Shown here: positions 1 to 47,315 of the stretch, piece after piece | Layout: every line of letters begins with the position of its first letter | Numbering within the stretch: position 1 is the first letter of the stretch | NCBI GenBank assembly: GCA_964422555.1 | Contig: CAYRBR010000004.1 | Coordinates: 1 to 47,315, forward strand | Direction of reading: 5' to 3' | Source of the DNA: an uncultured Caldisericota bacterium | GTDB taxonomy: Bacteria > Caldisericota > Caldisericia > UBA6126 | DNA: 47,315 bases | Notes under the pieces: generated by a model | Seen by the model: the letters and a program-made list of their open reading frames with translations, nothing else | Told to the model about the DNA's origin: nothing | Databases searched by the model: none | Position numbers and translations under genes: made by a program

Positions 1-2
1 TA

Positions 3-680
3 AAGTTACTCTGGGGCAAAGCACGCTTTACTACTTTTGCAATGAATGGGAAAGGGTTAAAAAATGCTCCTCAATCTGGTTCTTATTCCGTTACAATTGA
101 AAGTAAAAATGGTCAATGGCAGAATGTAATTAGCATTGGAACCGATTTTTTATGTAACGCTCATACGGATAATGACGACATTATAAGCTATGTACTCGAT
201 GGAATGATACAGTACAATCGATCTGTATATCCTCATAGCTACACCGACTTAACAGGTAGTTTAATTTTCTCAGGTGACGGAGTAATTCTCAGCAAAGCAA
301 GTGTTCCTATCCCCATATCCACTCTAACTGATCAGTGGTGGAATCATAAATTCTATCAAGTATCTTGGTGCGATTTTCAAAAAATGCAATTCGAAAGCAT
401 TATACAAACTGCCAAAAACCAGTGGAACGAACTTCAACCTTACTTCGAGAAAGATACTTGGAAACAATTAACTTCTCGGGACTATTCTCAATTTGATCTT
501 CTTCTATACCTTCTTGGATTGGGTTTGATTATTTTGTTGCTTTTATTGATAACCATCATCTCAAAAAAATCATCTTGGCTTCTATTAATTGTTGTTGCAG
601 TTGTAGTAGTGTATTTTGTTTACCTTTACAATGCACGGGCTAATCTACAAGACTTACTAGTAGGAATAGATTTATTATAA
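3..680 (+). CDS. Hypothetical membrane-anchored protein, 5'-truncated by window edge
   Basis: Frame is open from nt 3 (KLLWGKARFTTFA precedes the listed Met at 42). Two C-terminal hydrophobic helices. No recognised motif. Confidence 0.6.
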   Translation, partial: KLLWGKARFTTFAMNGKGLKNAPQSGSYSVTIESKNGQWQNVISIGTDFLCNAHTDNDDIISYVLDGMIQYNRSVYPHSYTDLTGSLIFSGDGVILSKASVPIPISTLTDQWWNHKFYQVSWCDFQKMQFESIIQTAKNQWNELQPYFEKDTWKQLTSRDYSQFDLLLYLLGLGLIILLLLLITIISKKSSWLLLIVVAVVVVYFVYLYNARANLQDLLVGIDLL

Positions 681-715
681 TTTCTATATATTTAAGCAAC
701 AGGTGCAAGCGTTAG

Positions 716-1750
716 TTAATCACAGAAATAGGTATGAATGTCCCAGTTCCATACAAAAAAGTTTCCAATAAAGGAAATGAAATCTTCTTTATCAAGTTCT
801 GAATTTCCCATATCATCACTGTCATATTGGAATATTTTGATTCGCTTCCCCATATTCCTTGCTGCAATATTCTTCACATGTACTCTTTTACGCATGGCTA
901 ATTCTGCTTTTGTATATACACGTAGAGATCCGTTACAATAGGTAATCCCGGTACTTTCTTTATTGAAAATAGCATGAAAATACCGTCCTACTAACAATTT
1001 TTGATGTTCGTCCGAGGGAATCTCTTCAAATATCGCATGTAACTCATTTTCAATTGGCTTCCAAACACCTTCAGTAATTCGATAACTAGAATGTCCTTCA
1101 ATGTCCTGCGATTTCATTGTGCAATCTTCTGTTAAAGAAAACATGCTATTCCAATCGGGTTTTTTCGGATACACTTTTGTACCAAATTGTAAAGGAGTAA
1201 AATCGCTTTTTAGAATTTCCAGGAATGGATTTAGTCGTACTTGAAATTGACAGTTACGCTGTTTCACATTTTTGATAATAATCTGACTTAGCCAGTAATT
1301 GGAATGTAAAAATCCTACCGTGGGACATAAAAAGTAAATATAATTCTTGTACCGAAAATAACCATTCGAAAAATCAAAACATTTTGTGCTGATTAAATTA
1401 TCTTTGTTTATTGGAATATTCATCAGGTTTGGTGATTGGTAAGGAGTGGGTCTTACAGCTCGTGAAAGAAGTTCTGTTATTCGAGCTCGCTCAATTTCCT
1501 TGTGCAATACATGAACAAATATTCGAGCCTTTTTACACAAATCCGTTTCATAATCAGCTTCTAAATACTCTAGGTTTTGTTGATAATCTTCTAGCATGTC
1601 TTGTGAAACATAGGTACTTAAATCAGCTAACAAATTATCGTGCTGTGGATGTTCTGGATCTCGGAGTACTTGGAATACACTGTGAATAGGTTCAACTGGA
1701 GTAGTTGCAAAAAAACGGAATGAACGCAATTTAGAAGAAAATTCTGGCAT
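716..1750 (-). CDS. Hypothetical cytoplasmic protein (344 aa)
   Basis: Long ORF with RBS-like GGGGA upstream. C-terminal half has motif-like segments (EEIP, GRYFHAIF, GSLRVY, FFVWN). No function recognised. Confidence 0.75.
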   Translation of the reverse strand: MPEFSSKLRSFRFFATTPVEPIHSVFQVLRDPEHPQHDNLLADLSTYVSQDMLEDYQQNLEYLEADYETDLCKKARIFVHVLHKEIERARITELLSRAVRPTPYQSPNLMNIPINKDNLISTKCFDFSNGYFRYKNYIYFLCPTVGFLHSNYWLSQIIIKNVKQRNCQFQVRLNPFLEILKSDFTPLQFGTKVYPKKPDWNSMFSLTEDCTMKSQDIEGHSSYRITEGVWKPIENELHAIFEEIPSDEHQKLLVGRYFHAIFNKESTGITYCNGSLRVYTKAELAMRKRVHVKNIAARNMGKRIKIFQYDSDDMGNSELDKEDFISFIGNFFVWNWDIHTYFCD

Positions 1751-1928
1751 AGAAATCCCCCTTTGATAACCTTGCTATAAAATTTAATTCCATAAATATC
1801 ATAAAACTTTCAACCCTATAACTTTTATGTAAAATAACTACCTTGCTAAATATACATTTAAAAACAAAATATGCAATAATGTGTCAGTTCTTGTATGAAA
1901 TTAATAATTGCATATCCATTAAAGGTAC

Positions 1929-1957
1929 AAAACTCTGTGGTGGGTGAGAGTTTTTTT
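1929..1957 (+). terminator. Intrinsic terminator-like hairpin in the divergent intergenic region
   Basis: AAAACTCT (1929-1936), 10-nt loop, AGAGTTTT (1947-1954), T-run to 1957. The stem is AT-rich. Confidence 0.4.
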
Positions 1958-2030
1958 ACCAAGAATCGTTTTTCTATTTTTCCAATCTGACTATAATATA
2001 ACTGATTTAAAAAAACTTGGGAGATACAAA

Positions 2031-2834
2031 ATGATAGAGAGTATTTTTACAACCAGCACAATATTAATGATCTGTCTAGTAGCCTTCTTTTTGCTTTTAA
2101 GTTTAGGAATCACACTTGATAATAGAAAAAGGATGAAAAATACTACTCTTAAAAGAGAATATTTAACTTCCTATCAAGAGCTAGAAAATCAGATATCTCC
2201 AAAATTTCGAGAGTATTTTGGAACTCGCTATGCATTAAAACGTATTCAGAAAAGCTATGAGATTCACCAAAAGAATTTAGAACCAATAAAGCAAATTGAT
2301 GCTGATACAGAACAGACCCTTAAAACAATTTTACTCGTTTCCTGGAAAAAGAGGATTGTTCTCAGAAACATTGCTTTCTTTTTATCATTTACTTTGTTCT
2401 TTTTCATTATTATCCAAACTTCGAATATGTTGTTTGCTTCAGCTCCAACCCTTCATGTTACACCCGATTATCCTTTTTGGGATACAGTCCGTTTATGGTT
2501 TTCTTCTGTATCGTTCCGGTATTTTTACACCACTCATATTCAATCAAGTCTCTTTATCTACATCATTATTTTGGCTTTTCTTGCTTTTGCACTTACTCCC
2601 TTAAAACGATATTATGGAAGTAACATCCATATTCAGTTTGGCATAGCTCTTCTTAGCATTTTTGCCTTTGTCTATTTATTCCTTTCTATTGGTTTCCAGT
2701 CAATTGTCATATTCTCTAGTCCAATTACTTTCTGGATATCCGTTGCACTCCTTGTTGCTTGTAGTATTTTTATCATTTGGGATCGAAAAAAAATCAAACA
2801 GGATATTATCAATAGTTTTCCTATGCCTACGTAA
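2031..2834 (+). CDS. Multi-pass membrane protein of unknown function
   Basis: ATG 2031 follows GGGAGA (track starts at 1944). About 6 hydrophobic segments. Ends 2 nt before the ABC ATPase. Confidence 0.75.
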   Translation: MIESIFTTSTILMICLVAFFLLLSLGITLDNRKRMKNTTLKREYLTSYQELENQISPKFREYFGTRYALKRIQKSYEIHQKNLEPIKQIDADTEQTLKTILLVSWKKRIVLRNIAFFLSFTLFFFIIIQTSNMLFASAPTLHVTPDYPFWDTVRLWFSSVSFRYFYTTHIQSSLFIYIIILAFLAFALTPLKRYYGSNIHIQFGIALLSIFAFVYLFLSIGFQSIVIFSSPITFWISVALLVACSIFIIWDRKKIKQDIINSFPMPT

Positions 2835-2836
2835 AC

Positions 2837-3634
2837 ATGATCCACATCAATCACATTAAGAAACGGTTTAAGGTATATCACCGTAAGAAAGGATTACGGG
2901 AATCAATTGCATCTTTTTTTCATCCTAAATGGAAGTGGATCCATGCATTAGAAGATGTTTCGTTCCATGTTCATCCTGGAGAAATTGTTGGATATATTGG
3001 ACCAAACGGAGCTGGTAAATCGACTACTGTGAAAATAATGAGCGGAATTCTAGTTCCAACATCGGGAGACTGCACAATAATGGGAATGACTCCTTGGAAA
3101 AAACGCATTGCATATGTGCAGCATATTGGAGTTGTGTTCGGACAACGCTCTCAGTTGTGGTGGGATGTACCTGTTGGAGATTCCTTTTATCTACTGAAGG
3201 ATATCTACAATGTTCCGGACAAAAAATTTAAACACAATTACGATCAATTGGTGACATTGCTAAATCTATCTGAAATCATCCAGCACCCAGTGCGACAATT
3301 AAGCCTGGGGCAACGCATAAAATGTGAGATCGCAGCTTCGCTTCTACATGGTCCTTCTCTTTTGTTTCTTGACGAACCAACTATCGGATTGGATGCTGTT
3401 GCTAAAATTGCAGTTCGGAAGTTTATTAAACAAATTAACATAGAGAACAAGGTAACCGTTATTCTTACTACTCACGATATGCACGATATCGAAGCCCTTA
3501 CCAAACGTATCATTTTAATTGGTAAGGGAAGAACTCTATTTGATGGTAATGTGGAGATTTTAAAATCTAAATTTCCCGTTGAAGGTACCATAGAAGAAAC
3601 AATTGCAGCCGTATACAAAGAATATGAAATTTAA
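2837..3634 (+). CDS. ABC-2 type exporter ATP-binding subunit
   Basis: Walker A GPNGAGKST, signature LSLGQ, Walker B LFLDEPT, H-loop TTHD. Confidence 0.95.
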   Translation: MIHINHIKKRFKVYHRKKGLRESIASFFHPKWKWIHALEDVSFHVHPGEIVGYIGPNGAGKSTTVKIMSGILVPTSGDCTIMGMTPWKKRIAYVQHIGVVFGQRSQLWWDVPVGDSFYLLKDIYNVPDKKFKHNYDQLVTLLNLSEIIQHPVRQLSLGQRIKCEIAASLLHGPSLLFLDEPTIGLDAVAKIAVRKFIKQINIENKVTVILTTHDMHDIEALTKRIILIGKGRTLFDGNVEILKSKFPVEGTIEETIAAVYKEYEI

Positions 3635-4451
3635 GAGGTGTCTAAATAAGAAAGCCTATTTTTCTTATTTCAAAATTCGAGTTATCCAGGGGTTACAATA
3701 TCGCACTGCAGCCATTGCAGGAGCTTGCACACAGTTCTTCTGGGGATTCATGCTTTTATTTGTCTTTCAGGCTTTTTACACTAGCACTACGAAAACTCAA
3801 CCTATCAGTTACACTCAGCTTGTTCAACTCATCTGGCTTCAACAAGCCTTTCTTGCCTTTATCGTTCTTTGGTTTCGAGATAATGAACTGTTCGAAATGA
3901 TCATTTCAGGATCCATTGCCTATGAGCTTTGCAGACCTATTAACATTTACTCGTTCTGGTTTATCAAGCTTCTTTCTGCTCGAATTACTGGAGCATTTCT
4001 TCGATGCATTCCAATACTAGCGGTAGCATTCTTTCTTCCCACCCCCTATAATTTAACATTTCCTCCTTCACTTCTTCATTTTGTACTATTTCTAATCACG
4101 CTTTTTTTGGGATTATTATTGCTGGTAACCATTTCAATGTTCGTATATATATCTACCTTCTACACCTATTCTGCAGTGGGTTCCATGTTACTTTTTGCTG
4201 TGTTAGGTGAATTCTTCGCTGGGCTCATTATTCCCGTTCCTTTAATGCCTTCTTTGCTTAAAAAAATTGTCTACTTTCTTCCATTCCGTTATACAAGCGA
4301 TTTGCCATTTCGTATCTATTCGGGGAATATTCCTCTTTCCGAAGCATATGTAAGTATTGGCATACAGCTTATCTGGATTGTAGTACTTGGTATTCTAGGT
4401 CGATTGTATCTTTCAAAATCTCTTCACCGGGTAGTGGTTCATGGTGGATAA
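3624..4451 (+). CDS. ABC-2 family permease (DUF990-like); start uncertain
   Basis: Six TM helices, GSIAYELCRP motif, directly after the ATPase. In-frame ATG at 3624; see the start-codon finding. Confidence 0.85.
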   Translation: MKFKRCLNKKAYFSYFKIRVIQGLQYRTAAIAGACTQFFWGFMLLFVFQAFYTSTTKTQPISYTQLVQLIWLQQAFLAFIVLWFRDNELFEMIISGSIAYELCRPINIYSFWFIKLLSARITGAFLRCIPILAVAFFLPTPYNLTFPPSLLHFVLFLITLFLGLLLLVTISMFVYISTFYTYSAVGSMLLFAVLGEFFAGLIIPVPLMPSLLKKIVYFLPFRYTSDLPFRIYSGNIPLSEAYVSIGIQLIWIVVLGILGRLYLSKSLHRVVVHGG

Positions 4452-5246
4452 ATGAGAGTTTATTTCCACTATGTTTCTATATTACTAGCTGCTCAACTTG
4501 AATATAGGACATCTTTTATTCTTCTATCGATTGCACAATTCTTTGTTCCTTTTGTGGTATTTATCTCCATTTTTCTTTTATTCCAACGTTTTCCCACCAT
4601 TGCAGGTTGGTCTTTGTATGAAGTGGCATTTTGTTATGGTGTTATCCATATCTGTTTCTCTATTAGTGAATGTGTGGGAAGAGGATTCGATTCCTTTTCT
4701 GTTCTGGTTAAAAAGGGAGAATTAGATCGGTATCTGGTTCGACCTCAATCGATGTTTTTACAAGTGCTGGGATCTAAATTTGAATTTACCCGAATAGGAC
4801 GATTTGCTCAAAGTATTTTTGTATTAGTCTATGCTATTGCGAACCTTTCCATTGATTGGTCGTGGTTATCAATACTAACAGTTTTGTTTATGATAATAGG
4901 TGGAGTTTTTATTTTCATGGGTATCTTCCTACTAGGTGCAACCTTATGTTTCTGGACAATAGAGGGAATTGAATTAGTAAATATCTTAACAGACGGAGGA
5001 AGAGAGGTAGCACAATATCCACTGAATATTTATCCAGAGGGAGTACGAAAGTTTTTTACTTTTGTCATCCCCTTTGGAGTTATAAATTATCTTCCACTGC
5101 AATATATTTTGGGGAAAATACCAGAAGTAACAACACAGTCAACGCTTCTTTACACATTCATGCCCCTTATTGGAATCGTGTTTCTACTTCCATGTCTTTT
5201 TATTTGGTACATAGGATTAAAGCACTATGCATCAACTGGTTCGTAA
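4452..5246 (+). CDS. ABC-2 family permease (DUF990-like)
   Basis: Hydrophobic, GELDRYLVRP and YPLNIYP motifs, abuts the first permease. Confidence 0.88.
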   Translation: MRVYFHYVSILLAAQLEYRTSFILLSIAQFFVPFVVFISIFLLFQRFPTIAGWSLYEVAFCYGVIHICFSISECVGRGFDSFSVLVKKGELDRYLVRPQSMFLQVLGSKFEFTRIGRFAQSIFVLVYAIANLSIDWSWLSILTVLFMIIGGVFIFMGIFLLGATLCFWTIEGIELVNILTDGGREVAQYPLNIYPEGVRKFFTFVIPFGVINYLPLQYILGKIPEVTTQSTLLYTFMPLIGIVFLLPCLFIWYIGLKHYASTGS

Positions 5247-5273
5247 ATTGAGTATAGATTTCTTCTGTATTCT

Positions 5274-5302
5274 TTGACTTCTTACCTCGGACAGTCCATA
5301 AT
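5274..5302 (+). promoter_or_regulatory. Sigma70-like promoter for the oxidoreductase
   Basis: TTGACT (5274-5279), 17 nt, CATAAT (5297-5302). Confidence 0.55.
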
Positions 5303-5346
5303 AAATAAAAGGTATTTTTTTGGACCAGTACCTAAAAGGAGGCATT

Positions 5347-8300
5347 ATGGATTCGTTACCAATTGAAGCAAGAGAAGAATTGATAAAGCAGTTTGGTGAT
5401 CATAAGTTTGTTAATTTCCAACCCACTGAACGTATCATTTATTCCCATGATATGGGAGCATTGCCTCAAATCATAGATAAAATGATTAATACTGTACCTA
5501 AAGCCGTTGTCCGAGTGAGAAACAAAGAAGATATTGCGTTTCTGGTTTCCTTTTCTAAACGTCATAAAGTTCCTTTAACACCAAGGGGGAATGCCACTTC
5601 AGGGTACGGTGACTCAATGCCATTTGGGAATGGGATAGCAGTAGATTTTATGTCAATGCGCTCCATTTTAGAATTAGATGTAAACAATCTAACCGTTACA
5701 ACTGAACCTGGGATTGTTTTTTGGTTGTTAGAAAGAGAATTAAACAAGAGTAACGTTGCATTACGCGTATATCCTTCGAGTGCCCCAGGTGCTACGGTAG
5801 CAGGATGGATAGGCGAAGGCGGATCAGGTATCGGTAGTTATAAATATGGATATTTCCGAGAGAACGTTGTTTCTGTTGAAGCAATCCTTATGAATGGGGA
5901 AACAAGAATTTTTACAGGAAAAGACTTAGACCTAATCTATTCCTCTCAAGGAACAACAGGATTAATTACCAAAGTAACCATGAAAATACGTAAAAAACTG
6001 CCTATTACACCTTTTGCATTCCACTTTAAAGAACCCGAAGAATACCAGTCTTTTCTTATCGAACTCGCAAAACATGAAGCTTCTGTATATTCGATCAATT
6101 GTTTTCTTGGAGAAAGTCTGCATCGAAAATTCCAGGCGTTACAAGATAGTCAGGGTATTCCATTTTCAATCTATCACAACCAAACAAATACCTCTCATTT
6201 TTCCATTCACGACTATGAAATCGATCACCAGGGAGTATATGCTGTAATTGCTTTAGAAAACAATCTTACAGGGAAACAGTTAAAAACTGTGGCTTCGGAA
6301 TTTCATGGTACTTTACAAAACAATACCTTATCTACTTTTCTGTGGGATGAACGTTTTTATCCTATGAGAGAAAAACGCTTAGGTCCCTCACTAATACCAA
6401 GTGAAGCCATTGTTTCTGTTAAAGAACTTACGAATATATGCCTGGAATCGAAAGAAAAAATCCCAACCTTATCCATGGAAGGCACGCTAGTTAATAAGGA
6501 TGAAATTGTTCTCTTGGGTTTTGTTCTTCATGATGAGAGAACTTTTTCCTTTGCTGTCGATTTTGTTAAATCACTTACATTAATGTCCATAATTGAAAAA
6601 TATGGTGGTCGTCTTTACCAAGTTGGAGTATTCTTTACCGATAAAGCTGAACAAATTAAGGGAAAAGAAACATTACAGAAGCTTCGAGCATTTAAAACAC
6701 AAACTGATCCCCTTAATCTTCTAAACCCTGGGAAACTCTTCCCTTCGAAAGAAATACCATCGCTTGTAAAGATTGCGATGAAAGCAGGTCAAAGTGGGCA
6801 ATCTCTTTCAGCTATGGTATCTAATGTATTAAGTAGATTTCCCCAGTTGAAGAAAAAAGATGTCAATACTATTGCCCATGAAGCATTTGCTTGTGCACAA
6901 TGTGGCTACTGTAAACTGGTTTGTTCCGAGTTTTTTGGAAATGGGTGGGAAAGTTCTGCCCCCAGAGGTAAATTCTATTTTCTCAGAGAGTATTTCCGTG
7001 GAAATCAGGAATTCGATGATTATTTGAAAGACGAGTTTTTGCTCTGTACCACTTGCAAAAAATGCAATTATGTTTGTCAGGTCAATATTCCTATTCAAGA
7101 AAAATGGGACGACATGCGCGGTTTACTAGTACATGACAAAAAGATGGGTACTTTTCCTGCATTCGAAATGATGGGAGGTAGCTGGGAGCAAGCTCTAAAT
7201 ATTTGGACTGGAAGGAAAAATGAACGGTCAGATTGGTTTCCAGAACCCTCAAAAATAGATTTGTCAAATCCATTAAACTATTGGGCAGGATGTACTGCAT
7301 CTTATGTAGAGACCGATATTGGAATAAACTCTATTCGAATCCTTAATGAAGGGAATGTATCGTACCAATATTTGGGCAACGAGGAATCTTGTTGTGGAAT
7401 TCCCTTCTTTATGGCAGGAAAATGGGATACTTTTGAAAAAGTAGTACGATATAACATTGACACTTTTCAAAAACATAATATTACACAAATAGTAACCTCA
7501 TGCCCTGGATGCTGGGTTGCTTTAAATCATTATTATCGAGCATGGGCTAAGAAACTTGGTATTCCTTATAATATTCAGGTTTTTCATATCACAGAACTTG
7601 CGTCCAAACTAATAGAAGAAGGCAAGATAAAAGTGAATCATCTACCAGGTAAGATAACGTATCATGATCCGTGCCACATTGGTAGACATGGAAAAATTTA
7701 TGATGAACCCAGAACCATATTGAAGAATATTGCTGGGAATAATTATGTAGAAATGGAACATAACCGTGACGAAGGTCTTTGCTGTGGAAGCGTTTTAACT
7801 CGCATTTATAAACCAGATATGTCTGATCGAATAGCGGATGTTCGCTTGTGCGAAGCAGAAGATCAAGAAGCTGAAGAAATGGTTACAAATTGTCCCTGCT
7901 GTGAATTCCAGTTTCGTGTTGCTGCCAAGAACCTGGGAAAAGACATTAAAGTTACTGATATTGCTACTTATCTAACCAGGGCTATGGGATTACCTGAATC
8001 TCCTGATCCGAATCCCATGGTTTATAAAATGTGGAATGTTTTTCTTGCTGCCATAACAATGATGACACCAGAAGGTATACGAGAAATGATGAAGGATATG
8101 TTTCCTTCTATGATTGAAGCTATGCCCGATACCTATAAAACAATGACAGAGTCGGTTCTAAAAATGGCTCTTCCGTTGCGGACACCCATGGCAAATGCAT
8201 TTGAAAAAATGCTTCCCATGTTAATGCCAAGACTTCTACCTGATATGCTACCAAAACTAGCCCCTGAGATTCAACAAATAATGGAAGAGCGAATGCCGGA

Positions 8301-8436
8301 TATGCCCGATTCTATGAAAGAAATGTTACCCTCTATTCTACCATCTGTTATGGATCGTGTAATGAAGAGTTTATTACCTCATGTTTCTAAAGGAATAGCC
8401 GTTGATTTTAAGGAATACTTACTTTCACAACCATAA
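5347..8436 (+). CDS. FAD-binding/4Fe-4S/CCG-domain oxidoreductase (GlcD + GlcF/GlpC-like fusion; possible alpha-hydroxy acid dehydrogenase)
   Basis: ATG 5347 after AAAGGAGG. FAD_binding_4-type PRGNATS and GGSG. Two ferredoxin motifs (CAQCGYCKLVC, CTTCKKCNYVC). CCG motifs (ESCCG, SCPGC, YHDPCH, LCCG, NCPCC). Met/Pro tail. Confidence 0.88.
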   Translation: MDSLPIEAREELIKQFGDHKFVNFQPTERIIYSHDMGALPQIIDKMINTVPKAVVRVRNKEDIAFLVSFSKRHKVPLTPRGNATSGYGDSMPFGNGIAVDFMSMRSILELDVNNLTVTTEPGIVFWLLERELNKSNVALRVYPSSAPGATVAGWIGEGGSGIGSYKYGYFRENVVSVEAILMNGETRIFTGKDLDLIYSSQGTTGLITKVTMKIRKKLPITPFAFHFKEPEEYQSFLIELAKHEASVYSINCFLGESLHRKFQALQDSQGIPFSIYHNQTNTSHFSIHDYEIDHQGVYAVIALENNLTGKQLKTVASEFHGTLQNNTLSTFLWDERFYPMREKRLGPSLIPSEAIVSVKELTNICLESKEKIPTLSMEGTLVNKDEIVLLGFVLHDERTFSFAVDFVKSLTLMSIIEKYGGRLYQVGVFFTDKAEQIKGKETLQKLRAFKTQTDPLNLLNPGKLFPSKEIPSLVKIAMKAGQSGQSLSAMVSNVLSRFPQLKKKDVNTIAHEAFACAQCGYCKLVCSEFFGNGWESSAPRGKFYFLREYFRGNQEFDDYLKDEFLLCTTCKKCNYVCQVNIPIQEKWDDMRGLLVHDKKMGTFPAFEMMGGSWEQALNIWTGRKNERSDWFPEPSKIDLSNPLNYWAGCTASYVETDIGINSIRILNEGNVSYQYLGNEESCCGIPFFMAGKWDTFEKVVRYNIDTFQKHNITQIVTSCPGCWVALNHYYRAWAKKLGIPYNIQVFHITELASKLIEEGKIKVNHLPGKITYHDPCHIGRHGKIYDEPRTILKNIAGNNYVEMEHNRDEGLCCGSVLTRIYKPDMSDRIADVRLCEAEDQEAEEMVTNCPCCEFQFRVAAKNLGKDIKVTDIATYLTRAMGLPESPDPNPMVYKMWNVFLAAITMMTPEGIREMMKDMFPSMIEAMPDTYKTMTESVLKMALPLRTPMANAFEKMLPMLMPRLLPDMLPKLAPEIQQIMEERMPDMPDSMKEMLPSILPSVMDRVMKSLLPHVSKGIAVDFKEYLLSQP

Positions 8437-8469
8437 AATTCTGTTACTCCCCATAAAAAACAGACTTCT

Positions 8470-8913
8470 TTAGTTATAGGCTATTCTCAATTCTTCGGTT
8501 ACAAGAGTATCCTGTAGTATTTCTTTCCATTTTGGATCATGCCAAGTATTCAGTTTTGAATGCATTAAAAAATATTTCTGAGGAATGGGGTGGGTTCCAT
8601 ATACAACTTCTACCTGGAATCGCTCTTCTATGAAGCGTTTGAAGTAATCTACAGAGGGACATGGTGGATAGCCTACCAAAAATCCAGTGGCTAAATGTAC
8701 AATCGTTGCTCCGTTTTTTTTCATTTCTTCCACTGCATATTCGATGTTTCCACCAGGGCAACCTTCACAAGTAGTATAGCCAACGATTTCTACATCTTGA
8801 TTTTTGTATCTTGCAAAAGCGCCTTCTCTTTTTTGAAGAGAAGAAAAACACTTCCCCCCTGCACATCTTTGAGATCGATCATAAATAAAAAGGCATATTT
8901 TAGTGGTATCCAA
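8470..8913 (-). CDS. CGGC domain protein (putative metal/Fe-S binding)
   Basis: RCAGGKC, TCEGCPGG, HLATG...YPPCP, VYGTH pattern. TTG start at 8913 after AAGGAG (track starts at 8985). Confidence 0.85.
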   Translation of the reverse strand: MDTTKICLFIYDRSQRCAGGKCFSSLQKREGAFARYKNQDVEIVGYTTCEGCPGGNIEYAVEEMKKNGATIVHLATGFLVGYPPCPSVDYFKRFIEERFQVEVVYGTHPIPQKYFLMHSKLNTWHDPKWKEILQDTLVTEELRIAYN

Positions 8914-9017
8914 GCTGATCTCCTTTAGCGAAAGAATAGTAAAATCATTGCAGTAACAAGTAAATATGTGTAGTATAATAACCATAGAACTGTATGCAAA
9001 TGCAAGGAGATCCTACA

Positions 9018-9908
9018 ATGACCAAATGGAAGCCACTCGATCCAAGAACGAGGTGTATTCGGAAGTGCAAGCACAGTGATTACGATTCTGTATGCGAATT
9101 ATCGAAATCTATTTGGGAAGGACAAGATTATCTGCCCTTCGTTTTTCATGAATGGGTAGATGACAGTGGTTTATTCCTTTGTATTGAAGACACAGAGAAA
9201 AATCGAATTATTGCTACCGATAAATATACAATTCTACCAGATCGTGCAGGCCTCCTGGAAGGACTTCGGGTTCATAAAGATTACAGAGGACAAAGCTTAA
9301 GTTGGCATATTGGTAAAGCTGCTTTCGAAAAAGCCCTGCAAGATAAACAAGGTGGAACCACAAATCGTATTGTGAATTGTACTCATATTACCAATAAAGC
9401 AAGTATACATATGTCTACATCAATTGGTTTTAAGTTGGAGCAGAAATACTTAGTTGTAGAAACCTCAAAAAAAGAAACCCCTATTCAGTTTACGACTCAG
9501 AAGTGGGAACCTACTTTTGAAGAATTTCGAGCGTTGCCCTATTTCAAACACACAGATGGTTATATCGCTCAACATTTTTTAGTTCAGAAAGTAACCCCAG
9601 CTTTATTCGAGACTTTACAAAAATCGGCTCATTTTTTCATCCTGAATGGCTCTCCCGGATTTTTTGACCATAGCCATGGATGGTATAATATTGCTTTAGA
9701 TCCAACTTCCAAATCTATTCTTGATTGGTTGCACTTCGCAAACGAACAACCACAGGTTACGGATTGCTATTCGTTTATTCATCCAAACCCATCTATTTTG
9801 AAAGAACTTCAAAATCAAAATGCATCTACCTGGATGGAGTTTGAACCAGATTTACTGTACTACGTGTATGGGTCTGACGAAGCTCCCTCTGTTTTAATAA
9901 GTAACTAG
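9018..9908 (+). CDS. GNAT family N-acetyltransferase
   Basis: LEGLRVHKDYRGQSL (motif A) and NKASIHM (motif B). ATG 9018 after AAGGAG. Confidence 0.8.
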   Translation: MTKWKPLDPRTRCIRKCKHSDYDSVCELSKSIWEGQDYLPFVFHEWVDDSGLFLCIEDTEKNRIIATDKYTILPDRAGLLEGLRVHKDYRGQSLSWHIGKAAFEKALQDKQGGTTNRIVNCTHITNKASIHMSTSIGFKLEQKYLVVETSKKETPIQFTTQKWEPTFEEFRALPYFKHTDGYIAQHFLVQKVTPALFETLQKSAHFFILNGSPGFFDHSHGWYNIALDPTSKSILDWLHFANEQPQVTDCYSFIHPNPSILKELQNQNASTWMEFEPDLLYYVYGSDEAPSVLISN

Positions 9909-9929
9909 AATATTTTTACTGGAGGAATC

Positions 9930-11081
9930 ATGAAATATAGAACAATATGCGATACAATGCCCGAAGTTTCAATTCTTGGTTTTGGTTGTATGCGCTTTTA
10001 CCGAAAAGATGGAACTCTTGACCTTATGAGCTCAGATAAACCAGTTGACACAAACCTTGTGGATACTCTTATTAACACAGCCTTAGAAAGAGGGATTAAC
10101 TATTTCGATACAGCCTATACCTATCTTGGTGGAATGAGTGAATCAATTCTGGGTTCTATTTTGCAGGGACACAAACGGCAACAATCCTTTATTGCCACAA
10201 AACTACCAGCATGGAAGGTAAAAGAAACCGACGATTTTGAGCGATTTCTTCATGAACAACTAAAACGACTTCAAACCGACTGTATTGATTACTATTTAGT
10301 ACATAGTCTTTCGGGTAAAACATGGAAACAGGTATATGATCTTGGCATTCTACCTTTTTTAGATGCAATTAAAAAAGCAGGTAAAGTTCGAGCAATCGGT
10401 TTTTCATTTCATGATTTGTACTCCTCTTTTGAACCAATCTTAGATGCTTATCCATGGGACTTTTGCCAAATTCAATACAATTATTTGGATACACAATACC
10501 AGGCGGGGAGAAAAGGACTGTTAAAAGCTCACGAAAAAGGAGTAGGAGTAATCTCCATGGAACCTCTTTTAGGGGGAAAGCTAGCTACACAATTGCCCAC
10601 CGAAGCAGTTTCTCTATTACAGAAAAAGAATCCTGACATGACTCCTGCTGAATGGGCACTACGCTGGGTTTGGAATCACCCACAAATTGCACTGCTACTA
10701 AGTGGAATGAACCAGTTAGATCAATTAAATGAAAATTGTACAATTGCCGACTCCGCTGATGTAGCTGCTATGTCAAAAGAGGAAATGGTAACGATTCAGG
10801 AGGTAAAGCAAATATTTGATGAACGTATAAAAGTTCACTGTTCTGGTTGTGCCTATTGTATGCCCTGTCCCCATGGAGTAAACATTCCTCGAGTATTTGC
10901 ATTATACAATGAAGCATATCGTTTTGATAACCCAGAGTCGGCTGTATGGCAATACAATTCCATGCCTACCGAAAAAAGAGCTTCAGCTTGTGTGGCTTGC
11001 AACGAGTGCCTTTCTAAATGCCCCCACCAACTCCCGATCTCTGCATTAATGAAGGACATCTCGGATACCTTTAAAAGCTAA
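9930..11081 (+). CDS. Aldo/keto reductase with C-terminal 4Fe-4S dicluster
   Basis: LGFGCMR, YFDTAYTY, IATKLP, YLVH. C-terminal CSGCAYCMPC and CVACNECLSKC. Confidence 0.93.
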   Translation: MKYRTICDTMPEVSILGFGCMRFYRKDGTLDLMSSDKPVDTNLVDTLINTALERGINYFDTAYTYLGGMSESILGSILQGHKRQQSFIATKLPAWKVKETDDFERFLHEQLKRLQTDCIDYYLVHSLSGKTWKQVYDLGILPFLDAIKKAGKVRAIGFSFHDLYSSFEPILDAYPWDFCQIQYNYLDTQYQAGRKGLLKAHEKGVGVISMEPLLGGKLATQLPTEAVSLLQKKNPDMTPAEWALRWVWNHPQIALLLSGMNQLDQLNENCTIADSADVAAMSKEEMVTIQEVKQIFDERIKVHCSGCAYCMPCPHGVNIPRVFALYNEAYRFDNPESAVWQYNSMPTEKRASACVACNECLSKCPHQLPISALMKDISDTFKS

Positions 11082-11104
11082 TCTACTATAGAAGGGAGCT
11101 ACCA

Positions 11105-12289
11105 ATGAAAATGAAAGATAGAATTTATAAATGGGAAGAAAATGGTTTGATTACGAAAGATCAGGCAGATTTACTTTGGCAATCATTCAACGAGGAAAAA
11201 CAAGATGATAAATCAAGTATACTCGTTTCCATAATCTCAGTGGTTGGATCTATTCTGCTTACGGTGGGTATAATTTTTTTCCTGGAGGAATCAGGTGTTC
11301 TTATCTCGAGTTTGTTTAAATCAATAATTATGGTAATTCTTACAGGTCTCATTCTAGGAGTAGGGTATCGATTTAACTTTGGACCAAAAAAACTTCCCAA
11401 GGTTGGTCATGCTCTGGTTTTTTTGGGCAGTTTACTAACAGGGGTGACTGTTTTTTATATAGCTCATTTCTACAAAGTTAACTTGGAAGCAAATTCCCAT
11501 TGGCTTTTATTTGTCTCAATCCTATTTATCATTCCACACCTATATATTATGAAGTCCAAACTGGTTGCAGTTGTCCTTTCCGTTTTAATTCCAGCGTTTC
11601 TTTGGTTCTTTACCAACTTCTCTTTACACAGCAAGTTTGACATGGAAACGATTCTTGGTTGCTTAATTCTAGTTTTATCTGGGTGTTTTGTTTATTGTAT
11701 TGGACAGTACCACTGTTTTTCAAGCAAGTGGGAGGGAATAGGAAATACTTTTAAGCTAATTAGTATTCAAGTTTTTCTGTTAGGGTTATTTATTCTCTGT
11801 TTTCCAGGTAATTTAGAGACAGAATTTACTACTCTGGCATCCTATCTTCAACCTTTAACCTGGGTTATTTTTCTATTCGTTTTAGTCTTTTGCCTTATTT
11901 CACTGATCTGGTTTCTTGCTAAACAAAAGCTGTTTGGTACGACATATCTGTTCGTTCATATAGGATGGTTGTTTTCAATTGTCTGTATCACCATCTTTAC
12001 TTATTTCCTTTTACCCATAGGAGTTGCAAGTACATTTTATAATCTGCTTTTCATTGCAGTTTCTCTTGTTTTGCTATTCTCTCTGGGGAACAAACTAGCA
12101 TCCATACTGGTAGCCAACACTGGAATACTTTGGATAGTAATTTTCTTAATTGCACGCTCTGCTGACATATTTGGAGACAAAGTACCTTCGTATGTAGTTA
12201 TCCTTTTCTCTGGTGTTGTTTTGGTGCTGGGAGGAGTTTTAATGGAGATACAAAGAAAACGAATTCAGAAGAATATTACAAAAAAATAG
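11105..12289 (+). CDS. DUF2157-like membrane protein
   Basis: N-terminal WEENGLITKDQA followed by about 12 TM helices. Confidence 0.7.
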   Translation: MKMKDRIYKWEENGLITKDQADLLWQSFNEEKQDDKSSILVSIISVVGSILLTVGIIFFLEESGVLISSLFKSIIMVILTGLILGVGYRFNFGPKKLPKVGHALVFLGSLLTGVTVFYIAHFYKVNLEANSHWLLFVSILFIIPHLYIMKSKLVAVVLSVLIPAFLWFFTNFSLHSKFDMETILGCLILVLSGCFVYCIGQYHCFSSKWEGIGNTFKLISIQVFLLGLFILCFPGNLETEFTTLASYLQPLTWVIFLFVLVFCLISLIWFLAKQKLFGTTYLFVHIGWLFSIVCITIFTYFLLPIGVASTFYNLLFIAVSLVLLFSLGNKLASILVANTGILWIVIFLIARSADIFGDKVPSYVVILFSGVVLVLGGVLMEIQRKRIQKNITKK

Positions 12290-12298
12290 AGATTGTCC

Positions 12299-13462
12299 CT
12301 ATGAATCGTTACTAGAGATTGGAAGTATGAAGAAGAAATCCGATCCTTTCGGGATGTTCCTTTTATACTCGATAATACCCTGATGTTTTTCAATAATCTG
12401 CTTTGACAGATATAAACCTAGACCAGTACTCTTTTCAGAATTTGTTGGTTTGTTACTAGTTCGGCTAAAGGGTTTAAATAAACACTCTTCTTCCCCACTG
12501 GGAATCCCAATTCCCTGATCAATCACATGCACTTCACATCCATTGTCGTGAATTTCCGCTTTAATTGTAATAGTGGTATTCGGTGGGGAGTACTTAACTG
12601 CATTACTTAACAGGTTGTTAACAACCTGTTCCATTTTTACCGGATCAAACTCCATCTCACAATTCACTGCTGGGATAAGCAATGCAAATTGTATGTGCTT
12701 TTTTAGAGCAATTGTTTCCTGATTTCGAATTTTTTCTCGTAAGAAATGAAAGAAATCTAATTTCTCCTTCTTAATAGACACCCTACCCGACTCAATGGAA
12801 GATACATTCAATACATCTTCCAATAATCGCAGCATAAACTGACTTGTATCTTGAATCGTAGATACAAGCTCTTTCCCTTGATTACTTAGCAGTACTTCCT
12901 TCGGAGCATTCTGTAGAAAAGATGAGTACATTTGTATTGTTGCTATTGGATTGCGTAAATCATGAGCAGCAATTCCCAAGAGTTCATTTTTTTGCTTATT
13001 TAGTGTGGTTAAATGCTGATTTGTATTCTCTAGTTCTGTAACATCATCTAAAACAATTAACACATGATTCAAATTTTCATGGGATATATAGTGAGTTGTA
13101 AAAAGAAAATACTTTTGGTAGGTTTTTCCTAGAATGAAAAATTCTCTTTTCAACTTTGTTTTATAAACTGATTGTTTTGTTCGTAAGGTTTTTAAAATAC
13201 TCTTTCGTAACGGACATGTGTCACAATTACTTGTCGTACCACAAAGGGCGTTCTCTTTTACAGTATAAATACAACCAATTGCATTCCCGCAAAGCTTCCC
13301 AATAATCTGATCTTCAGGTTTTCTAAACAATGCATGAAATGTATCGTTAAAACTTTCTACTTCTATTTTGTCATTAATTAAAAACAAGCCAGAATTGATA
13401 GAATTTAAAAGAAGATTTAAGTAATCGTTCGAAGCATGAAGCTGATCAATCATTAAACTCAT
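12299..13462 (-). CDS. Sensor histidine kinase with Cys-rich PAS-like input domain
   Basis: H-box AAHDLRNP, N-box NLLSNAVKY, G1 DQGIG, G2 GLGL. No TM segments. Confidence 0.93.
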   Translation of the reverse strand: MSLMIDQLHASNDYLNLLLNSINSGLFLINDKIEVESFNDTFHALFRKPEDQIIGKLCGNAIGCIYTVKENALCGTTSNCDTCPLRKSILKTLRTKQSVYKTKLKREFFILGKTYQKYFLFTTHYISHENLNHVLIVLDDVTELENTNQHLTTLNKQKNELLGIAAHDLRNPIATIQMYSSFLQNAPKEVLLSNQGKELVSTIQDTSQFMLRLLEDVLNVSSIESGRVSIKKEKLDFFHFLREKIRNQETIALKKHIQFALLIPAVNCEMEFDPVKMEQVVNNLLSNAVKYSPPNTTITIKAEIHDNGCEVHVIDQGIGIPSGEEECLFKPFSRTSNKPTNSEKSTGLGLYLSKQIIEKHQGIIEYKRNIPKGSDFFFILPISSNDS

Positions 13463-13668
13463 TTAGTATCTCCTTAAGGAAAGAAAGTAAAACAATATAC
13501 TTCATCTACAATTATAGTTTTGAAATTGCAATTGAAAAAACCATTTTTTACTTTTTTTCCTTTGATGAAAGACCTTCGCTTTTACAATTAATATAGAAAC
13601 TTATTTGTTTTAAAACTGCTGTTCAACAAATTGTTCCCCATTACTATTTACAAGAAAGGGAGTATAAA

Positions 13669-14091
13669 ATGAGAAGAATAAATACAATTGATGACGTTAA
13701 ACAGGCAATTTTACACATGGATCGTAGAAGTACCACTGAAGAGATGAAGCTTGCACGTAAATCGTTCCGTGACTTATTTTTAGATGTTGACCCTGAATCA
13801 TTAAAATACATGCAGGATGAGTACATTTCATTCGTTGGAGTTGAAAAAGAAGAAGAGCTGATTAAGTTACACAATGACCCCAGCCTTGCCCTTGAAACAT
13901 TACCTCTTATAGAACATATGAAATCATTGTATGCGACTGCAGAAAAAGAGACAGGAAAATGGTTTCCCTTTGTTGACTTCATTGCAGCTTTAAATCGTCA
14001 AATCCAAAATTTAGATGTCGTGCTGATTGAAACCGAATCGGGGTACTGTGTGATTCAAAGAGCAAATTATTGCATTATTCACAAAAAGTAA
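13669..14091 (+). CDS. Hypothetical protein (140 aa)
   Basis: RBS AAAGGGAG, plausible helical soluble protein, divergent from the kinase. Confidence 0.65.
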   Translation: MRRINTIDDVKQAILHMDRRSTTEEMKLARKSFRDLFLDVDPESLKYMQDEYISFVGVEKEEELIKLHNDPSLALETLPLIEHMKSLYATAEKETGKWFPFVDFIAALNRQIQNLDVVLIETESGYCVIQRANYCIIHKK

Positions 14092-14237
14092 ACTCTACTG
14101 AAGAAGTTTCATTACAGTTTCGAAGATGGTGGTCATTAACTCATCCGATACACGAATATGGGAATTAACTTTTTGCTGTTTTAACTACTCCAGGTTTCGA
14201 TATAATGATAGTCCATTTATTGCAATAGGAGACCACT

Positions 14238-15269
14238 ATGAAACAATGGTTAACGATTTGTCTGACTTTCATTTTGATGCTTGTTTTTATTCCCTTCAAT
14301 ACTTCCTATGGAGAAGAAGGAGAAATATGTATCGAACAAACGAATACCCCCATGATAGAAACATTTTCAGCTACCTGGTGCCCATACTGCCTAAAATTGG
14401 ATGAAAAGCTAACAAGCTTGTATGATTCAAACGAACATCCTTTCCAATTTCTTGTTTACGACACCATGCGTGCAAAAGAAAGTGAATTTATTATGTCTCG
14501 TATTCAAGAATTTGAAGTACAGGCAATTCCTTTAACTGTTTTTGAAGGAAACAAAACCTGGCTTGGGTATAATGAAGAAATCTTTGACGACATGACAAGC
14601 ACCATTGAAACTTGGGAATCCAAGCAAACGATTGAGTTGAAGGGATCCCTAACTGAAACGAAGGAAAAACAAACGATTACTCTCTCTTACGACCTAAAAG
14701 AGTACCCCAAGGCAACTCTTTACTGTGCAATGACTACCCTTGTATCTATTCAAGATGGGGTTCACTACCGTAACTATGTGCTTGATGGAGTAACTGAAAC
14801 AATTCAAAACAATGGAGAAATTGCTTTTTCTTTTCCCACCCCCTCTAATAGAGCATTAACACAATATTTAATCTGGATTGAAGTAGATGGTGTCAGTGTT
14901 GGAAATGTATGGATTCAAGCTGAAGAAGATCCCTTTGATTCTGAAAAAGCATTTTTGTTACTAGATTCAGTTAATGATCTGGGACAATTCACAACTGAAA
15001 AAGATAAAAAGAGATATGTGTCAATGACAAATGTTGGCTCTATTGATGCTACATTCAATTTATCCAGTGATGCATCTTGGCTCTCCTTTGAAAACGACTA
15101 CGAAGTTAAAACTAACCGAAAAAAAGGAATTCGAATGATTGTAAAGGCGAGTGAAATGGAACCGGGTGAATACTCAACCGAAGTTATCATACAACCTACA
15201 CAAGACAGTGTTTCATCATTCAGCACAAAAACTTTTACAGTAACCTGTATATGCAAAGAAGATGACTAA
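14238..15269 (+). CDS. Secreted thioredoxin-fold protein with C-terminal BACON/Ig-like domain
   Basis: Signal peptide, FSATWCPYC, IPLTVF (cis-Pro loop), C-terminal LSSDASWLSF. Confidence 0.7.
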   Translation: MKQWLTICLTFILMLVFIPFNTSYGEEGEICIEQTNTPMIETFSATWCPYCLKLDEKLTSLYDSNEHPFQFLVYDTMRAKESEFIMSRIQEFEVQAIPLTVFEGNKTWLGYNEEIFDDMTSTIETWESKQTIELKGSLTETKEKQTITLSYDLKEYPKATLYCAMTTLVSIQDGVHYRNYVLDGVTETIQNNGEIAFSFPTPSNRALTQYLIWIEVDGVSVGNVWIQAEEDPFDSEKAFLLLDSVNDLGQFTTEKDKKRYVSMTNVGSIDATFNLSSDASWLSFENDYEVKTNRKKGIRMIVKASEMEPGEYSTEVIIQPTQDSVSSFSTKTFTVTCICKEDD

Positions 15270-15300
15270 TTTTTCATACTAAATGCCTGGAGGCCTTAAG

Positions 15301-16131
15301 ATGATGGTTATAAAAAAATATTTTGCACTGGCTTGTACTTTTTTCCTTGTGTTTTCCTTATCTTCTTGTGGTACTACTTCTTCAACAGCCAATGAATACA
15401 TTTTTAAGGGAACTTTCATAGAGACTAGCCCCAATGGATTTGACATGTACCAAATACCAGGGAATGGTATTGATATCGGATATACCGTTGTAGGAGAAGG
15501 AGAACCGTTACTAATGCTTATGGGTTTAGGGGGTACGGTTGAAGATTGGAATCTTCAAGTTATTGAGATGTTATCAGATAACTACCAATTAATACTTATG
15601 GACAACAGAGGAATGGGATATTCAACAGCGAATGATGATCCATTTAATTATGAACTTTTCGCTGCCGATGCAATTTCCGTTCTTGATACATTGGAAATAG
15701 ATCCTTGTTACGTATTAGGCTGGTCAATGGGTAGTGTTGTCACGCAGCAATTGATAATGCAATATCCCGATCGCTTCACAAAAGCCGTTATTTATGCAAC
15801 CTCTGACAATGGAGAACCCGTTGTTTCTGCTCTTGAAGGAAACATATCCGATGATCCAATTGTACAAAGGCAATCAGAATGTACTTATTACTGGGTAACA
15901 CCCATAGAAGAAATACAAGAAGTTACTATTCCAGTTATGTTTATGGTTGGAACGAATGATACCATAGTTGGTACACAAGCCTCCATAAATCTTGCAGGTC
16001 ACATAGAAGGCGCTTGGTTAACCCAATTCAAAAACGCATCTCATATGTTAATGTACGATCTTCCAGAAGAGTTTGCAGAAACGGTTCTTCTTTTCTTACA
16101 AACAAACGAAGTATACTCTCCTTCAAATTAA
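15301..16131 (+). CDS. Alpha/beta hydrolase lipoprotein
   Basis: Lipobox LSSC, DNRGMG, nucleophile GWSMG, GTND, SH. ATG 15301 is 7 nt after GGAGG. Confidence 0.88.
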   Translation: MMVIKKYFALACTFFLVFSLSSCGTTSSTANEYIFKGTFIETSPNGFDMYQIPGNGIDIGYTVVGEGEPLLMLMGLGGTVEDWNLQVIEMLSDNYQLILMDNRGMGYSTANDDPFNYELFAADAISVLDTLEIDPCYVLGWSMGSVVTQQLIMQYPDRFTKAVIYATSDNGEPVVSALEGNISDDPIVQRQSECTYYWVTPIEEIQEVTIPVMFMVGTNDTIVGTQASINLAGHIEGAWLTQFKNASHMLMYDLPEEFAETVLLFLQTNEVYSPSN

Positions 16132-16183
16132 GAGAAAGTAATATATAGTTTCATCAAAAGATAGACTTTTGTTGGGGGTTACA

Positions 16184-17149
16184 ATGATTCAAAATCAGTG
16201 GTATGTTGTTCTATCGTCCGATCAAGTCAAGAATAAACCAGTTGGTGTAACACGACTTGGCGAAAAGATGGTTTTTTGGCGTACAAAAGATACACACATT
16301 CATTGCATGGCAGATAGATGTATTCATCGCGGAGCTTCTCTTTCAAAAGGACAGGTAAAGAATAATCGATTACAATGCCCATTTCATGGATTTGAATACA
16401 ATACCACAGGCAAAGTACAGGTGATACCAGCAAATGGCAAATCAACAATTGTTGAAGACCAATATCGTGTTAAAGCCTATGAGTGCTTTGAAAAAGCTGG
16501 TTTTATATGGGTTTGGTGGAATCCTGCAGAACTCGAGAATCCAAAAACTCTGCAGGAACCTGAGTTTTTTTCGGATTTCCTATCGATGGAGTACGGACAA
16601 AAAATAGATCCATGGAACGCCCATTACTCAAGGGTTATTGAAAACCAACTCGATGTTGTTCACCTGCCTTTTGTTCACTACAACACAATAGGCAGGGGAA
16701 ACAAAACGGTTGTTGATGGACCAATCGTTAAGTGGATGAACAAAAACCGATTTAAGGTGTTTGTTCACAACCAAGTTGATAAAGGACAAAAACCTCTACA
16801 AGAAAAAGAAATCCCCTTGTCAGAAGTTCCTGTATATTTAGATTTCATCTTTCCTAATCTTTGGCAAAACCACATTTCTGATACAATTCGTGTTTCTGCT
16901 GCTTTTGTTCCTGTTGATGAAAATAATACGTTGCTTTATCTTCGGTACTACATGAAAAAGAATTTCTTCAGCAAGATTGCTGTAAAGCTATCTTCTCCTT
17001 CCATGCTAGTTATTGCCCATCAAGATAGAAGAATTGTTGAAACACAGATTCCCAAAAAAAGCTCTTATAAGAGCCAGGAAAAGCTTATAAAAGGAGACTC
17101 TCCTATAGTAAATTATCGGAAAAGGAGAAATGAACTTAAAGCATTATAA
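16184..17149 (+). CDS. Rieske non-heme iron oxygenase alpha subunit (VanA-like)
   Basis: Rieske CIH...CPFH, mononuclear-Fe segment ENQLDVVHLPFVH, C-terminal QD. ATG 16184. Confidence 0.9.
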   Translation: MIQNQWYVVLSSDQVKNKPVGVTRLGEKMVFWRTKDTHIHCMADRCIHRGASLSKGQVKNNRLQCPFHGFEYNTTGKVQVIPANGKSTIVEDQYRVKAYECFEKAGFIWVWWNPAELENPKTLQEPEFFSDFLSMEYGQKIDPWNAHYSRVIENQLDVVHLPFVHYNTIGRGNKTVVDGPIVKWMNKNRFKVFVHNQVDKGQKPLQEKEIPLSEVPVYLDFIFPNLWQNHISDTIRVSAAFVPVDENNTLLYLRYYMKKNFFSKIAVKLSSPSMLVIAHQDRRIVETQIPKKSSYKSQEKLIKGDSPIVNYRKRRNELKAL

Positions 17150-17243
17150 TTGGCTCTTATTTTATTGTCATTCTGATTAAGTAGTGATACATTACTTACT
17201 AAGGTGTTGAAGTTTTTTTGATTTCCGCTGAAAGTGTGACAAA

Positions 17244-18389
17244 GTGAAAAGTAAGAAACCAATCTGGATTTCAGTTATTTCGTTTGCTTGCATTGCAATT
17301 CTATTCTTTTTATTTTGGTATCCCCATGTAAAGCAATCCTACAAACCCATTCCCAATAAAGGTAATAAATGGAGAATAGGATATATTCAGAGCGGAGACT
17401 ACCAAGATTATAATTTTATCATGGATGCCACTCTTCATGGACTCCAGGATAAAGGCTGGATAAAATCCTATAAAACTCCAAATAATCTTGAGTTATTACC
17501 TGGTAAAGAATACTGGGACTACATCAATAATACTGTTACAAGCTCCTTTATTCAGTTTGTAAATGAAGCCTTCTGGTCTTACGACTGGAACACAGATCAA
17601 CGACTTTCGATAAGTGAAACAATTCAAAGTAAAACCTCCACCTTCAAGCTTGATGTTCTTTTTGTACTTGGTTCTTGGGCCGGCAGAGATATATCAGAAA
17701 CCCATTTACCTATCCCTTGCATTGTTATGTCTGCCTCAAATCCCCTTGAATCAGATATAGTAAAATCTGACTTGTATTCTGGTGTTCCAAATGTGGTTAC
17801 GATGGTGGATACTAATTTGTATATTCGAAGAATAAGACTGTTCTATCATGTCACACATTTTACATCAATTGGGGTTTTAGTTTACCCTTCCAATGACGGT
17901 CCAGTATGGGCAAACCTGGAAAACTTGAAAGAAGTTGGAAAAGAACTAGGCTTTAGCGTTATTCCATATTATACTTCCTTTGATCCAGGTGAGAATCCTG
18001 AAAAGGCTATCAAAAACTTTCCAGAATACTACCGATGGTTGATTGAAACCAATCATATAGACGCTGTTTGGATTCCTGTAGATCCTGTTGAAACTATTCC
18101 AGGCACAATGGAAGCAATAAGTACTTACAGGATTCCTTCCTGGGGTGGAAGCATGGCTTTAGTTAAAGCTGGCGTTCTGTTAGGAATAAACGATGGAGAC
18201 TCCACTAAAGCTGGTAATTTCTATGCGGATACATTCGCAAAAATTGCCCATGGCGTTCCCCCTGAGAAAATTTACCAAAAGGTAGAACGAGAAGAAACGT
18301 TGTGTATTAATACAAAAACTGCTGAAGAAATTAATTTTGATGTCACCCCTGCTCTCGATAAAATTATATCTGTCCGATTCCAAGATTAG
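17244..18389 (+). CDS. ABC-type substrate-binding protein (ABC_sub_bind-like), membrane anchored
   Basis: N-terminal anchor, WRIGY, and C-terminal LCINTKTAEEINF typical of this family. Confidence 0.7.
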   Translation: MKSKKPIWISVISFACIAILFFLFWYPHVKQSYKPIPNKGNKWRIGYIQSGDYQDYNFIMDATLHGLQDKGWIKSYKTPNNLELLPGKEYWDYINNTVTSSFIQFVNEAFWSYDWNTDQRLSISETIQSKTSTFKLDVLFVLGSWAGRDISETHLPIPCIVMSASNPLESDIVKSDLYSGVPNVVTMVDTNLYIRRIRLFYHVTHFTSIGVLVYPSNDGPVWANLENLKEVGKELGFSVIPYYTSFDPGENPEKAIKNFPEYYRWLIETNHIDAVWIPVDPVETIPGTMEAISTYRIPSWGGSMALVKAGVLLGINDGDSTKAGNFYADTFAKIAHGVPPEKIYQKVEREETLCINTKTAEEINFDVTPALDKIISVRFQD

Positions 18390-18458
18390 CATTCTCACCT
18401 GAAAATACTATCAAGATAGATCTGTTTTCTTTATACTTCGTATTGTTGTTCTAATAAA

Positions 18459-18478
18459 ATGTTAGACTTGACTAATAT
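18459..18478. promoter_or_regulatory. DtxR/MntR-type operator 1, overlapping a -35 box
   Basis: ATGTTAG-ACTTGA-CTAATAT inverted repeat. Overlaps TTGACT (18468-18473), followed 16 nt later by TAGAAT (18490-18495). Confidence 0.7.
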
Positions 18479-18512
18479 TTTTATGTAATTAGAATATATT
18501 TAGGTGATTAAA

Positions 18513-18980
18513 ATGCTACAAAAACAAATATCAATTTCACAAGAAGATTATTTAGAAGCTATTTTGCGGATTTTTAATGAGAAAAAAGGTGTTCGAACAA
18601 AAGATATTGCTGCTAAACTAAACGTTCGCAATTCTTCGGTTACATCTGCTCTTAAACATCTAGCAAAAGAAGGTTTGGTTCACTACGAAAAGTATGGCAC
18701 CATTTCCCTAACTGATGAAGGGGAAGAAATTGCAAATAACATCTGGATTCGTCATCAAACAATGTACTTCTTCTTCCACGACATTTTAGAAATGTCAGAT
18801 ACAGAATCGAAGGCGATCGCTTGTGAAATGGAACATGCTATTACGGAAACAGCATTTACAAAATTTCTTCATTATTTGTATACAAATCACCCAAAAAAAT
18901 TAGAGAATTATATCGCAACTCACGAGATTAATTTGCAGTACCTCACTCACTTTTGCGAAGAGTGTGTAGAAAGGAAGTAG
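18513..18980 (+). CDS. DtxR/MntR family metal-dependent repressor
   Basis: EDYLEAI, HTH VRTKDIAAKLNV...SVTSALKHL, RH and ACEMEH metal ligands. ATG 18513 after AGGTG. Confidence 0.93.
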   Translation: MLQKQISISQEDYLEAILRIFNEKKGVRTKDIAAKLNVRNSSVTSALKHLAKEGLVHYEKYGTISLTDEGEEIANNIWIRHQTMYFFFHDILEMSDTESKAIACEMEHAITETAFTKFLHYLYTNHPKKLENYIATHEINLQYLTHFCEECVERK

Positions 18981-18981
18981 T

Positions 18982-19290
18982 ATGCATTTTTTTAGACATA
19001 GGTTTCGACGGAGAAATAATTTTCAACCAGTATGCTGTAGAAATAACATGACTTCATGTGAGCAAAACAAAACTATTTATGAATTTTCCCCCTCGGATAC
19101 GGTTCAGATAATGGCAATACGTGGTTATAAGTGTATGCGTTGTCAGTTAATTTCAATGGGTTTTATTCCCGGAACGAAAGTAAAAATTATTGAAAATTCT
19201 GTTCACAAAACTTGTCTTGTTTCTATCGAGAATCGGAAAATTACTTTAGATGAGCGGAGTGCTTATTCACTAATTGTGAAAGCAGTTTGA
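18982..19290 (+). CDS. feoA: FeoA family protein with N-terminal extension
   Basis: QLISMGFIPGTKVKI. Located in the feo operon. Confidence 0.8.
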   Translation: MHFFRHRFRRRNNFQPVCCRNNMTSCEQNKTIYEFSPSDTVQIMAIRGYKCMRCQLISMGFIPGTKVKIIENSVHKTCLVSIENRKITLDERSAYSLIVKAV

Positions 19291-19305
19291 TTTTTTTTAA
19301 CTTGA

Positions 19306-19325
19306 ATGTTAGGCTTATCTAATAT
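19306..19325. promoter_or_regulatory. DtxR/MntR-type operator 2 (operon-internal)
   Basis: ATGTTAG-GCTTAT-CTAATAT, 17/20 identical to operator 1. Confidence 0.7.
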
Positions 19326-19343
19326 ATTTAGGAGAGTATAATT

Positions 19344-19571
19344 TTGAAACTACATCAATTTTCACCAGGACAAAAAGGAATTGTATCGGGATTCTGCGAT
19401 TCCGAAAAAAAGTATAGAAGAAAGCTTCTTCGTATGGGTATTTTAAAAGGGTCGTTATTCACTTTTGTTCGAAAAGCTCCATTGGGAGACCCTATTGAAA
19501 TAGAAATTCAAGGATGTTCAGTATCTCTTCGAAAAGAAGAAGCAGATATTTTAAATGTGGAGAGTGTATAA
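19344..19571 (+). CDS. feoA: FeoA family protein
   Basis: RKLLRMGI...RKAPLGDPIEIEIQG...SLRKEEA. TTG start after AGGAGA. Confidence 0.93.
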   Translation: MKLHQFSPGQKGIVSGFCDSEKKYRRKLLRMGILKGSLFTFVRKAPLGDPIEIEIQGCSVSLRKEEADILNVESV

Positions 19572-19572
19572 A

Positions 19573-21894
19573 ATGAAAATAGCACTAATTGGCAATCCAA
19601 ATTGTGGGAAAACCACATTGTTTAACGCCCTAACAGGGAACCAACAGAGAATAGGGAACTGGCCGGGAGTAACTGTAGAAAAAAAATCAGGCTGGTTTCG
19701 TTACCAGAGTCATGAACACGAAATTATTGACTTGCCTGGAATTTACAGTTTTGACGAAGAAATATCAGAAGATGAACAGGTTGCTAAAGAGTACATATTG
19801 TCGGGCGATGCGGACATCTTTGTAAACATTGTTGACAGTACTCATTTTGAGAGAAACATGTACTTAACAATGTTACTTCTTGAAATGGGAATTCCCATGA
19901 TTGTTGTATTGAATATGAAAGATTTAGCATCAAATGAAGGAATACACATCAATCCCACATCTCTGCAGAAAATTCTGGGAGTACCGGTTATTTCCATTAA
20001 AGGAACAGATAAAGAAGATATCAAACACTTAAAAGACCTATTACTAAAAGCTTCTATAGAAGAATGTATTTCATCCCATCATATTCAGTTTCGTTCTTCT
20101 ATTGAAGAAGTACTTAACAAATGGTCAGATATCCTTGCTTCCGATCTTCCAAAATGCCATGTATCAGCACGCTGGATCGCATTAGATTTATTGCTTGAAA
20201 ACAAAAACCATGTAGATATTCCTGGTAAAACACTTGGAAAATTAAATCTGAAAACCACAATTGATTCTCTTAAAAACGAATGGGGTGATGAAATAGATGT
20301 ACTGGTTGCAGAAGACATTTATTCAACTATCAATTCATATCATAAAAATGTATGCAAAAAAGGAAAGAAAAAGCGTTCTTTTACTGAAGTATTTGATTCC
20401 ATCGTTCTGAATAGATGGCTTGGTATCCCCATTTTTCTTGGGGTTATGTACCTACTTTTCTGGATTGTACAACAATTTGCTGGAGCTTTTATTGATTTCT
20501 TTGATATTTTGGCAGACACAATCTTTGTCACCGGACTAGGAACATTGCTGGATAAAGTTGGTTCTCCATCCTGGCTTACTACTCTTGTTGCCGATGGCAT
20601 CGGTGGTGGTATACAAACAGTTGCTACATTTATCCCTCTAGTATTTGTTTTATTCTTTTTCCTTTCCTATTTAGAAACTTCTGGTTATATGGCTAGAGCA
20701 GCTTTTGTAGCAGATCGTTTCATGCAAAAGATAGGTTTACCTGGAAAAGCTTTTGTACCTATGATGGTTGGATTTGGATGTACTGTTCCAGCAATCATGG
20801 CAACCAGAACTTTAGAAACAAAACGAGATCGATATATGACCATATTTATGTCCCCATTAATGTCCTGTGGCGCAAGACTTCCAGTTTATATACTGTTTGC
20901 TGCAGCATTCTTCCCTTCTAATCAAGGATTAATTGTCTTCTCTCTATATTTAGTTGGGATACTAATAGCAATTGGTACGGGTTTACTGCTTAAAAAAACT
21001 CTTTTTAAAGGAGAAACCTCAACTTTTGTTATGGAGCTTCCCCCGTATCATGCTCCAAAATTTGGATATTTATTAAAACATGCTTGGTCACGTACAAGTA
21101 TATTTATAAAAAGAGCTGGAATTGTAATCGTTATTGTAATGACAGTTCTTGGATTCTTAAATAGCTTTGAGGTGTCAACTGGAACCCAAACTCCTTCTAC
21201 AACCCAAGCTATTGAAGTTAGCTCTAACGAGCCGGAACAGCAAACCGCACTTGGTGTTATCGGAAAAGCCATAACACCCTTATTTGTACCCATGGGTGTA
21301 GAACAAGATAATTGGCCTGCATCTGTGGGTATCTTAACTGGCTTGTTTGCAAAAGAAGCTGTAGTAGGTACACTGGGAGGGGTTTATTCGCAAATTGAAA
21401 GCCAGGGTAATGTAACAGAAATTCAAGAAGCCGAGGAAGAAGAATGGAGCTTCTGGGGAGGAATAGCGGATGCCTTTGCATCCATTCCTGAGAATATTTC
21501 TGGGGCTTTCGAAGGATTCAAAGATGTAATGGGATTAGGCGATGTTGGAGGTTCTGAGGAAGATATTGCCGATGTTGTTGAAGCTGATATTGGTTTATTC
21601 CAGCAACTTCGGGATCATTTTTCTAAGGGACCTTTACAGGCTTATGCCTATCTTCTCTTTATCTTAATCTATTTCCCCTGTATTGCAGTTTTAGGAGCCA
21701 TCAAAAAAGAAGCTGGTTTACTTGTTACCTACCTATCAGTTGGGTATTTAACTGTCATAGGTTGGATTATTGCAACGCTATTCTATCAAATTACTATTGG
21801 TCATTCTACCCTCTGGATTATCATTCCTCTAGCTATGCTAGTTGGTTTGTATATACTATTTGATAGGATTCAAGCAGCAGGAGCACTCAAATGA
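19573..21894 (+). CDS. feoB: Ferrous iron transport protein B
   Basis: G1 GNPNCGKT, NWPGVT, DLPG, NMKD. Gate motifs GFGCTVPA and SCGARLPVY. ATG 19573. Confidence 0.97.
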   Translation: MKIALIGNPNCGKTTLFNALTGNQQRIGNWPGVTVEKKSGWFRYQSHEHEIIDLPGIYSFDEEISEDEQVAKEYILSGDADIFVNIVDSTHFERNMYLTMLLLEMGIPMIVVLNMKDLASNEGIHINPTSLQKILGVPVISIKGTDKEDIKHLKDLLLKASIEECISSHHIQFRSSIEEVLNKWSDILASDLPKCHVSARWIALDLLLENKNHVDIPGKTLGKLNLKTTIDSLKNEWGDEIDVLVAEDIYSTINSYHKNVCKKGKKKRSFTEVFDSIVLNRWLGIPIFLGVMYLLFWIVQQFAGAFIDFFDILADTIFVTGLGTLLDKVGSPSWLTTLVADGIGGGIQTVATFIPLVFVLFFFLSYLETSGYMARAAFVADRFMQKIGLPGKAFVPMMVGFGCTVPAIMATRTLETKRDRYMTIFMSPLMSCGARLPVYILFAAAFFPSNQGLIVFSLYLVGILIAIGTGLLLKKTLFKGETSTFVMELPPYHAPKFGYLLKHAWSRTSIFIKRAGIVIVIVMTVLGFLNSFEVSTGTQTPSTTQAIEVSSNEPEQQTALGVIGKAITPLFVPMGVEQDNWPASVGILTGLFAKEAVVGTLGGVYSQIESQGNVTEIQEAEEEEWSFWGGIADAFASIPENISGAFEGFKDVMGLGDVGGSEEDIADVVEADIGLFQQLRDHFSKGPLQAYAYLLFILIYFPCIAVLGAIKKEAGLLVTYLSVGYLTVIGWIIATLFYQITIGHSTLWIIIPLAMLVGLYILFDRIQAAGALK

Positions 21895-22697
21895 ACATGC
21901 CAAACTTTTGGTTAGCAGTTATATTAACTTCGTTTGCAGGTTTATCAACGGGTATTGGTAGTTTGCTAGCTTTCTTTACAAAGCAAACCAACACAAAATT
22001 TCTGTCAATTTCTTTGGGTTTCTCAGCTGGGGTTATGATCTATATTTCGTTTATGGAATTGTTACCTGAATCTTTTTCCATCCTATCTAAAACCTACACT
22101 TTGTATGGATCTTGGATATGCATTTTATCCTTTTTTATTGGCTTTGGTATTATTGCAGTAATCGACAAGCTTGTACCATCTTATGAAAATCCCCACGAAA
22201 TGCATCATATTGAAGAACTACATCCCAAAAACGAGAAAAAACAATTGAAAAAACTCTACCATGTTGGAATACTAATGGCTTTGGCCATTAGTATTCACAA
22301 CCTTCCAGAAGGTCTTGTCACCTTTTTAGGAACCATTACCAATTCTGAAATGGGGATCGCTATAGCATTTGCTGTTGCAATACATAATATTCCCGAAGGA
22401 ATTGCCGTTTCGGTACCAATATATTATTCGACGGGTAGTCGAAAAAAAGCATTCTTTTATTCGTTTCTATCTGGACTAGCAGAACCGATTGGTGGAATCC
22501 TGGGATATCTTCTCTTAAAACCACTTATTAACGATTTAACAGTTGGAATTATTTTTGCCCTCATTGCAGGAATAATGGTATTTATCTCTTTTGACACACT
22601 CCTTCCTTCTGCAGAAGAATATGGCAATCACCACTTGTCCATTATTGGAGTAGTAGCAGGAATGGTTGTGATGGCTGTCAGCTTACTGCTGTTATAA
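21891..22697 (+). CDS. zupT: ZIP family zinc/divalent metal transporter ZupT
   Basis: AGLSTGIG, SLGFSAGVM, IHNLPEG, IHNIPEG, SGLAEP. ATGA overlap with feoB. Confidence 0.93.
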   Translation: MNMPNFWLAVILTSFAGLSTGIGSLLAFFTKQTNTKFLSISLGFSAGVMIYISFMELLPESFSILSKTYTLYGSWICILSFFIGFGIIAVIDKLVPSYENPHEMHHIEELHPKNEKKQLKKLYHVGILMALAISIHNLPEGLVTFLGTITNSEMGIAIAFAVAIHNIPEGIAVSVPIYYSTGSRKKAFFYSFLSGLAEPIGGILGYLLLKPLINDLTVGIIFALIAGIMVFISFDTLLPSAEEYGNHHLSIIGVVAGMVVMAVSLLLL

Positions 22698-22757
22698 GTT
22701 TTTTATTCTTTATTGTTACCTTTTTGTTACTTTTTTGTCTTTTTTTAGTCATTTTTA

Positions 22758-22786
22758 TTGCGAATGAATTTTACATACGGTATAAT
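22758..22786 (+). promoter_or_regulatory. Sigma70-like promoter for the tandem paralog pair
   Basis: TTGCGA (22758-22763), 17 nt, TATAAT (22781-22786), then AAAGGAGG before ATG 22825. Confidence 0.6.
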
Positions 22787-22824
22787 TATTACAAGACAAA
22801 AACTCTAGCAAAGGAGGTAGAGCA

Positions 22825-23355
22825 ATGGCTTATAAAGAGAATATTCACAGTATTACAACGAAAAAAGTATCTGAAAAAGTGTCATTCTTTAAAACAAAAT
22901 ATTGTCACCTGATTTTTACCGACAAACGAATTATTGTTGCATACTATGACCCGGACAAAGCAATGGATGAATACAAAAAAAGACTGCAAGAACAAAGCGA
23001 TAAAGGCTCCCCCTCCAGTGTATATAACAAGGTATCCATTCGCTTTCAATCAACAAAGAATTTTTATCAACGATATTTATGTATGAATCCTGAAGATATT
23101 ATTAAAGAACACCCCGAAAATTTTGCAATTCCGTCCGAAAGAATAAAAAGTCTTGTTTTTTCAAAAGGTTCCTGCTGTAAAGATGAAGACGGTTTCGAAA
23201 GCCATAATCCTGATAAATTGAACATTACATTAAAAAATAATGCGCATAAAAATTTTTACCTGAAAACTTGTTTCTTTAATGAATTATGTGACGCTCTCAG
23301 TCAAATAATTCCACAAGCCAATCACTCAGGTGAAAAAATGGTTTATAAAAGCTAA
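22825..23355 (+). CDS. Hypothetical protein, possible PH-like fold (paralog 1)
   Basis: Strong RBS, HLIFTDKRIIV motif, similar to the next ORF. Confidence 0.75.
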   Translation: MAYKENIHSITTKKVSEKVSFFKTKYCHLIFTDKRIIVAYYDPDKAMDEYKKRLQEQSDKGSPSSVYNKVSIRFQSTKNFYQRYLCMNPEDIIKEHPENFAIPSERIKSLVFSKGSCCKDEDGFESHNPDKLNITLKNNAHKNFYLKTCFFNELCDALSQIIPQANHSGEKMVYKS

Positions 23356-23402
23356 TTTCTTTTCTTTCTATTTCTCTTGTTCCATTTTTTTAAGGAGTTT
23401 CT

Positions 23403-23927
23403 ATGCCTAATAATGAGACGGTTGTACACGTAACGCCACGAGCAAGCCATCATATCGGTTTCTTTAAGTCCAAACTTTGCTATCTCGTCTTCACAGATCA
23501 GCGGATTGTTGTTGTATATCATGATCCAAAGAAATTAAAAAAAGCTTATGAAGATGCAATCAAAGATCGTGAAAAAGATGGGAAAAAAGCAAATGTCTTT
23601 AAGAAATTAGGAGCAAAGTTTTCCTCTATGAATGATTTTCATACACGATATTTCGAATTGACACCTGAAGAAATGTTACTTGAAGATGACGACAACTTCG
23701 CAATTAAGCCATCGGACATACAACGTCTTGTTTTGAAAAAAGGATCAGTAGTGATGGATGAAGATGGGTATGAAACAAAAAATAAAGATACTCTTCAGAT
23801 GGTAATTTTTGGTAAGAAAATGAAGTTTAGTTTATCGATCGACCAATTTCAAAAAATCGCCAATGCTTTAGACCATATTATTCCAGAAGCCACTTATAAA
23901 AAGAACAAGGTTATCTTGAAAAGATAG
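23403..23927 (+). CDS. Hypothetical protein, possible PH-like fold (paralog 2)
   Basis: RBS AAGGAG, YLVFTDQRIVV motif, collinear with paralog 1. Confidence 0.75.
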   Translation: MPNNETVVHVTPRASHHIGFFKSKLCYLVFTDQRIVVVYHDPKKLKKAYEDAIKDREKDGKKANVFKKLGAKFSSMNDFHTRYFELTPEEMLLEDDDNFAIKPSDIQRLVLKKGSVVMDEDGYETKNKDTLQMVIFGKKMKFSLSIDQFQKIANALDHIIPEATYKKNKVILKR

Positions 23928-24707
23928 CTAGTACTCTTCTTCCAGTACAAGACAATCCTTATAATCGTAAATAAATAGTGTATCCCCAGCATTGTTCCAT
24001 ATCGGTTCATCAAATCCAGCATATAGATTAGTAGCTGTGTTCTTGCCGTTTCCTGTATGAACTTTTATACTCGATCCTGACTTCAGAACATAATCTGGAA
24101 AGAGATACCGATGATACGATTCATCGTAGAAATAAAAATTCTGCAAAAAGATAGTTTCACCGCTGTTATTTAACAATATAAACCATTCACCATTAACATT
24201 GTCATTGTCATTTCCCTCTGCATCGAATTGAAATGAAGTTACCGTCAAGTCGCCTGCATAGTCTGAGGGAGTAAACAAACCAACACCCTTTTGCATTGCC
24301 TTCTCTTCTGCTCGTTCGAGTATCGTTCTATAGCGTACATTAGGTGCTCTAAAAAAAGCTCTTGCTACCCCATTTTCAATTAAGATTTCATTCACAAATC
24401 CATCTTCTTTTGTGTATACATATGCAAGAGTTCTACCAAAAACATCTTCTTTTTCTTTATCGTATTCAAGGTACACTTCTTTCCCTTCCACTAGCTTTTT
24501 ATTCAGGTTTGTAGCTTCAGCAGAGTAGGGTTGTCCCTTTTCAGGAGTATTGATTCCAATGTATCGAACCTTTGTTCCATTCGCCAATACAATCGTATCA
24601 CCATCAATTACTTTGGAAACAAAATTTCCAGAATAATTACATGCAAATAGAAAACAAACAAAAAAAGAAGCAATAAGGAAAAAAGATATAGAATTTTTAA
24701 TTTTCAT
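23928..24707 (-). CDS. Thermonuclease (SNase) with C-terminal lamin-tail domain, probable lipoprotein
   Basis: VIDGDT, RYIGINTPE, DVFGRTLAYV. LTD motifs NGEWF and IWNNAGD. Lipobox-like LFAC. Confidence 0.92.
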   Translation of the reverse strand: MKIKNSISFFLIASFFVCFLFACNYSGNFVSKVIDGDTIVLANGTKVRYIGINTPEKGQPYSAEATNLNKKLVEGKEVYLEYDKEKEDVFGRTLAYVYTKEDGFVNEILIENGVARAFFRAPNVRYRTILERAEEKAMQKGVGLFTPSDYAGDLTVTSFQFDAEGNDNDNVNGEWFILLNNSGETIFLQNFYFYDESYHRYLFPDYVLKSGSSIKVHTGNGKNTATNLYAGFDEPIWNNAGDTLFIYDYKDCLVLEEEY

Positions 24708-26283
24708 TTTGTAATTCAGACAGAACGGACGAATAATAAGAAGGAAGTTTTTCGATTGAGCAAGCCCAGGGTGTTAACTGGCGTTCCATAAATTGTCCAG
24801 CCAAACTATGTAGGGAAACACCCAATATGCAAGCAGGATAAGGAGGGTATCCCTGGGCAATGAACCCAGCAATAGAACCAGCTAAAACATCACCACTTCC
24901 AGCTTTTGATAAGGCAGAAGAACGGAAATAGTTGATATGAGCAAAACCTGTTGGATCAGCTACAACAGTGGTTGAACTTTTAAGTACAACAATTGTTTGC
25001 CAAAGTTTGGAATAATGTAGAGCAACATCTACTAAATTCTGTTTTATTTGTTCAATTTGTAGTCCAGTAAGGTAACTCATCTCTCCTAGATGTGGAGTAA
25101 CAATTCTGGTTCCGGGTACTACTTTTTTTAATTGGGATTTGATCGCCCACAGGCCATCTGCATCAATTACCATCGTTTGCGATAAAGAATTATATAGAGA
25201 CTTACAAAAAGTAATTCGATCAATTTCTCTACTCATCCCTGATCCGATACACACAATCCCTTTCGGATGAATATGATGAAGGAAATATGTTATAGAATGG
25301 TGGGCATAGTGTGATTCTTTTGTAGGAATTCGCATGTGGATTGATTCAACAGGAACACGATTGGACAAGATACTTTCGTCGGTATCTTTATAACAGGCTA
25401 CTGTTAAACCAACACCAGAGTGAATTGCCCCCATTAGAGATAAAGACAAAGCTCCTTGATAATTTCTGCATCCAGCCACCGAATAAACTCTCCCAAACAT
25501 CCCTTTGTGCGAATCGACAGGTCTTGGTCTAACAATCTTGCCCACCTCTTTTGGTGTCATGAAGGTGGACAAATTCACCTTATCCTCTACAACCGTTCGA
25601 GGAACTCCTATATTTGTTACGTATAGTTTGCCTGTATAGTTTTTCCCCGGACATAGTAAATGCCCCACCTTTGGAGCCTCGAAGGTGACAGTATAGGTAG
25701 CTTTTATGGCTGAACTCCGAAATGTACTTACAACTTCTCCTGATTCTGAACTAATTCCCGAAGGTATGTCAATCGAATATATCGTTTTAGCTGAAGAATT
25801 TACAGTTTGAATTAATTCAGACACAAATCCCTCAATTGGCCTTGATAACCCAACACCAAAGATACCATCCACAACTATGGTAGTAGGATTTGCATTAAAG
25901 AACTCTTTTACTCTGACTCGGGTAACTTCCGAATCAAGGTAAGGATCTAAAATATCGACTTGAAAATCAGGATTTTTGTGAAAACTTTCCAAGATTTCAA
26001 AGTTATGTTTCGCTGCTCCCGATAACTTCTGGAGTGAAAAAACGGGCAACACCGCCACACGCCAACCATTAGAAATAAGATGCCGGGCAACAACACTGGC
26101 ATCGCCACCATTGTTACCCGGCCCTATCAATACTAGAACTTGTATGTTCCGCTTCTCATTTCGAACTATCTGGTCTACGACATTACTTCCTGCCATTTCC
26201 ATCAATTGCAGAGGTTTTACTCGATATTCTTCTTCCATCACTCTGTCAGTTCGATGGGTATCCTGACCAGTATGTACTAACAT
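24697..26283 (-). CDS. nnr: Bifunctional NAD(P)H-hydrate epimerase/dehydratase
   Basis: GPGNNGGD, VDGIFGVG, IDIPSG, SHKG, DADGL, TPHLGE, AGSGDVLAG. Confidence 0.93.
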   Translation of the reverse strand: MLVHTGQDTHRTDRVMEEEYRVKPLQLMEMAGSNVVDQIVRNEKRNIQVLVLIGPGNNGGDASVVARHLISNGWRVAVLPVFSLQKLSGAAKHNFEILESFHKNPDFQVDILDPYLDSEVTRVRVKEFFNANPTTIVVDGIFGVGLSRPIEGFVSELIQTVNSSAKTIYSIDIPSGISSESGEVVSTFRSSAIKATYTVTFEAPKVGHLLCPGKNYTGKLYVTNIGVPRTVVEDKVNLSTFMTPKEVGKIVRPRPVDSHKGMFGRVYSVAGCRNYQGALSLSLMGAIHSGVGLTVACYKDTDESILSNRVPVESIHMRIPTKESHYAHHSITYFLHHIHPKGIVCIGSGMSREIDRITFCKSLYNSLSQTMVIDADGLWAIKSQLKKVVPGTRIVTPHLGEMSYLTGLQIEQIKQNLVDVALHYSKLWQTIVVLKSSTTVVADPTGFAHINYFRSSALSKAGSGDVLAGSIAGFIAQGYPPYPACILGVSLHSLAGQFMERQLTPWACSIEKLPSYYSSVLSELQNEN

Positions 26284-26284
26284 G

Positions 26285-27220
26285 TTAACTCATAAGTAAC
26301 GCCATAATAGCCTTTTGTGCATGAAGTCTGTTTTCTGCTTCATCAAATACAGCTGCTTTGGGTCCATCCATTACAGAGTCTGTAATTTCATCCCCTCTAT
26401 GTGCAGGTAAACAGTGAAGAACTAAAGCTTCTTTTGGAGCTTTCGACAAAAGCTCGTCATTAACCTGATAGGGTGTAAAGATACGCTTTCTTTCTTCAGC
26501 TTCTTGCTCCTGACCCATAGAAGCCCAAACGTCAGTGTAAATAAAATCTGCTTTCGCAACAGCCTGAACAGGGTCAGATATGATTTCCAATGATGCACCT
26601 GTCAAAGGTGAATCTTCTTCCCACCACTCCATAATTTGTTTAGATGGAGTAAAATTCTGAGGTGAGCAGATGGTAATATCTACACCTGTTTTAGCAGCAG
26701 CCATCATAAGCGAGTTAGATACATTATTACTATCGCCAATGTATGTAAGGTGAAGACCTTTTAAGAATCCTCTTTTTTCATACATGGTAAAGAAATCAGC
26801 AACTGCTTGACATGGATGTAAAAAATCAGAAAGACCATTAATTACAGGGCAAGTGGAATATTCGGCTAACTGTAAAATGGTATCATGTGAAAACACTCGC
26901 GCCATAATACCATCTAAATATCTACTAAGTACTCGGGCAGTATCAGGAATGGTTTCACCACGTCCTAGTTGAATATCCTTACTGCTTAAGAAAATTGCTT
27001 TTCCACCCATCTGATTCATACCAATTTCAAAAGAAACTCGAGTACGAGTAGAAGATTTTTCAAAAATCATTCCAAGATTTTTATTTTCTAAAACTGGTTT
27101 TCTTTGGTTTGTCTGTTCTTCCAATTTCAACATTTTTGTTAAATCAAAAATGCGTTGCACATCTTCTACAGAATAATCATGGATAGAAACAAAGTTTTTT
27201 CCCTGATATAAGCCGGGCAT
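26285..27220 (-). CDS. argF: Ornithine carbamoyltransferase
   Basis: STRTR, HPCQ, DVWASMG, HCLP, EAENR. Confidence 0.96.
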   Translation of the reverse strand: MPGLYQGKNFVSIHDYSVEDVQRIFDLTKMLKLEEQTNQRKPVLENKNLGMIFEKSSTRTRVSFEIGMNQMGGKAIFLSSKDIQLGRGETIPDTARVLSRYLDGIMARVFSHDTILQLAEYSTCPVINGLSDFLHPCQAVADFFTMYEKRGFLKGLHLTYIGDSNNVSNSLMMAAAKTGVDITICSPQNFTPSKQIMEWWEEDSPLTGASLEIISDPVQAVAKADFIYTDVWASMGQEQEAEERKRIFTPYQVNDELLSKAPKEALVLHCLPAHRGDEITDSVMDGPKAAVFDEAENRLHAQKAIMALLMS

Positions 27221-27230
27221 AATATACTCC

Positions 27231-28544
27231 TTACTTACCGAATTTTTCTTTTAAGAGATCTTCAAGAGTTGGTTTTCCAATTTCCTGAAGTTCATATCCA
27301 ATTCGTACTGCAGGTTTTTTAATGTTGATAATACGGCTTAGGTCGATTGGAGTTCCAATAACAACAACATCACAGTCGGCAGAGTTAATGGTTTCTTCTA
27401 ATTCTTGAAGTTGTTTTTCATAATAACCTAAAGCAGGTACAATTTCATCTAATTGTGGATATTTTTCATAGGCTTCTTTAATAGATCCAACAGCATAAGG
27501 TTTTGGATCTACAATTTCAGCACCACATTTTCTGGCAGCTAAATAGCCAGCACCGATGTCCATTTCGCCATGTGTTAAGGTAGGACCATCTTCAATTACT
27601 AAAGCTCGTTTTCCTAAAATCATTTTTGGATCAGCAATAGTTAATGGAGAAGTTGCATCAATAATGACTGCATTTGGATTGATTGCTCTACAATTATCAC
27701 GAACATCATTAACATCTTCTAAATTTGCTGTTTCTTCTTTGTTAATGATAATGCAATCGGCTTGTCTTACGTTTACTTCACCTGGGTAATAAGAAATTTC
27801 ATCATACGGACGAGTTGGGTCTACAATGGTAATTTTATAATCAGATTTGTAGAATGGGAAATCGTTGTTTCCACCGTCCCATAAAATGATGTCAGCTTCT
27901 TTTTCAGCTTCACGAAGAATAGCTTCGTAATCTACTCCAGCGAATATAACTGCACCCATAGCAATATATGGTTCGTATTCTTCCATTTCTTCAATGGTAC
28001 ATTCATGCTTTTTCAAATCTTCCAAGGTCGCAAAACGTTGAACAGCTTGTTTTGCTAAATCGCCATAAGGCATCGGGTGACGGATAGCAGCAACTTTTTT
28101 ACCCATTTTGTTAAAGATTCTTACTACTTCACGGCTGGTTTGGGATTTTCCACAACCAGTTCTTACAGCACAGACAGAAAGTAAAGGTTTGGTGGATTTG
28201 ACAGTTGTGTTATTGTAACCCATTAACCAGAAATCTGCTCCAGCAGCATTTACTAAGGCGGATTTATTCATAACAACCTGATAGGGTTGGTCAGAATAAG
28301 CGAAAACTACAACATCAATGTTCTTATCTTTGATTAAAGTTGGGAGATCCTCTTCCGGAACAATAGAAATACCTTGAGGATAAAGATGACCTGATAATTC
28401 TGATGGATATTTTCGATCATCGATTTCAGGAATCTGTGTGGCAGTAAAAGCTACTACATTGTAGTCTTCATTGTCACGGAAAAATACGTTAAAATTGTGG
28501 AAATCTCTTCCAGCAGCACCCATAATAACAACATTACGTTTCAT
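27231..28544 (-). CDS. arcE: Arginine synthetase ArcE-type P-loop protein (family often annotated as GTPase or cyclic 2,3-diphosphoglycerate synthase)
   Basis: GAAGRDFHNFN, AFTATQIP, P-loop AVRTGCGKSQT, RHPMPYG, WDGGNND, EDGPTLTHG. Adjacent to ornithine carbamoyltransferase. Confidence 0.8.
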   Translation of the reverse strand: MKRNVVIMGAAGRDFHNFNVFFRDNEDYNVVAFTATQIPEIDDRKYPSELSGHLYPQGISIVPEEDLPTLIKDKNIDVVVFAYSDQPYQVVMNKSALVNAAGADFWLMGYNNTTVKSTKPLLSVCAVRTGCGKSQTSREVVRIFNKMGKKVAAIRHPMPYGDLAKQAVQRFATLEDLKKHECTIEEMEEYEPYIAMGAVIFAGVDYEAILREAEKEADIILWDGGNNDFPFYKSDYKITIVDPTRPYDEISYYPGEVNVRQADCIIINKEETANLEDVNDVRDNCRAINPNAVIIDATSPLTIADPKMILGKRALVIEDGPTLTHGEMDIGAGYLAARKCGAEIVDPKPYAVGSIKEAYEKYPQLDEIVPALGYYEKQLQELEETINSADCDVVVIGTPIDLSRIINIKKPAVRIGYELQEIGKPTLEDLLKEKFGK

Positions 28545-28546
28545 AA

Positions 28547-28852
28547 CTACCTCCCGATGGATAAAATTTTAATCTCAGAATAACGTTGACGATGTCCTCT
28601 TCTTTTGTGTTCATTGGTTTTATTGCGATAGAAAAAAACAGAAATCTTCTTTGCTTTCTCATCGCTCCTTAAAACACTTGCCTGCACCTTGTAGTTGCTG
28701 GCATCTTCTCCAGTAACTACGTTATCTCCACCTACCATTAAAGGAGTGAAGCTTATTTCATTACCTTTTTCTTCATTCAGTTTTTCTATTCTGACAATCT
28801 GTCCTTCTTCGACTTTATACTGTTTTCCGCCTGTTTCAATTACTGCGTACAT
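28547..28852 (-). CDS. rplU: 50S ribosomal protein L21
   Basis: MYAVIETGGKQYKV and RRGHRQ. ATG 28852 after GGAGGA. Confidence 0.96.
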   Translation of the reverse strand: MYAVIETGGKQYKVEEGQIVRIEKLNEEKGNEISFTPLMVGGDNVVTGEDASNYKVQASVLRSDEKAKKISVFFYRNKTNEHKRRGHRQRYSEIKILSIGR

Positions 28853-28899
28853 AGTATCCTCCAAAAACATATTTCGATATTACAAATATCCAAATTGCT

Positions 28900-28927
28900 A
28901 TCTTACTGCAAATCCTCATTAAGTCAA
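28900..28927 (-). promoter_or_regulatory. Sigma70-like promoter for the rplU operon
   Basis: Minus strand TTGACT (28927-28922), 16 nt, TAAGAT (28905-28900). Confidence 0.45.
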
Positions 28928-29019
28928 GGCATATTTCGTCATTTTCATAACAAAGCAGTTAATAGTAATTTTTCAATTTTTTGTTCTATACTACTATACA
29001 AAAAATAGGAGAAAAATAT

Positions 29020-29403
29020 ATGAAAACTTGCTTACAAACTTCAAAAGCACCAGCAGCTATTGGTCCTTACTCACAAGCAGTGCGGTGTGGGTCTTTTGTG
29101 TACATATCAGGGCAGATTGCACTAGATCCTTTAACTGGATTATATAATCCACAAAGTGCTGCAGAAGAAACGAAAATCGCTCTGCGTAATATGCAGGCCA
29201 TTCTCACCGAAGCAAACTGTACCTTTAGTAACGTTGTGAAAACGACTATTTATTTATCAAACATGAAGGACTTCGGTGATGTAAATGAGGTGTATTCCGA
29301 GTGTTTTCCTTCCAATCCTCCAGCAAGAGCTTGCGTGGCAGTAAAAACGCTACCCAAAAATTGCAAAGTGGAGATAGAGGCAATAGCTTATATAGAAGAA
29401 TAG
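29020..29403 (+). CDS. ridA: RidA family enamine/imine deaminase
   Basis: APAAIGPYSQA, SGQI, VVKTTIYL, PPARACV, VEIEAIA. ATG 29020 after AGGAG. Confidence 0.93.
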   Translation: MKTCLQTSKAPAAIGPYSQAVRCGSFVYISGQIALDPLTGLYNPQSAAEETKIALRNMQAILTEANCTFSNVVKTTIYLSNMKDFGDVNEVYSECFPSNPPARACVAVKTLPKNCKVEIEAIAYIEE

Positions 29404-29410
29404 GCAAACA

Positions 29411-29854
29411 CTAGTCTGAATAAAATTCTGGAACAACATTATCTTTTGACTGTTGAATCCGAATCATTATTCGATTAGGAGCACAAGTCACTGTTTCTCC
29501 AACAGAAGATACCCATCCCGATTTAACACAGGTTTGATTCGGGCAAGAAGATTCTTTAAAACGGACCCTGTTACCCTTTACTTCAATTACAACCTTTCCA
29601 ACAGCACCCTCTTCAACAATAACTTGGTCTTCCGATAAACGAAAAAAACGATTTTCATTCGAGTGAGCATTAATTACGTTTATATATAAATTTTCTTCGG
29701 TGGTAGAAGTTTGAAATAATCCTGGATTTAAATGTAGATAGAATAGAAAGCCAAAAAATAAAATTGCAAAAAACAAAACAAATAGTCCGGGATTTATTCC
29801 TTTTTTTGCATCTTTTTTGTTTATTTTCTTTTTTGAATAATTTTTGTGGCCCAT
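29411..29854 (-). CDS. NusG domain II (DUF1312-like) membrane-anchored protein
   Basis: One TM helix, then SSCPNQTCVKSGW...TCAPNR. Likely start ATG 29854. Confidence 0.8.
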   Translation of the reverse strand: MGHKNYSKKKINKKDAKKGINPGLFVLFFAILFFGFLFYLHLNPGLFQTSTTEENLYINVINAHSNENRFFRLSEDQVIVEEGAVGKVVIEVKGNRVRFKESSCPNQTCVKSGWVSSVGETVTCAPNRIMIRIQQSKDNVVPEFYSD

Positions 29855-30666
29855 ACTCTTATCCTCTGTTTCTGTAAATTTGCTTTTGCATTTTGTTGTT
29901 GCTCCCAATTATTATACATAGCAAAGCATGCACTACCACTTCCACTCATTCCTGCATATAGTGGTTGGGTTTGCTGTATCAAATGAAGTGTATCAAGAAC
30001 TTTCGGTTCTAACAACGTAGATACCCTCGTTAGAACATTTTCAGGAGGGAATGGTTCAGTTGACTCAAGTGAAGGCATTGGCTTCATTTGAAACTCGTCA
30101 TACTTTTGATAAACACGTTTGGTTGACAATCGCCGTTTTGGAAAACAAACAATACAGAACAATTTGTTTAATTGTTCATTGAAAGGAAGAGGAGTAACAA
30201 CCTCTCCAATACCCTGCACACGGCAAAGTCCTCCCTGTAAAAAATAGGGAATATCAGCTCCGATCGCTGCTGATTCCTTTAAGAAAACGTCATGAGGTAT
30301 TGCATGAAATACTTCCTGTAAAAACAATAACACTTGAGCTGCATCTGAAGAACCACCACCTAGACCGGCTCCAATCGGTATTTTCTTGGTTAAATATATA
30401 TGCAAAGAAATGGGTATTTTGGTTTGTTCCGAATACCATTTCCAAGCTTTATAAAGTGTATTTTTTTCAGTTTTAGTAAAAAAGTTCTTAGAACTTTTAA
30501 TGACACAGTTTGGTGTTTTTTCATTTTGAATGGTAAAAAAGAGAGTGTCAGAAAGAGATACTTCTACATTAATCATGTCCAATGCATGATATCCATTTTC
30601 TACGGTTCCTGTAATTCTAAGTTTCACATTCAGCTTTGCATATGCTTTTCTTTTTGCTTGTATCAT
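29821..30666 (-). CDS. ispE: 4-diphosphocytidyl-2-C-methyl-D-erythritol kinase
   Basis: AKLN, IPIGAGLGGGSSDAA, GADIP, MSGSGS. ATG 30666 overlaps the rsmA stop. Confidence 0.93.
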   Translation of the reverse strand: MIQAKRKAYAKLNVKLRITGTVENGYHALDMINVEVSLSDTLFFTIQNEKTPNCVIKSSKNFFTKTEKNTLYKAWKWYSEQTKIPISLHIYLTKKIPIGAGLGGGSSDAAQVLLFLQEVFHAIPHDVFLKESAAIGADIPYFLQGGLCRVQGIGEVVTPLPFNEQLNKLFCIVCFPKRRLSTKRVYQKYDEFQMKPMPSLESTEPFPPENVLTRVSTLLEPKVLDTLHLIQQTQPLYAGMSGSGSACFAMYNNWEQQQNAKANLQKQRIRVWATKIIQKRK

Positions 30667-31445
30667 GTATGACACACTTCGTTGTACACATCGAATAATC
30701 GATGGAATTGTTCCATTGATAACTCTTCCGGTCGTTTCTGTAAAGAGATATTGGATTGTGTCACAAGACACTCCGAAACACTAATCCCGTATGCATTACG
30801 TATTGCCTTTAAAAGTGTTTTTTTTCTATAAGAAAATAGTTTTTGGACAAACTCTGTAAATCTAAAAGTTTTCTGTTTGTCTATATTTTTTTTTGGTACA
30901 AAAGATAGAACCTGAGAATCAATTTTGGGTGGAGGGAAAAAAGAACCTTTTTTTACATCACATACAACTGAAATATCGAAAAAAGATTGCATAAAAATAG
31001 TACCGGAAGAAAAGTGTCTGGTTCCTTCTTTGGCTGTATACCGTTCAGCAGTTCCTTTGGCGAACATACAAACAATCTTGTTAGGTTGCAAATAGGATGC
31101 AATTCTTTTCATAATTGGGGTTGAAATGTTGTAAGGTAAATTACCTACTATTTTCGTAGTATTGATCCACGGTTCTAATGGTACCTTCAGAAAATCATGA
31201 TGAACCAAATGAAAATGAGGGTAATCGATGCAAATCTTCTGCAACTCCTGGACACACCGTGGATCAATTTCTATTGCGGTGTAGTTTGTAGATATGGGTA
31301 CCAGAAGTTCGGTTAGTGCTCCTAACCCAGGACCAATTTCAAGCACTTGATCGGTGGTATTAATTTGCAAAGCGTCACGTATTTTGTTTAGTACGTGGCT
31401 GTCATGTAGAAAATTCTGTCCCCATTTTTTTTTTGGATTAATCAT
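30663..31445 (-). CDS. rsmA: 16S rRNA adenine dimethyltransferase
   Basis: KKWGQNFL, EIGPGLG, AIEID, NLPYNI, FFPPPKIDS. Likely ATG 31445. Confidence 0.95.
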   Translation of the reverse strand: MINPKKKWGQNFLHDSHVLNKIRDALQINTTDQVLEIGPGLGALTELLVPISTNYTAIEIDPRCVQELQKICIDYPHFHLVHHDFLKVPLEPWINTTKIVGNLPYNISTPIMKRIASYLQPNKIVCMFAKGTAERYTAKEGTRHFSSGTIFMQSFFDISVVCDVKKGSFFPPPKIDSQVLSFVPKKNIDKQKTFRFTEFVQKLFSYRKKTLLKAIRNAYGISVSECLVTQSNISLQKRPEELSMEQFHRLFDVYNEVCHT

Positions 31446-31686
31446 TGGCAGGCAAATCGATCCATTCATATTGATTCGTTAAAATGTGATTCGCAGAAGG
31501 AAATGGCACTATTCTGCGAAGTTGTGGATTATGCTTATATATTGCTCTTTCAGTTCGATAATAGGTGTAAAAATAGTAGTTGGTGTAGTTGTGTTTTACA
31601 ATGACTGTTTTTCCTGCCATTAATACCAGTAGCACAGAGGATAGAAGAAGAATCCATTTTAGTAGAATACCATTTTCAATTTTCAT
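31438..31686 (-). CDS. Small single-TM hypothetical protein (82 aa)
   Basis: Hydrophobic N-terminal helix. Stop overlaps the rsmA start. No clear RBS. Confidence 0.5.
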   Translation of the reverse strand: MKIENGILLKWILLLSSVLLVLMAGKTVIVKHNYTNYYFYTYYRTERAIYKHNPQLRRIVPFPSANHILTNQYEWIDLPAND

Positions 31687-31735
31687 AGATAGAAAATACC
31701 ATAGGAAAGAAGATTTGAAAAGCTATAGGAAATGT

Positions 31736-33565
31736 CTAGGCATACATAACAAGAAACATCACAAACACAAGCAATGAAACAATAGCTGCGATACCAATTA
31801 TAATTTTCCCCCATTTTGTAACCACAAAGCTGTAAACATAAGCATTTTTCTGATCTTCTTTGTCAGTTTTTGTAACAAGCACAAGAAGTTCTTTTTTAAT
31901 AAATACCCACATCTTGTCAATATTTCTTTCAATCACATCTGTTTTTTTTTCAATCCAATCCGAAATAGTTCTTTTTCCAGGAATTAATTTATTACCAGCT
32001 CGATCAATCACACAATCCAATCCATTGCATTCGTTTGTGATACACTTGCATCGATCAGGTGCAAACCCGGGCCAGTATTTGTCAATTCTCTGGCAGGAAA
32101 CAAACCAGGGGCTAACAAAAAATGTAATGATCCTGTTATTAAGGGTAAAAATCAAAGTCTCCAACTTCATTAAATACTTGCTTAGAAAATGATTCCACTG
32201 CCCATACACCACAAACCACCAGCAAAGAGGTGTCCATTCGTATGGAATTACAATGTGAAACCATCCCTTTTTTATTCCAACCGCAATCAACACAACTCCT
32301 GCAACAAGAATCCACAAAAAAGAAATAGCTGAATGACTAAAAGCATGATGACCTATCTGAAAACTCTCTAACAGATGCACTGAAGTGGCTTCTTTTGGGA
32401 GAAATGTTTCGTACAGTAATGGGAAACAACCAAAGACAAGAATGAGGATTGCTAGTATTCCTAATGGAATAATCTCACGCCAGTCAAAACGTAATTGATA
32501 TTTCTTTTGCATAGATCTGAAAGAGGTTAGATAGAACATTTTAAAATTCGATGCAAAAGTACCTACTGCTGTCAAGAGAAAAATAGCTTCCATAAAAATG
32601 AAAGCAATGGAACAGTGCTCAACAAGAGTTTCATGCAATGCGTTTTTAGAAACAAAACCATTTGTAAACGGGACACCTGAAATCCCCATTACTGCCACCA
32701 GAAATAGAATTGCCACCAACCACTTCTTTTTCAATAAACCTCGAATAGAATACATATCCAAAGTACTAAAATAAACAACCATTACACCCGCAGCAATAAA
32801 GAGGGCAGACTTAAACCAGGCATGATTCACTGCATGCAATATAGAACCCATTAATGCATCTTGTTGCTGGAAAGCGATAAATAGTGCTAATCCCATTAGA
32901 ATATATCCCATCTGAGAAACACTATGATACGCCAACATTCGCTTCATGTTTGATTGAGTTAGTGCTTGTAAAACACCATAAAACATAGTAATAGCAGCAA
33001 TGACTAGCAAAATAATACCATATATACTAGGTAATTGCACCAGTAAAACCGTTTGTAAAAGTCCAAAAAAACCGATTTTTATAATGCATCCAGATAGAAT
33101 AGCAGAAGCGGGAGATGGGGCTACAGGATGAGCTTCCGGTAACCATATATGAAATGGATATCCACCTGCTTTAATCAAAAAACCCACACCCATTAGAGTT
33201 GCTCCTAAAATGGGGTTATACGCTAGTTGAGCAAACATTACTCCGGCCAGCACCAGAACTCCACTTAAAAGAGAAAAGAAGAAGTACAATTTTGCAGCTC
33301 TATACGAAGATTTTATACGCTCCTGCAAAATTAATGGAAAACTCACCAAAGATACAATTTCATATACCACAAATAAAGTAAACAGGTTGGAAGAAAAGAA
33401 TAAGAGTACATTCCCAGCAAAAGTAAGACAAAAGAAAATGTAAAACTCTCTTTTTCTAGCATGTACATATTTAAAGGCAAACAGCAAAGAAGCAACATAA
33501 GGAGGAATCGTAAGGAGCAGAAATATAAAAGTATAAGAAGTAAAAGAAAACGATATTGGTAGCAT
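31736..33565 (-). CDS. Complex I/Mrp antiporter-like membrane subunit (HyfB/MrpD type) with C-terminal extension
   Basis: YE, IKAG, HIWLPEAHP, IKIG, KRMLAYHSVSQMG, NHAWFKS, GFVSK. Confidence 0.88.
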   Translation of the reverse strand: MLPISFSFTSYTFIFLLLTIPPYVASLLFAFKYVHARKREFYIFFCLTFAGNVLLFFSSNLFTLFVVYEIVSLVSFPLILQERIKSSYRAAKLYFFFSLLSGVLVLAGVMFAQLAYNPILGATLMGVGFLIKAGGYPFHIWLPEAHPVAPSPASAILSGCIIKIGFFGLLQTVLLVQLPSIYGIILLVIAAITMFYGVLQALTQSNMKRMLAYHSVSQMGYILMGLALFIAFQQQDALMGSILHAVNHAWFKSALFIAAGVMVVYFSTLDMYSIRGLLKKKWLVAILFLVAVMGISGVPFTNGFVSKNALHETLVEHCSIAFIFMEAIFLLTAVGTFASNFKMFYLTSFRSMQKKYQLRFDWREIIPLGILAILILVFGCFPLLYETFLPKEATSVHLLESFQIGHHAFSHSAISFLWILVAGVVLIAVGIKKGWFHIVIPYEWTPLCWWFVVYGQWNHFLSKYLMKLETLIFTLNNRIITFFVSPWFVSCQRIDKYWPGFAPDRCKCITNECNGLDCVIDRAGNKLIPGKRTISDWIEKKTDVIERNIDKMWVFIKKELLVLVTKTDKEDQKNAYVYSFVVTKWGKIIIGIAAIVSLLVFVMFLVMYA

Positions 33566-35082
33566 TAGAAAAGGTGTGGGCAAGATCCAATAGGAATAAG
33601 TGTGGAAATTATATCACGACAAAATGCTAAAATAGGATCTGGGACGATACCAAACGCAAGAATGATTAGAGAAAGAGCAATCATAGTTATAGAAACGGTA
33701 ATAGGAGTTTTATATCGTTTTATGTCAGTCGCACCCTCTTCCACTTCTTGTGGTTCTTGAAACCATCCCTGAATAATAATAGGAAGATAATACAAGGCAT
33801 TTAGAATACTACTGAAAAGAAGAATCCCTATGGCAATTCCACCAATCCATGGCTGAATATATCCAAGCTGTATAGCCTCAATAGCTCCTACACCTAATGC
33901 CCACTTGGTAATAAAATTGGCAAAAAGAGGGAATCCTATCATTGATAAAGCTCCAATTGTGAATCCTGCAAAGACGATAGGCGATTTACGACCAAATCCT
34001 GCATACTTTGTTACATCGGATGTATCAGACTGTTGAATCATAGTTCCTGCAGACATAAATAGTAAAGATTTAACCATTGAATGAGCAAGAGCGTGAAGAA
34101 TAGCACCCAACAATCCTATGGGAGATAGTAACATTGCTCCCATAGTTATATAGCCCATTTGACTAACACTCGAGTAGGCAAGCATGCGTTTTATGTGTTT
34201 TTGTCCAATTGCAATAGCCGAACCCCAAAACATAGTAAACACAGCAATAAACAAAAGAATGATTACAGAAGTGTTCCCAATTAGGTTACAGACACCAAAG
34301 GTTTCCAGAACCATTCGAAGGATTCCTATTACTCCTGCTTTAATGACCATTCCCGACAACAATGCTGAAGCAGGTGATGGAGCTACTGGATGAGCTTCTG
34401 GTAACCATATATGAACTGGGAACAAACCAGCTTTGATTGCAAAAGCAATGATAAACCCCCAGAAAATAACAGGAAAAAAGACAGAAGAAGTAAGAGTTGC
34501 ATACCCACCTGGCACAAAAGAAGTAGTACCAATCACTGAGTATTGCACCATAATAGCCATTAAAAAGAAAAGCCCACCGATGATCTGAAAAAACACATAT
34601 CGAAGACCCGCAGCATACGTTTCAGGTTTCTGATAATGGATTATCAAGACATATGATACAACAAGCAACAATTCAAAGAAAATAAAAAAAGTAACCCAAT
34701 TGTCTGCATTAAAAATAAGCATAATGCAATACAGATTGAGCATTGAAAAAGTTTGGTACCGTTGTATGTTCTTGCTTTTTTCTTGGGGAAAATAGTGAAT
34801 GGAATAAAGAGAAGAAAATAACCAAACCAACAGCAGAAAAAAGGAAGTAATCCAGGCAAATTTGTCAAGGTTAAAGGATAGATGAAAGGGACCATGATTT
34901 GCCAGGGTAATAATTGGACTTGTAGTTGTTGCTTGTGGATAAAGAAATAGAAGAATAATAAAAAGTATGGCAACAAAAACAAATGTTACTGATCCATATA
35001 ATGAAGGTTTGTGCTTTTTAATTGCAAGCAATACAGCAACAAATAGAATTGGACATGTTAGCCAAATAGTATATAGTTCCAT
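33565..35082 (-). CDS. Complex I/Mrp antiporter-like membrane subunit (MrpD type)
   Basis: FE, IKAG, HIWLPEAHP, VIKAG, KRMLAYSSVSQMG, AHSMVKS, FITKW. ATG 35082 after AAGGGGTG. Confidence 0.9.
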   Translation of the reverse strand: MELYTIWLTCPILFVAVLLAIKKHKPSLYGSVTFVFVAILFIILLFLYPQATTTSPIITLANHGPFHLSFNLDKFAWITSFFLLLVWLFSSLYSIHYFPQEKSKNIQRYQTFSMLNLYCIMLIFNADNWVTFFIFFELLLVVSYVLIIHYQKPETYAAGLRYVFFQIIGGLFFLMAIMVQYSVIGTTSFVPGGYATLTSSVFFPVIFWGFIIAFAIKAGLFPVHIWLPEAHPVAPSPASALLSGMVIKAGVIGILRMVLETFGVCNLIGNTSVIILLFIAVFTMFWGSAIAIGQKHIKRMLAYSSVSQMGYITMGAMLLSPIGLLGAILHALAHSMVKSLLFMSAGTMIQQSDTSDVTKYAGFGRKSPIVFAGFTIGALSMIGFPLFANFITKWALGVGAIEAIQLGYIQPWIGGIAIGILLFSSILNALYYLPIIIQGWFQEPQEVEEGATDIKRYKTPITVSITMIALSLIILAFGIVPDPILAFCRDIISTLIPIGSCPHLF

Positions 35083-35199
35083 AAAACACCCCTTACACCT
35101 TGATAGCAATTCTATTATAGTGAGACATTCTTACAAAAAAAGAAAAAAAAGAAAATTTTCATTATACTATTTGTAATTTACTGACAATTGGAGGGTATT

Positions 35200-35433
35200 A
35201 TGGTTTCTAAAGGTTATGTTTTATTAGAAGCACAGGCAGGTAAAACTGAAGAAGCATTAAACAAAATCAGACAAATTAAAGGCGTAAAAGAAGTTGACTT
35301 GGTAACAGGTCCATATGATTTAATCATCAATATAGAAGCCGATGACCTGAAGCAACTCGGACAAATTGTCAGCGATGAAATTCAGGTCATCGGCGGAGTG
35401 ACAAAAACAATTACTTGTGTTGTTATCGGCTAA
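35200..35433 (+). CDS. Stand-alone Lrp/AsnC ligand-binding (RAM) domain protein
   Basis: VTGPYDLII, GVTKTIT, no HTH. ATG 35200 after GGAGGG. Confidence 0.85.
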   Translation: MVSKGYVLLEAQAGKTEEALNKIRQIKGVKEVDLVTGPYDLIINIEADDLKQLGQIVSDEIQVIGGVTKTITCVVIG

Positions 35434-36020
35434 TGAAACGCTTTCACACCTTCATCAAAGGCTCGTAAATTTAGCTCAACAAAACGAGGTTTTACGAGTT
35501 CTTTGATGGATTTTTTCAGTTCTTCTTCAGAAAATGGACAGGAAGGAATCTGAGAGAAGGAACCTAGAATTACCATGTTCAAGGAAATGATTCCACCAGC
35601 TTCAACAGCAGCTTTTGATGCATCTGTTGCAACAATATTATCACTAATTCTATGCAATTCTTCTGTAATCCTATCAAACTCAGGATAGGTTGCTAGCCCA
35701 GTGTTAACAGAAGTTGGAATCAACGGATGACTATTTAAAACAATGTAGGCATCTTTTTTCAAATAATTCATATATCGTAAGCTTTCGACCGGTTCAAATG
35801 CCAACATGCAATCGCCATGTCCTTCGGGAGTTAAAGCACCAAAGACTTCAGTTCCCATTCGAACATGTGAGATTACTGTCCCACCTCTTTGAGACATGCC
35901 GTGCGTTTCTCCAACACGAACATTGATTGAGTTTCGAATAGCAGTTTGAGCAATAATTTTGGAGGCTAGAACAGTTCCTTGTCCACCAACACCACACATT
36001 ACAATGTTAAATTCTTTCAT
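35430..36020 (-). CDS. iorB: Indolepyruvate:ferredoxin oxidoreductase beta subunit
   Basis: GVGGQG, ETHGMSQRGGTV, NMVILG. Confidence 0.93.
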   Translation of the reverse strand: MKEFNIVMCGVGGQGTVLASKIIAQTAIRNSINVRVGETHGMSQRGGTVISHVRMGTEVFGALTPEGHGDCMLAFEPVESLRYMNYLKKDAYIVLNSHPLIPTSVNTGLATYPEFDRITEELHRISDNIVATDASKAAVEAGGIISLNMVILGSFSQIPSCPFSEEELKKSIKELVKPRFVELNLRAFDEGVKAFH

Positions 36021-37862
36021 TTATTGCTCCTTTCCTTCGTGTATTGCACCAACTGGACATACTTCTGTGCAAGCATTACAGCCATTGCATAAATTCAAAT
36101 CAACAATAGGATGCTTCAAATTTTCTTCCCATATTAAAGCAGGACAAGAAAACTTTGAAGTACAAATTTTACAACCGATACAAACATCTGGATCAATTGT
36201 AACAGGAAGTTTCTTTTCATACCCTTTCAGCATACAGCAAGGAGCACGTGAAACGATAAAAGTAGGTCCTTCATCATAGGCTGCTGCTTCTTTGAAAACT
36301 TCAATTGATTCTTTAATTTTAAGAGGGTCAATAACTCGAATAAACTTAACACCCAAAGCTTTTGCTACTTTCTCAGGATAGATTGGAGCATCGTGTTCTC
36401 CAAACACTGAGTTCAAACCACAGCTTGGATTTGGTTGTTGTCCGGTCATAGCAGTAATAGAATTATCCACCAAAACGATATTTACATTGGACTTGTTCCA
36501 AACTGCATTCACTAAAGCGGGAATACCAGTATGGAAAAAAGTAGAATCACCAATAGTTGCAAAAATGCTCTCTTTGTTAAAATGTGCCAATGCAGCTCCA
36601 ACTCCAATTGAACCGCCCATACATACACAAGTATCAACAGCATTTAATGGTGGTTGAATACCCAAGGTGTAACACCCAATATCACTGGGATATATTCCCT
36701 TAGGATCCGCTTTTTTAATGGCATAAAATGTAGATCTATGAGGACATCCAGGGCATAAAACCGGGAATCGGGGTGGCATAAGAGAAGTATCTGGTAAAGA
36801 AACACCTTCGCATGCAACAGTAGGTTCTTTCTTGATTGCTTTCATGATTGCATCATGAACGATACCGGTATTAAACTCATATGTCTTTGGTAAGATGTCT
36901 TTGCCATGAATTTTGATTTGGACTCCATTGTCGAAAGCAAGTCGTTTCAGAGTCTCTTCAGTAATAGGATCCAACTCTTCAACAACTAATATAGTGTCGC
37001 AATGCTGAAGCATCTTTAACATCGTTTTTTCAGGTAAGGGATATGTGATTCCAAGATGTAAGAAACTTACATCTTCTAAGTTTTCATAGTACAGGGCTTC
37101 TTTGACATAGTTTCCTGTCAGACCGTTTGCAATAATCCCAAATTTCCCTTTTAAAGATAGGCGAGTCCACGGAGAATCACAAATATAATCTTTTAATTCA
37201 TCAAATCGCTGAATTAAATCAGGATGTAATTGGTAGGCATGAGAGGGAAGAACAGCTTTATGAAGCTTATCTTTCACAAAGTTTACTTCGTTACGTGTTT
37301 CAGGAATTGAGTTATACTCAACGTTACCGGAACAATGAGCACTACGAGTTGTTTGTCGTAACAATACTGGTAATCTGAATTTTTCAGAAAGCTCAAATCC
37401 ATATTTTACCATATCTTTTGTTTCTTGTGGAGAAGAAGGCTCTAAACAAGGAAACATACCAAAACGACAATAGTTTCGACTATCTTGTTCGTTTTGTGAT
37501 GAAAAACAGGATGGATCATCTCCAACGGCTAAAATTAATCCAGCAACAGATCCACCGTATGTCATTGACATTAAAGCATCTGCTGCAACATTGATTCCAA
37601 CATGTTTCATTGCAACAATTGATCTGTGATTAGACCAACTACCTGCAAGAGCTGTTTCAAATGCTACTTTCTCATTAGTGGAATACTCCCAATAATATGA
37701 ATTTGCAGCAACAGCAAATTTGGCAAACGTATCTCCAATTTCGGAAGCTGGAGTACCAGGATACGTACATGCAACTCCAACTCCTGCTTCTAAAGCACCT
37801 CGAACTACTGCCTGGTTACCCATTAACAGTTCTACTATTCCGGGTTTGTTATCTAATAGCAT
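36021..37862 (-). CDS. iorA: Indolepyruvate:ferredoxin oxidoreductase alpha subunit
   Basis: YPGTPASE, NEKVA, MKHVG, LCPGCPHR, DIGCY, TPP motif GDST...DN, two C-terminal 4Fe-4S motifs. Confidence 0.96.
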   Translation of the reverse strand: MLLDNKPGIVELLMGNQAVVRGALEAGVGVACTYPGTPASEIGDTFAKFAVAANSYYWEYSTNEKVAFETALAGSWSNHRSIVAMKHVGINVAADALMSMTYGGSVAGLILAVGDDPSCFSSQNEQDSRNYCRFGMFPCLEPSSPQETKDMVKYGFELSEKFRLPVLLRQTTRSAHCSGNVEYNSIPETRNEVNFVKDKLHKAVLPSHAYQLHPDLIQRFDELKDYICDSPWTRLSLKGKFGIIANGLTGNYVKEALYYENLEDVSFLHLGITYPLPEKTMLKMLQHCDTILVVEELDPITEETLKRLAFDNGVQIKIHGKDILPKTYEFNTGIVHDAIMKAIKKEPTVACEGVSLPDTSLMPPRFPVLCPGCPHRSTFYAIKKADPKGIYPSDIGCYTLGIQPPLNAVDTCVCMGGSIGVGAALAHFNKESIFATIGDSTFFHTGIPALVNAVWNKSNVNIVLVDNSITAMTGQQPNPSCGLNSVFGEHDAPIYPEKVAKALGVKFIRVIDPLKIKESIEVFKEAAAYDEGPTFIVSRAPCCMLKGYEKKLPVTIDPDVCIGCKICTSKFSCPALIWEENLKHPIVDLNLCNGCNACTEVCPVGAIHEGKEQ

Positions 37863-37928
37863 AGTTCCTCCTTGTTACAGAATACACTAACATTATATAT
37901 AGAAACACAACAAAAAAAACGTAATTTC

Positions 37929-38486
37929 TTACCGTGCATTCGGATGCAACTCTCTAACTTTACAGTTTATCAAACAATGAATAATTTGCAGATGAGCAAT
38001 TTCGACTCGAACTGTGTCACAAGCAACTGCTCTTCTAGTATCGTACACCCCAACGGGTACATGATACTCCCGAATGGTATATTCCCAGCAGTATTGATCC
38101 CAGGGATCATAGTGGTAGTACTCAGAATTTCCATCTGCTCCAGACCAACCATAGTAAAGCAAATGATATTCCCATCCATATTCATGATACCACGCATCAA
38201 ACTCTGCTTTTAACTCTTCCAGATCCATCATTCGCAACGGCTTATTACAGGTTCGACCACAATGATAGTATGCATAATCGATTGCAGCAAACCAATCCGA
38301 ATTCAGCTCTTCAGATGTAATCATCTTTCTGGGATCGCAACACTTTTGACACCCCGTATTTTGAAGTTCAAAGGCAGTTGTTTTTGGAATTGAAATCGAT
38401 TGACTTGGAAAAGAGTATGGCAAAAAAAGCAGACAAAAGAACGTACTTATTACTATTATTGTATTCCATCGTCTCTTCTGTTTCAT
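37929..38486 (-). CDS. Secreted Cys/aromatic-rich hypothetical protein
   Basis: Signal-peptide-like N-terminus, 185-aa ORF filling the gap, no recognised domain. Confidence 0.6.
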   Translation of the reverse strand: MKQKRRWNTIIVISTFFCLLFLPYSFPSQSISIPKTTAFELQNTGCQKCCDPRKMITSEELNSDWFAAIDYAYYHCGRTCNKPLRMMDLEELKAEFDAWYHEYGWEYHLLYYGWSGADGNSEYYHYDPWDQYCWEYTIREYHVPVGVYDTRRAVACDTVRVEIAHLQIIHCLINCKVRELHPNAR

Positions 38487-38627
38487 TAGTTTACCATTCC
38501 AAGTAATATTATATCAACTTAGAAAAGGAAATAGGCAAAATTGGTTACGAAAAAGAAATTTTTTTACTATCATAGCAACCAGAACAATGCAAACTATAAT
38601 ATAAGAAAAACGCAGAAGGTGATTCAG

Positions 38628-39341
38628 ATGGAACATTTATCGCTTGGATATTATTTTGAAGACTTAGATTCATGTCCCTGCACTATTTCAGATAATTGTA
38701 AACCCTGGGAACTGTTAAGTTCTAAGAATTCCGTTTTTTCTTTCCATACAAGTTTAATACAGGGTTTTCTTGAAAAATCTGTAGTCATTAAAGGCATAGT
38801 ATACATAGGAGAAAACACAGTTATAGATGAAAACGTTTCCATTCAAGGCCCCTGCTGGATTGGAAGCAACTGTATCATTCGAAGCAGTAGCTTAATCCGA
38901 CCCTACTCTGTTATTGGTGACTACGTTGTAATTGGACACAATAGTGAAGTGAAAAATTCTCTTATTTTCTCTGATGCAAAAATTGCTTCTCATGCTGTAG
39001 TTAGTGATAGTATTATTGGCAAAGGTGCCAGAATTGGGTCTGGAACAATAACCGATAACAGACGATTTGACCAGAAAGAAGTTGAAGTAGATATCAATGG
39101 TTCAATCTATCCAACAGGTTTTGACAAATTCGGTATCGTGTGCGGAGATTATGTCCGTATTGGCTCTAATGTATCCTCTTTACCTGGCACCGTTATCGGA
39201 AAATATACATGGATCTATTCCAATTCTCTTGTATATGGTTTCTTTCCTAAAGAAAAATTTGTAAAACTACAACAAACTATGGAAACCTTCGACAAGGAAC
39301 CTTATGTCTTACGTCGAGGGGACAAATCCGGAAAACGTTAG
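38628..39341 (+). CDS. Left-handed beta-helix acyltransferase (GlmU C-terminal-like, stand-alone)
   Basis: Hexapeptide repeats, GHNSEVKNS, IGSGTITDNRRFD, KFG. ATG 38628 after AAGGTG. Confidence 0.82.
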   Translation: MEHLSLGYYFEDLDSCPCTISDNCKPWELLSSKNSVFSFHTSLIQGFLEKSVVIKGIVYIGENTVIDENVSIQGPCWIGSNCIIRSSSLIRPYSVIGDYVVIGHNSEVKNSLIFSDAKIASHAVVSDSIIGKGARIGSGTITDNRRFDQKEVEVDINGSIYPTGFDKFGIVCGDYVRIGSNVSSLPGTVIGKYTWIYSNSLVYGFFPKEKFVKLQQTMETFDKEPYVLRRGDKSGKR

Positions 39342-39352
39342 AAAGGATTTTT

Positions 39353-41593
39353 ATGAAACGTAACATAACAATACTGTTACTTGCCCTTATCTTTGTTGGA
39401 TCGTCTATCGTATCAGCATTTGGAGAAGAATGGTATGCTTTTCAAAAAGACGAATCAAGATCGGGTATGGTAAAGGAAACCTTGTACTTCCCAATGAAAA
39501 ACCAAATGCAGTTATCTGTTGGAGAAACTATTTCAGGTGGATTACTCGTACACAACAACTGTGTATATTACTCAACCCTTGAAGGAACTGTGGGATGCAC
39601 TTCCATTTTCTCTGGGGAAACACAATGGAAACAATCTCTTAGTGGTCCCATTAAAAGCAGCATGATGATTAGCAATCGAGATTTGTTTGCCATTACCGAA
39701 AAAGGGCATGTCTATTGCATGGATGCACAAACAGGGACAATCCTATGGAATCGCAACTTAGACACTGAAGTAGAAGCTCCATTGTTGAAATTCTATCGTT
39801 ATCTTATTGTTCCTTGCATGAATGGACAAGTTTACTCTCTTAATGGATTGGATGGGAAAACAATTTGGAACATTGATCTTCATGAACCCATACGAAATGG
39901 CGTCTGCCTAAAATTTAATTCATTATATATTGTTACAGAACGTGGTCAGATAGGTTGCTATGATAGCCAAAATGGAAAGAAGTATTGGAGTTTCTACGCA
40001 CCATCTGCCTCTCATAGTGCTCCAATAGCTGGCACAGAATGCATATATTATGGAGACGATCAGGGTCATTTCTATGCTTACGACTATATCACTGGCAGAA
40101 AATACTGGACAAAAGAGTTTAATTCTCCCTTTTCAAGCCCTATGAGTTTCTGCTACTTTGATAAGCGTATTGTCTGTACAGGTATCACAGATCGTTATAG
40201 TGGAATCAGTGTTGGAACCGGAGCTGAATTGTGGTCTTATAAAAGTAGCTCTTGTACCATTGCTCCAGTTGCAGCAAATAGAGTTGTATTTATCCCTGGA
40301 TCGAATAACACCATTGTAGCTATTGATTCTTTTGATGGTACAGAAATCTATAAAGAACAGTTAGATAGTCCTATTAGTGCTGGCATGGCAATATCAAATG
40401 GTCGTTTGTTTATTGGAACTGAAGATGGTACCATACATATTTTTGGTTCTGCTGATTACGACTTCTATATAGAACTTGATGAAGAAATCAAAACGATATC
40501 TCCTGGTGAAAGTTGCAGTTTTAAAATTAAAGTAGTTAGTAAAGAAGGGTTCCATGATCCCGTATCTTTTTCAGCCGGTGGTTTTCCCTGTTCCTGTAAA
40601 GGAGTAGGAAGATATTTCGATCATTCACAGGTCAAACCCCCTGGAGAAATAAACTTAATTGTTGATACAACTACAGAAGCAAAACCAGCTAAATATCGAA
40701 TTACAATTAAAGCATTTTCTGGCAAACGTGATATTGAACGTGAAGCTTATGGTATCCTCATCATTCAGGAAAAGGGGAAAGAAACGATTCTTTCTATGGA
40801 AACTCCTGAAACTGTAAAAGATGGACAGGAATTTAAGGTTCCCATTCATATTCAGAATGCAGATCAGCTTCGATCCATTGGATACACTATTCAGTATCCC
40901 TCTGAACATCTTCTTTTAAAAGAAGTTCAAAAAGGAGATTTCTTTCTTGGACCAGAAGATAACATATTCTTTAATTCTACTAACAATCCATCCAATGGGA
41001 AGGTATCCATAAATTACTCTCGAAAAGAATTAGGAGAAAGTGGAAGCGGATATCTTGCCTATTTAGTATTTCAAGCCATCAAACCTACAAAAGAAAAAGA
41101 ATCGATATCGCTGACGTTCACGAATGTTTCCTTACGAGATACTCTTCTATTTTCGAAAGCAGCCGTTTTTGAACCAGCTTCTCTTCAAATTGAGAAAGGG
41201 AAACAGGTAAAAATCTTGCTGCAGATTGGATCAAAAACTGTCAAGATTAACAATCGAACAGAGCAACTTTCGGCTGCACCTTACATTAAAGACGGACGTA
41301 CCCTTGTCCCCTTACGAGTTTTAGCTGAGAACATGAATACAACTGTCGAATGGATAGCTGATGAACAAAAAATAGTTCTTTCCCAGTACGATAAAACAAT
41401 TGTTTTATGGATTCAAAAACCAATTTGTGAAGTAAATGGCGTTCCCACAGACCTACCAAACAAGGTAGCTCCCGAAATCAAAAACGGAAGAACCTTTATT
41501 CCCCTTCGGTTTGTAGCTGAGCAGCTAAATGGTTCCATTCAATGGGATGGTACCACACAAACAATAACAATATTATATCCAAATTACGATTAA
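39353..41593 (+). CDS. Secreted PQQ-repeat beta-propeller + Ig-like + cohesin-like + copper amine oxidase N-terminal (stalk) domain protein
   Basis: Signal peptide, repeated G...W Trp-docking motifs, FKVPIHI...IQYP...GSGYLAYLVF (cohesin-like), GRTLVPLR and GRTFIPLRFVAE (stalk). Confidence 0.88.
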   Translation: MKRNITILLLALIFVGSSIVSAFGEEWYAFQKDESRSGMVKETLYFPMKNQMQLSVGETISGGLLVHNNCVYYSTLEGTVGCTSIFSGETQWKQSLSGPIKSSMMISNRDLFAITEKGHVYCMDAQTGTILWNRNLDTEVEAPLLKFYRYLIVPCMNGQVYSLNGLDGKTIWNIDLHEPIRNGVCLKFNSLYIVTERGQIGCYDSQNGKKYWSFYAPSASHSAPIAGTECIYYGDDQGHFYAYDYITGRKYWTKEFNSPFSSPMSFCYFDKRIVCTGITDRYSGISVGTGAELWSYKSSSCTIAPVAANRVVFIPGSNNTIVAIDSFDGTEIYKEQLDSPISAGMAISNGRLFIGTEDGTIHIFGSADYDFYIELDEEIKTISPGESCSFKIKVVSKEGFHDPVSFSAGGFPCSCKGVGRYFDHSQVKPPGEINLIVDTTTEAKPAKYRITIKAFSGKRDIEREAYGILIIQEKGKETILSMETPETVKDGQEFKVPIHIQNADQLRSIGYTIQYPSEHLLLKEVQKGDFFLGPEDNIFFNSTNNPSNGKVSINYSRKELGESGSGYLAYLVFQAIKPTKEKESISLTFTNVSLRDTLLFSKAAVFEPASLQIEKGKQVKILLQIGSKTVKINNRTEQLSAAPYIKDGRTLVPLRVLAENMNTTVEWIADEQKIVLSQYDKTIVLWIQKPICEVNGVPTDLPNKVAPEIKNGRTFIPLRFVAEQLNGSIQWDGTTQTITILYPNYD

Positions 41594-41609
41594 CCATTTA
41601 GGAGGAAGT

Positions 41610-42509
41610 ATGTCGAAATTAATGGAATGTGTTCCCAATATCTCAGAAGGACGAGATTCCAAAATTGTGGAAGCCTGTGTTAATGAAGTACGCAATATTC
41701 AGGGAGTAAAACTCATTGATTATTCTTCAGATCCCGATCATAACCGTTCTGTCATTACATTTGTAGGAACGGCCGAACCAGTTAAGGAAGCTGCTTTTGC
41801 TCTCACAAAAAAAGCTATGGAATTAATCGATTTAAACCATCACAGTGGTACCCACAAAAGAATGGGTGCTGTTGATGTAATCCCTTTTATTCCTCTTGGA
41901 AATTCAACTATGGAGGATTGCATTAAAGCCAGTGAAGAAGTAGCGGAAAGAATTGGAACTGAACTCTCCATCCCTGTCTATTTATATGCTAATTCTGCAA
42001 AAAGAAAACACTGCAAAAAACTACCTACAATTCGCAAGGGTGAATTCGAAGGTTTCAAAGATAAAATTGCATTGGAAAAATGGTGTCCCGATTTTGGGCC
42101 TTCTACCCGGCACGATACATTTGGCTGTGTAGCAGTAGGAGCTCGTGAGTTTTTAATTGCATACAATATTTATTTAAACACTACTGATAAAAAAGTTGCT
42201 TCAACTATTGCAAAATCACTTCGAGAAAGTGGTGGTGGACACAAGCACTTGCAAGCAATGGGAATGTACATCGATGAAAAAGCCTTGGTTCAAGTATCAA
42301 TGAATATTCTGGATTTCAACAAATTACCTCTTTATCGAGTAGTTGAGTTAATACGGATAGAAGCCCGAAAATGGGGATGTGACATTAAAGAAACTGAACT
42401 GATTGGTCTTATTCCATTGCAAGCAATTCTTGACACCTTCTCCTACTACACACAGCTTCCTTCACTCACCCCAGAACAAGTTATCGAGATGAAGATTCAC
42501 GAAGAATAA
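41610..42509 (+). CDS. ftcD: Glutamate formimidoyltransferase
   Basis: ECVPNISEGR, DPDHNRSV, HKRMGAVDVIPF, GAREFLIAYN, QVSMN. Confidence 0.93.
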   Translation: MSKLMECVPNISEGRDSKIVEACVNEVRNIQGVKLIDYSSDPDHNRSVITFVGTAEPVKEAAFALTKKAMELIDLNHHSGTHKRMGAVDVIPFIPLGNSTMEDCIKASEEVAERIGTELSIPVYLYANSAKRKHCKKLPTIRKGEFEGFKDKIALEKWCPDFGPSTRHDTFGCVAVGAREFLIAYNIYLNTTDKKVASTIAKSLRESGGGHKHLQAMGMYIDEKALVQVSMNILDFNKLPLYRVVELIRIEARKWGCDIKETELIGLIPLQAILDTFSYYTQLPSLTPEQVIEMKIHEE

Positions 42510-42539
42510 ACAATTCATTTTTCTAATATGGGAGCTTGT

Positions 42540-43658
42540 ATGATTTCCTACGATGTGATTATTATTCGATATGGTGAAATTTACTTAAAAAGTAAACCTG
42601 TACGTCAATCTCTTGAAAAGATGCTTGAATCTCGCATTCGTTGGAAACTTGATTCAACCCAATACAAAAATCATTACAAACTTGTGAAGGAGCAGCATAC
42701 ATTTTACTTGTTCGGCTCCTTCACAAAAGACTTCATTCAGTATATTGCCAACACTTTTGGAATTGTTAGTGTAAGTCCTGCATTGCAGTGTCAACCCACA
42801 ATTCCTTCTATCAATTCTGCATGTCGTCTTTTTCGAGAACAACTCGGTAACTTTACTCCTCTTAATTATCGAGTACAAGCTACTAAAGATAAACGCCTCT
42901 CTACTTCCCACTATACAATGGAGTACGAAGCATCCAGTCATTTTAAAGATTGGAAGGTGCAACTAAAGAATCCAGCATTTACTGTTTACATTGATGCCAG
43001 AGAGCACCAGTGTTTTGTATTTGCTGATAAGATTCCAGGACCAGGAGGTTTACCTTATGGTTCTCAGGGAAAAGTAGTGGCACTTCTTTCCAGTGGGATA
43101 GACTCCCCCGTTTCTGCATGGTGTATGGGGAAAAGAGGATGTAAGTTGGTGCTTCTTCATCTTGGGAATGACTCTCTGATCCGCTACAAAGAGATACTTG
43201 AAAGTTGGGCAGGAGCTCCAATTCCTCTGGTTTCTATCCCCTTTCAACCAATTCTTGAAGCTATTCGAGACAAAGGAGCAGGAAGATATCAGTGCATTTT
43301 CTGCAAAAAAGCAATGTACATTGTTGCAGAAGCCTTAGCAAAACGAACCTATTCGTATGGAATTGTCTCTGGAGAAAACTTAGGACAGGTTGCCTCACAA
43401 ACTCTATCGAATCTGGCCGAGTTAACCTCAGTTTTAACCATACCAATCTTTAGACCTCTGTTAACGTACGACAAGCGACAGATTATTGATTTAGCCAGAA
43501 TGATTGGAACAATGGATATTTACAAACATCCTGATTGTAAATATGTACCCTCTCAACCGGTCACTTCCATATCTGAAAAGAAAAAGATTCAAATGAATCA
43601 GTTGCTGGATATAAAAGAAATTGTTCAAGAGTACATTCCAAAGGTTTTATATGACTAA
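42540..43658 (+). CDS. thiI: tRNA 4-thiouridine synthase (THUMP + PP-loop, no rhodanese domain)
   Basis: IRYGEIYLKS, GPGGLPYGSQGK, LLSSGIDSPV, GENLGQVASQTL, IFRPL. ATG 42540 after GGAG. Confidence 0.92.
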   Translation: MISYDVIIIRYGEIYLKSKPVRQSLEKMLESRIRWKLDSTQYKNHYKLVKEQHTFYLFGSFTKDFIQYIANTFGIVSVSPALQCQPTIPSINSACRLFREQLGNFTPLNYRVQATKDKRLSTSHYTMEYEASSHFKDWKVQLKNPAFTVYIDAREHQCFVFADKIPGPGGLPYGSQGKVVALLSSGIDSPVSAWCMGKRGCKLVLLHLGNDSLIRYKEILESWAGAPIPLVSIPFQPILEAIRDKGAGRYQCIFCKKAMYIVAEALAKRTYSYGIVSGENLGQVASQTLSNLAELTSVLTIPIFRPLLTYDKRQIIDLARMIGTMDIYKHPDCKYVPSQPVTSISEKKKIQMNQLLDIKEIVQEYIPKVLYD

Positions 43659-44640
43659 AACCCAATGGATTGGTTTCATGCTTGCACTTCTGTTAAGTAT
43701 TGCAGGTATTTTTTATCTTTGGAATCAAGCTGGTAGCTTTAACATACTATCATTTCATTGGGGTTGGGTTCTCATAACCTTTCTATCCTTCCTACTTCTT
43801 TGGTTCTGTGATTCCAGTGCATTACGTTCCATTTTACAATCGCAAGGTATTAAAGTACCGATTTTACTCTTATTCAAACTTACACTCAGTGGATTCTTCT
43901 TTGGTGCAATTACTCCCTTCCAGATTGGTAATATTCCCGCCCTAACAGTTCTACTTGAAAAAAACAATGTTCCTCTCGAAACCGGTATCCCTTCTGTTCT
44001 GCTTAAAAGTACAATTAATGGAATTCTTCGATCCATTATCTCTCTAATGCTAGCGTTCTACTTAAAAGATACCCTGCAAGGAAGCATGGGAAAGATTCTT
44101 TTTACAATTCTTTTGTTATATGGATGGGGAGTACTATCGGGTTATTTTTTAGTTATTAGCAAAAGTCGTTTTGCAATAAAAATTAGAGATTGGTTATCAT
44201 CGTTTTTAAATTGGTTTGGAGATAAAATCCCTTCCTGGAAGACTGCTACTGATAGAATTAGTAATTCTTTTCAGAATAGCCCAGAAACATTGGCCCCCCT
44301 TTTTAAGAATAAATCTTGGATTATTCCAACATTCTTTTTTATTCTCTTATTCTGGATAACCCTTTTTTCTATGCCTTACTTCATTGTTCGATCTCTTCAC
44401 CTGCAAGCTCCTTTCCTGGATATGTTTATGCTTCAAGCATCCTACTATATGCTTCAATCATTCTTGCCTAGTCCAGGGGGAAGTGGATTGGCAGAAGTAA
44501 GTATCGGCTACATATACACATCATTTATTGGCGGTTCCTCTCCAACATTCATTTTCTTACTACGATTCTTTACGTACTATTTACCCATGATTTTTGGAGC
44601 TATATTTCTTTTCACAAAACACACATCCACAAAAAAATAA
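43651..44640 (+). CDS. Lysylphosphatidylglycerol synthase TM / flippase-like (YbhN family) membrane protein
   Basis: FFGAITPFQIG, PSPGGSGLAE, RFFTYY. Multi-TM. Confidence 0.85.
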   Translation: MTKTQWIGFMLALLLSIAGIFYLWNQAGSFNILSFHWGWVLITFLSFLLLWFCDSSALRSILQSQGIKVPILLLFKLTLSGFFFGAITPFQIGNIPALTVLLEKNNVPLETGIPSVLLKSTINGILRSIISLMLAFYLKDTLQGSMGKILFTILLLYGWGVLSGYFLVISKSRFAIKIRDWLSSFLNWFGDKIPSWKTATDRISNSFQNSPETLAPLFKNKSWIIPTFFFILLFWITLFSMPYFIVRSLHLQAPFLDMFMLQASYYMLQSFLPSPGGSGLAEVSIGYIYTSFIGGSSPTFIFLLRFFTYYLPMIFGAIFLFTKHTSTKK

Positions 44641-44703
44641 TGAACTTTTCTCCTACAACACTCTATTGTATACAGTAGAAATTTTGTTAACAGGGGGTCC
44701 ATT

Positions 44704-47315
44704 ATGAAGAAGTGGATAAGCCTACTCGTAAGTTTTTTTATTCTAACCCTAACGTTTGTTTTTAATATGCAACCAAAAACAGTTTCAGCAGCAGGTTCAT
44801 TAGTATTAACCTATTCCCCGCAACCACTAACTGCTGGATGTGTTCCAGAGTTAATTGACCCCAATGAACCCTTCACAATTTATATTACAGACCAGGAAGG
44901 TTTCCCTGTCGATTTGACAATGGGGGGACAAATAGAAGACGAAGATGTTTGGAATTTATTATTTAAAGATCACCATCCTGAAGAAATTGGACAGTATTAC
45001 TGGGTGAGAACAGATTTACACAACGATGATGGAAGCCTAGAAGACAACGAAGATTTATTTGGTTTTCGACCCATTAAAATAGACTTTACCAGAGCAGATG
45101 AAGGTGTGTATATATTTAAAGGTTTTTGTGCCAACGATACTGGCAGCTTTGTAGTTACCGCTTATACTCCCGACAGAAAATCAGCTGGATCCGTTCGGGT
45201 GGAAGTTGTTTCCCCCGATGTAAACTACGAGATTGTAAATACAGAAGATCCTGATGGAAACATATTCACAGTTCCGGGTAATCCAGATTTTGTCATGACC
45301 GCTGGGGACAATCGTATTTACCAAATCACTGCTTATGCAAGAAATGCACAGGGAAAAATGATTCGTGGAATTGATCGAGATATAAATATATGTAGCGGAT
45401 CAACTGAAGTTGCTCGTTTCACCCCTTTCACTACTGAATGTGCCAATTTTGAATACAATCCAACTCAGCAAGTGCGAGGTACTTATGCAATTAATCACAC
45501 AGAAACATCTTACATTACAAATACTGGGAATCGATACTATTTACATTTAGGTGTTGATTACAATTGCAATGGAAAAATCGATAGTCGTAACCGTGAATCA
45601 GAACCAATGTCTTATTTTCACGTACGAGATGTTGATTCCTTTGGGAATATCGTTAAAACACCCTACCTTACATATTACATAACCAGCAATGTTCAATGGG
45701 AAGATGGTACTTTTGAAGAAGATCCTCAATTTGAATTTTCACCCCCTTATGATGGTTGGGGTTTAGGATCCATTTACAATTCAGCGAAACAAGAAGGATA
45801 CTTAATTGCAGACTTGAACGAAGATCAAAAACTAGATTACCATGACTCTCTCCTTTTTGATAGCCAAGGCAGATGTACTTTTTATATCTTCTCAGAAGAT
45901 ATTACCGATGTGGGAGGATTTGTTGCTTGTAACCCCTATGGTAACAGAGATGTTGCTGGGGGACCACCCATCAGTTCTTCTTCTCCAACTACTCTTCGCA
46001 CAAGATACCAAAGAGACTTTGTATTCTCATTGGATTTTGATTGTATCCCTACTCGCATTATTGGAGCAGGAAAGCCAGGCGTTCGAGTGTTTGATGCAAA
46101 AACAGAAAAAGAATTGGGAAAAGAATTTTTCAATCGGAATAACTACGATTTAGTTTTTGGAAAAGAAAATCATTTACTTTTCGAGATTACCCCCGGAGAT
46201 ACCCGAGACTTATCTCCATCCATGGAAGGGATTATTGGCCTCAGTGGTAACCAAAGTGAGACTGCAATATATGGTCGACTAAACTGGGTAAATGGAAAAG
46301 CTGTAACAACAATGTTCTTTACTCCCACCGGGTTGGGTGATGGTGTCGTTTGGGTAGATGCAATCTTCAAGAATACAAGTACAGATGGCCCGTATCAGAT
46401 TAAGCTAGAGAAAATTTTGTACCTGGATTCTGTTACCGGGCAAGGGATCCAGTGTGTTCCTGATAAAGTTCACGAAAAAACGGATACGGATTTAGTGATA
46501 ACTGTAAAAGAGGTGGGAACAAAGAAACGTGTTGACAATGCCACTGTAACAGTTGAAGGATGTGGAGTTAGTGAAAAGGGAAAAACAAACCAAGATGGTA
46601 TTTTCAGATGTATTGTTCATCCCACAACAACAGGTGAACTAACAATATCTGCAAAGAAGAGTGATATGATTAGTGGTTCCATAACCATCCCTGTTTTTCC
46701 TGAAGAAGTATCTTTATTTCTCGACATTGACCCTCCCGTTAATCCCACTAAGAATTCCACTGCAACACTAACTGGCTACACTGTTCCCGAAACAGTAGTT
46801 CAGTGCAAAAATATTGAAACGATTGCTGACTCCAAAGGTCACTTTTCACTCCCCAACATTCCACTGGAAGAAGGTTTGAATACACTGTTTGTTACAGCAC
46901 AATACGAAGATCAACAAGTGCGAAAACTAGTTGAGATTACAAAAGATACTACTCCACCCAATTTATTTGTTGATCTTCCCAAAGATAAACTAATCGATAG
47001 AGAAACATGGCAATTCACTGGACGTGCAGAACCTGGTTCGATTGTCAAAGCGAATGCGATTGAAGCAGTATTGGTTAATGATTTATGGAAAGTAGAAGTA
47101 CCCTTAGTAACAGGTTCAAATACCATTGTTTTTAGTGCAAGTGATTCCCTTGGCAATCGAACAGAAGAGACCATTACTGTCTACAATTGGCATGAAACAA
47201 TAATTCGACTTAGTATTGGAAATGAAACAGCTTATGTAAACGAAGATGTAGTTATTCTGGATGCTCCTCCAGTAATTGTAGAAGGAAGAACGATGGTACC
47301 TGTTCGCTTTATAGC
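44704..47315 (+). CDS. Large secreted surface protein with Ig-like repeats and C-terminal stalk domain, 3'-truncated (not in the ORF track)
   Basis: Hand translation from ATG 44704 (MKKWISLLVSFF...VSAAG) stays open for about 870 codons to the window end. DTTPP Ig-type motif, and IRLSIGNETAYVN...EGRTMVPVRFI stalk start near 47200. Confidence 0.88.
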   Translation, partial: MKKWISLLVSFFILTLTFVFNMQPKTVSAAGSLVLTYSPQPLTAGCVPELIDPNEPFTIYITDQEGFPVDLTMGGQIEDEDVWNLLFKDHHPEEIGQYYWVRTDLHNDDGSLEDNEDLFGFRPIKIDFTRADEGVYIFKGFCANDTGSFVVTAYTPDRKSAGSVRVEVVSPDVNYEIVNTEDPDGNIFTVPGNPDFVMTAGDNRIYQITAYARNAQGKMIRGIDRDINICSGSTEVARFTPFTTECANFEYNPTQQVRGTYAINHTETSYITNTGNRYYLHLGVDYNCNGKIDSRNRESEPMSYFHVRDVDSFGNIVKTPYLTYYITSNVQWEDGTFEEDPQFEFSPPYDGWGLGSIYNSAKQEGYLIADLNEDQKLDYHDSLLFDSQGRCTFYIFSEDITDVGGFVACNPYGNRDVAGGPPISSSSPTTLRTRYQRDFVFSLDFDCIPTRIIGAGKPGVRVFDAKTEKELGKEFFNRNNYDLVFGKENHLLFEITPGDTRDLSPSMEGIIGLSGNQSETAIYGRLNWVNGKAVTTMFFTPTGLGDGVVWVDAIFKNTSTDGPYQIKLEKILYLDSVTGQGIQCVPDKVHEKTDTDLVITVKEVGTKKRVDNATVTVEGCGVSEKGKTNQDGIFRCIVHPTTTGELTISAKKSDMISGSITIPVFPEEVSLFLDIDPPVNPTKNSTATLTGYTVPETVVQCKNIETIADSKGHFSLPNIPLEEGLNTLFVTAQYEDQQVRKLVEITKDTTPPNLFVDLPKDKLIDRETWQFTGRAEPGSIVKANAIEAVLVNDLWKVEVPLVTGSNTIVFSASDSLGNRTEETITVYNWHETIIRLSIGNETAYVNEDVVILDAPPVIVEGRTMVPVRFI

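Follow-up and report, generated by a model that had tools for sequence, protein, structure and literature searches.

CCG-domain iron-sulfur modules are among the commonest redox units of anaerobes, and how those that lack a membrane subunit pass electrons to their acceptor is a question on which the present locus bears. In the window, by which is meant the whole 47,315-nucleotide stretch of DNA analysed, from an uncultured Caldisericota bacterium, a predicted dehydrogenase continues past its last CCG domain into a tail with an extreme methionine and proline content, and it may be asked whether this tail is a low-complexity appendage or a domain and, if a domain, what it does for the enzyme. 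The gene and its parts are as follows:

5320-8436, forward strand: whole gene, predicted FAD / 2x[4Fe-4S] / 2xCCG dehydrogenase in one polypeptide, with a Met/Pro-rich C-terminal domain
5497-6738, forward strand: FAD-linked oxidase module, comprising FAD_binding_4 (aa 60-196) and a cap/FAD-oxidase_C-like part to ~aa 473
6883-7089, forward strand: ferredoxin-like domain for two [4Fe-4S] clusters (aa 522-590; Fer4_8/Fer4_17)
7282-7917, forward strand: two CCG (HdrB/HdrD-type cysteine-rich) domains (aa ~655-740 and 779-866; PF02754)
7996-8433, forward strand: Met/Pro-rich C-terminal domain (aa 893-1038), predicted to be all-helical, delimited from residue counts, column conservation and AF2

The open reading frame comprises 1038 residues when counted from TTG at 5320, and the database copy 1029 residues counted from ATG at 5347, which is likely the true start. 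The AF2 model of the full-length protein has a pLDDT of 92.8 and a pTM of 0.92. The flavin module was identified as an FAD-linked oxidase of the VAO/PCMH type by its match to PF01565 (E=4.7e-30, 104.5 bits against a cutoff of 26.4), with a weak additional match to PF02913 (17.3 bits, Pfam), and Foldseek aligned it with mouse LDHD (8jdv/8jde) at a TM(target) of 0.82-0.84; the fold is that of a D-2-hydroxyacid (D-lactate) dehydrogenase-like protein. Cys 516/519/522/526 and 567/570/573/577 of the ferredoxin-like domain (numbering of the 1029-residue database copy) are invariant, as are the CCG and CxxC/CPCC cysteines of the following region, which matches PF02754 in two stretches (E=1.6e-31, 108.7 bits), so that all cluster cysteines are retained. 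Two CxxCxxCxxxC motifs followed by two CCG domains give the iron-sulfur portion the layout of HdrD/GlpC/GlcF-type proteins, and the order FAD_binding_4, FAD-oxidase_C, 2x[4Fe-4S], 2xCCG is shared with fusions of the Dld-II and YdiJ type, in which HdrD/GlpC/GlcF/TfrB/LdhH modules are joined to GlcD/D-lactate-dehydrogenase-like flavoproteins. The NCBIfam equivalog cutoffs were missed for glcD (98 against 567.9 bits), YdiJ (72.7 against 1350), TfrB (158.4 against 385) and LdhH (154.1 against 800). A sequence search of the PDB matched residues 571-886 to 9ojn (E=1.4e-25), which we take to be mycobacterial EtfD. The protein has no signal peptide and no transmembrane segment, the highest 19-residue mean Kyte-Doolittle value being 1.18 overall and 0.87 within the tail. 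The tail has a hydrophobic moment of 0.2-0.5 at a mean hydrophobicity of 0-0.36, with a mean charge of ~0. The enzyme is a cytoplasmic, stand-alone FAD/[4Fe-4S]x2/CCGx2 dehydrogenase, with the tail as its family-defining C-terminal domain.

The 102 residues from nucleotide 8059 (M914) contain exactly 21 Met and 14 Pro, as counted in the first-pass annotation, and the two strings quoted there, EKMLPMLMPRLLPDMLPKL and ERMPDMPDSMKEMLPSILPSVM, are present in the translation from this position. Over residues 1-900 the Met content is 2.6% and the Pro content 4.6%; finding at least 21 Met among 102 residues has a binomial probability of 1.6e-13, and finding at least 14 Pro one of 2e-4. The 26 other open reading frames of the window (10,120 residues) reach a maximum of 9 Met per 102-residue stretch. 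No tandem repeat was found at the DNA level. The extension after the CCG domains, first put at about 125 residues, is real and longer than proposed, at about 145 residues, since the conserved domain begins at approximately E893 (nucleotide 7996), ahead of nucleotide 8059, and includes the invariant W905 (nucleotide 8032). The TfrB and LdhH profiles stop at residues 885-888, with TfrB, LdhH, GlpC and GlcF together ending between residues 866 and 888; proteins of the GlcF, GlpC, TfrB and LdhH types stop directly after the second CCG domain, as had been anticipated for typical relatives, and no HdrD/GlpC/GlcF/TfrB/LdhH-type profile includes a 145-residue domain. Across the family the tail averages 18.2% Met (range 13-26%) and 12.9% Pro, with a mean net charge of -0.3 (range -8 to +8) and approximately 0.17 Cys (0.1%) and 1 His (0.7%) per tail.

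Modelled in isolation, the tail gave a pLDDT of 94.6 and a pTM of 0.85, with six helices matching those of the full-length model, in which the tail section has a pLDDT of 91-96; structure prediction, proposed as a check in the first-pass annotation, gave a fold with high confidence for the tail alone and in the full protein. On these models the tail is predicted to be an autonomously folding, elongated six-helix bundle with the following elements:

8011-8163, forward strand: four short helices, aa 898-914, 917-926, 928-934 and 937-948 (DSSP on AF2 models)
8170-8292, forward strand: long helix 5, aa 951-991, bearing a proline ladder
8308-8427, forward strand: long helix 6, aa 997-1036, with the same P-x-h-h periodicity as helix 5

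The short-helix region carries the invariant W905, the near-invariant F908 and the conserved M924, P929 and P936 (column counts). The ladder of helix 5 consists of P966, P970, P974, P978 and P982 (nucleotides 8215-8265) in the pattern P-x-h-h, and the helix 6 region contains the near-invariant M995, M999, P1004, P1008, M1011 and M1015. Helices 5 and 6 align with each other (hhalign probability 95%, E=3.5e-8), and the two ~40-residue helices, forming a hairpin after the four short ones, look like an internal duplication. On the helices, methionine fills the i/i+4 stripes of hydrophobic positions, with a proline at every fourth residue next to the polar stripe; PxxxP motifs number 7.3 per tail, compared with 2.3 in shuffled sequences, and MxxxM, which has helical spacing, is enriched 2.4-fold. 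In the Met-rich columns, 93.5% of replacements are hydrophobic (L/I/A/V/F), and the tail methionine is acting as a hydrophobic residue. In the long helices, hydrophobic residues take up about half of the positions.

Of the 120 homologues listed, 118 are complete at the C terminus, and every one of these keeps the tail, at 37-64% identity, so the worry that it might be unconserved among homologues fell away. In the homologue alignment M976 joins F908, the five ladder prolines, M924, M995, M999 and M1011 as invariant or nearly so, and in five Met columns conservation reaches 90% or more. Relatives occur in the genomes of at least 593 species from more than 10 phyla, Methanoperedens included, as counted by a scan that used full-length alignment, and the extra, unnamed domain always sits at the CCG end of the electron wire. 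The best 80 loci carry the tail, because their matches run through query residue 1011-1029. A profile of the tail alone, run exhaustively against 1.84e9 representatives, found the domain only at the C terminus of the FAD/Fe-S/CCG architecture and in fragments of that architecture, with no free or otherwise fused copies. Short "proteins" resembling free-standing tails proved to be internal-Met starts, contig-edge fragments or pieces of frameshifted full-length genes. A word-index search of a 5.8e9-protein database with the tail alone returned no match, a tool artefact that is no evidence of uniqueness, since phmmer with the same query retrieves all 118 homologues (the closest listed at E=6e-43, for a database size of 5.8e9). 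The description of the tail as low-complexity, degenerate repeats gives way to that of a confidently folded, autonomous six-helix domain whose Pro and Met are conserved column by column, and nothing suggestive of disorder was seen that would favour a condensate tag. The tail is, with little doubt, a conserved, folded, family-specific domain, which deserves a domain-family entry at minimum and illustrates that an extreme Met/Pro composition can signal a structured domain instead of low complexity.

That no named domain corresponds to the tail, as first supposed, agrees with searches of Pfam, NCBIfam, PDB sequences and Foldseek, all of which were empty or sub-threshold. Foldseek of the tail model gave no PDB match at E<=10, and no structural match was obtained in BFVD; PF07849 (DUF1641) was absent from the Pfam matches at E<=1, and neither the SRP54 M domain nor any other named Met-rich domain was among the Pfam and NCBIfam matches at E<=1. 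The sub-threshold similarities were to Cnd1 (E=0.015, 15.8 bits against 26.4) and HEAT_EF3_N in Pfam, and to the HEAT proteins PP2A-A (E=0.012), CAND1 and importin-9 in PDB sequence profiles. The tail comprises two mutually alignable units of ~43 residues, each predicted as one long helix, and the HEAT/ARM matches all lie below threshold. A literature search found no Met-rich domain on CCG or FAD enzymes, and nothing under the accessions of the Thermincola and Carboxydothermus homologues.

Among the readings of what the tail does, a quinone-access module ranks first: tentatively, the tail may be an acceptor-access or membrane/quinone-interface module at the distal CCG cluster end. From the substrate flavin, electrons would travel via both cubane clusters and arrive at the non-cubane CCG clusters, which would be the distal, acceptor-facing end, as in HdrD-type modules. 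Placed directly after the second CCG domain, the Met-lined domain would cap this end and present a pliable hydrophobic surface or pocket, giving the enzyme access to a lipophilic acceptor, of which menaquinone at the surface of the membrane would be the likeliest; it would also stand in cis for the separate subunits of relatives, namely the HdrE/EtfD-type cytochrome b or the DUF1641 "helical membrane plugin" (HMP). Contact between the tail and the CCG module is itself inferred, from nothing more than the high pTM of the whole model. The CCG end would be the far end of the wire because the centres of EtfD are ordered CCG clusters, cubanes, heme b, menaquinone (PMC13083937). The absence of a transmembrane segment and of a partner gene counts for the acceptor-interface reading, no recurrent membrane, cytochrome or ETF gene and no conserved partner being found among 83 loci. 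On the same side are the conservation and exclusivity of the domain, its confident fold, the hydrophobic behaviour of its methionines and the precedent of the all-helical accessory proteins described below. Several observations count against it. Amphipathic helices on anionic bacterial membranes are usually basic, and the tail is on average near-neutral in charge; long helices that are half hydrophobic are also what a self-packed bundle needs, which weakens the case for an exposed greasy surface. Thermotogae, Dehalococcoidaceae and Bipolaricaulia are also among the labels of the MAGs that carry the family, and many members of these lineages lack quinones, which tells against a quinone acceptor, as the lack of sequence or fold likeness to DUF1641/HMP tells against an acceptor interface. 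Should the acceptor/quinone interface be correct, the enzyme would provide a compact single-polypeptide system for studies of CCG-to-acceptor coupling.

Two known systems are instructive here. The Fe-S/CCG core of mycobacterial EtfD and HdrDE is homologous to that of the present enzyme, as the 9ojn match indicates, and EtfD likewise has additional sequence past the second CCG domain. EtfD reaches menaquinone via five transmembrane helices and heme b, and the last ~30 kDa of its sequence are disordered and show little conservation (PMC13083937), whereas the present enzyme has no transmembrane segment or heme domain and its C-terminal domain is folded and conserved. The HMP (DUF1641/PF07849) proteins ForE, HucM and YjlC are all-helical accessory proteins, without transmembrane segments, that link soluble Fe-S or flavin oxidoreductases to menaquinone (PMC8808070, PMC13433803), a role parallel to that proposed for the tail. 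They are separate subunits arranged in tetrameric tubes, whereas the tail is part of the enzyme polypeptide; the HMP papers do not call them Met- or Pro-rich (PMC8808070, PMC13433803), the word "methionine" occurring 0 times in PMC13433803, and the parallel would be a functional analogy only. It is unlikely, but conceivable, that the tail is a hitherto undescribed equivalent of the helical membrane plugin, built into the enzyme, a Met-lined, proline-curved helical hairpin which, alone or oligomerised, would act as a hydrophobic conduit bringing menaquinone, or some other lipophilic acceptor, straight to a non-cubane CCG cluster. Such a conduit would explain how CCG enzymes without the subunit couple to the membrane pool (the GlpC/GlcF/SdhE problem) and its fold would be a new one for membrane-free access to quinone.

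The closest competitor to the acceptor interface, itself doubtful, is a module for protein-protein docking or oligomerisation through a plastic "methionine-bristle" surface, with a partner such as a thiol/disulfide carrier protein, ferredoxin, ETF or a second copy of the enzyme, and with the SRP54 M domain, calmodulin and HEAT-type scaffolds as analogues. The SRP54 M domain and the calmodulin lobes are helical, with flexible Met side chains lining a hydrophobic surface, and the tail shares this pattern of Met on a helix face; there is no sequence match, a groove would be hypothetical, and neither analogue, unlike the tail, has a proline ladder. A docking role agrees with a tail that is charge-neutral and well folded, with weak database resemblances exclusively to helical-repeat scaffolds, and with the presence of the family in lineages thought to lack quinones; moreover, HdrB-type CCG sites are classically disulfide-acting and not quinone-acting (PMC13083937). 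The surroundings of the gene differ among the window, Thermincola and the other loci, and the sole recurring neighbour, adjoining the enzyme upstream in 22 of the 83 loci and also cited for docking, is an ArsR-family gene with sub-threshold similarity to BigR. Against docking stand the lack of any partner gene conserved beside the enzyme in the 83 loci and the fact that every scaffold resemblance is under its family threshold.

A protective cap or antioxidant shield over the solvent-exposed, oxygen-labile non-cubane clusters, in which surface Met would be sacrificial and repaired by Met-sulfoxide reductase, appears improbable. It would suit anaerobic hosts with O2-sensitive CCG clusters and a Met density that is extreme throughout the family, and cluster shielding has been suggested by the EtfD authors as a possible oxygen adaptation (PMC13083937). 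The strict Pro/Met positions and the i/i+4 pattern, however, point to packing or binding and not to bulk scavenging, and in homologues that retain the domain, Leu, Ile or Phe stands at many of the Met columns.

More improbable still is a soft-metal domain binding or sensing Cu(I)/Ag(I) through thioether ligands, the "Cu/Ag-binding Met sink" of the first-pass annotation. The Met richness with its five highly conserved columns, the upstream gene read as an ArsR/SmtB-family metalloregulator, an HMA-type ATPase-like open reading frame close by in 4 of the 83 loci and Ni/Co uptake genes near the Thermincola copy would all be in keeping with it. The Met substitutions are nevertheless overwhelmingly hydrophobic, Cys and His are scarce, and MxM is depleted (0.61 observed against 4.7 expected) and MxxM barely enriched (6.1 against 4.7), the enriched spacing being MxxxM. 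The tail does not fit the pattern of Ctr1, CusF and CopA/PcoA-type Met motifs (MxM/MxxM clusters, often with His, and invariant Met ligands in loops or beta structure), as AF2 places its Met in regular helices rather than in loops. Copper sites built from Met are usually found in oxidising or periplasmic compartments, and this protein has neither signal peptide nor transmembrane segment; the ArsR neighbour is generic and missing from the window. That the tail is a low-complexity or disordered extension without function, or an artefact of annotation or of a frameshift, as the biased composition and the empty word-index search might have suggested, is effectively refuted by the tool-related origin of that empty result, in-frame conservation across phyla, the confident AF2 models and the lack of a DNA tandem repeat.

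Phage tape-measure proteins were considered as homologues of the tail and rejected. The alignments reached E values of 1e-17 to 1e-7 in many overlapping stretches, against 0.01-8 for HEAT proteins, and ran in one direction only, from the tail profile to repeat regions, the query itself lacking PhageMin_Tail and TMP_3. The targets are Met-poor (1-4%) and space their prolines by 11 residues as opposed to 4, and the genomic context of the gene is cellular and not phage. Because the matches fall in many overlapping registers, the likeness is one of periodicity and not of homology: the "xxLPxhhxxhh" repeats of tape-measure proteins and HEAT-type repeats have a hydrophobic/Pro periodicity in common with the tail profile.

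At its C terminus the dehydrogenase of the Caldisericota contig carries a folded domain that has no name, is strictly conserved and is the defining feature of a very widespread FAD/Fe-S/CCG dehydrogenase family. The gene and its domains are arranged as follows (residues in ORF numbering).

Window 5320..8436, + strand: dehydrogenase ORF, 1038 aa from TTG, with the tail at its 3' end
aa 60-196: FAD_binding_4 (Pfam)
Weak match: FAD-oxidase_C (Pfam)
aa 522-590: two-cluster ferredoxin domain (Pfam)
aa 779-866: second of two CCG domains (Pfam)
aa 898-914, 917-926, 928-934, 937-948, 951-991 and 997-1036: six tail helices (AlphaFold2)

The public copy, of 1029 aa, begins at ATG 5347. The NCBIfam profiles of TfrB, LdhH, GlpC and GlcF reach their own C termini at dehydrogenase residues 866-888, and the extra module therefore starts at ~889-893; GlcF/GlpC-type relatives do end without it, as the first-pass annotation had stated. 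The equivalog scores are all far under cutoff, and no transmembrane segment was found in the dehydrogenase. The top PDB sequence match of the Fe-S/CCG part is 9ojn, which we take to be mycobacterial EtfD, and the FAD module superposes on D-lactate dehydrogenases with a TM(target) of 0.82-0.84. Despite this fold, the glcD equivalog covers only the FAD-binding part (aa 63-230) of the flavin module (window 5497-6738). An alignment of homologues contains no invariant His in the cap region of this module, so its substrate may be other than a classical D-2-hydroxyacid.

The 102 residues translated from nt 8059 contain 21 Met and 14 Pro, reproducing the first-pass count together with both of its quoted strings, although the module begins ~20 residues upstream of the start then assigned. 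By comparison, Met and Pro make up 2.6% and 4.6% of the first 900 residues (binomial probabilities of the excess 1.6e-13 and 2e-4, respectively), and the 26 other window ORFs have at most 9 Met in any 102-residue stretch. The DNA contains no tandem repeat, and the tail is therefore not a recent slippage product. Across the family, Met averages 18.2% of the tail, 7.4 times its share of the body, and Pro 12.9%; Cys is nearly absent, His is scarce and the mean net charge is ~0.

A full-length search returned >100 homologues of ~1000-1030 aa (37-64% identity, 96-99% coverage) from Bacillota (Thermincola, Carboxydothermus, Thermanaeromonas, and Phosphitispora), Actinomycetota, Planctomycetota, and many metagenomes. 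The prospect that the tail might be unconserved did not hold: the last 140 residues of every C-terminally complete homologue contain 18-38 Met. Column counts in the alignments revealed an invariant Trp905 and conserved positions at Phe908, Met924, Pro929, Pro936, and Pro950, followed by a proline ladder (Pro966/970/974/978/982) and, near the end, Pro993, Met995, Met999, Pro1004, Pro1008, Met1011, and Met1015. In a scan that took a single genome for each GTDB species, relatives turned up in at least 593 species, in lineages including Chloroflexota, Bacillota, Actinomycetota, Bipolaricaulota, Thermotogae, KSB1, Desulfobacterota, Zixibacteria, Aminicenantes, and Methanoperedens. In all of the 80 best loci the match extends through query residue 1011-1029 and therefore includes the tail. 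The closest relatives (60-64% identity) come from metagenomes only, the best GTDB species genome reaching 43%. One MAG labelled Thermotogae carries two tail-bearing paralogues (L014 and L019), and three proteins of 1088-1287 aa (P0065, P0069, and P0081) have a Ser/Gly/Ala-rich, probably disordered extension beyond the Met/Pro domain.

The full-length AlphaFold2 model, computed from a 115-sequence alignment, has a pLDDT of 92.8 and a pTM of 0.92 (tail pLDDT 91-96), and the six helices are unchanged when the tail is modelled alone (pLDDT 94.6, pTM 0.85). Modelled confidently in both settings, the tail is predicted to be an autonomous, elongated helical domain and not disordered; this fold and the conserved columns overturn its first-pass reading as low-complexity sequence. 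The original observation is confirmed, and its interpretation is supported in part. Both long helices follow a P-x-h-h pattern of period four and align with each other (hhalign probability 95%), which suggests an internal duplication. Foldseek found no PDB match for the tail and no significant one in a set of viral models; searching the PDB by sequence profile yielded HEAT-repeat proteins alone, all sub-threshold, in line with weak Pfam matches to Cnd1 and HEAT_EF3_N.

A word-indexed protein search with the tail as the only query (window 7975-8433) gave no match. This null is an artefact, because phmmer with the same query recovered all 118 homologues at full database size (closest E = 6e-43); nulls of the word-indexed method are untrustworthy for compositionally biased queries. 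An exhaustive search of 1.84e9 representatives with a profile built from 49 diverse tails gave 450 matches and no convincing case of a free-standing tail or of fusion to another enzyme. Strong matches were full-length family members or fragments arising from internal-Met starts, contig edges, or a frameshift-split gene. In the latter case (L086 1739-4399), located on a contig of 345 kb, gene calling splits the family gene into four successive ORFs (FAD_binding_4, FAD-oxidase_C, CCG, and tail). The cause is a frameshifted pseudogene or, alternatively, errors in long-read sequencing, and the tail ORF only mimics a free-standing protein. A second class of matches (E 1e-17 to 1e-7) comprised phage tape-measure proteins (PhageMin_Tail, TMP_3), including P0171, P0199, P0205, P0217, P0220, P0225, and P0228. 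Unlike the tail, these are Met-poor, with 11-residue 'xxLPxhhxxhh' helical repeats matched in many overlapping registers, and the similarity is read as shared Pro/hydrophobic periodicity rather than homology.

The electron wire of EtfD and HdrDE has its CCG clusters at the end remote from the membrane heme (PMC13083937). The present protein has its flavin domain at the N terminus, and the tail comes directly after the second CCG domain. Read most economically, if tentatively, the tail would cap the acceptor end of the wire, supplying a malleable hydrophobic surface to a lipophilic acceptor or the membrane and taking over in cis the role of separate coupling subunits. A precedent by analogy is offered by ForE, HucM, and YjlC, 'helical membrane plugin' proteins of the DUF1641 family that channel menaquinone to soluble oxidoreductases (PMC8808070, PMC13433803); the tail has no match to this family. 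Against such an interface, the tail is neutral in charge, a self-packed bundle would need the same hydrophobic content, and the family occurs in lineages often without quinones; we therefore hold this reading with restraint. Many members of Thermotogae, Dehalococcoidaceae and Bipolaricaulia lack quinones. A protein-docking or oligomerisation module is possible but doubtful; no recurrent membrane, cytochrome or ETF partner was found across 83 loci.

Methionine usage bears on the remaining alternatives. In the 37 tail columns with ≥30% Met, 93.5% of the non-Met residues are Leu, Ile, Ala, Val, or Phe, and only five columns reach ≥90% Met; a protective or antioxidant cap appears unlikely. Relative to shuffles, MxxxM is enriched 2.4-fold and PxxxP 3.2-fold, whereas MxM is depleted eightfold. 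Such a pattern marks Met as a hydrophobic residue on helix faces, not as a thioether metal ligand. Together with the scarcity of Cys and His and a cytoplasmic location, it argues against the Cu/Ag-binding Met sink first proposed, and a metal-binding domain is very unlikely. That so conserved a tail is functionless is barely credible.

The dehydrogenase gene stands alone. Its window neighbours encode an ABC-2 transporter, a CGGC protein, a GNAT protein, and an Fe-S aldo-keto reductase, and bear no relation to the neighbours in Thermincola and the closest metagenomic relatives. Genes of the window (36.6% G+C) include:

8470-8985, - strand: CGGC-domain protein, convergent with the dehydrogenase
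9930-11081, + strand: aldo-keto reductase with a C-terminal two-cluster ferredoxin domain
16169-17149, + strand: Rieske/VanA-type oxygenase
31736-35109, - strand: two Mrp/Nuo-type antiporter-like subunits
35430-37862, - strand: 2-oxoacid:ferredoxin oxidoreductase, two subunits

The sole recurrent neighbour, absent from the window, is an ArsR/SmtB-family HTH regulator, encoded ~30-400 bp directly upstream and in the same orientation at 22 of the 83 loci, mostly Chloroflexota.

Loci with the regulator: L006, L007, L020, L025, L026, L029, L032, L033, L039, L044, L048, L049, L051, L060, L064-L066, L069, L071, L074, L075, L077

These regulators are mostly 109-127 aa, with three longer calls of up to 238 aa, and belong by NCBIfam to the generic family, similarity to BigR, TsoR, and CmtR being sub-threshold. 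One subgroup has two Cys (ELCKTF...EACDLV) and presumably resembles BigR/SqrR-type thiol sensors. At 4 of the 83 loci, including L010 (1449-3680, - strand), an ORF with an HMA-like GMSCANC start lies near the family gene; these are candidate heavy-metal P-type ATPases, whose proximity may be due to chance.

Follow-up and report, generated by a model that had tools for sequence, protein, structure and literature searches.

A P-loop protein encoded upstream of an ornithine carbamoyltransferase (OTC) gene in an uncultured Caldisericota bacterium raised the question of whether this organism possesses an ArcE-type arginine synthetase, whether unusual residues in two motifs have changed its specificity, and whether the pair serves arginine breakdown or synthesis. 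The textbook view of arginine/citrulline interconversion was altered by ArcE only in 2024. The enzyme catalyses the reaction L-arginine + ADP + Pi <-> L-citrulline + NH3 + ATP, as assayed for TK2200 of Thermococcus kodakarensis, and is specific for L-arginine and free ammonia (PMC11032458); the characterised ArcE is tetrameric and shows a sigmoidal dependence on ADP. The analyses indicated that the Caldisericota protein is very probably an ArcE orthologue, co-transcribed with OTC and presumably sharing the chemistry of the T. kodakarensis enzyme, and that its substitutions M187, T244, Y247 and D248 are ordinary lineage variation. The locus holds a bacterial ArcE that is ordinary and well conserved, and it reveals no new enzyme, pathway or specificity.

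The arcE product and its OTC partner

The window, i.e., the whole stretch of 47,315 nucleotides that was analysed, contains the following features, all on the minus strand:

28547..28870, minus strand: rplU, encoding ribosomal protein L21; opens the operon and lies 2 nt ahead of arcE (Pfam Ribosomal_L21p, TIGR00061)
27231..28544, minus strand: arcE, arginine synthetase / ATP-forming arginine deiminase homologue of 437 aa (sequence orthology, family HMM, AlphaFold model)
28137..28169, minus strand: Walker A / P-loop segment AVRTGCGKSQT (residues 126-136); T129, G130, G132 and K133 invariant in the 71-sequence alignment A3
27975..27998, minus strand: TIEEMEEY (residues 183-190); T183, E185, E186 and E188 invariant, M187 in place of the commoner R
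27861..27881, minus strand: WDGGNND (residues 222-228), Walker-B-like strand end; D223, G224, G225, N226, N227 and D228 invariant in A3; matches the CpgS Walker B region in alignment
27798..27821, minus strand: DPTRPYDE (residues 242-249); D242 and R245 conserved, T244, Y247 and D248 lineage variants
27221..27230, minus strand: arcE-argF spacer of 10 nt, GGAGTATATT, which contains the argF ribosome-binding site, its AAGGAG running across the stop codon of arcE
26285..27220, minus strand: argF/arcB, ornithine carbamoyltransferase of 311 aa (TIGR00658, NF001986, Pfam OTCace_N and OTCace)
24697..26283, minus strand: nnr, for a bifunctional NAD(P)H-hydrate epimerase/dehydratase; located 1 nt past argF (YjeF_N and Carb_kinase domains)

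Every motif quoted in the original prediction was located, including GAAGRDFHNFN (residues 9-19, nt 28488-28520), as was the 10-nt spacer upstream of argF. The arcE protein aligned over residues 2-433 with Thermococcus and Pyrococcus orthologues of TK2200 at 64-66.5% identity and about 600 bits; the comparison set comprised same-order orthologues (Thermococcus sp. 21S9 and M39, T. litoralis, P. furiosus and P. horikoshii), through which the identity to the assayed TK2200 is inferred. Proteins of Caldisericum exile and Caldithrix abyssi shared 67% identity with it. On a family HMM of 222 members, from which its own clade was left out, the protein scored 760 bits against a member median of 742, and it retained 52 of the 52 positions conserved at >=95% and 86 of the 87 conserved at >=90%. 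The attribution to the ArcE-type arginine synthetases was thus borne out by both the full-length orthologue matches and the HMM score. In a midpoint-rooted NJ tree (the separation from CpgS was judged by bit scores), the protein fell in a Caldisericia clade, inside a shallow core clade that also held the Thermococcales.

The AlphaFold monomer model (pLDDT 92.6) had CpgS and LpxK as its nearest folds. It presents a P-loop NTPase fold resembling LpxK, with both GCGKS and WDGGNND in place, and Foldseek matched it to LpxK 4EHX/4EHY with E-values of 5e-8 to 2e-7 and a TM score (target) of up to 0.66; 4EHY is the structure that the ArcE authors found for TK2200. In comparison with a 93% identical relative, arcE showed a dN of 0.061 and a dS > 2, the dN of rplU being higher (0.123), and arcE is under strong purifying selection.

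Compared with TK2200 and its Thermococcales orthologues (Michimori et al. 2024, PMC11032458; 2026, PMC13260591), the protein is of similar length (437 versus 448-457 aa) and has in common with them the family-invariant P-loop GxGKS, RHPMPYG, TxEExEE, WDGGNND, D242/R245, PGE, NK and DGPTxTHG. The fold relatives LpxK and CpgS, here for a predicted fold, and the OTC partner are likewise shared. The differences lie in the host, a mesophilic or moderately thermophilic bacterium rather than a hyperthermophilic archaeon; in the gene context, arcE being incorporated in a ribosomal-protein operon with OTC directly behind it and no carbamate kinase seen nearby; and in the substitutions R187M, H244T, G247Y, H248D and NKID to NKEE.

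The downstream gene was assigned to OTC by equivalog HMMs, scoring 418.5 bits on TIGR00658 (cut-off 280.85) and 436.6 bits on NF001986 (cut-off 306), and it carries the motifs STRTR57, HPCQ135, DVWASMG230 and HCLP269. The putrescine carbamoyltransferase model remained under its cut-off, and the N-acetylornithine and aspartate carbamoyltransferase models scored lower or below cut-off. Contigs from marine-sediment metatranscriptomes covered rplU, arcE, argF and all three gene junctions (28529-28845 for rplU-arcE, 27129-27464 for arcE-argF and 26119-26322 for argF-nnr) and not the flanking genes, these being unstranded assembled contigs in which DNA carry-over is possible. The nnr gene belongs to the same transcription unit, making the operon rplU-arcE-argF-nnr, but its function is probably unrelated. 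A promoter and terminator scan between 23.5 and 29.5 kb returned counts no higher than the shuffled expectation, and it was therefore not used to set limits to the operon; the window gave no match in Rfam and tRNA scans.

The operon pairing with OTC, as proposed from the spacer, was also found in relatives. In a named Caldisericia MAG, ArcE and OTC were 93 and 89% identical to the window proteins, and adjacency of the two genes was kept at 93, 75, 74 and 67% ArcE identity, the pair at 67% being surrounded by other genes; the rplU-arcE order was also kept in relatives. Among 80 diverse GTDB loci, arcE followed by OTC occurred in 10, and the top neighbours, verified with NCBIfam, were carbamate kinase (14-15), OTC (13), ornithine-oxo-acid transaminase (6) and the arginine-ornithine antiporter (2-4). 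Its conservation in relatives and its recurrence in 10 of the 80 loci show that the pairing did not arise by chance. The window arcE is accordingly associated in the genome with genes of arginine catabolism, having arcB 10 nt downstream in a conserved pair and, family-wide, arcC, arcB, rocD and arcD as neighbours.

The presence of an ArcE and OTC pair, on which the proposal of an ATP-conserving arginine route in a bacterium rested, was confirmed. The novelty of a bacterial host was overstated, because bacterial ArcE homologues, those of Caldisericum and Caldithrix included, were already listed in 2024 together with the OTC pairing; the Thermococcales are named as ArcE holders in the same paper (PMC11032458). 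In the literature searched, no assayed bacterial ArcE was found, the T. kodakarensis enzyme alone having been assayed so far, and a search on Caldisericia arginine metabolism returned nothing beyond the ArcE paper (PMC11032458). The locus offers a clean, highly constrained and expressed bacterial ArcE orthologue with its OTC, from a phylum of oil reservoirs and anoxic sediments that has been little studied. It is therefore a reasonable choice if an ArcE from a bacterium that is not hyperthermophilic is to be assayed for the first time, and it would serve to correct the names 'GTPase' and 'cDPG synthase' that are widespread in annotations.

Direction of the pathway

If its chemistry follows that of the T. 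kodakarensis enzyme, ArcE would convert arginine to citrulline with formation of ATP, and OTC would then convert citrulline to ornithine and carbamoyl phosphate, so that the arginine synthetase pathway would begin with these two enzymes. If ArcE works like other P-loop amidoligases, ATP probably phosphorylates the ureido oxygen of citrulline and ammonia then displaces it, and the reverse. In the host, a Caldisericia bacterium of anoxic sediment or oil-field habitats, the products of breakdown would be ATP, ornithine from which polyamines or proline could be made, and carbamoyl phosphate destined for pyrimidines or for a carbamate kinase encoded elsewhere. This logic, and OTC (arcB), would be common to the arginine deiminase pathway, arcABC(D), whose arcC, arcD and ornithine aminotransferase genes also occur in many other arcE loci. 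The first steps differ: arginine deiminase is a hydrolytic enzyme of the amidinotransferase fold, whereas ArcE is a P-loop enzyme that forms ATP reversibly, gaining one extra ATP per arginine.

Arginine breakdown is slightly favoured over synthesis as the physiological direction. The neighbours enriched around arcE across the family are catabolic genes (arcC, arcD, rocD), and the window carries amino-acid fermentation genes (iorAB, formiminotransferase), which suggests a peptide and amino-acid fermenter. In T. kodakarensis, carbamoyl phosphate and ornithine are supplied by ArcE and ArcB (PMC13260591). An ornithine-specific decarboxylase is present in C. exile, and ornithine is therefore needed. 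As the original prediction had stated, neither carbamate kinase, arginine deiminase, argG nor argH was found in the window, judging by Pfam on ORFs of >=100 aa and, for carbamate kinase, by tblastn with a verified sequence. Seed searches for arcC, rocD and arcD gave none, whether in the window of 47 kb or in the Caldisericia loci retrieved, so that a complete catabolic pathway is putative.

An anabolic role, in which OTC makes citrulline and ArcE adds free ammonia at the cost of one ATP, replacing argininosuccinate synthetase and lyase, is a possible but less probable reading. The ArcE reaction is reversible, and in T. kodakarensis it supported arginine formation in vivo; with a K of about 10 it lies close to equilibrium, and the adjacency of OTC therefore suits arginine synthesis equally well. 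The absence of argG/argH and of arcC near the arcE-argF pair and the location of arcE behind a ribosomal protein gene, which suggests growth-coupled expression, are in line with synthesis, as is the naming of bacteria with ArcB, ArcE, CPS and ornithine synthesis, and without ArgG/ArgH, as biosynthetic candidates (PMC11032458). However, Caldisericum is not among the candidates named there, in a list given as 'such as' and not exhaustive, and the Ks of ArcE for ammonia lies in the millimolar range. The catabolic family-wide neighbours and the fermentative content of the window likewise argue against synthesis.

Slightly less probable still is the proposal that arcE-argF constitutes a growth-coupled housekeeping module, being either the sole source of carbamoyl phosphate and ornithine in a CPS-less cell that imports arginine, or the sole arginine-biosynthesis step in place of ArgG/ArgH. 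The pair lies behind rplU with no carbamate kinase nearby, and may therefore not serve as a fermentative ATP pathway. Life without CPS on imported arginine was shown in 2026 for T. kodakarensis (PMC13260591). If true, either form of this proposal would be the first bacterial case.

Substitutions in two conserved motifs

The usual motifs of homologues had been given as TIEEREEY and DPHRPGHE, and this was accurate: R187 occurs in about 81% of the family, and DPHRPGHE is the exact wording in Thermococcus and Pyrococcus. The further suggestion that TIEEMEEY and DPTRPYDE mark an enzyme of altered specificity did not hold. In 229 non-redundant members, all four positions were variable, with counts of R186/M31 at position 187, L105/H65/M27/T16 at 244, G193/Y7 at 247 and H149/D21 at 248. 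A pocket re-tuned by M187, Y247 and D248 to accept a different nucleotide, or a different guanidino or ureido compound as substrate, is therefore very unlikely. In its favour, Y247 is rare (7 of the 229), adjoins the invariant D242 and R245, and lies two residues from the latter in place of the G of about 84% of members. The NK motif also differs, reading NKEE here and NKID in the Thermococcales, but positions 270-271 are highly variable family-wide.

The distribution of these residues across gene contexts points the other way. M187 was found alongside arcC in locus L044 and alongside arcC, arcB and rocD in L074, which has Cys at position 247; D248 or N248 occurred with arcB or with arcB and arcC as neighbours (L064, L058). 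Y247 was confined to the Caldisericia clade, and all its members whose context was read (the window, L061 and L002-L008) had OTC immediately downstream. In addition, the protein deviated at 0 of 52, 1 of 87 and 10 of 147 positions conserved at >=95%, >=90% and >=80%, respectively, compared to family medians of 0, 1 and 8. On this sequence evidence, M187, T244, Y247 and D248 represent ordinary lineage variation, Y247 being a clade trait, with no predicted change of function.

Relation to CpgS and other P-loop proteins

Names attached to the arcE homologues in databases ('predicted GTPase', 'cyclic 2,3-diphosphoglycerate synthase', 'CobW/HypB/UreG domain') agree with the earlier statement that the family is misannotated. 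Those names, weak local matches to HypB and CpgS, and the position of CpgS as the closest solved fold would favour a GTPase metallochaperone of the CobW/HypB type or a cyclic 2,3-diphosphoglycerate synthetase, identities that are effectively refuted. CpgS scored 36-58 bits, whereas the ArcE orthologues reached about 600 bits over the full length.

Solved CpgS chains matched the protein at 36 bits and the family profile A3 at 42-58 bits, over about 110 residues only; the match to the protein itself (E 2.8e-8) was confined to residues 211-322, and identity to the model in structural alignment was 15-16%. With CpgS clearly separate by bit scores and structural identity, the protein is not a true CpgS, as had been anticipated. 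The HypB model TIGR00073 gave 23.3 bits (cut-off 121.2) over 63 residues only, and no Pfam match was obtained at E<=1e-3. Family-wide, the arcE neighbours were arginine-pathway genes rather than 2-phosphoglycerate kinase or hydrogenase/urease maturation genes, and reports of cDPG come only from methanogens that are hyperthermophilic (PMC10690619).

CpgS (PDB 8ORK/8ORU, 9SXB) is nonetheless the nearest solved fold to the arcE model (Foldseek E 1e-18). Like CpgS, the arcE protein is predicted to combine an N-terminal domain with an LpxK-like P-loop kinase domain and to perform ATP/ADP-dependent phosphoryl transfer; besides its low identity, CpgS differs in substrate, gene context and its apparent confinement to hyperthermophilic methanogens. 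The CTP synthetase N-domain and dethiobiotin synthetase were weak structural neighbours of the model, with no sequence relationship; their activation of a carbonyl or ureido oxygen by ATP before nitrogen attack may be likened to the reaction of ArcE.

Identity of the ArcE and OTC proteins

Translation of the ORFs confirmed the gene pair described in the original prediction, including all of the quoted motifs of the 437-aa P-loop protein and its 10-nt distance from the gene for ornithine carbamoyltransferase (OTC).

Features of the arcE-argF pair
27231-28544, minus strand: arcE, ORF of 437 aa
27221-27230, minus strand: arcE-argF spacer of 10 nt, GGAGTATATT
26285-27220, minus strand: argF (OTC), ORF of 311 aa, directly after the spacer
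arcE residues 9-19: GAAGRDFHNFN
arcE residues 126-136: AVRTGCGKSQT
arcE residues 183-190: TIEEMEEY
arcE residues 222-228: WDGGNND
arcE residues 242-249: DPTRPYDE

No Pfam family was found for the 437-aa protein, its match to HypB is sub-threshold, and its more than 8000 close homologues carry the source names "predicted GTPase" or "cyclic 2,3-diphosphoglycerate synthase", as the original prediction says of the family's annotation. Comparison with proteins of Thermococcus sp. 21S9, M39, T. litoralis, P. furiosus and P. horikoshii, same-order orthologues standing in for the characterised arginine synthetase ArcE of T. kodakarensis (TK2200), showed 64-66.5% identity over residues 2-433 (approximately 600 bits). 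The window protein is about equally close to its homologues in Caldisericum exile and Caldithrix abyssi (67%) and far less close to those of Thermoproteota (Hyperthermus, Pyrodictium, Ignisphaera; 45-50%); all of these genera are given as ArcE holders in the discovery paper (PMC11032458). On a family HMM of 222 non-redundant members, with its own clade left out, the window ArcE scored 760 bits against a member median of 742. A midpoint-rooted NJ tree placed it in a Caldisericia clade, within a shallow core clade that also holds Thermococcales, with Thermoproteota further out.

Identity as cyclic 2,3-diphosphoglycerate synthetase (CpgS) was effectively ruled out: solved CpgS chains align along a stretch of only some 110 residues, with 36 bits to the protein itself and 42-58 bits to the family profile. 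The confident AlphaFold model (pLDDT 92.6, pTM 0.90) matched CpgS best, at 15-16% identity, followed by LpxK (4EHX/4EHY), the structure that the ArcE authors reported for TK2200. Given the gap between these local scores and the full-length Thermococcales matches, the structural matches and the tree placement, the protein does not group with CpgS, and the ArcE identification stands.

The Thermococcales sequences (P0422-P0464) share about 65% identity with the bacterial core clade, in contrast to the 45-50% between Thermoproteota (P0287, P0320, P0323) and the window protein, and in the NJ tree they have bacterial and mixed archaeal lineages around them. This nesting and the identity contrast suggest that arcE has been transferred between domains, with the characterised branch involved.

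The 311-aa product of argF clears the cut-offs of TIGR00658 (418.5 against 280.85 bits) and NF001986 (436.6 against 306 bits), while the models for putrescine, N-acetylornithine and aspartate carbamoyltransferases gave lower scores or fell under their cut-offs. All the OTC motifs (STRTR, HPCQ, DVWASMG, HCLP) are present, and by its sequence the protein is a canonical ornithine carbamoyltransferase.

Residue variation within the family

The wording given in the original prediction as usual for the family is accurate: among 229 members (80% non-redundant), position 187 is R in 186 and M in 31, and DPHRPGHE is the exact Thermococcales form. The proposal that TIEEMEEY and DPTRPYDE mark a variant of altered specificity was not sustained. 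Alignment of the two segments revealed that every difference falls at a variable position, as 244 (L 105, H 65, M 27, T 16), 247 (G 193, Y 7) and 248 (H 149, D 21, L 17, Q 11) are variable too, and that the family-invariant residues T183, E185, E186, E188, D242 and R245 are retained. Relative to members outside its own clade, the window ArcE keeps the consensus at all 52 positions conserved at ≥95% and departs from it at 1 of 87 at ≥90% (V to L) and 10 of 147 at ≥80%, the family medians being 0, 1 and 8 departures; on these counts it is a typical family member.

Y247 is common to the whole Caldisericia clade (63-93% identity), accompanied by M187 in all members but one, and OTC adjacency is retained wherever context was read (the window and homologous loci L061 and L002-L008). 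Elsewhere, homologues with M187 adjoin arcC (L044) or arcC, arcB and rocD (L074, where residue 247 is Cys), and those with D248 or N248 adjoin arcB or arcB and arcC (L064, L058). Nothing here suggests a changed substrate.

Conservation and probable transcription of the arcE-argF pair

In the window (GC about 36%), rplU (L21) lies upstream, with its stop 2 nt ahead of the arcE start codon, and nnr (bifunctional NAD(P)HX epimerase/dehydratase) begins 1 nt past the end of argF. The order rplU-arcE-argF-nnr is preserved in Caldisericia relatives with 74-93% ArcE identity. In region 28545-28870, rplU is thus followed after 2 nt by arcE, where rpmA (L27) is usual; no L27 signature motif was found anywhere in the 47 kb.

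The isolate AnMBR.bin291, a GTDB species representative of Caldisericia, has the same arrangement (ArcE 93%, OTC 89%), and the 74%-identity ArcE cluster takes in another Caldisericia MAG. Relatives at 74-75% have the entire neighbourhood in common (iorAB, mrp, ksgA, ispE, NusG_II, RidA, rplU, arcE, argF, nnr). The window sequence was also met in marine-sediment and oil-field metagenomes.

The pairing of arcE and argF is meaningful, because it is retained in a C. exile MAG amid a wholly different neighbourhood, recurs in diverse loci and is under sequence constraint. In a genome scan of 80 diverse arcE loci, among the matches listed, OTC lies directly downstream on the same strand in 10; within 4 kb, the largest neighbour families, each verified at equivalog level, were carbamate kinase (14-15 loci) and OTC (13), followed by ornithine-oxo-acid transaminase (6) and an arginine-ornithine antiporter (2-4). 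The predicted partnership of the two genes is thereby upheld. Against L061, the locus with 93% ArcE identity, synonymous sites are saturated (dS >2) and dN was lowest for arcE (0.061; argF 0.077, rplU 0.123, nnr 0.45), which is therefore under the strongest constraint in the operon. DNA identity between L061 and window 24697-28870 is only about 76%, yet ArcE is 93% identical.

Contigs from two marine-sediment metatranscriptomes, matching at ≥95%, cover rplU, arcE and argF and bridge each of the three gene junctions (28529-28845, 27129-27464, 26119-26322); none covers the flanks 23800-26090 and 28957-29500, though one DNA run covers everything. This points to in situ transcription of rplU-arcE-argF as a single unit, the contigs being unstranded and open to DNA carry-over. 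Position 26257, in the 5' part of nnr, is A in both metatranscriptome runs and G in the window and the DNA run, most simply read as strain variation between samples. In metatranscriptome and metagenome contigs, depth rises sharply from about 5x to 49-97x over a 34-nt stretch (27970-28003) that encodes part of TIEE.EEY; these contigs carry several differing flanking sequences, and the stretch is conserved at the nucleotide level in arcE genes of other community members.

Proposed role and further features of the window

ArcE homologues are known to be widespread in bacteria, Caldisericum and Caldithrix being named, with some adjoining arcB and/or arcC, and a biosynthetic role in some bacteria has been raised as a possibility (PMC11032458); no assay of any bacterial ArcE was found within the literature searched. 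The novelty claimed for a bacterial occurrence thus falls away. Since the discovery paper already covers both spread and adjacency, the locus is a correctly recognised, uncharacterised addition to a known family in a known context, neither a new kind nor a variant. Its modest particularities are the clade-specific G247Y and the joining of arcE and argF to rplU, in a window that lacks an L27 gene.

In the published arginine synthetase pathway, ArcE and OTC would carry out the first two steps, the ArcE chemistry being drawn from TK2200, an enzyme with specificity for L-arginine and free ammonia and a preference for ADP (PMC11032458). ATP would phosphorylate citrulline at its ureido oxygen, and ammonia would then displace phosphate, the reverse reaction proceeding likewise, as the P-loop kinase fold and the weak structural neighbours of the model (CTP synthetase, dethiobiotin synthetase) suggest.

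We lean towards arginine breakdown as the physiological direction. The enriched family neighbours are catabolic genes, and in T. kodakarensis ArcE and ArcB provide ornithine and carbamoyl phosphate (for pyrimidines). In C. exile, polyamine synthesis is served by a decarboxylase specific for ornithine. Gene content also fits an amino-acid fermenter: indolepyruvate:ferredoxin oxidoreductase and formiminotransferase in the window, large secreted proteases in relatives. That ArcE makes arginine in one step, replacing ArgG/ArgH, is the less likely alternative; its near-equilibrium reaction and the lack of arcC near the pair speak for such synthesis. In agreement with the original prediction, Pfam scans of window ORFs of at least 100 aa gave no hit to carbamate kinase, arginine deiminase, ArgG or ArgH, nor to any CPS, and tblastn with a verified carbamate kinase query gave no match in the window.

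Three regions, 35430-37862 (minus), 31736-35109 (minus) and 41610-42509 (plus), hold an iorAB-like indolepyruvate/2-oxoacid:ferredoxin oxidoreductase, two Mrp/Nuo antiporter-type membrane subunits and glutamate formiminotransferase, a set typical of an anaerobic amino-acid fermenter.

Other features of the window
44704-47315, plus strand: large secreted/surface protein, >870 aa, running off the window end, with a copper-amine-oxidase-N-like tail
39353-41593, plus strand: large secreted/surface protein, 746 aa, with a PQQ-type beta-propeller, a cohesin domain and a copper-amine-oxidase-N-like tail
23928-24707, minus strand: predicted lipoprotein with staphylococcal-nuclease and lamin-tail domains
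5320-8436, plus strand: 1038-aa fusion of FAD-binding_4, 4Fe-4S dicluster and two CCG cysteine-rich domains

Relatives carry similar copper-amine-oxidase-N-like tails on NHL and Big_6 proteins, so the tail may be a cell-surface anchoring module of the lineage. The lipoprotein gene shares 11 nt with the end of nnr; the 74-75% relatives lack it at that position. The 1038-aa fusion is GlcD/GlpC- or heterodisulfide-reductase-like and adjoins a CGGC-domain protein. A 19-nt AT-rich tandem repeat (2.2 copies, 18474-18514) over the start of a DtxR-family regulator gene, which precedes feoA-feoB, may be an operator.
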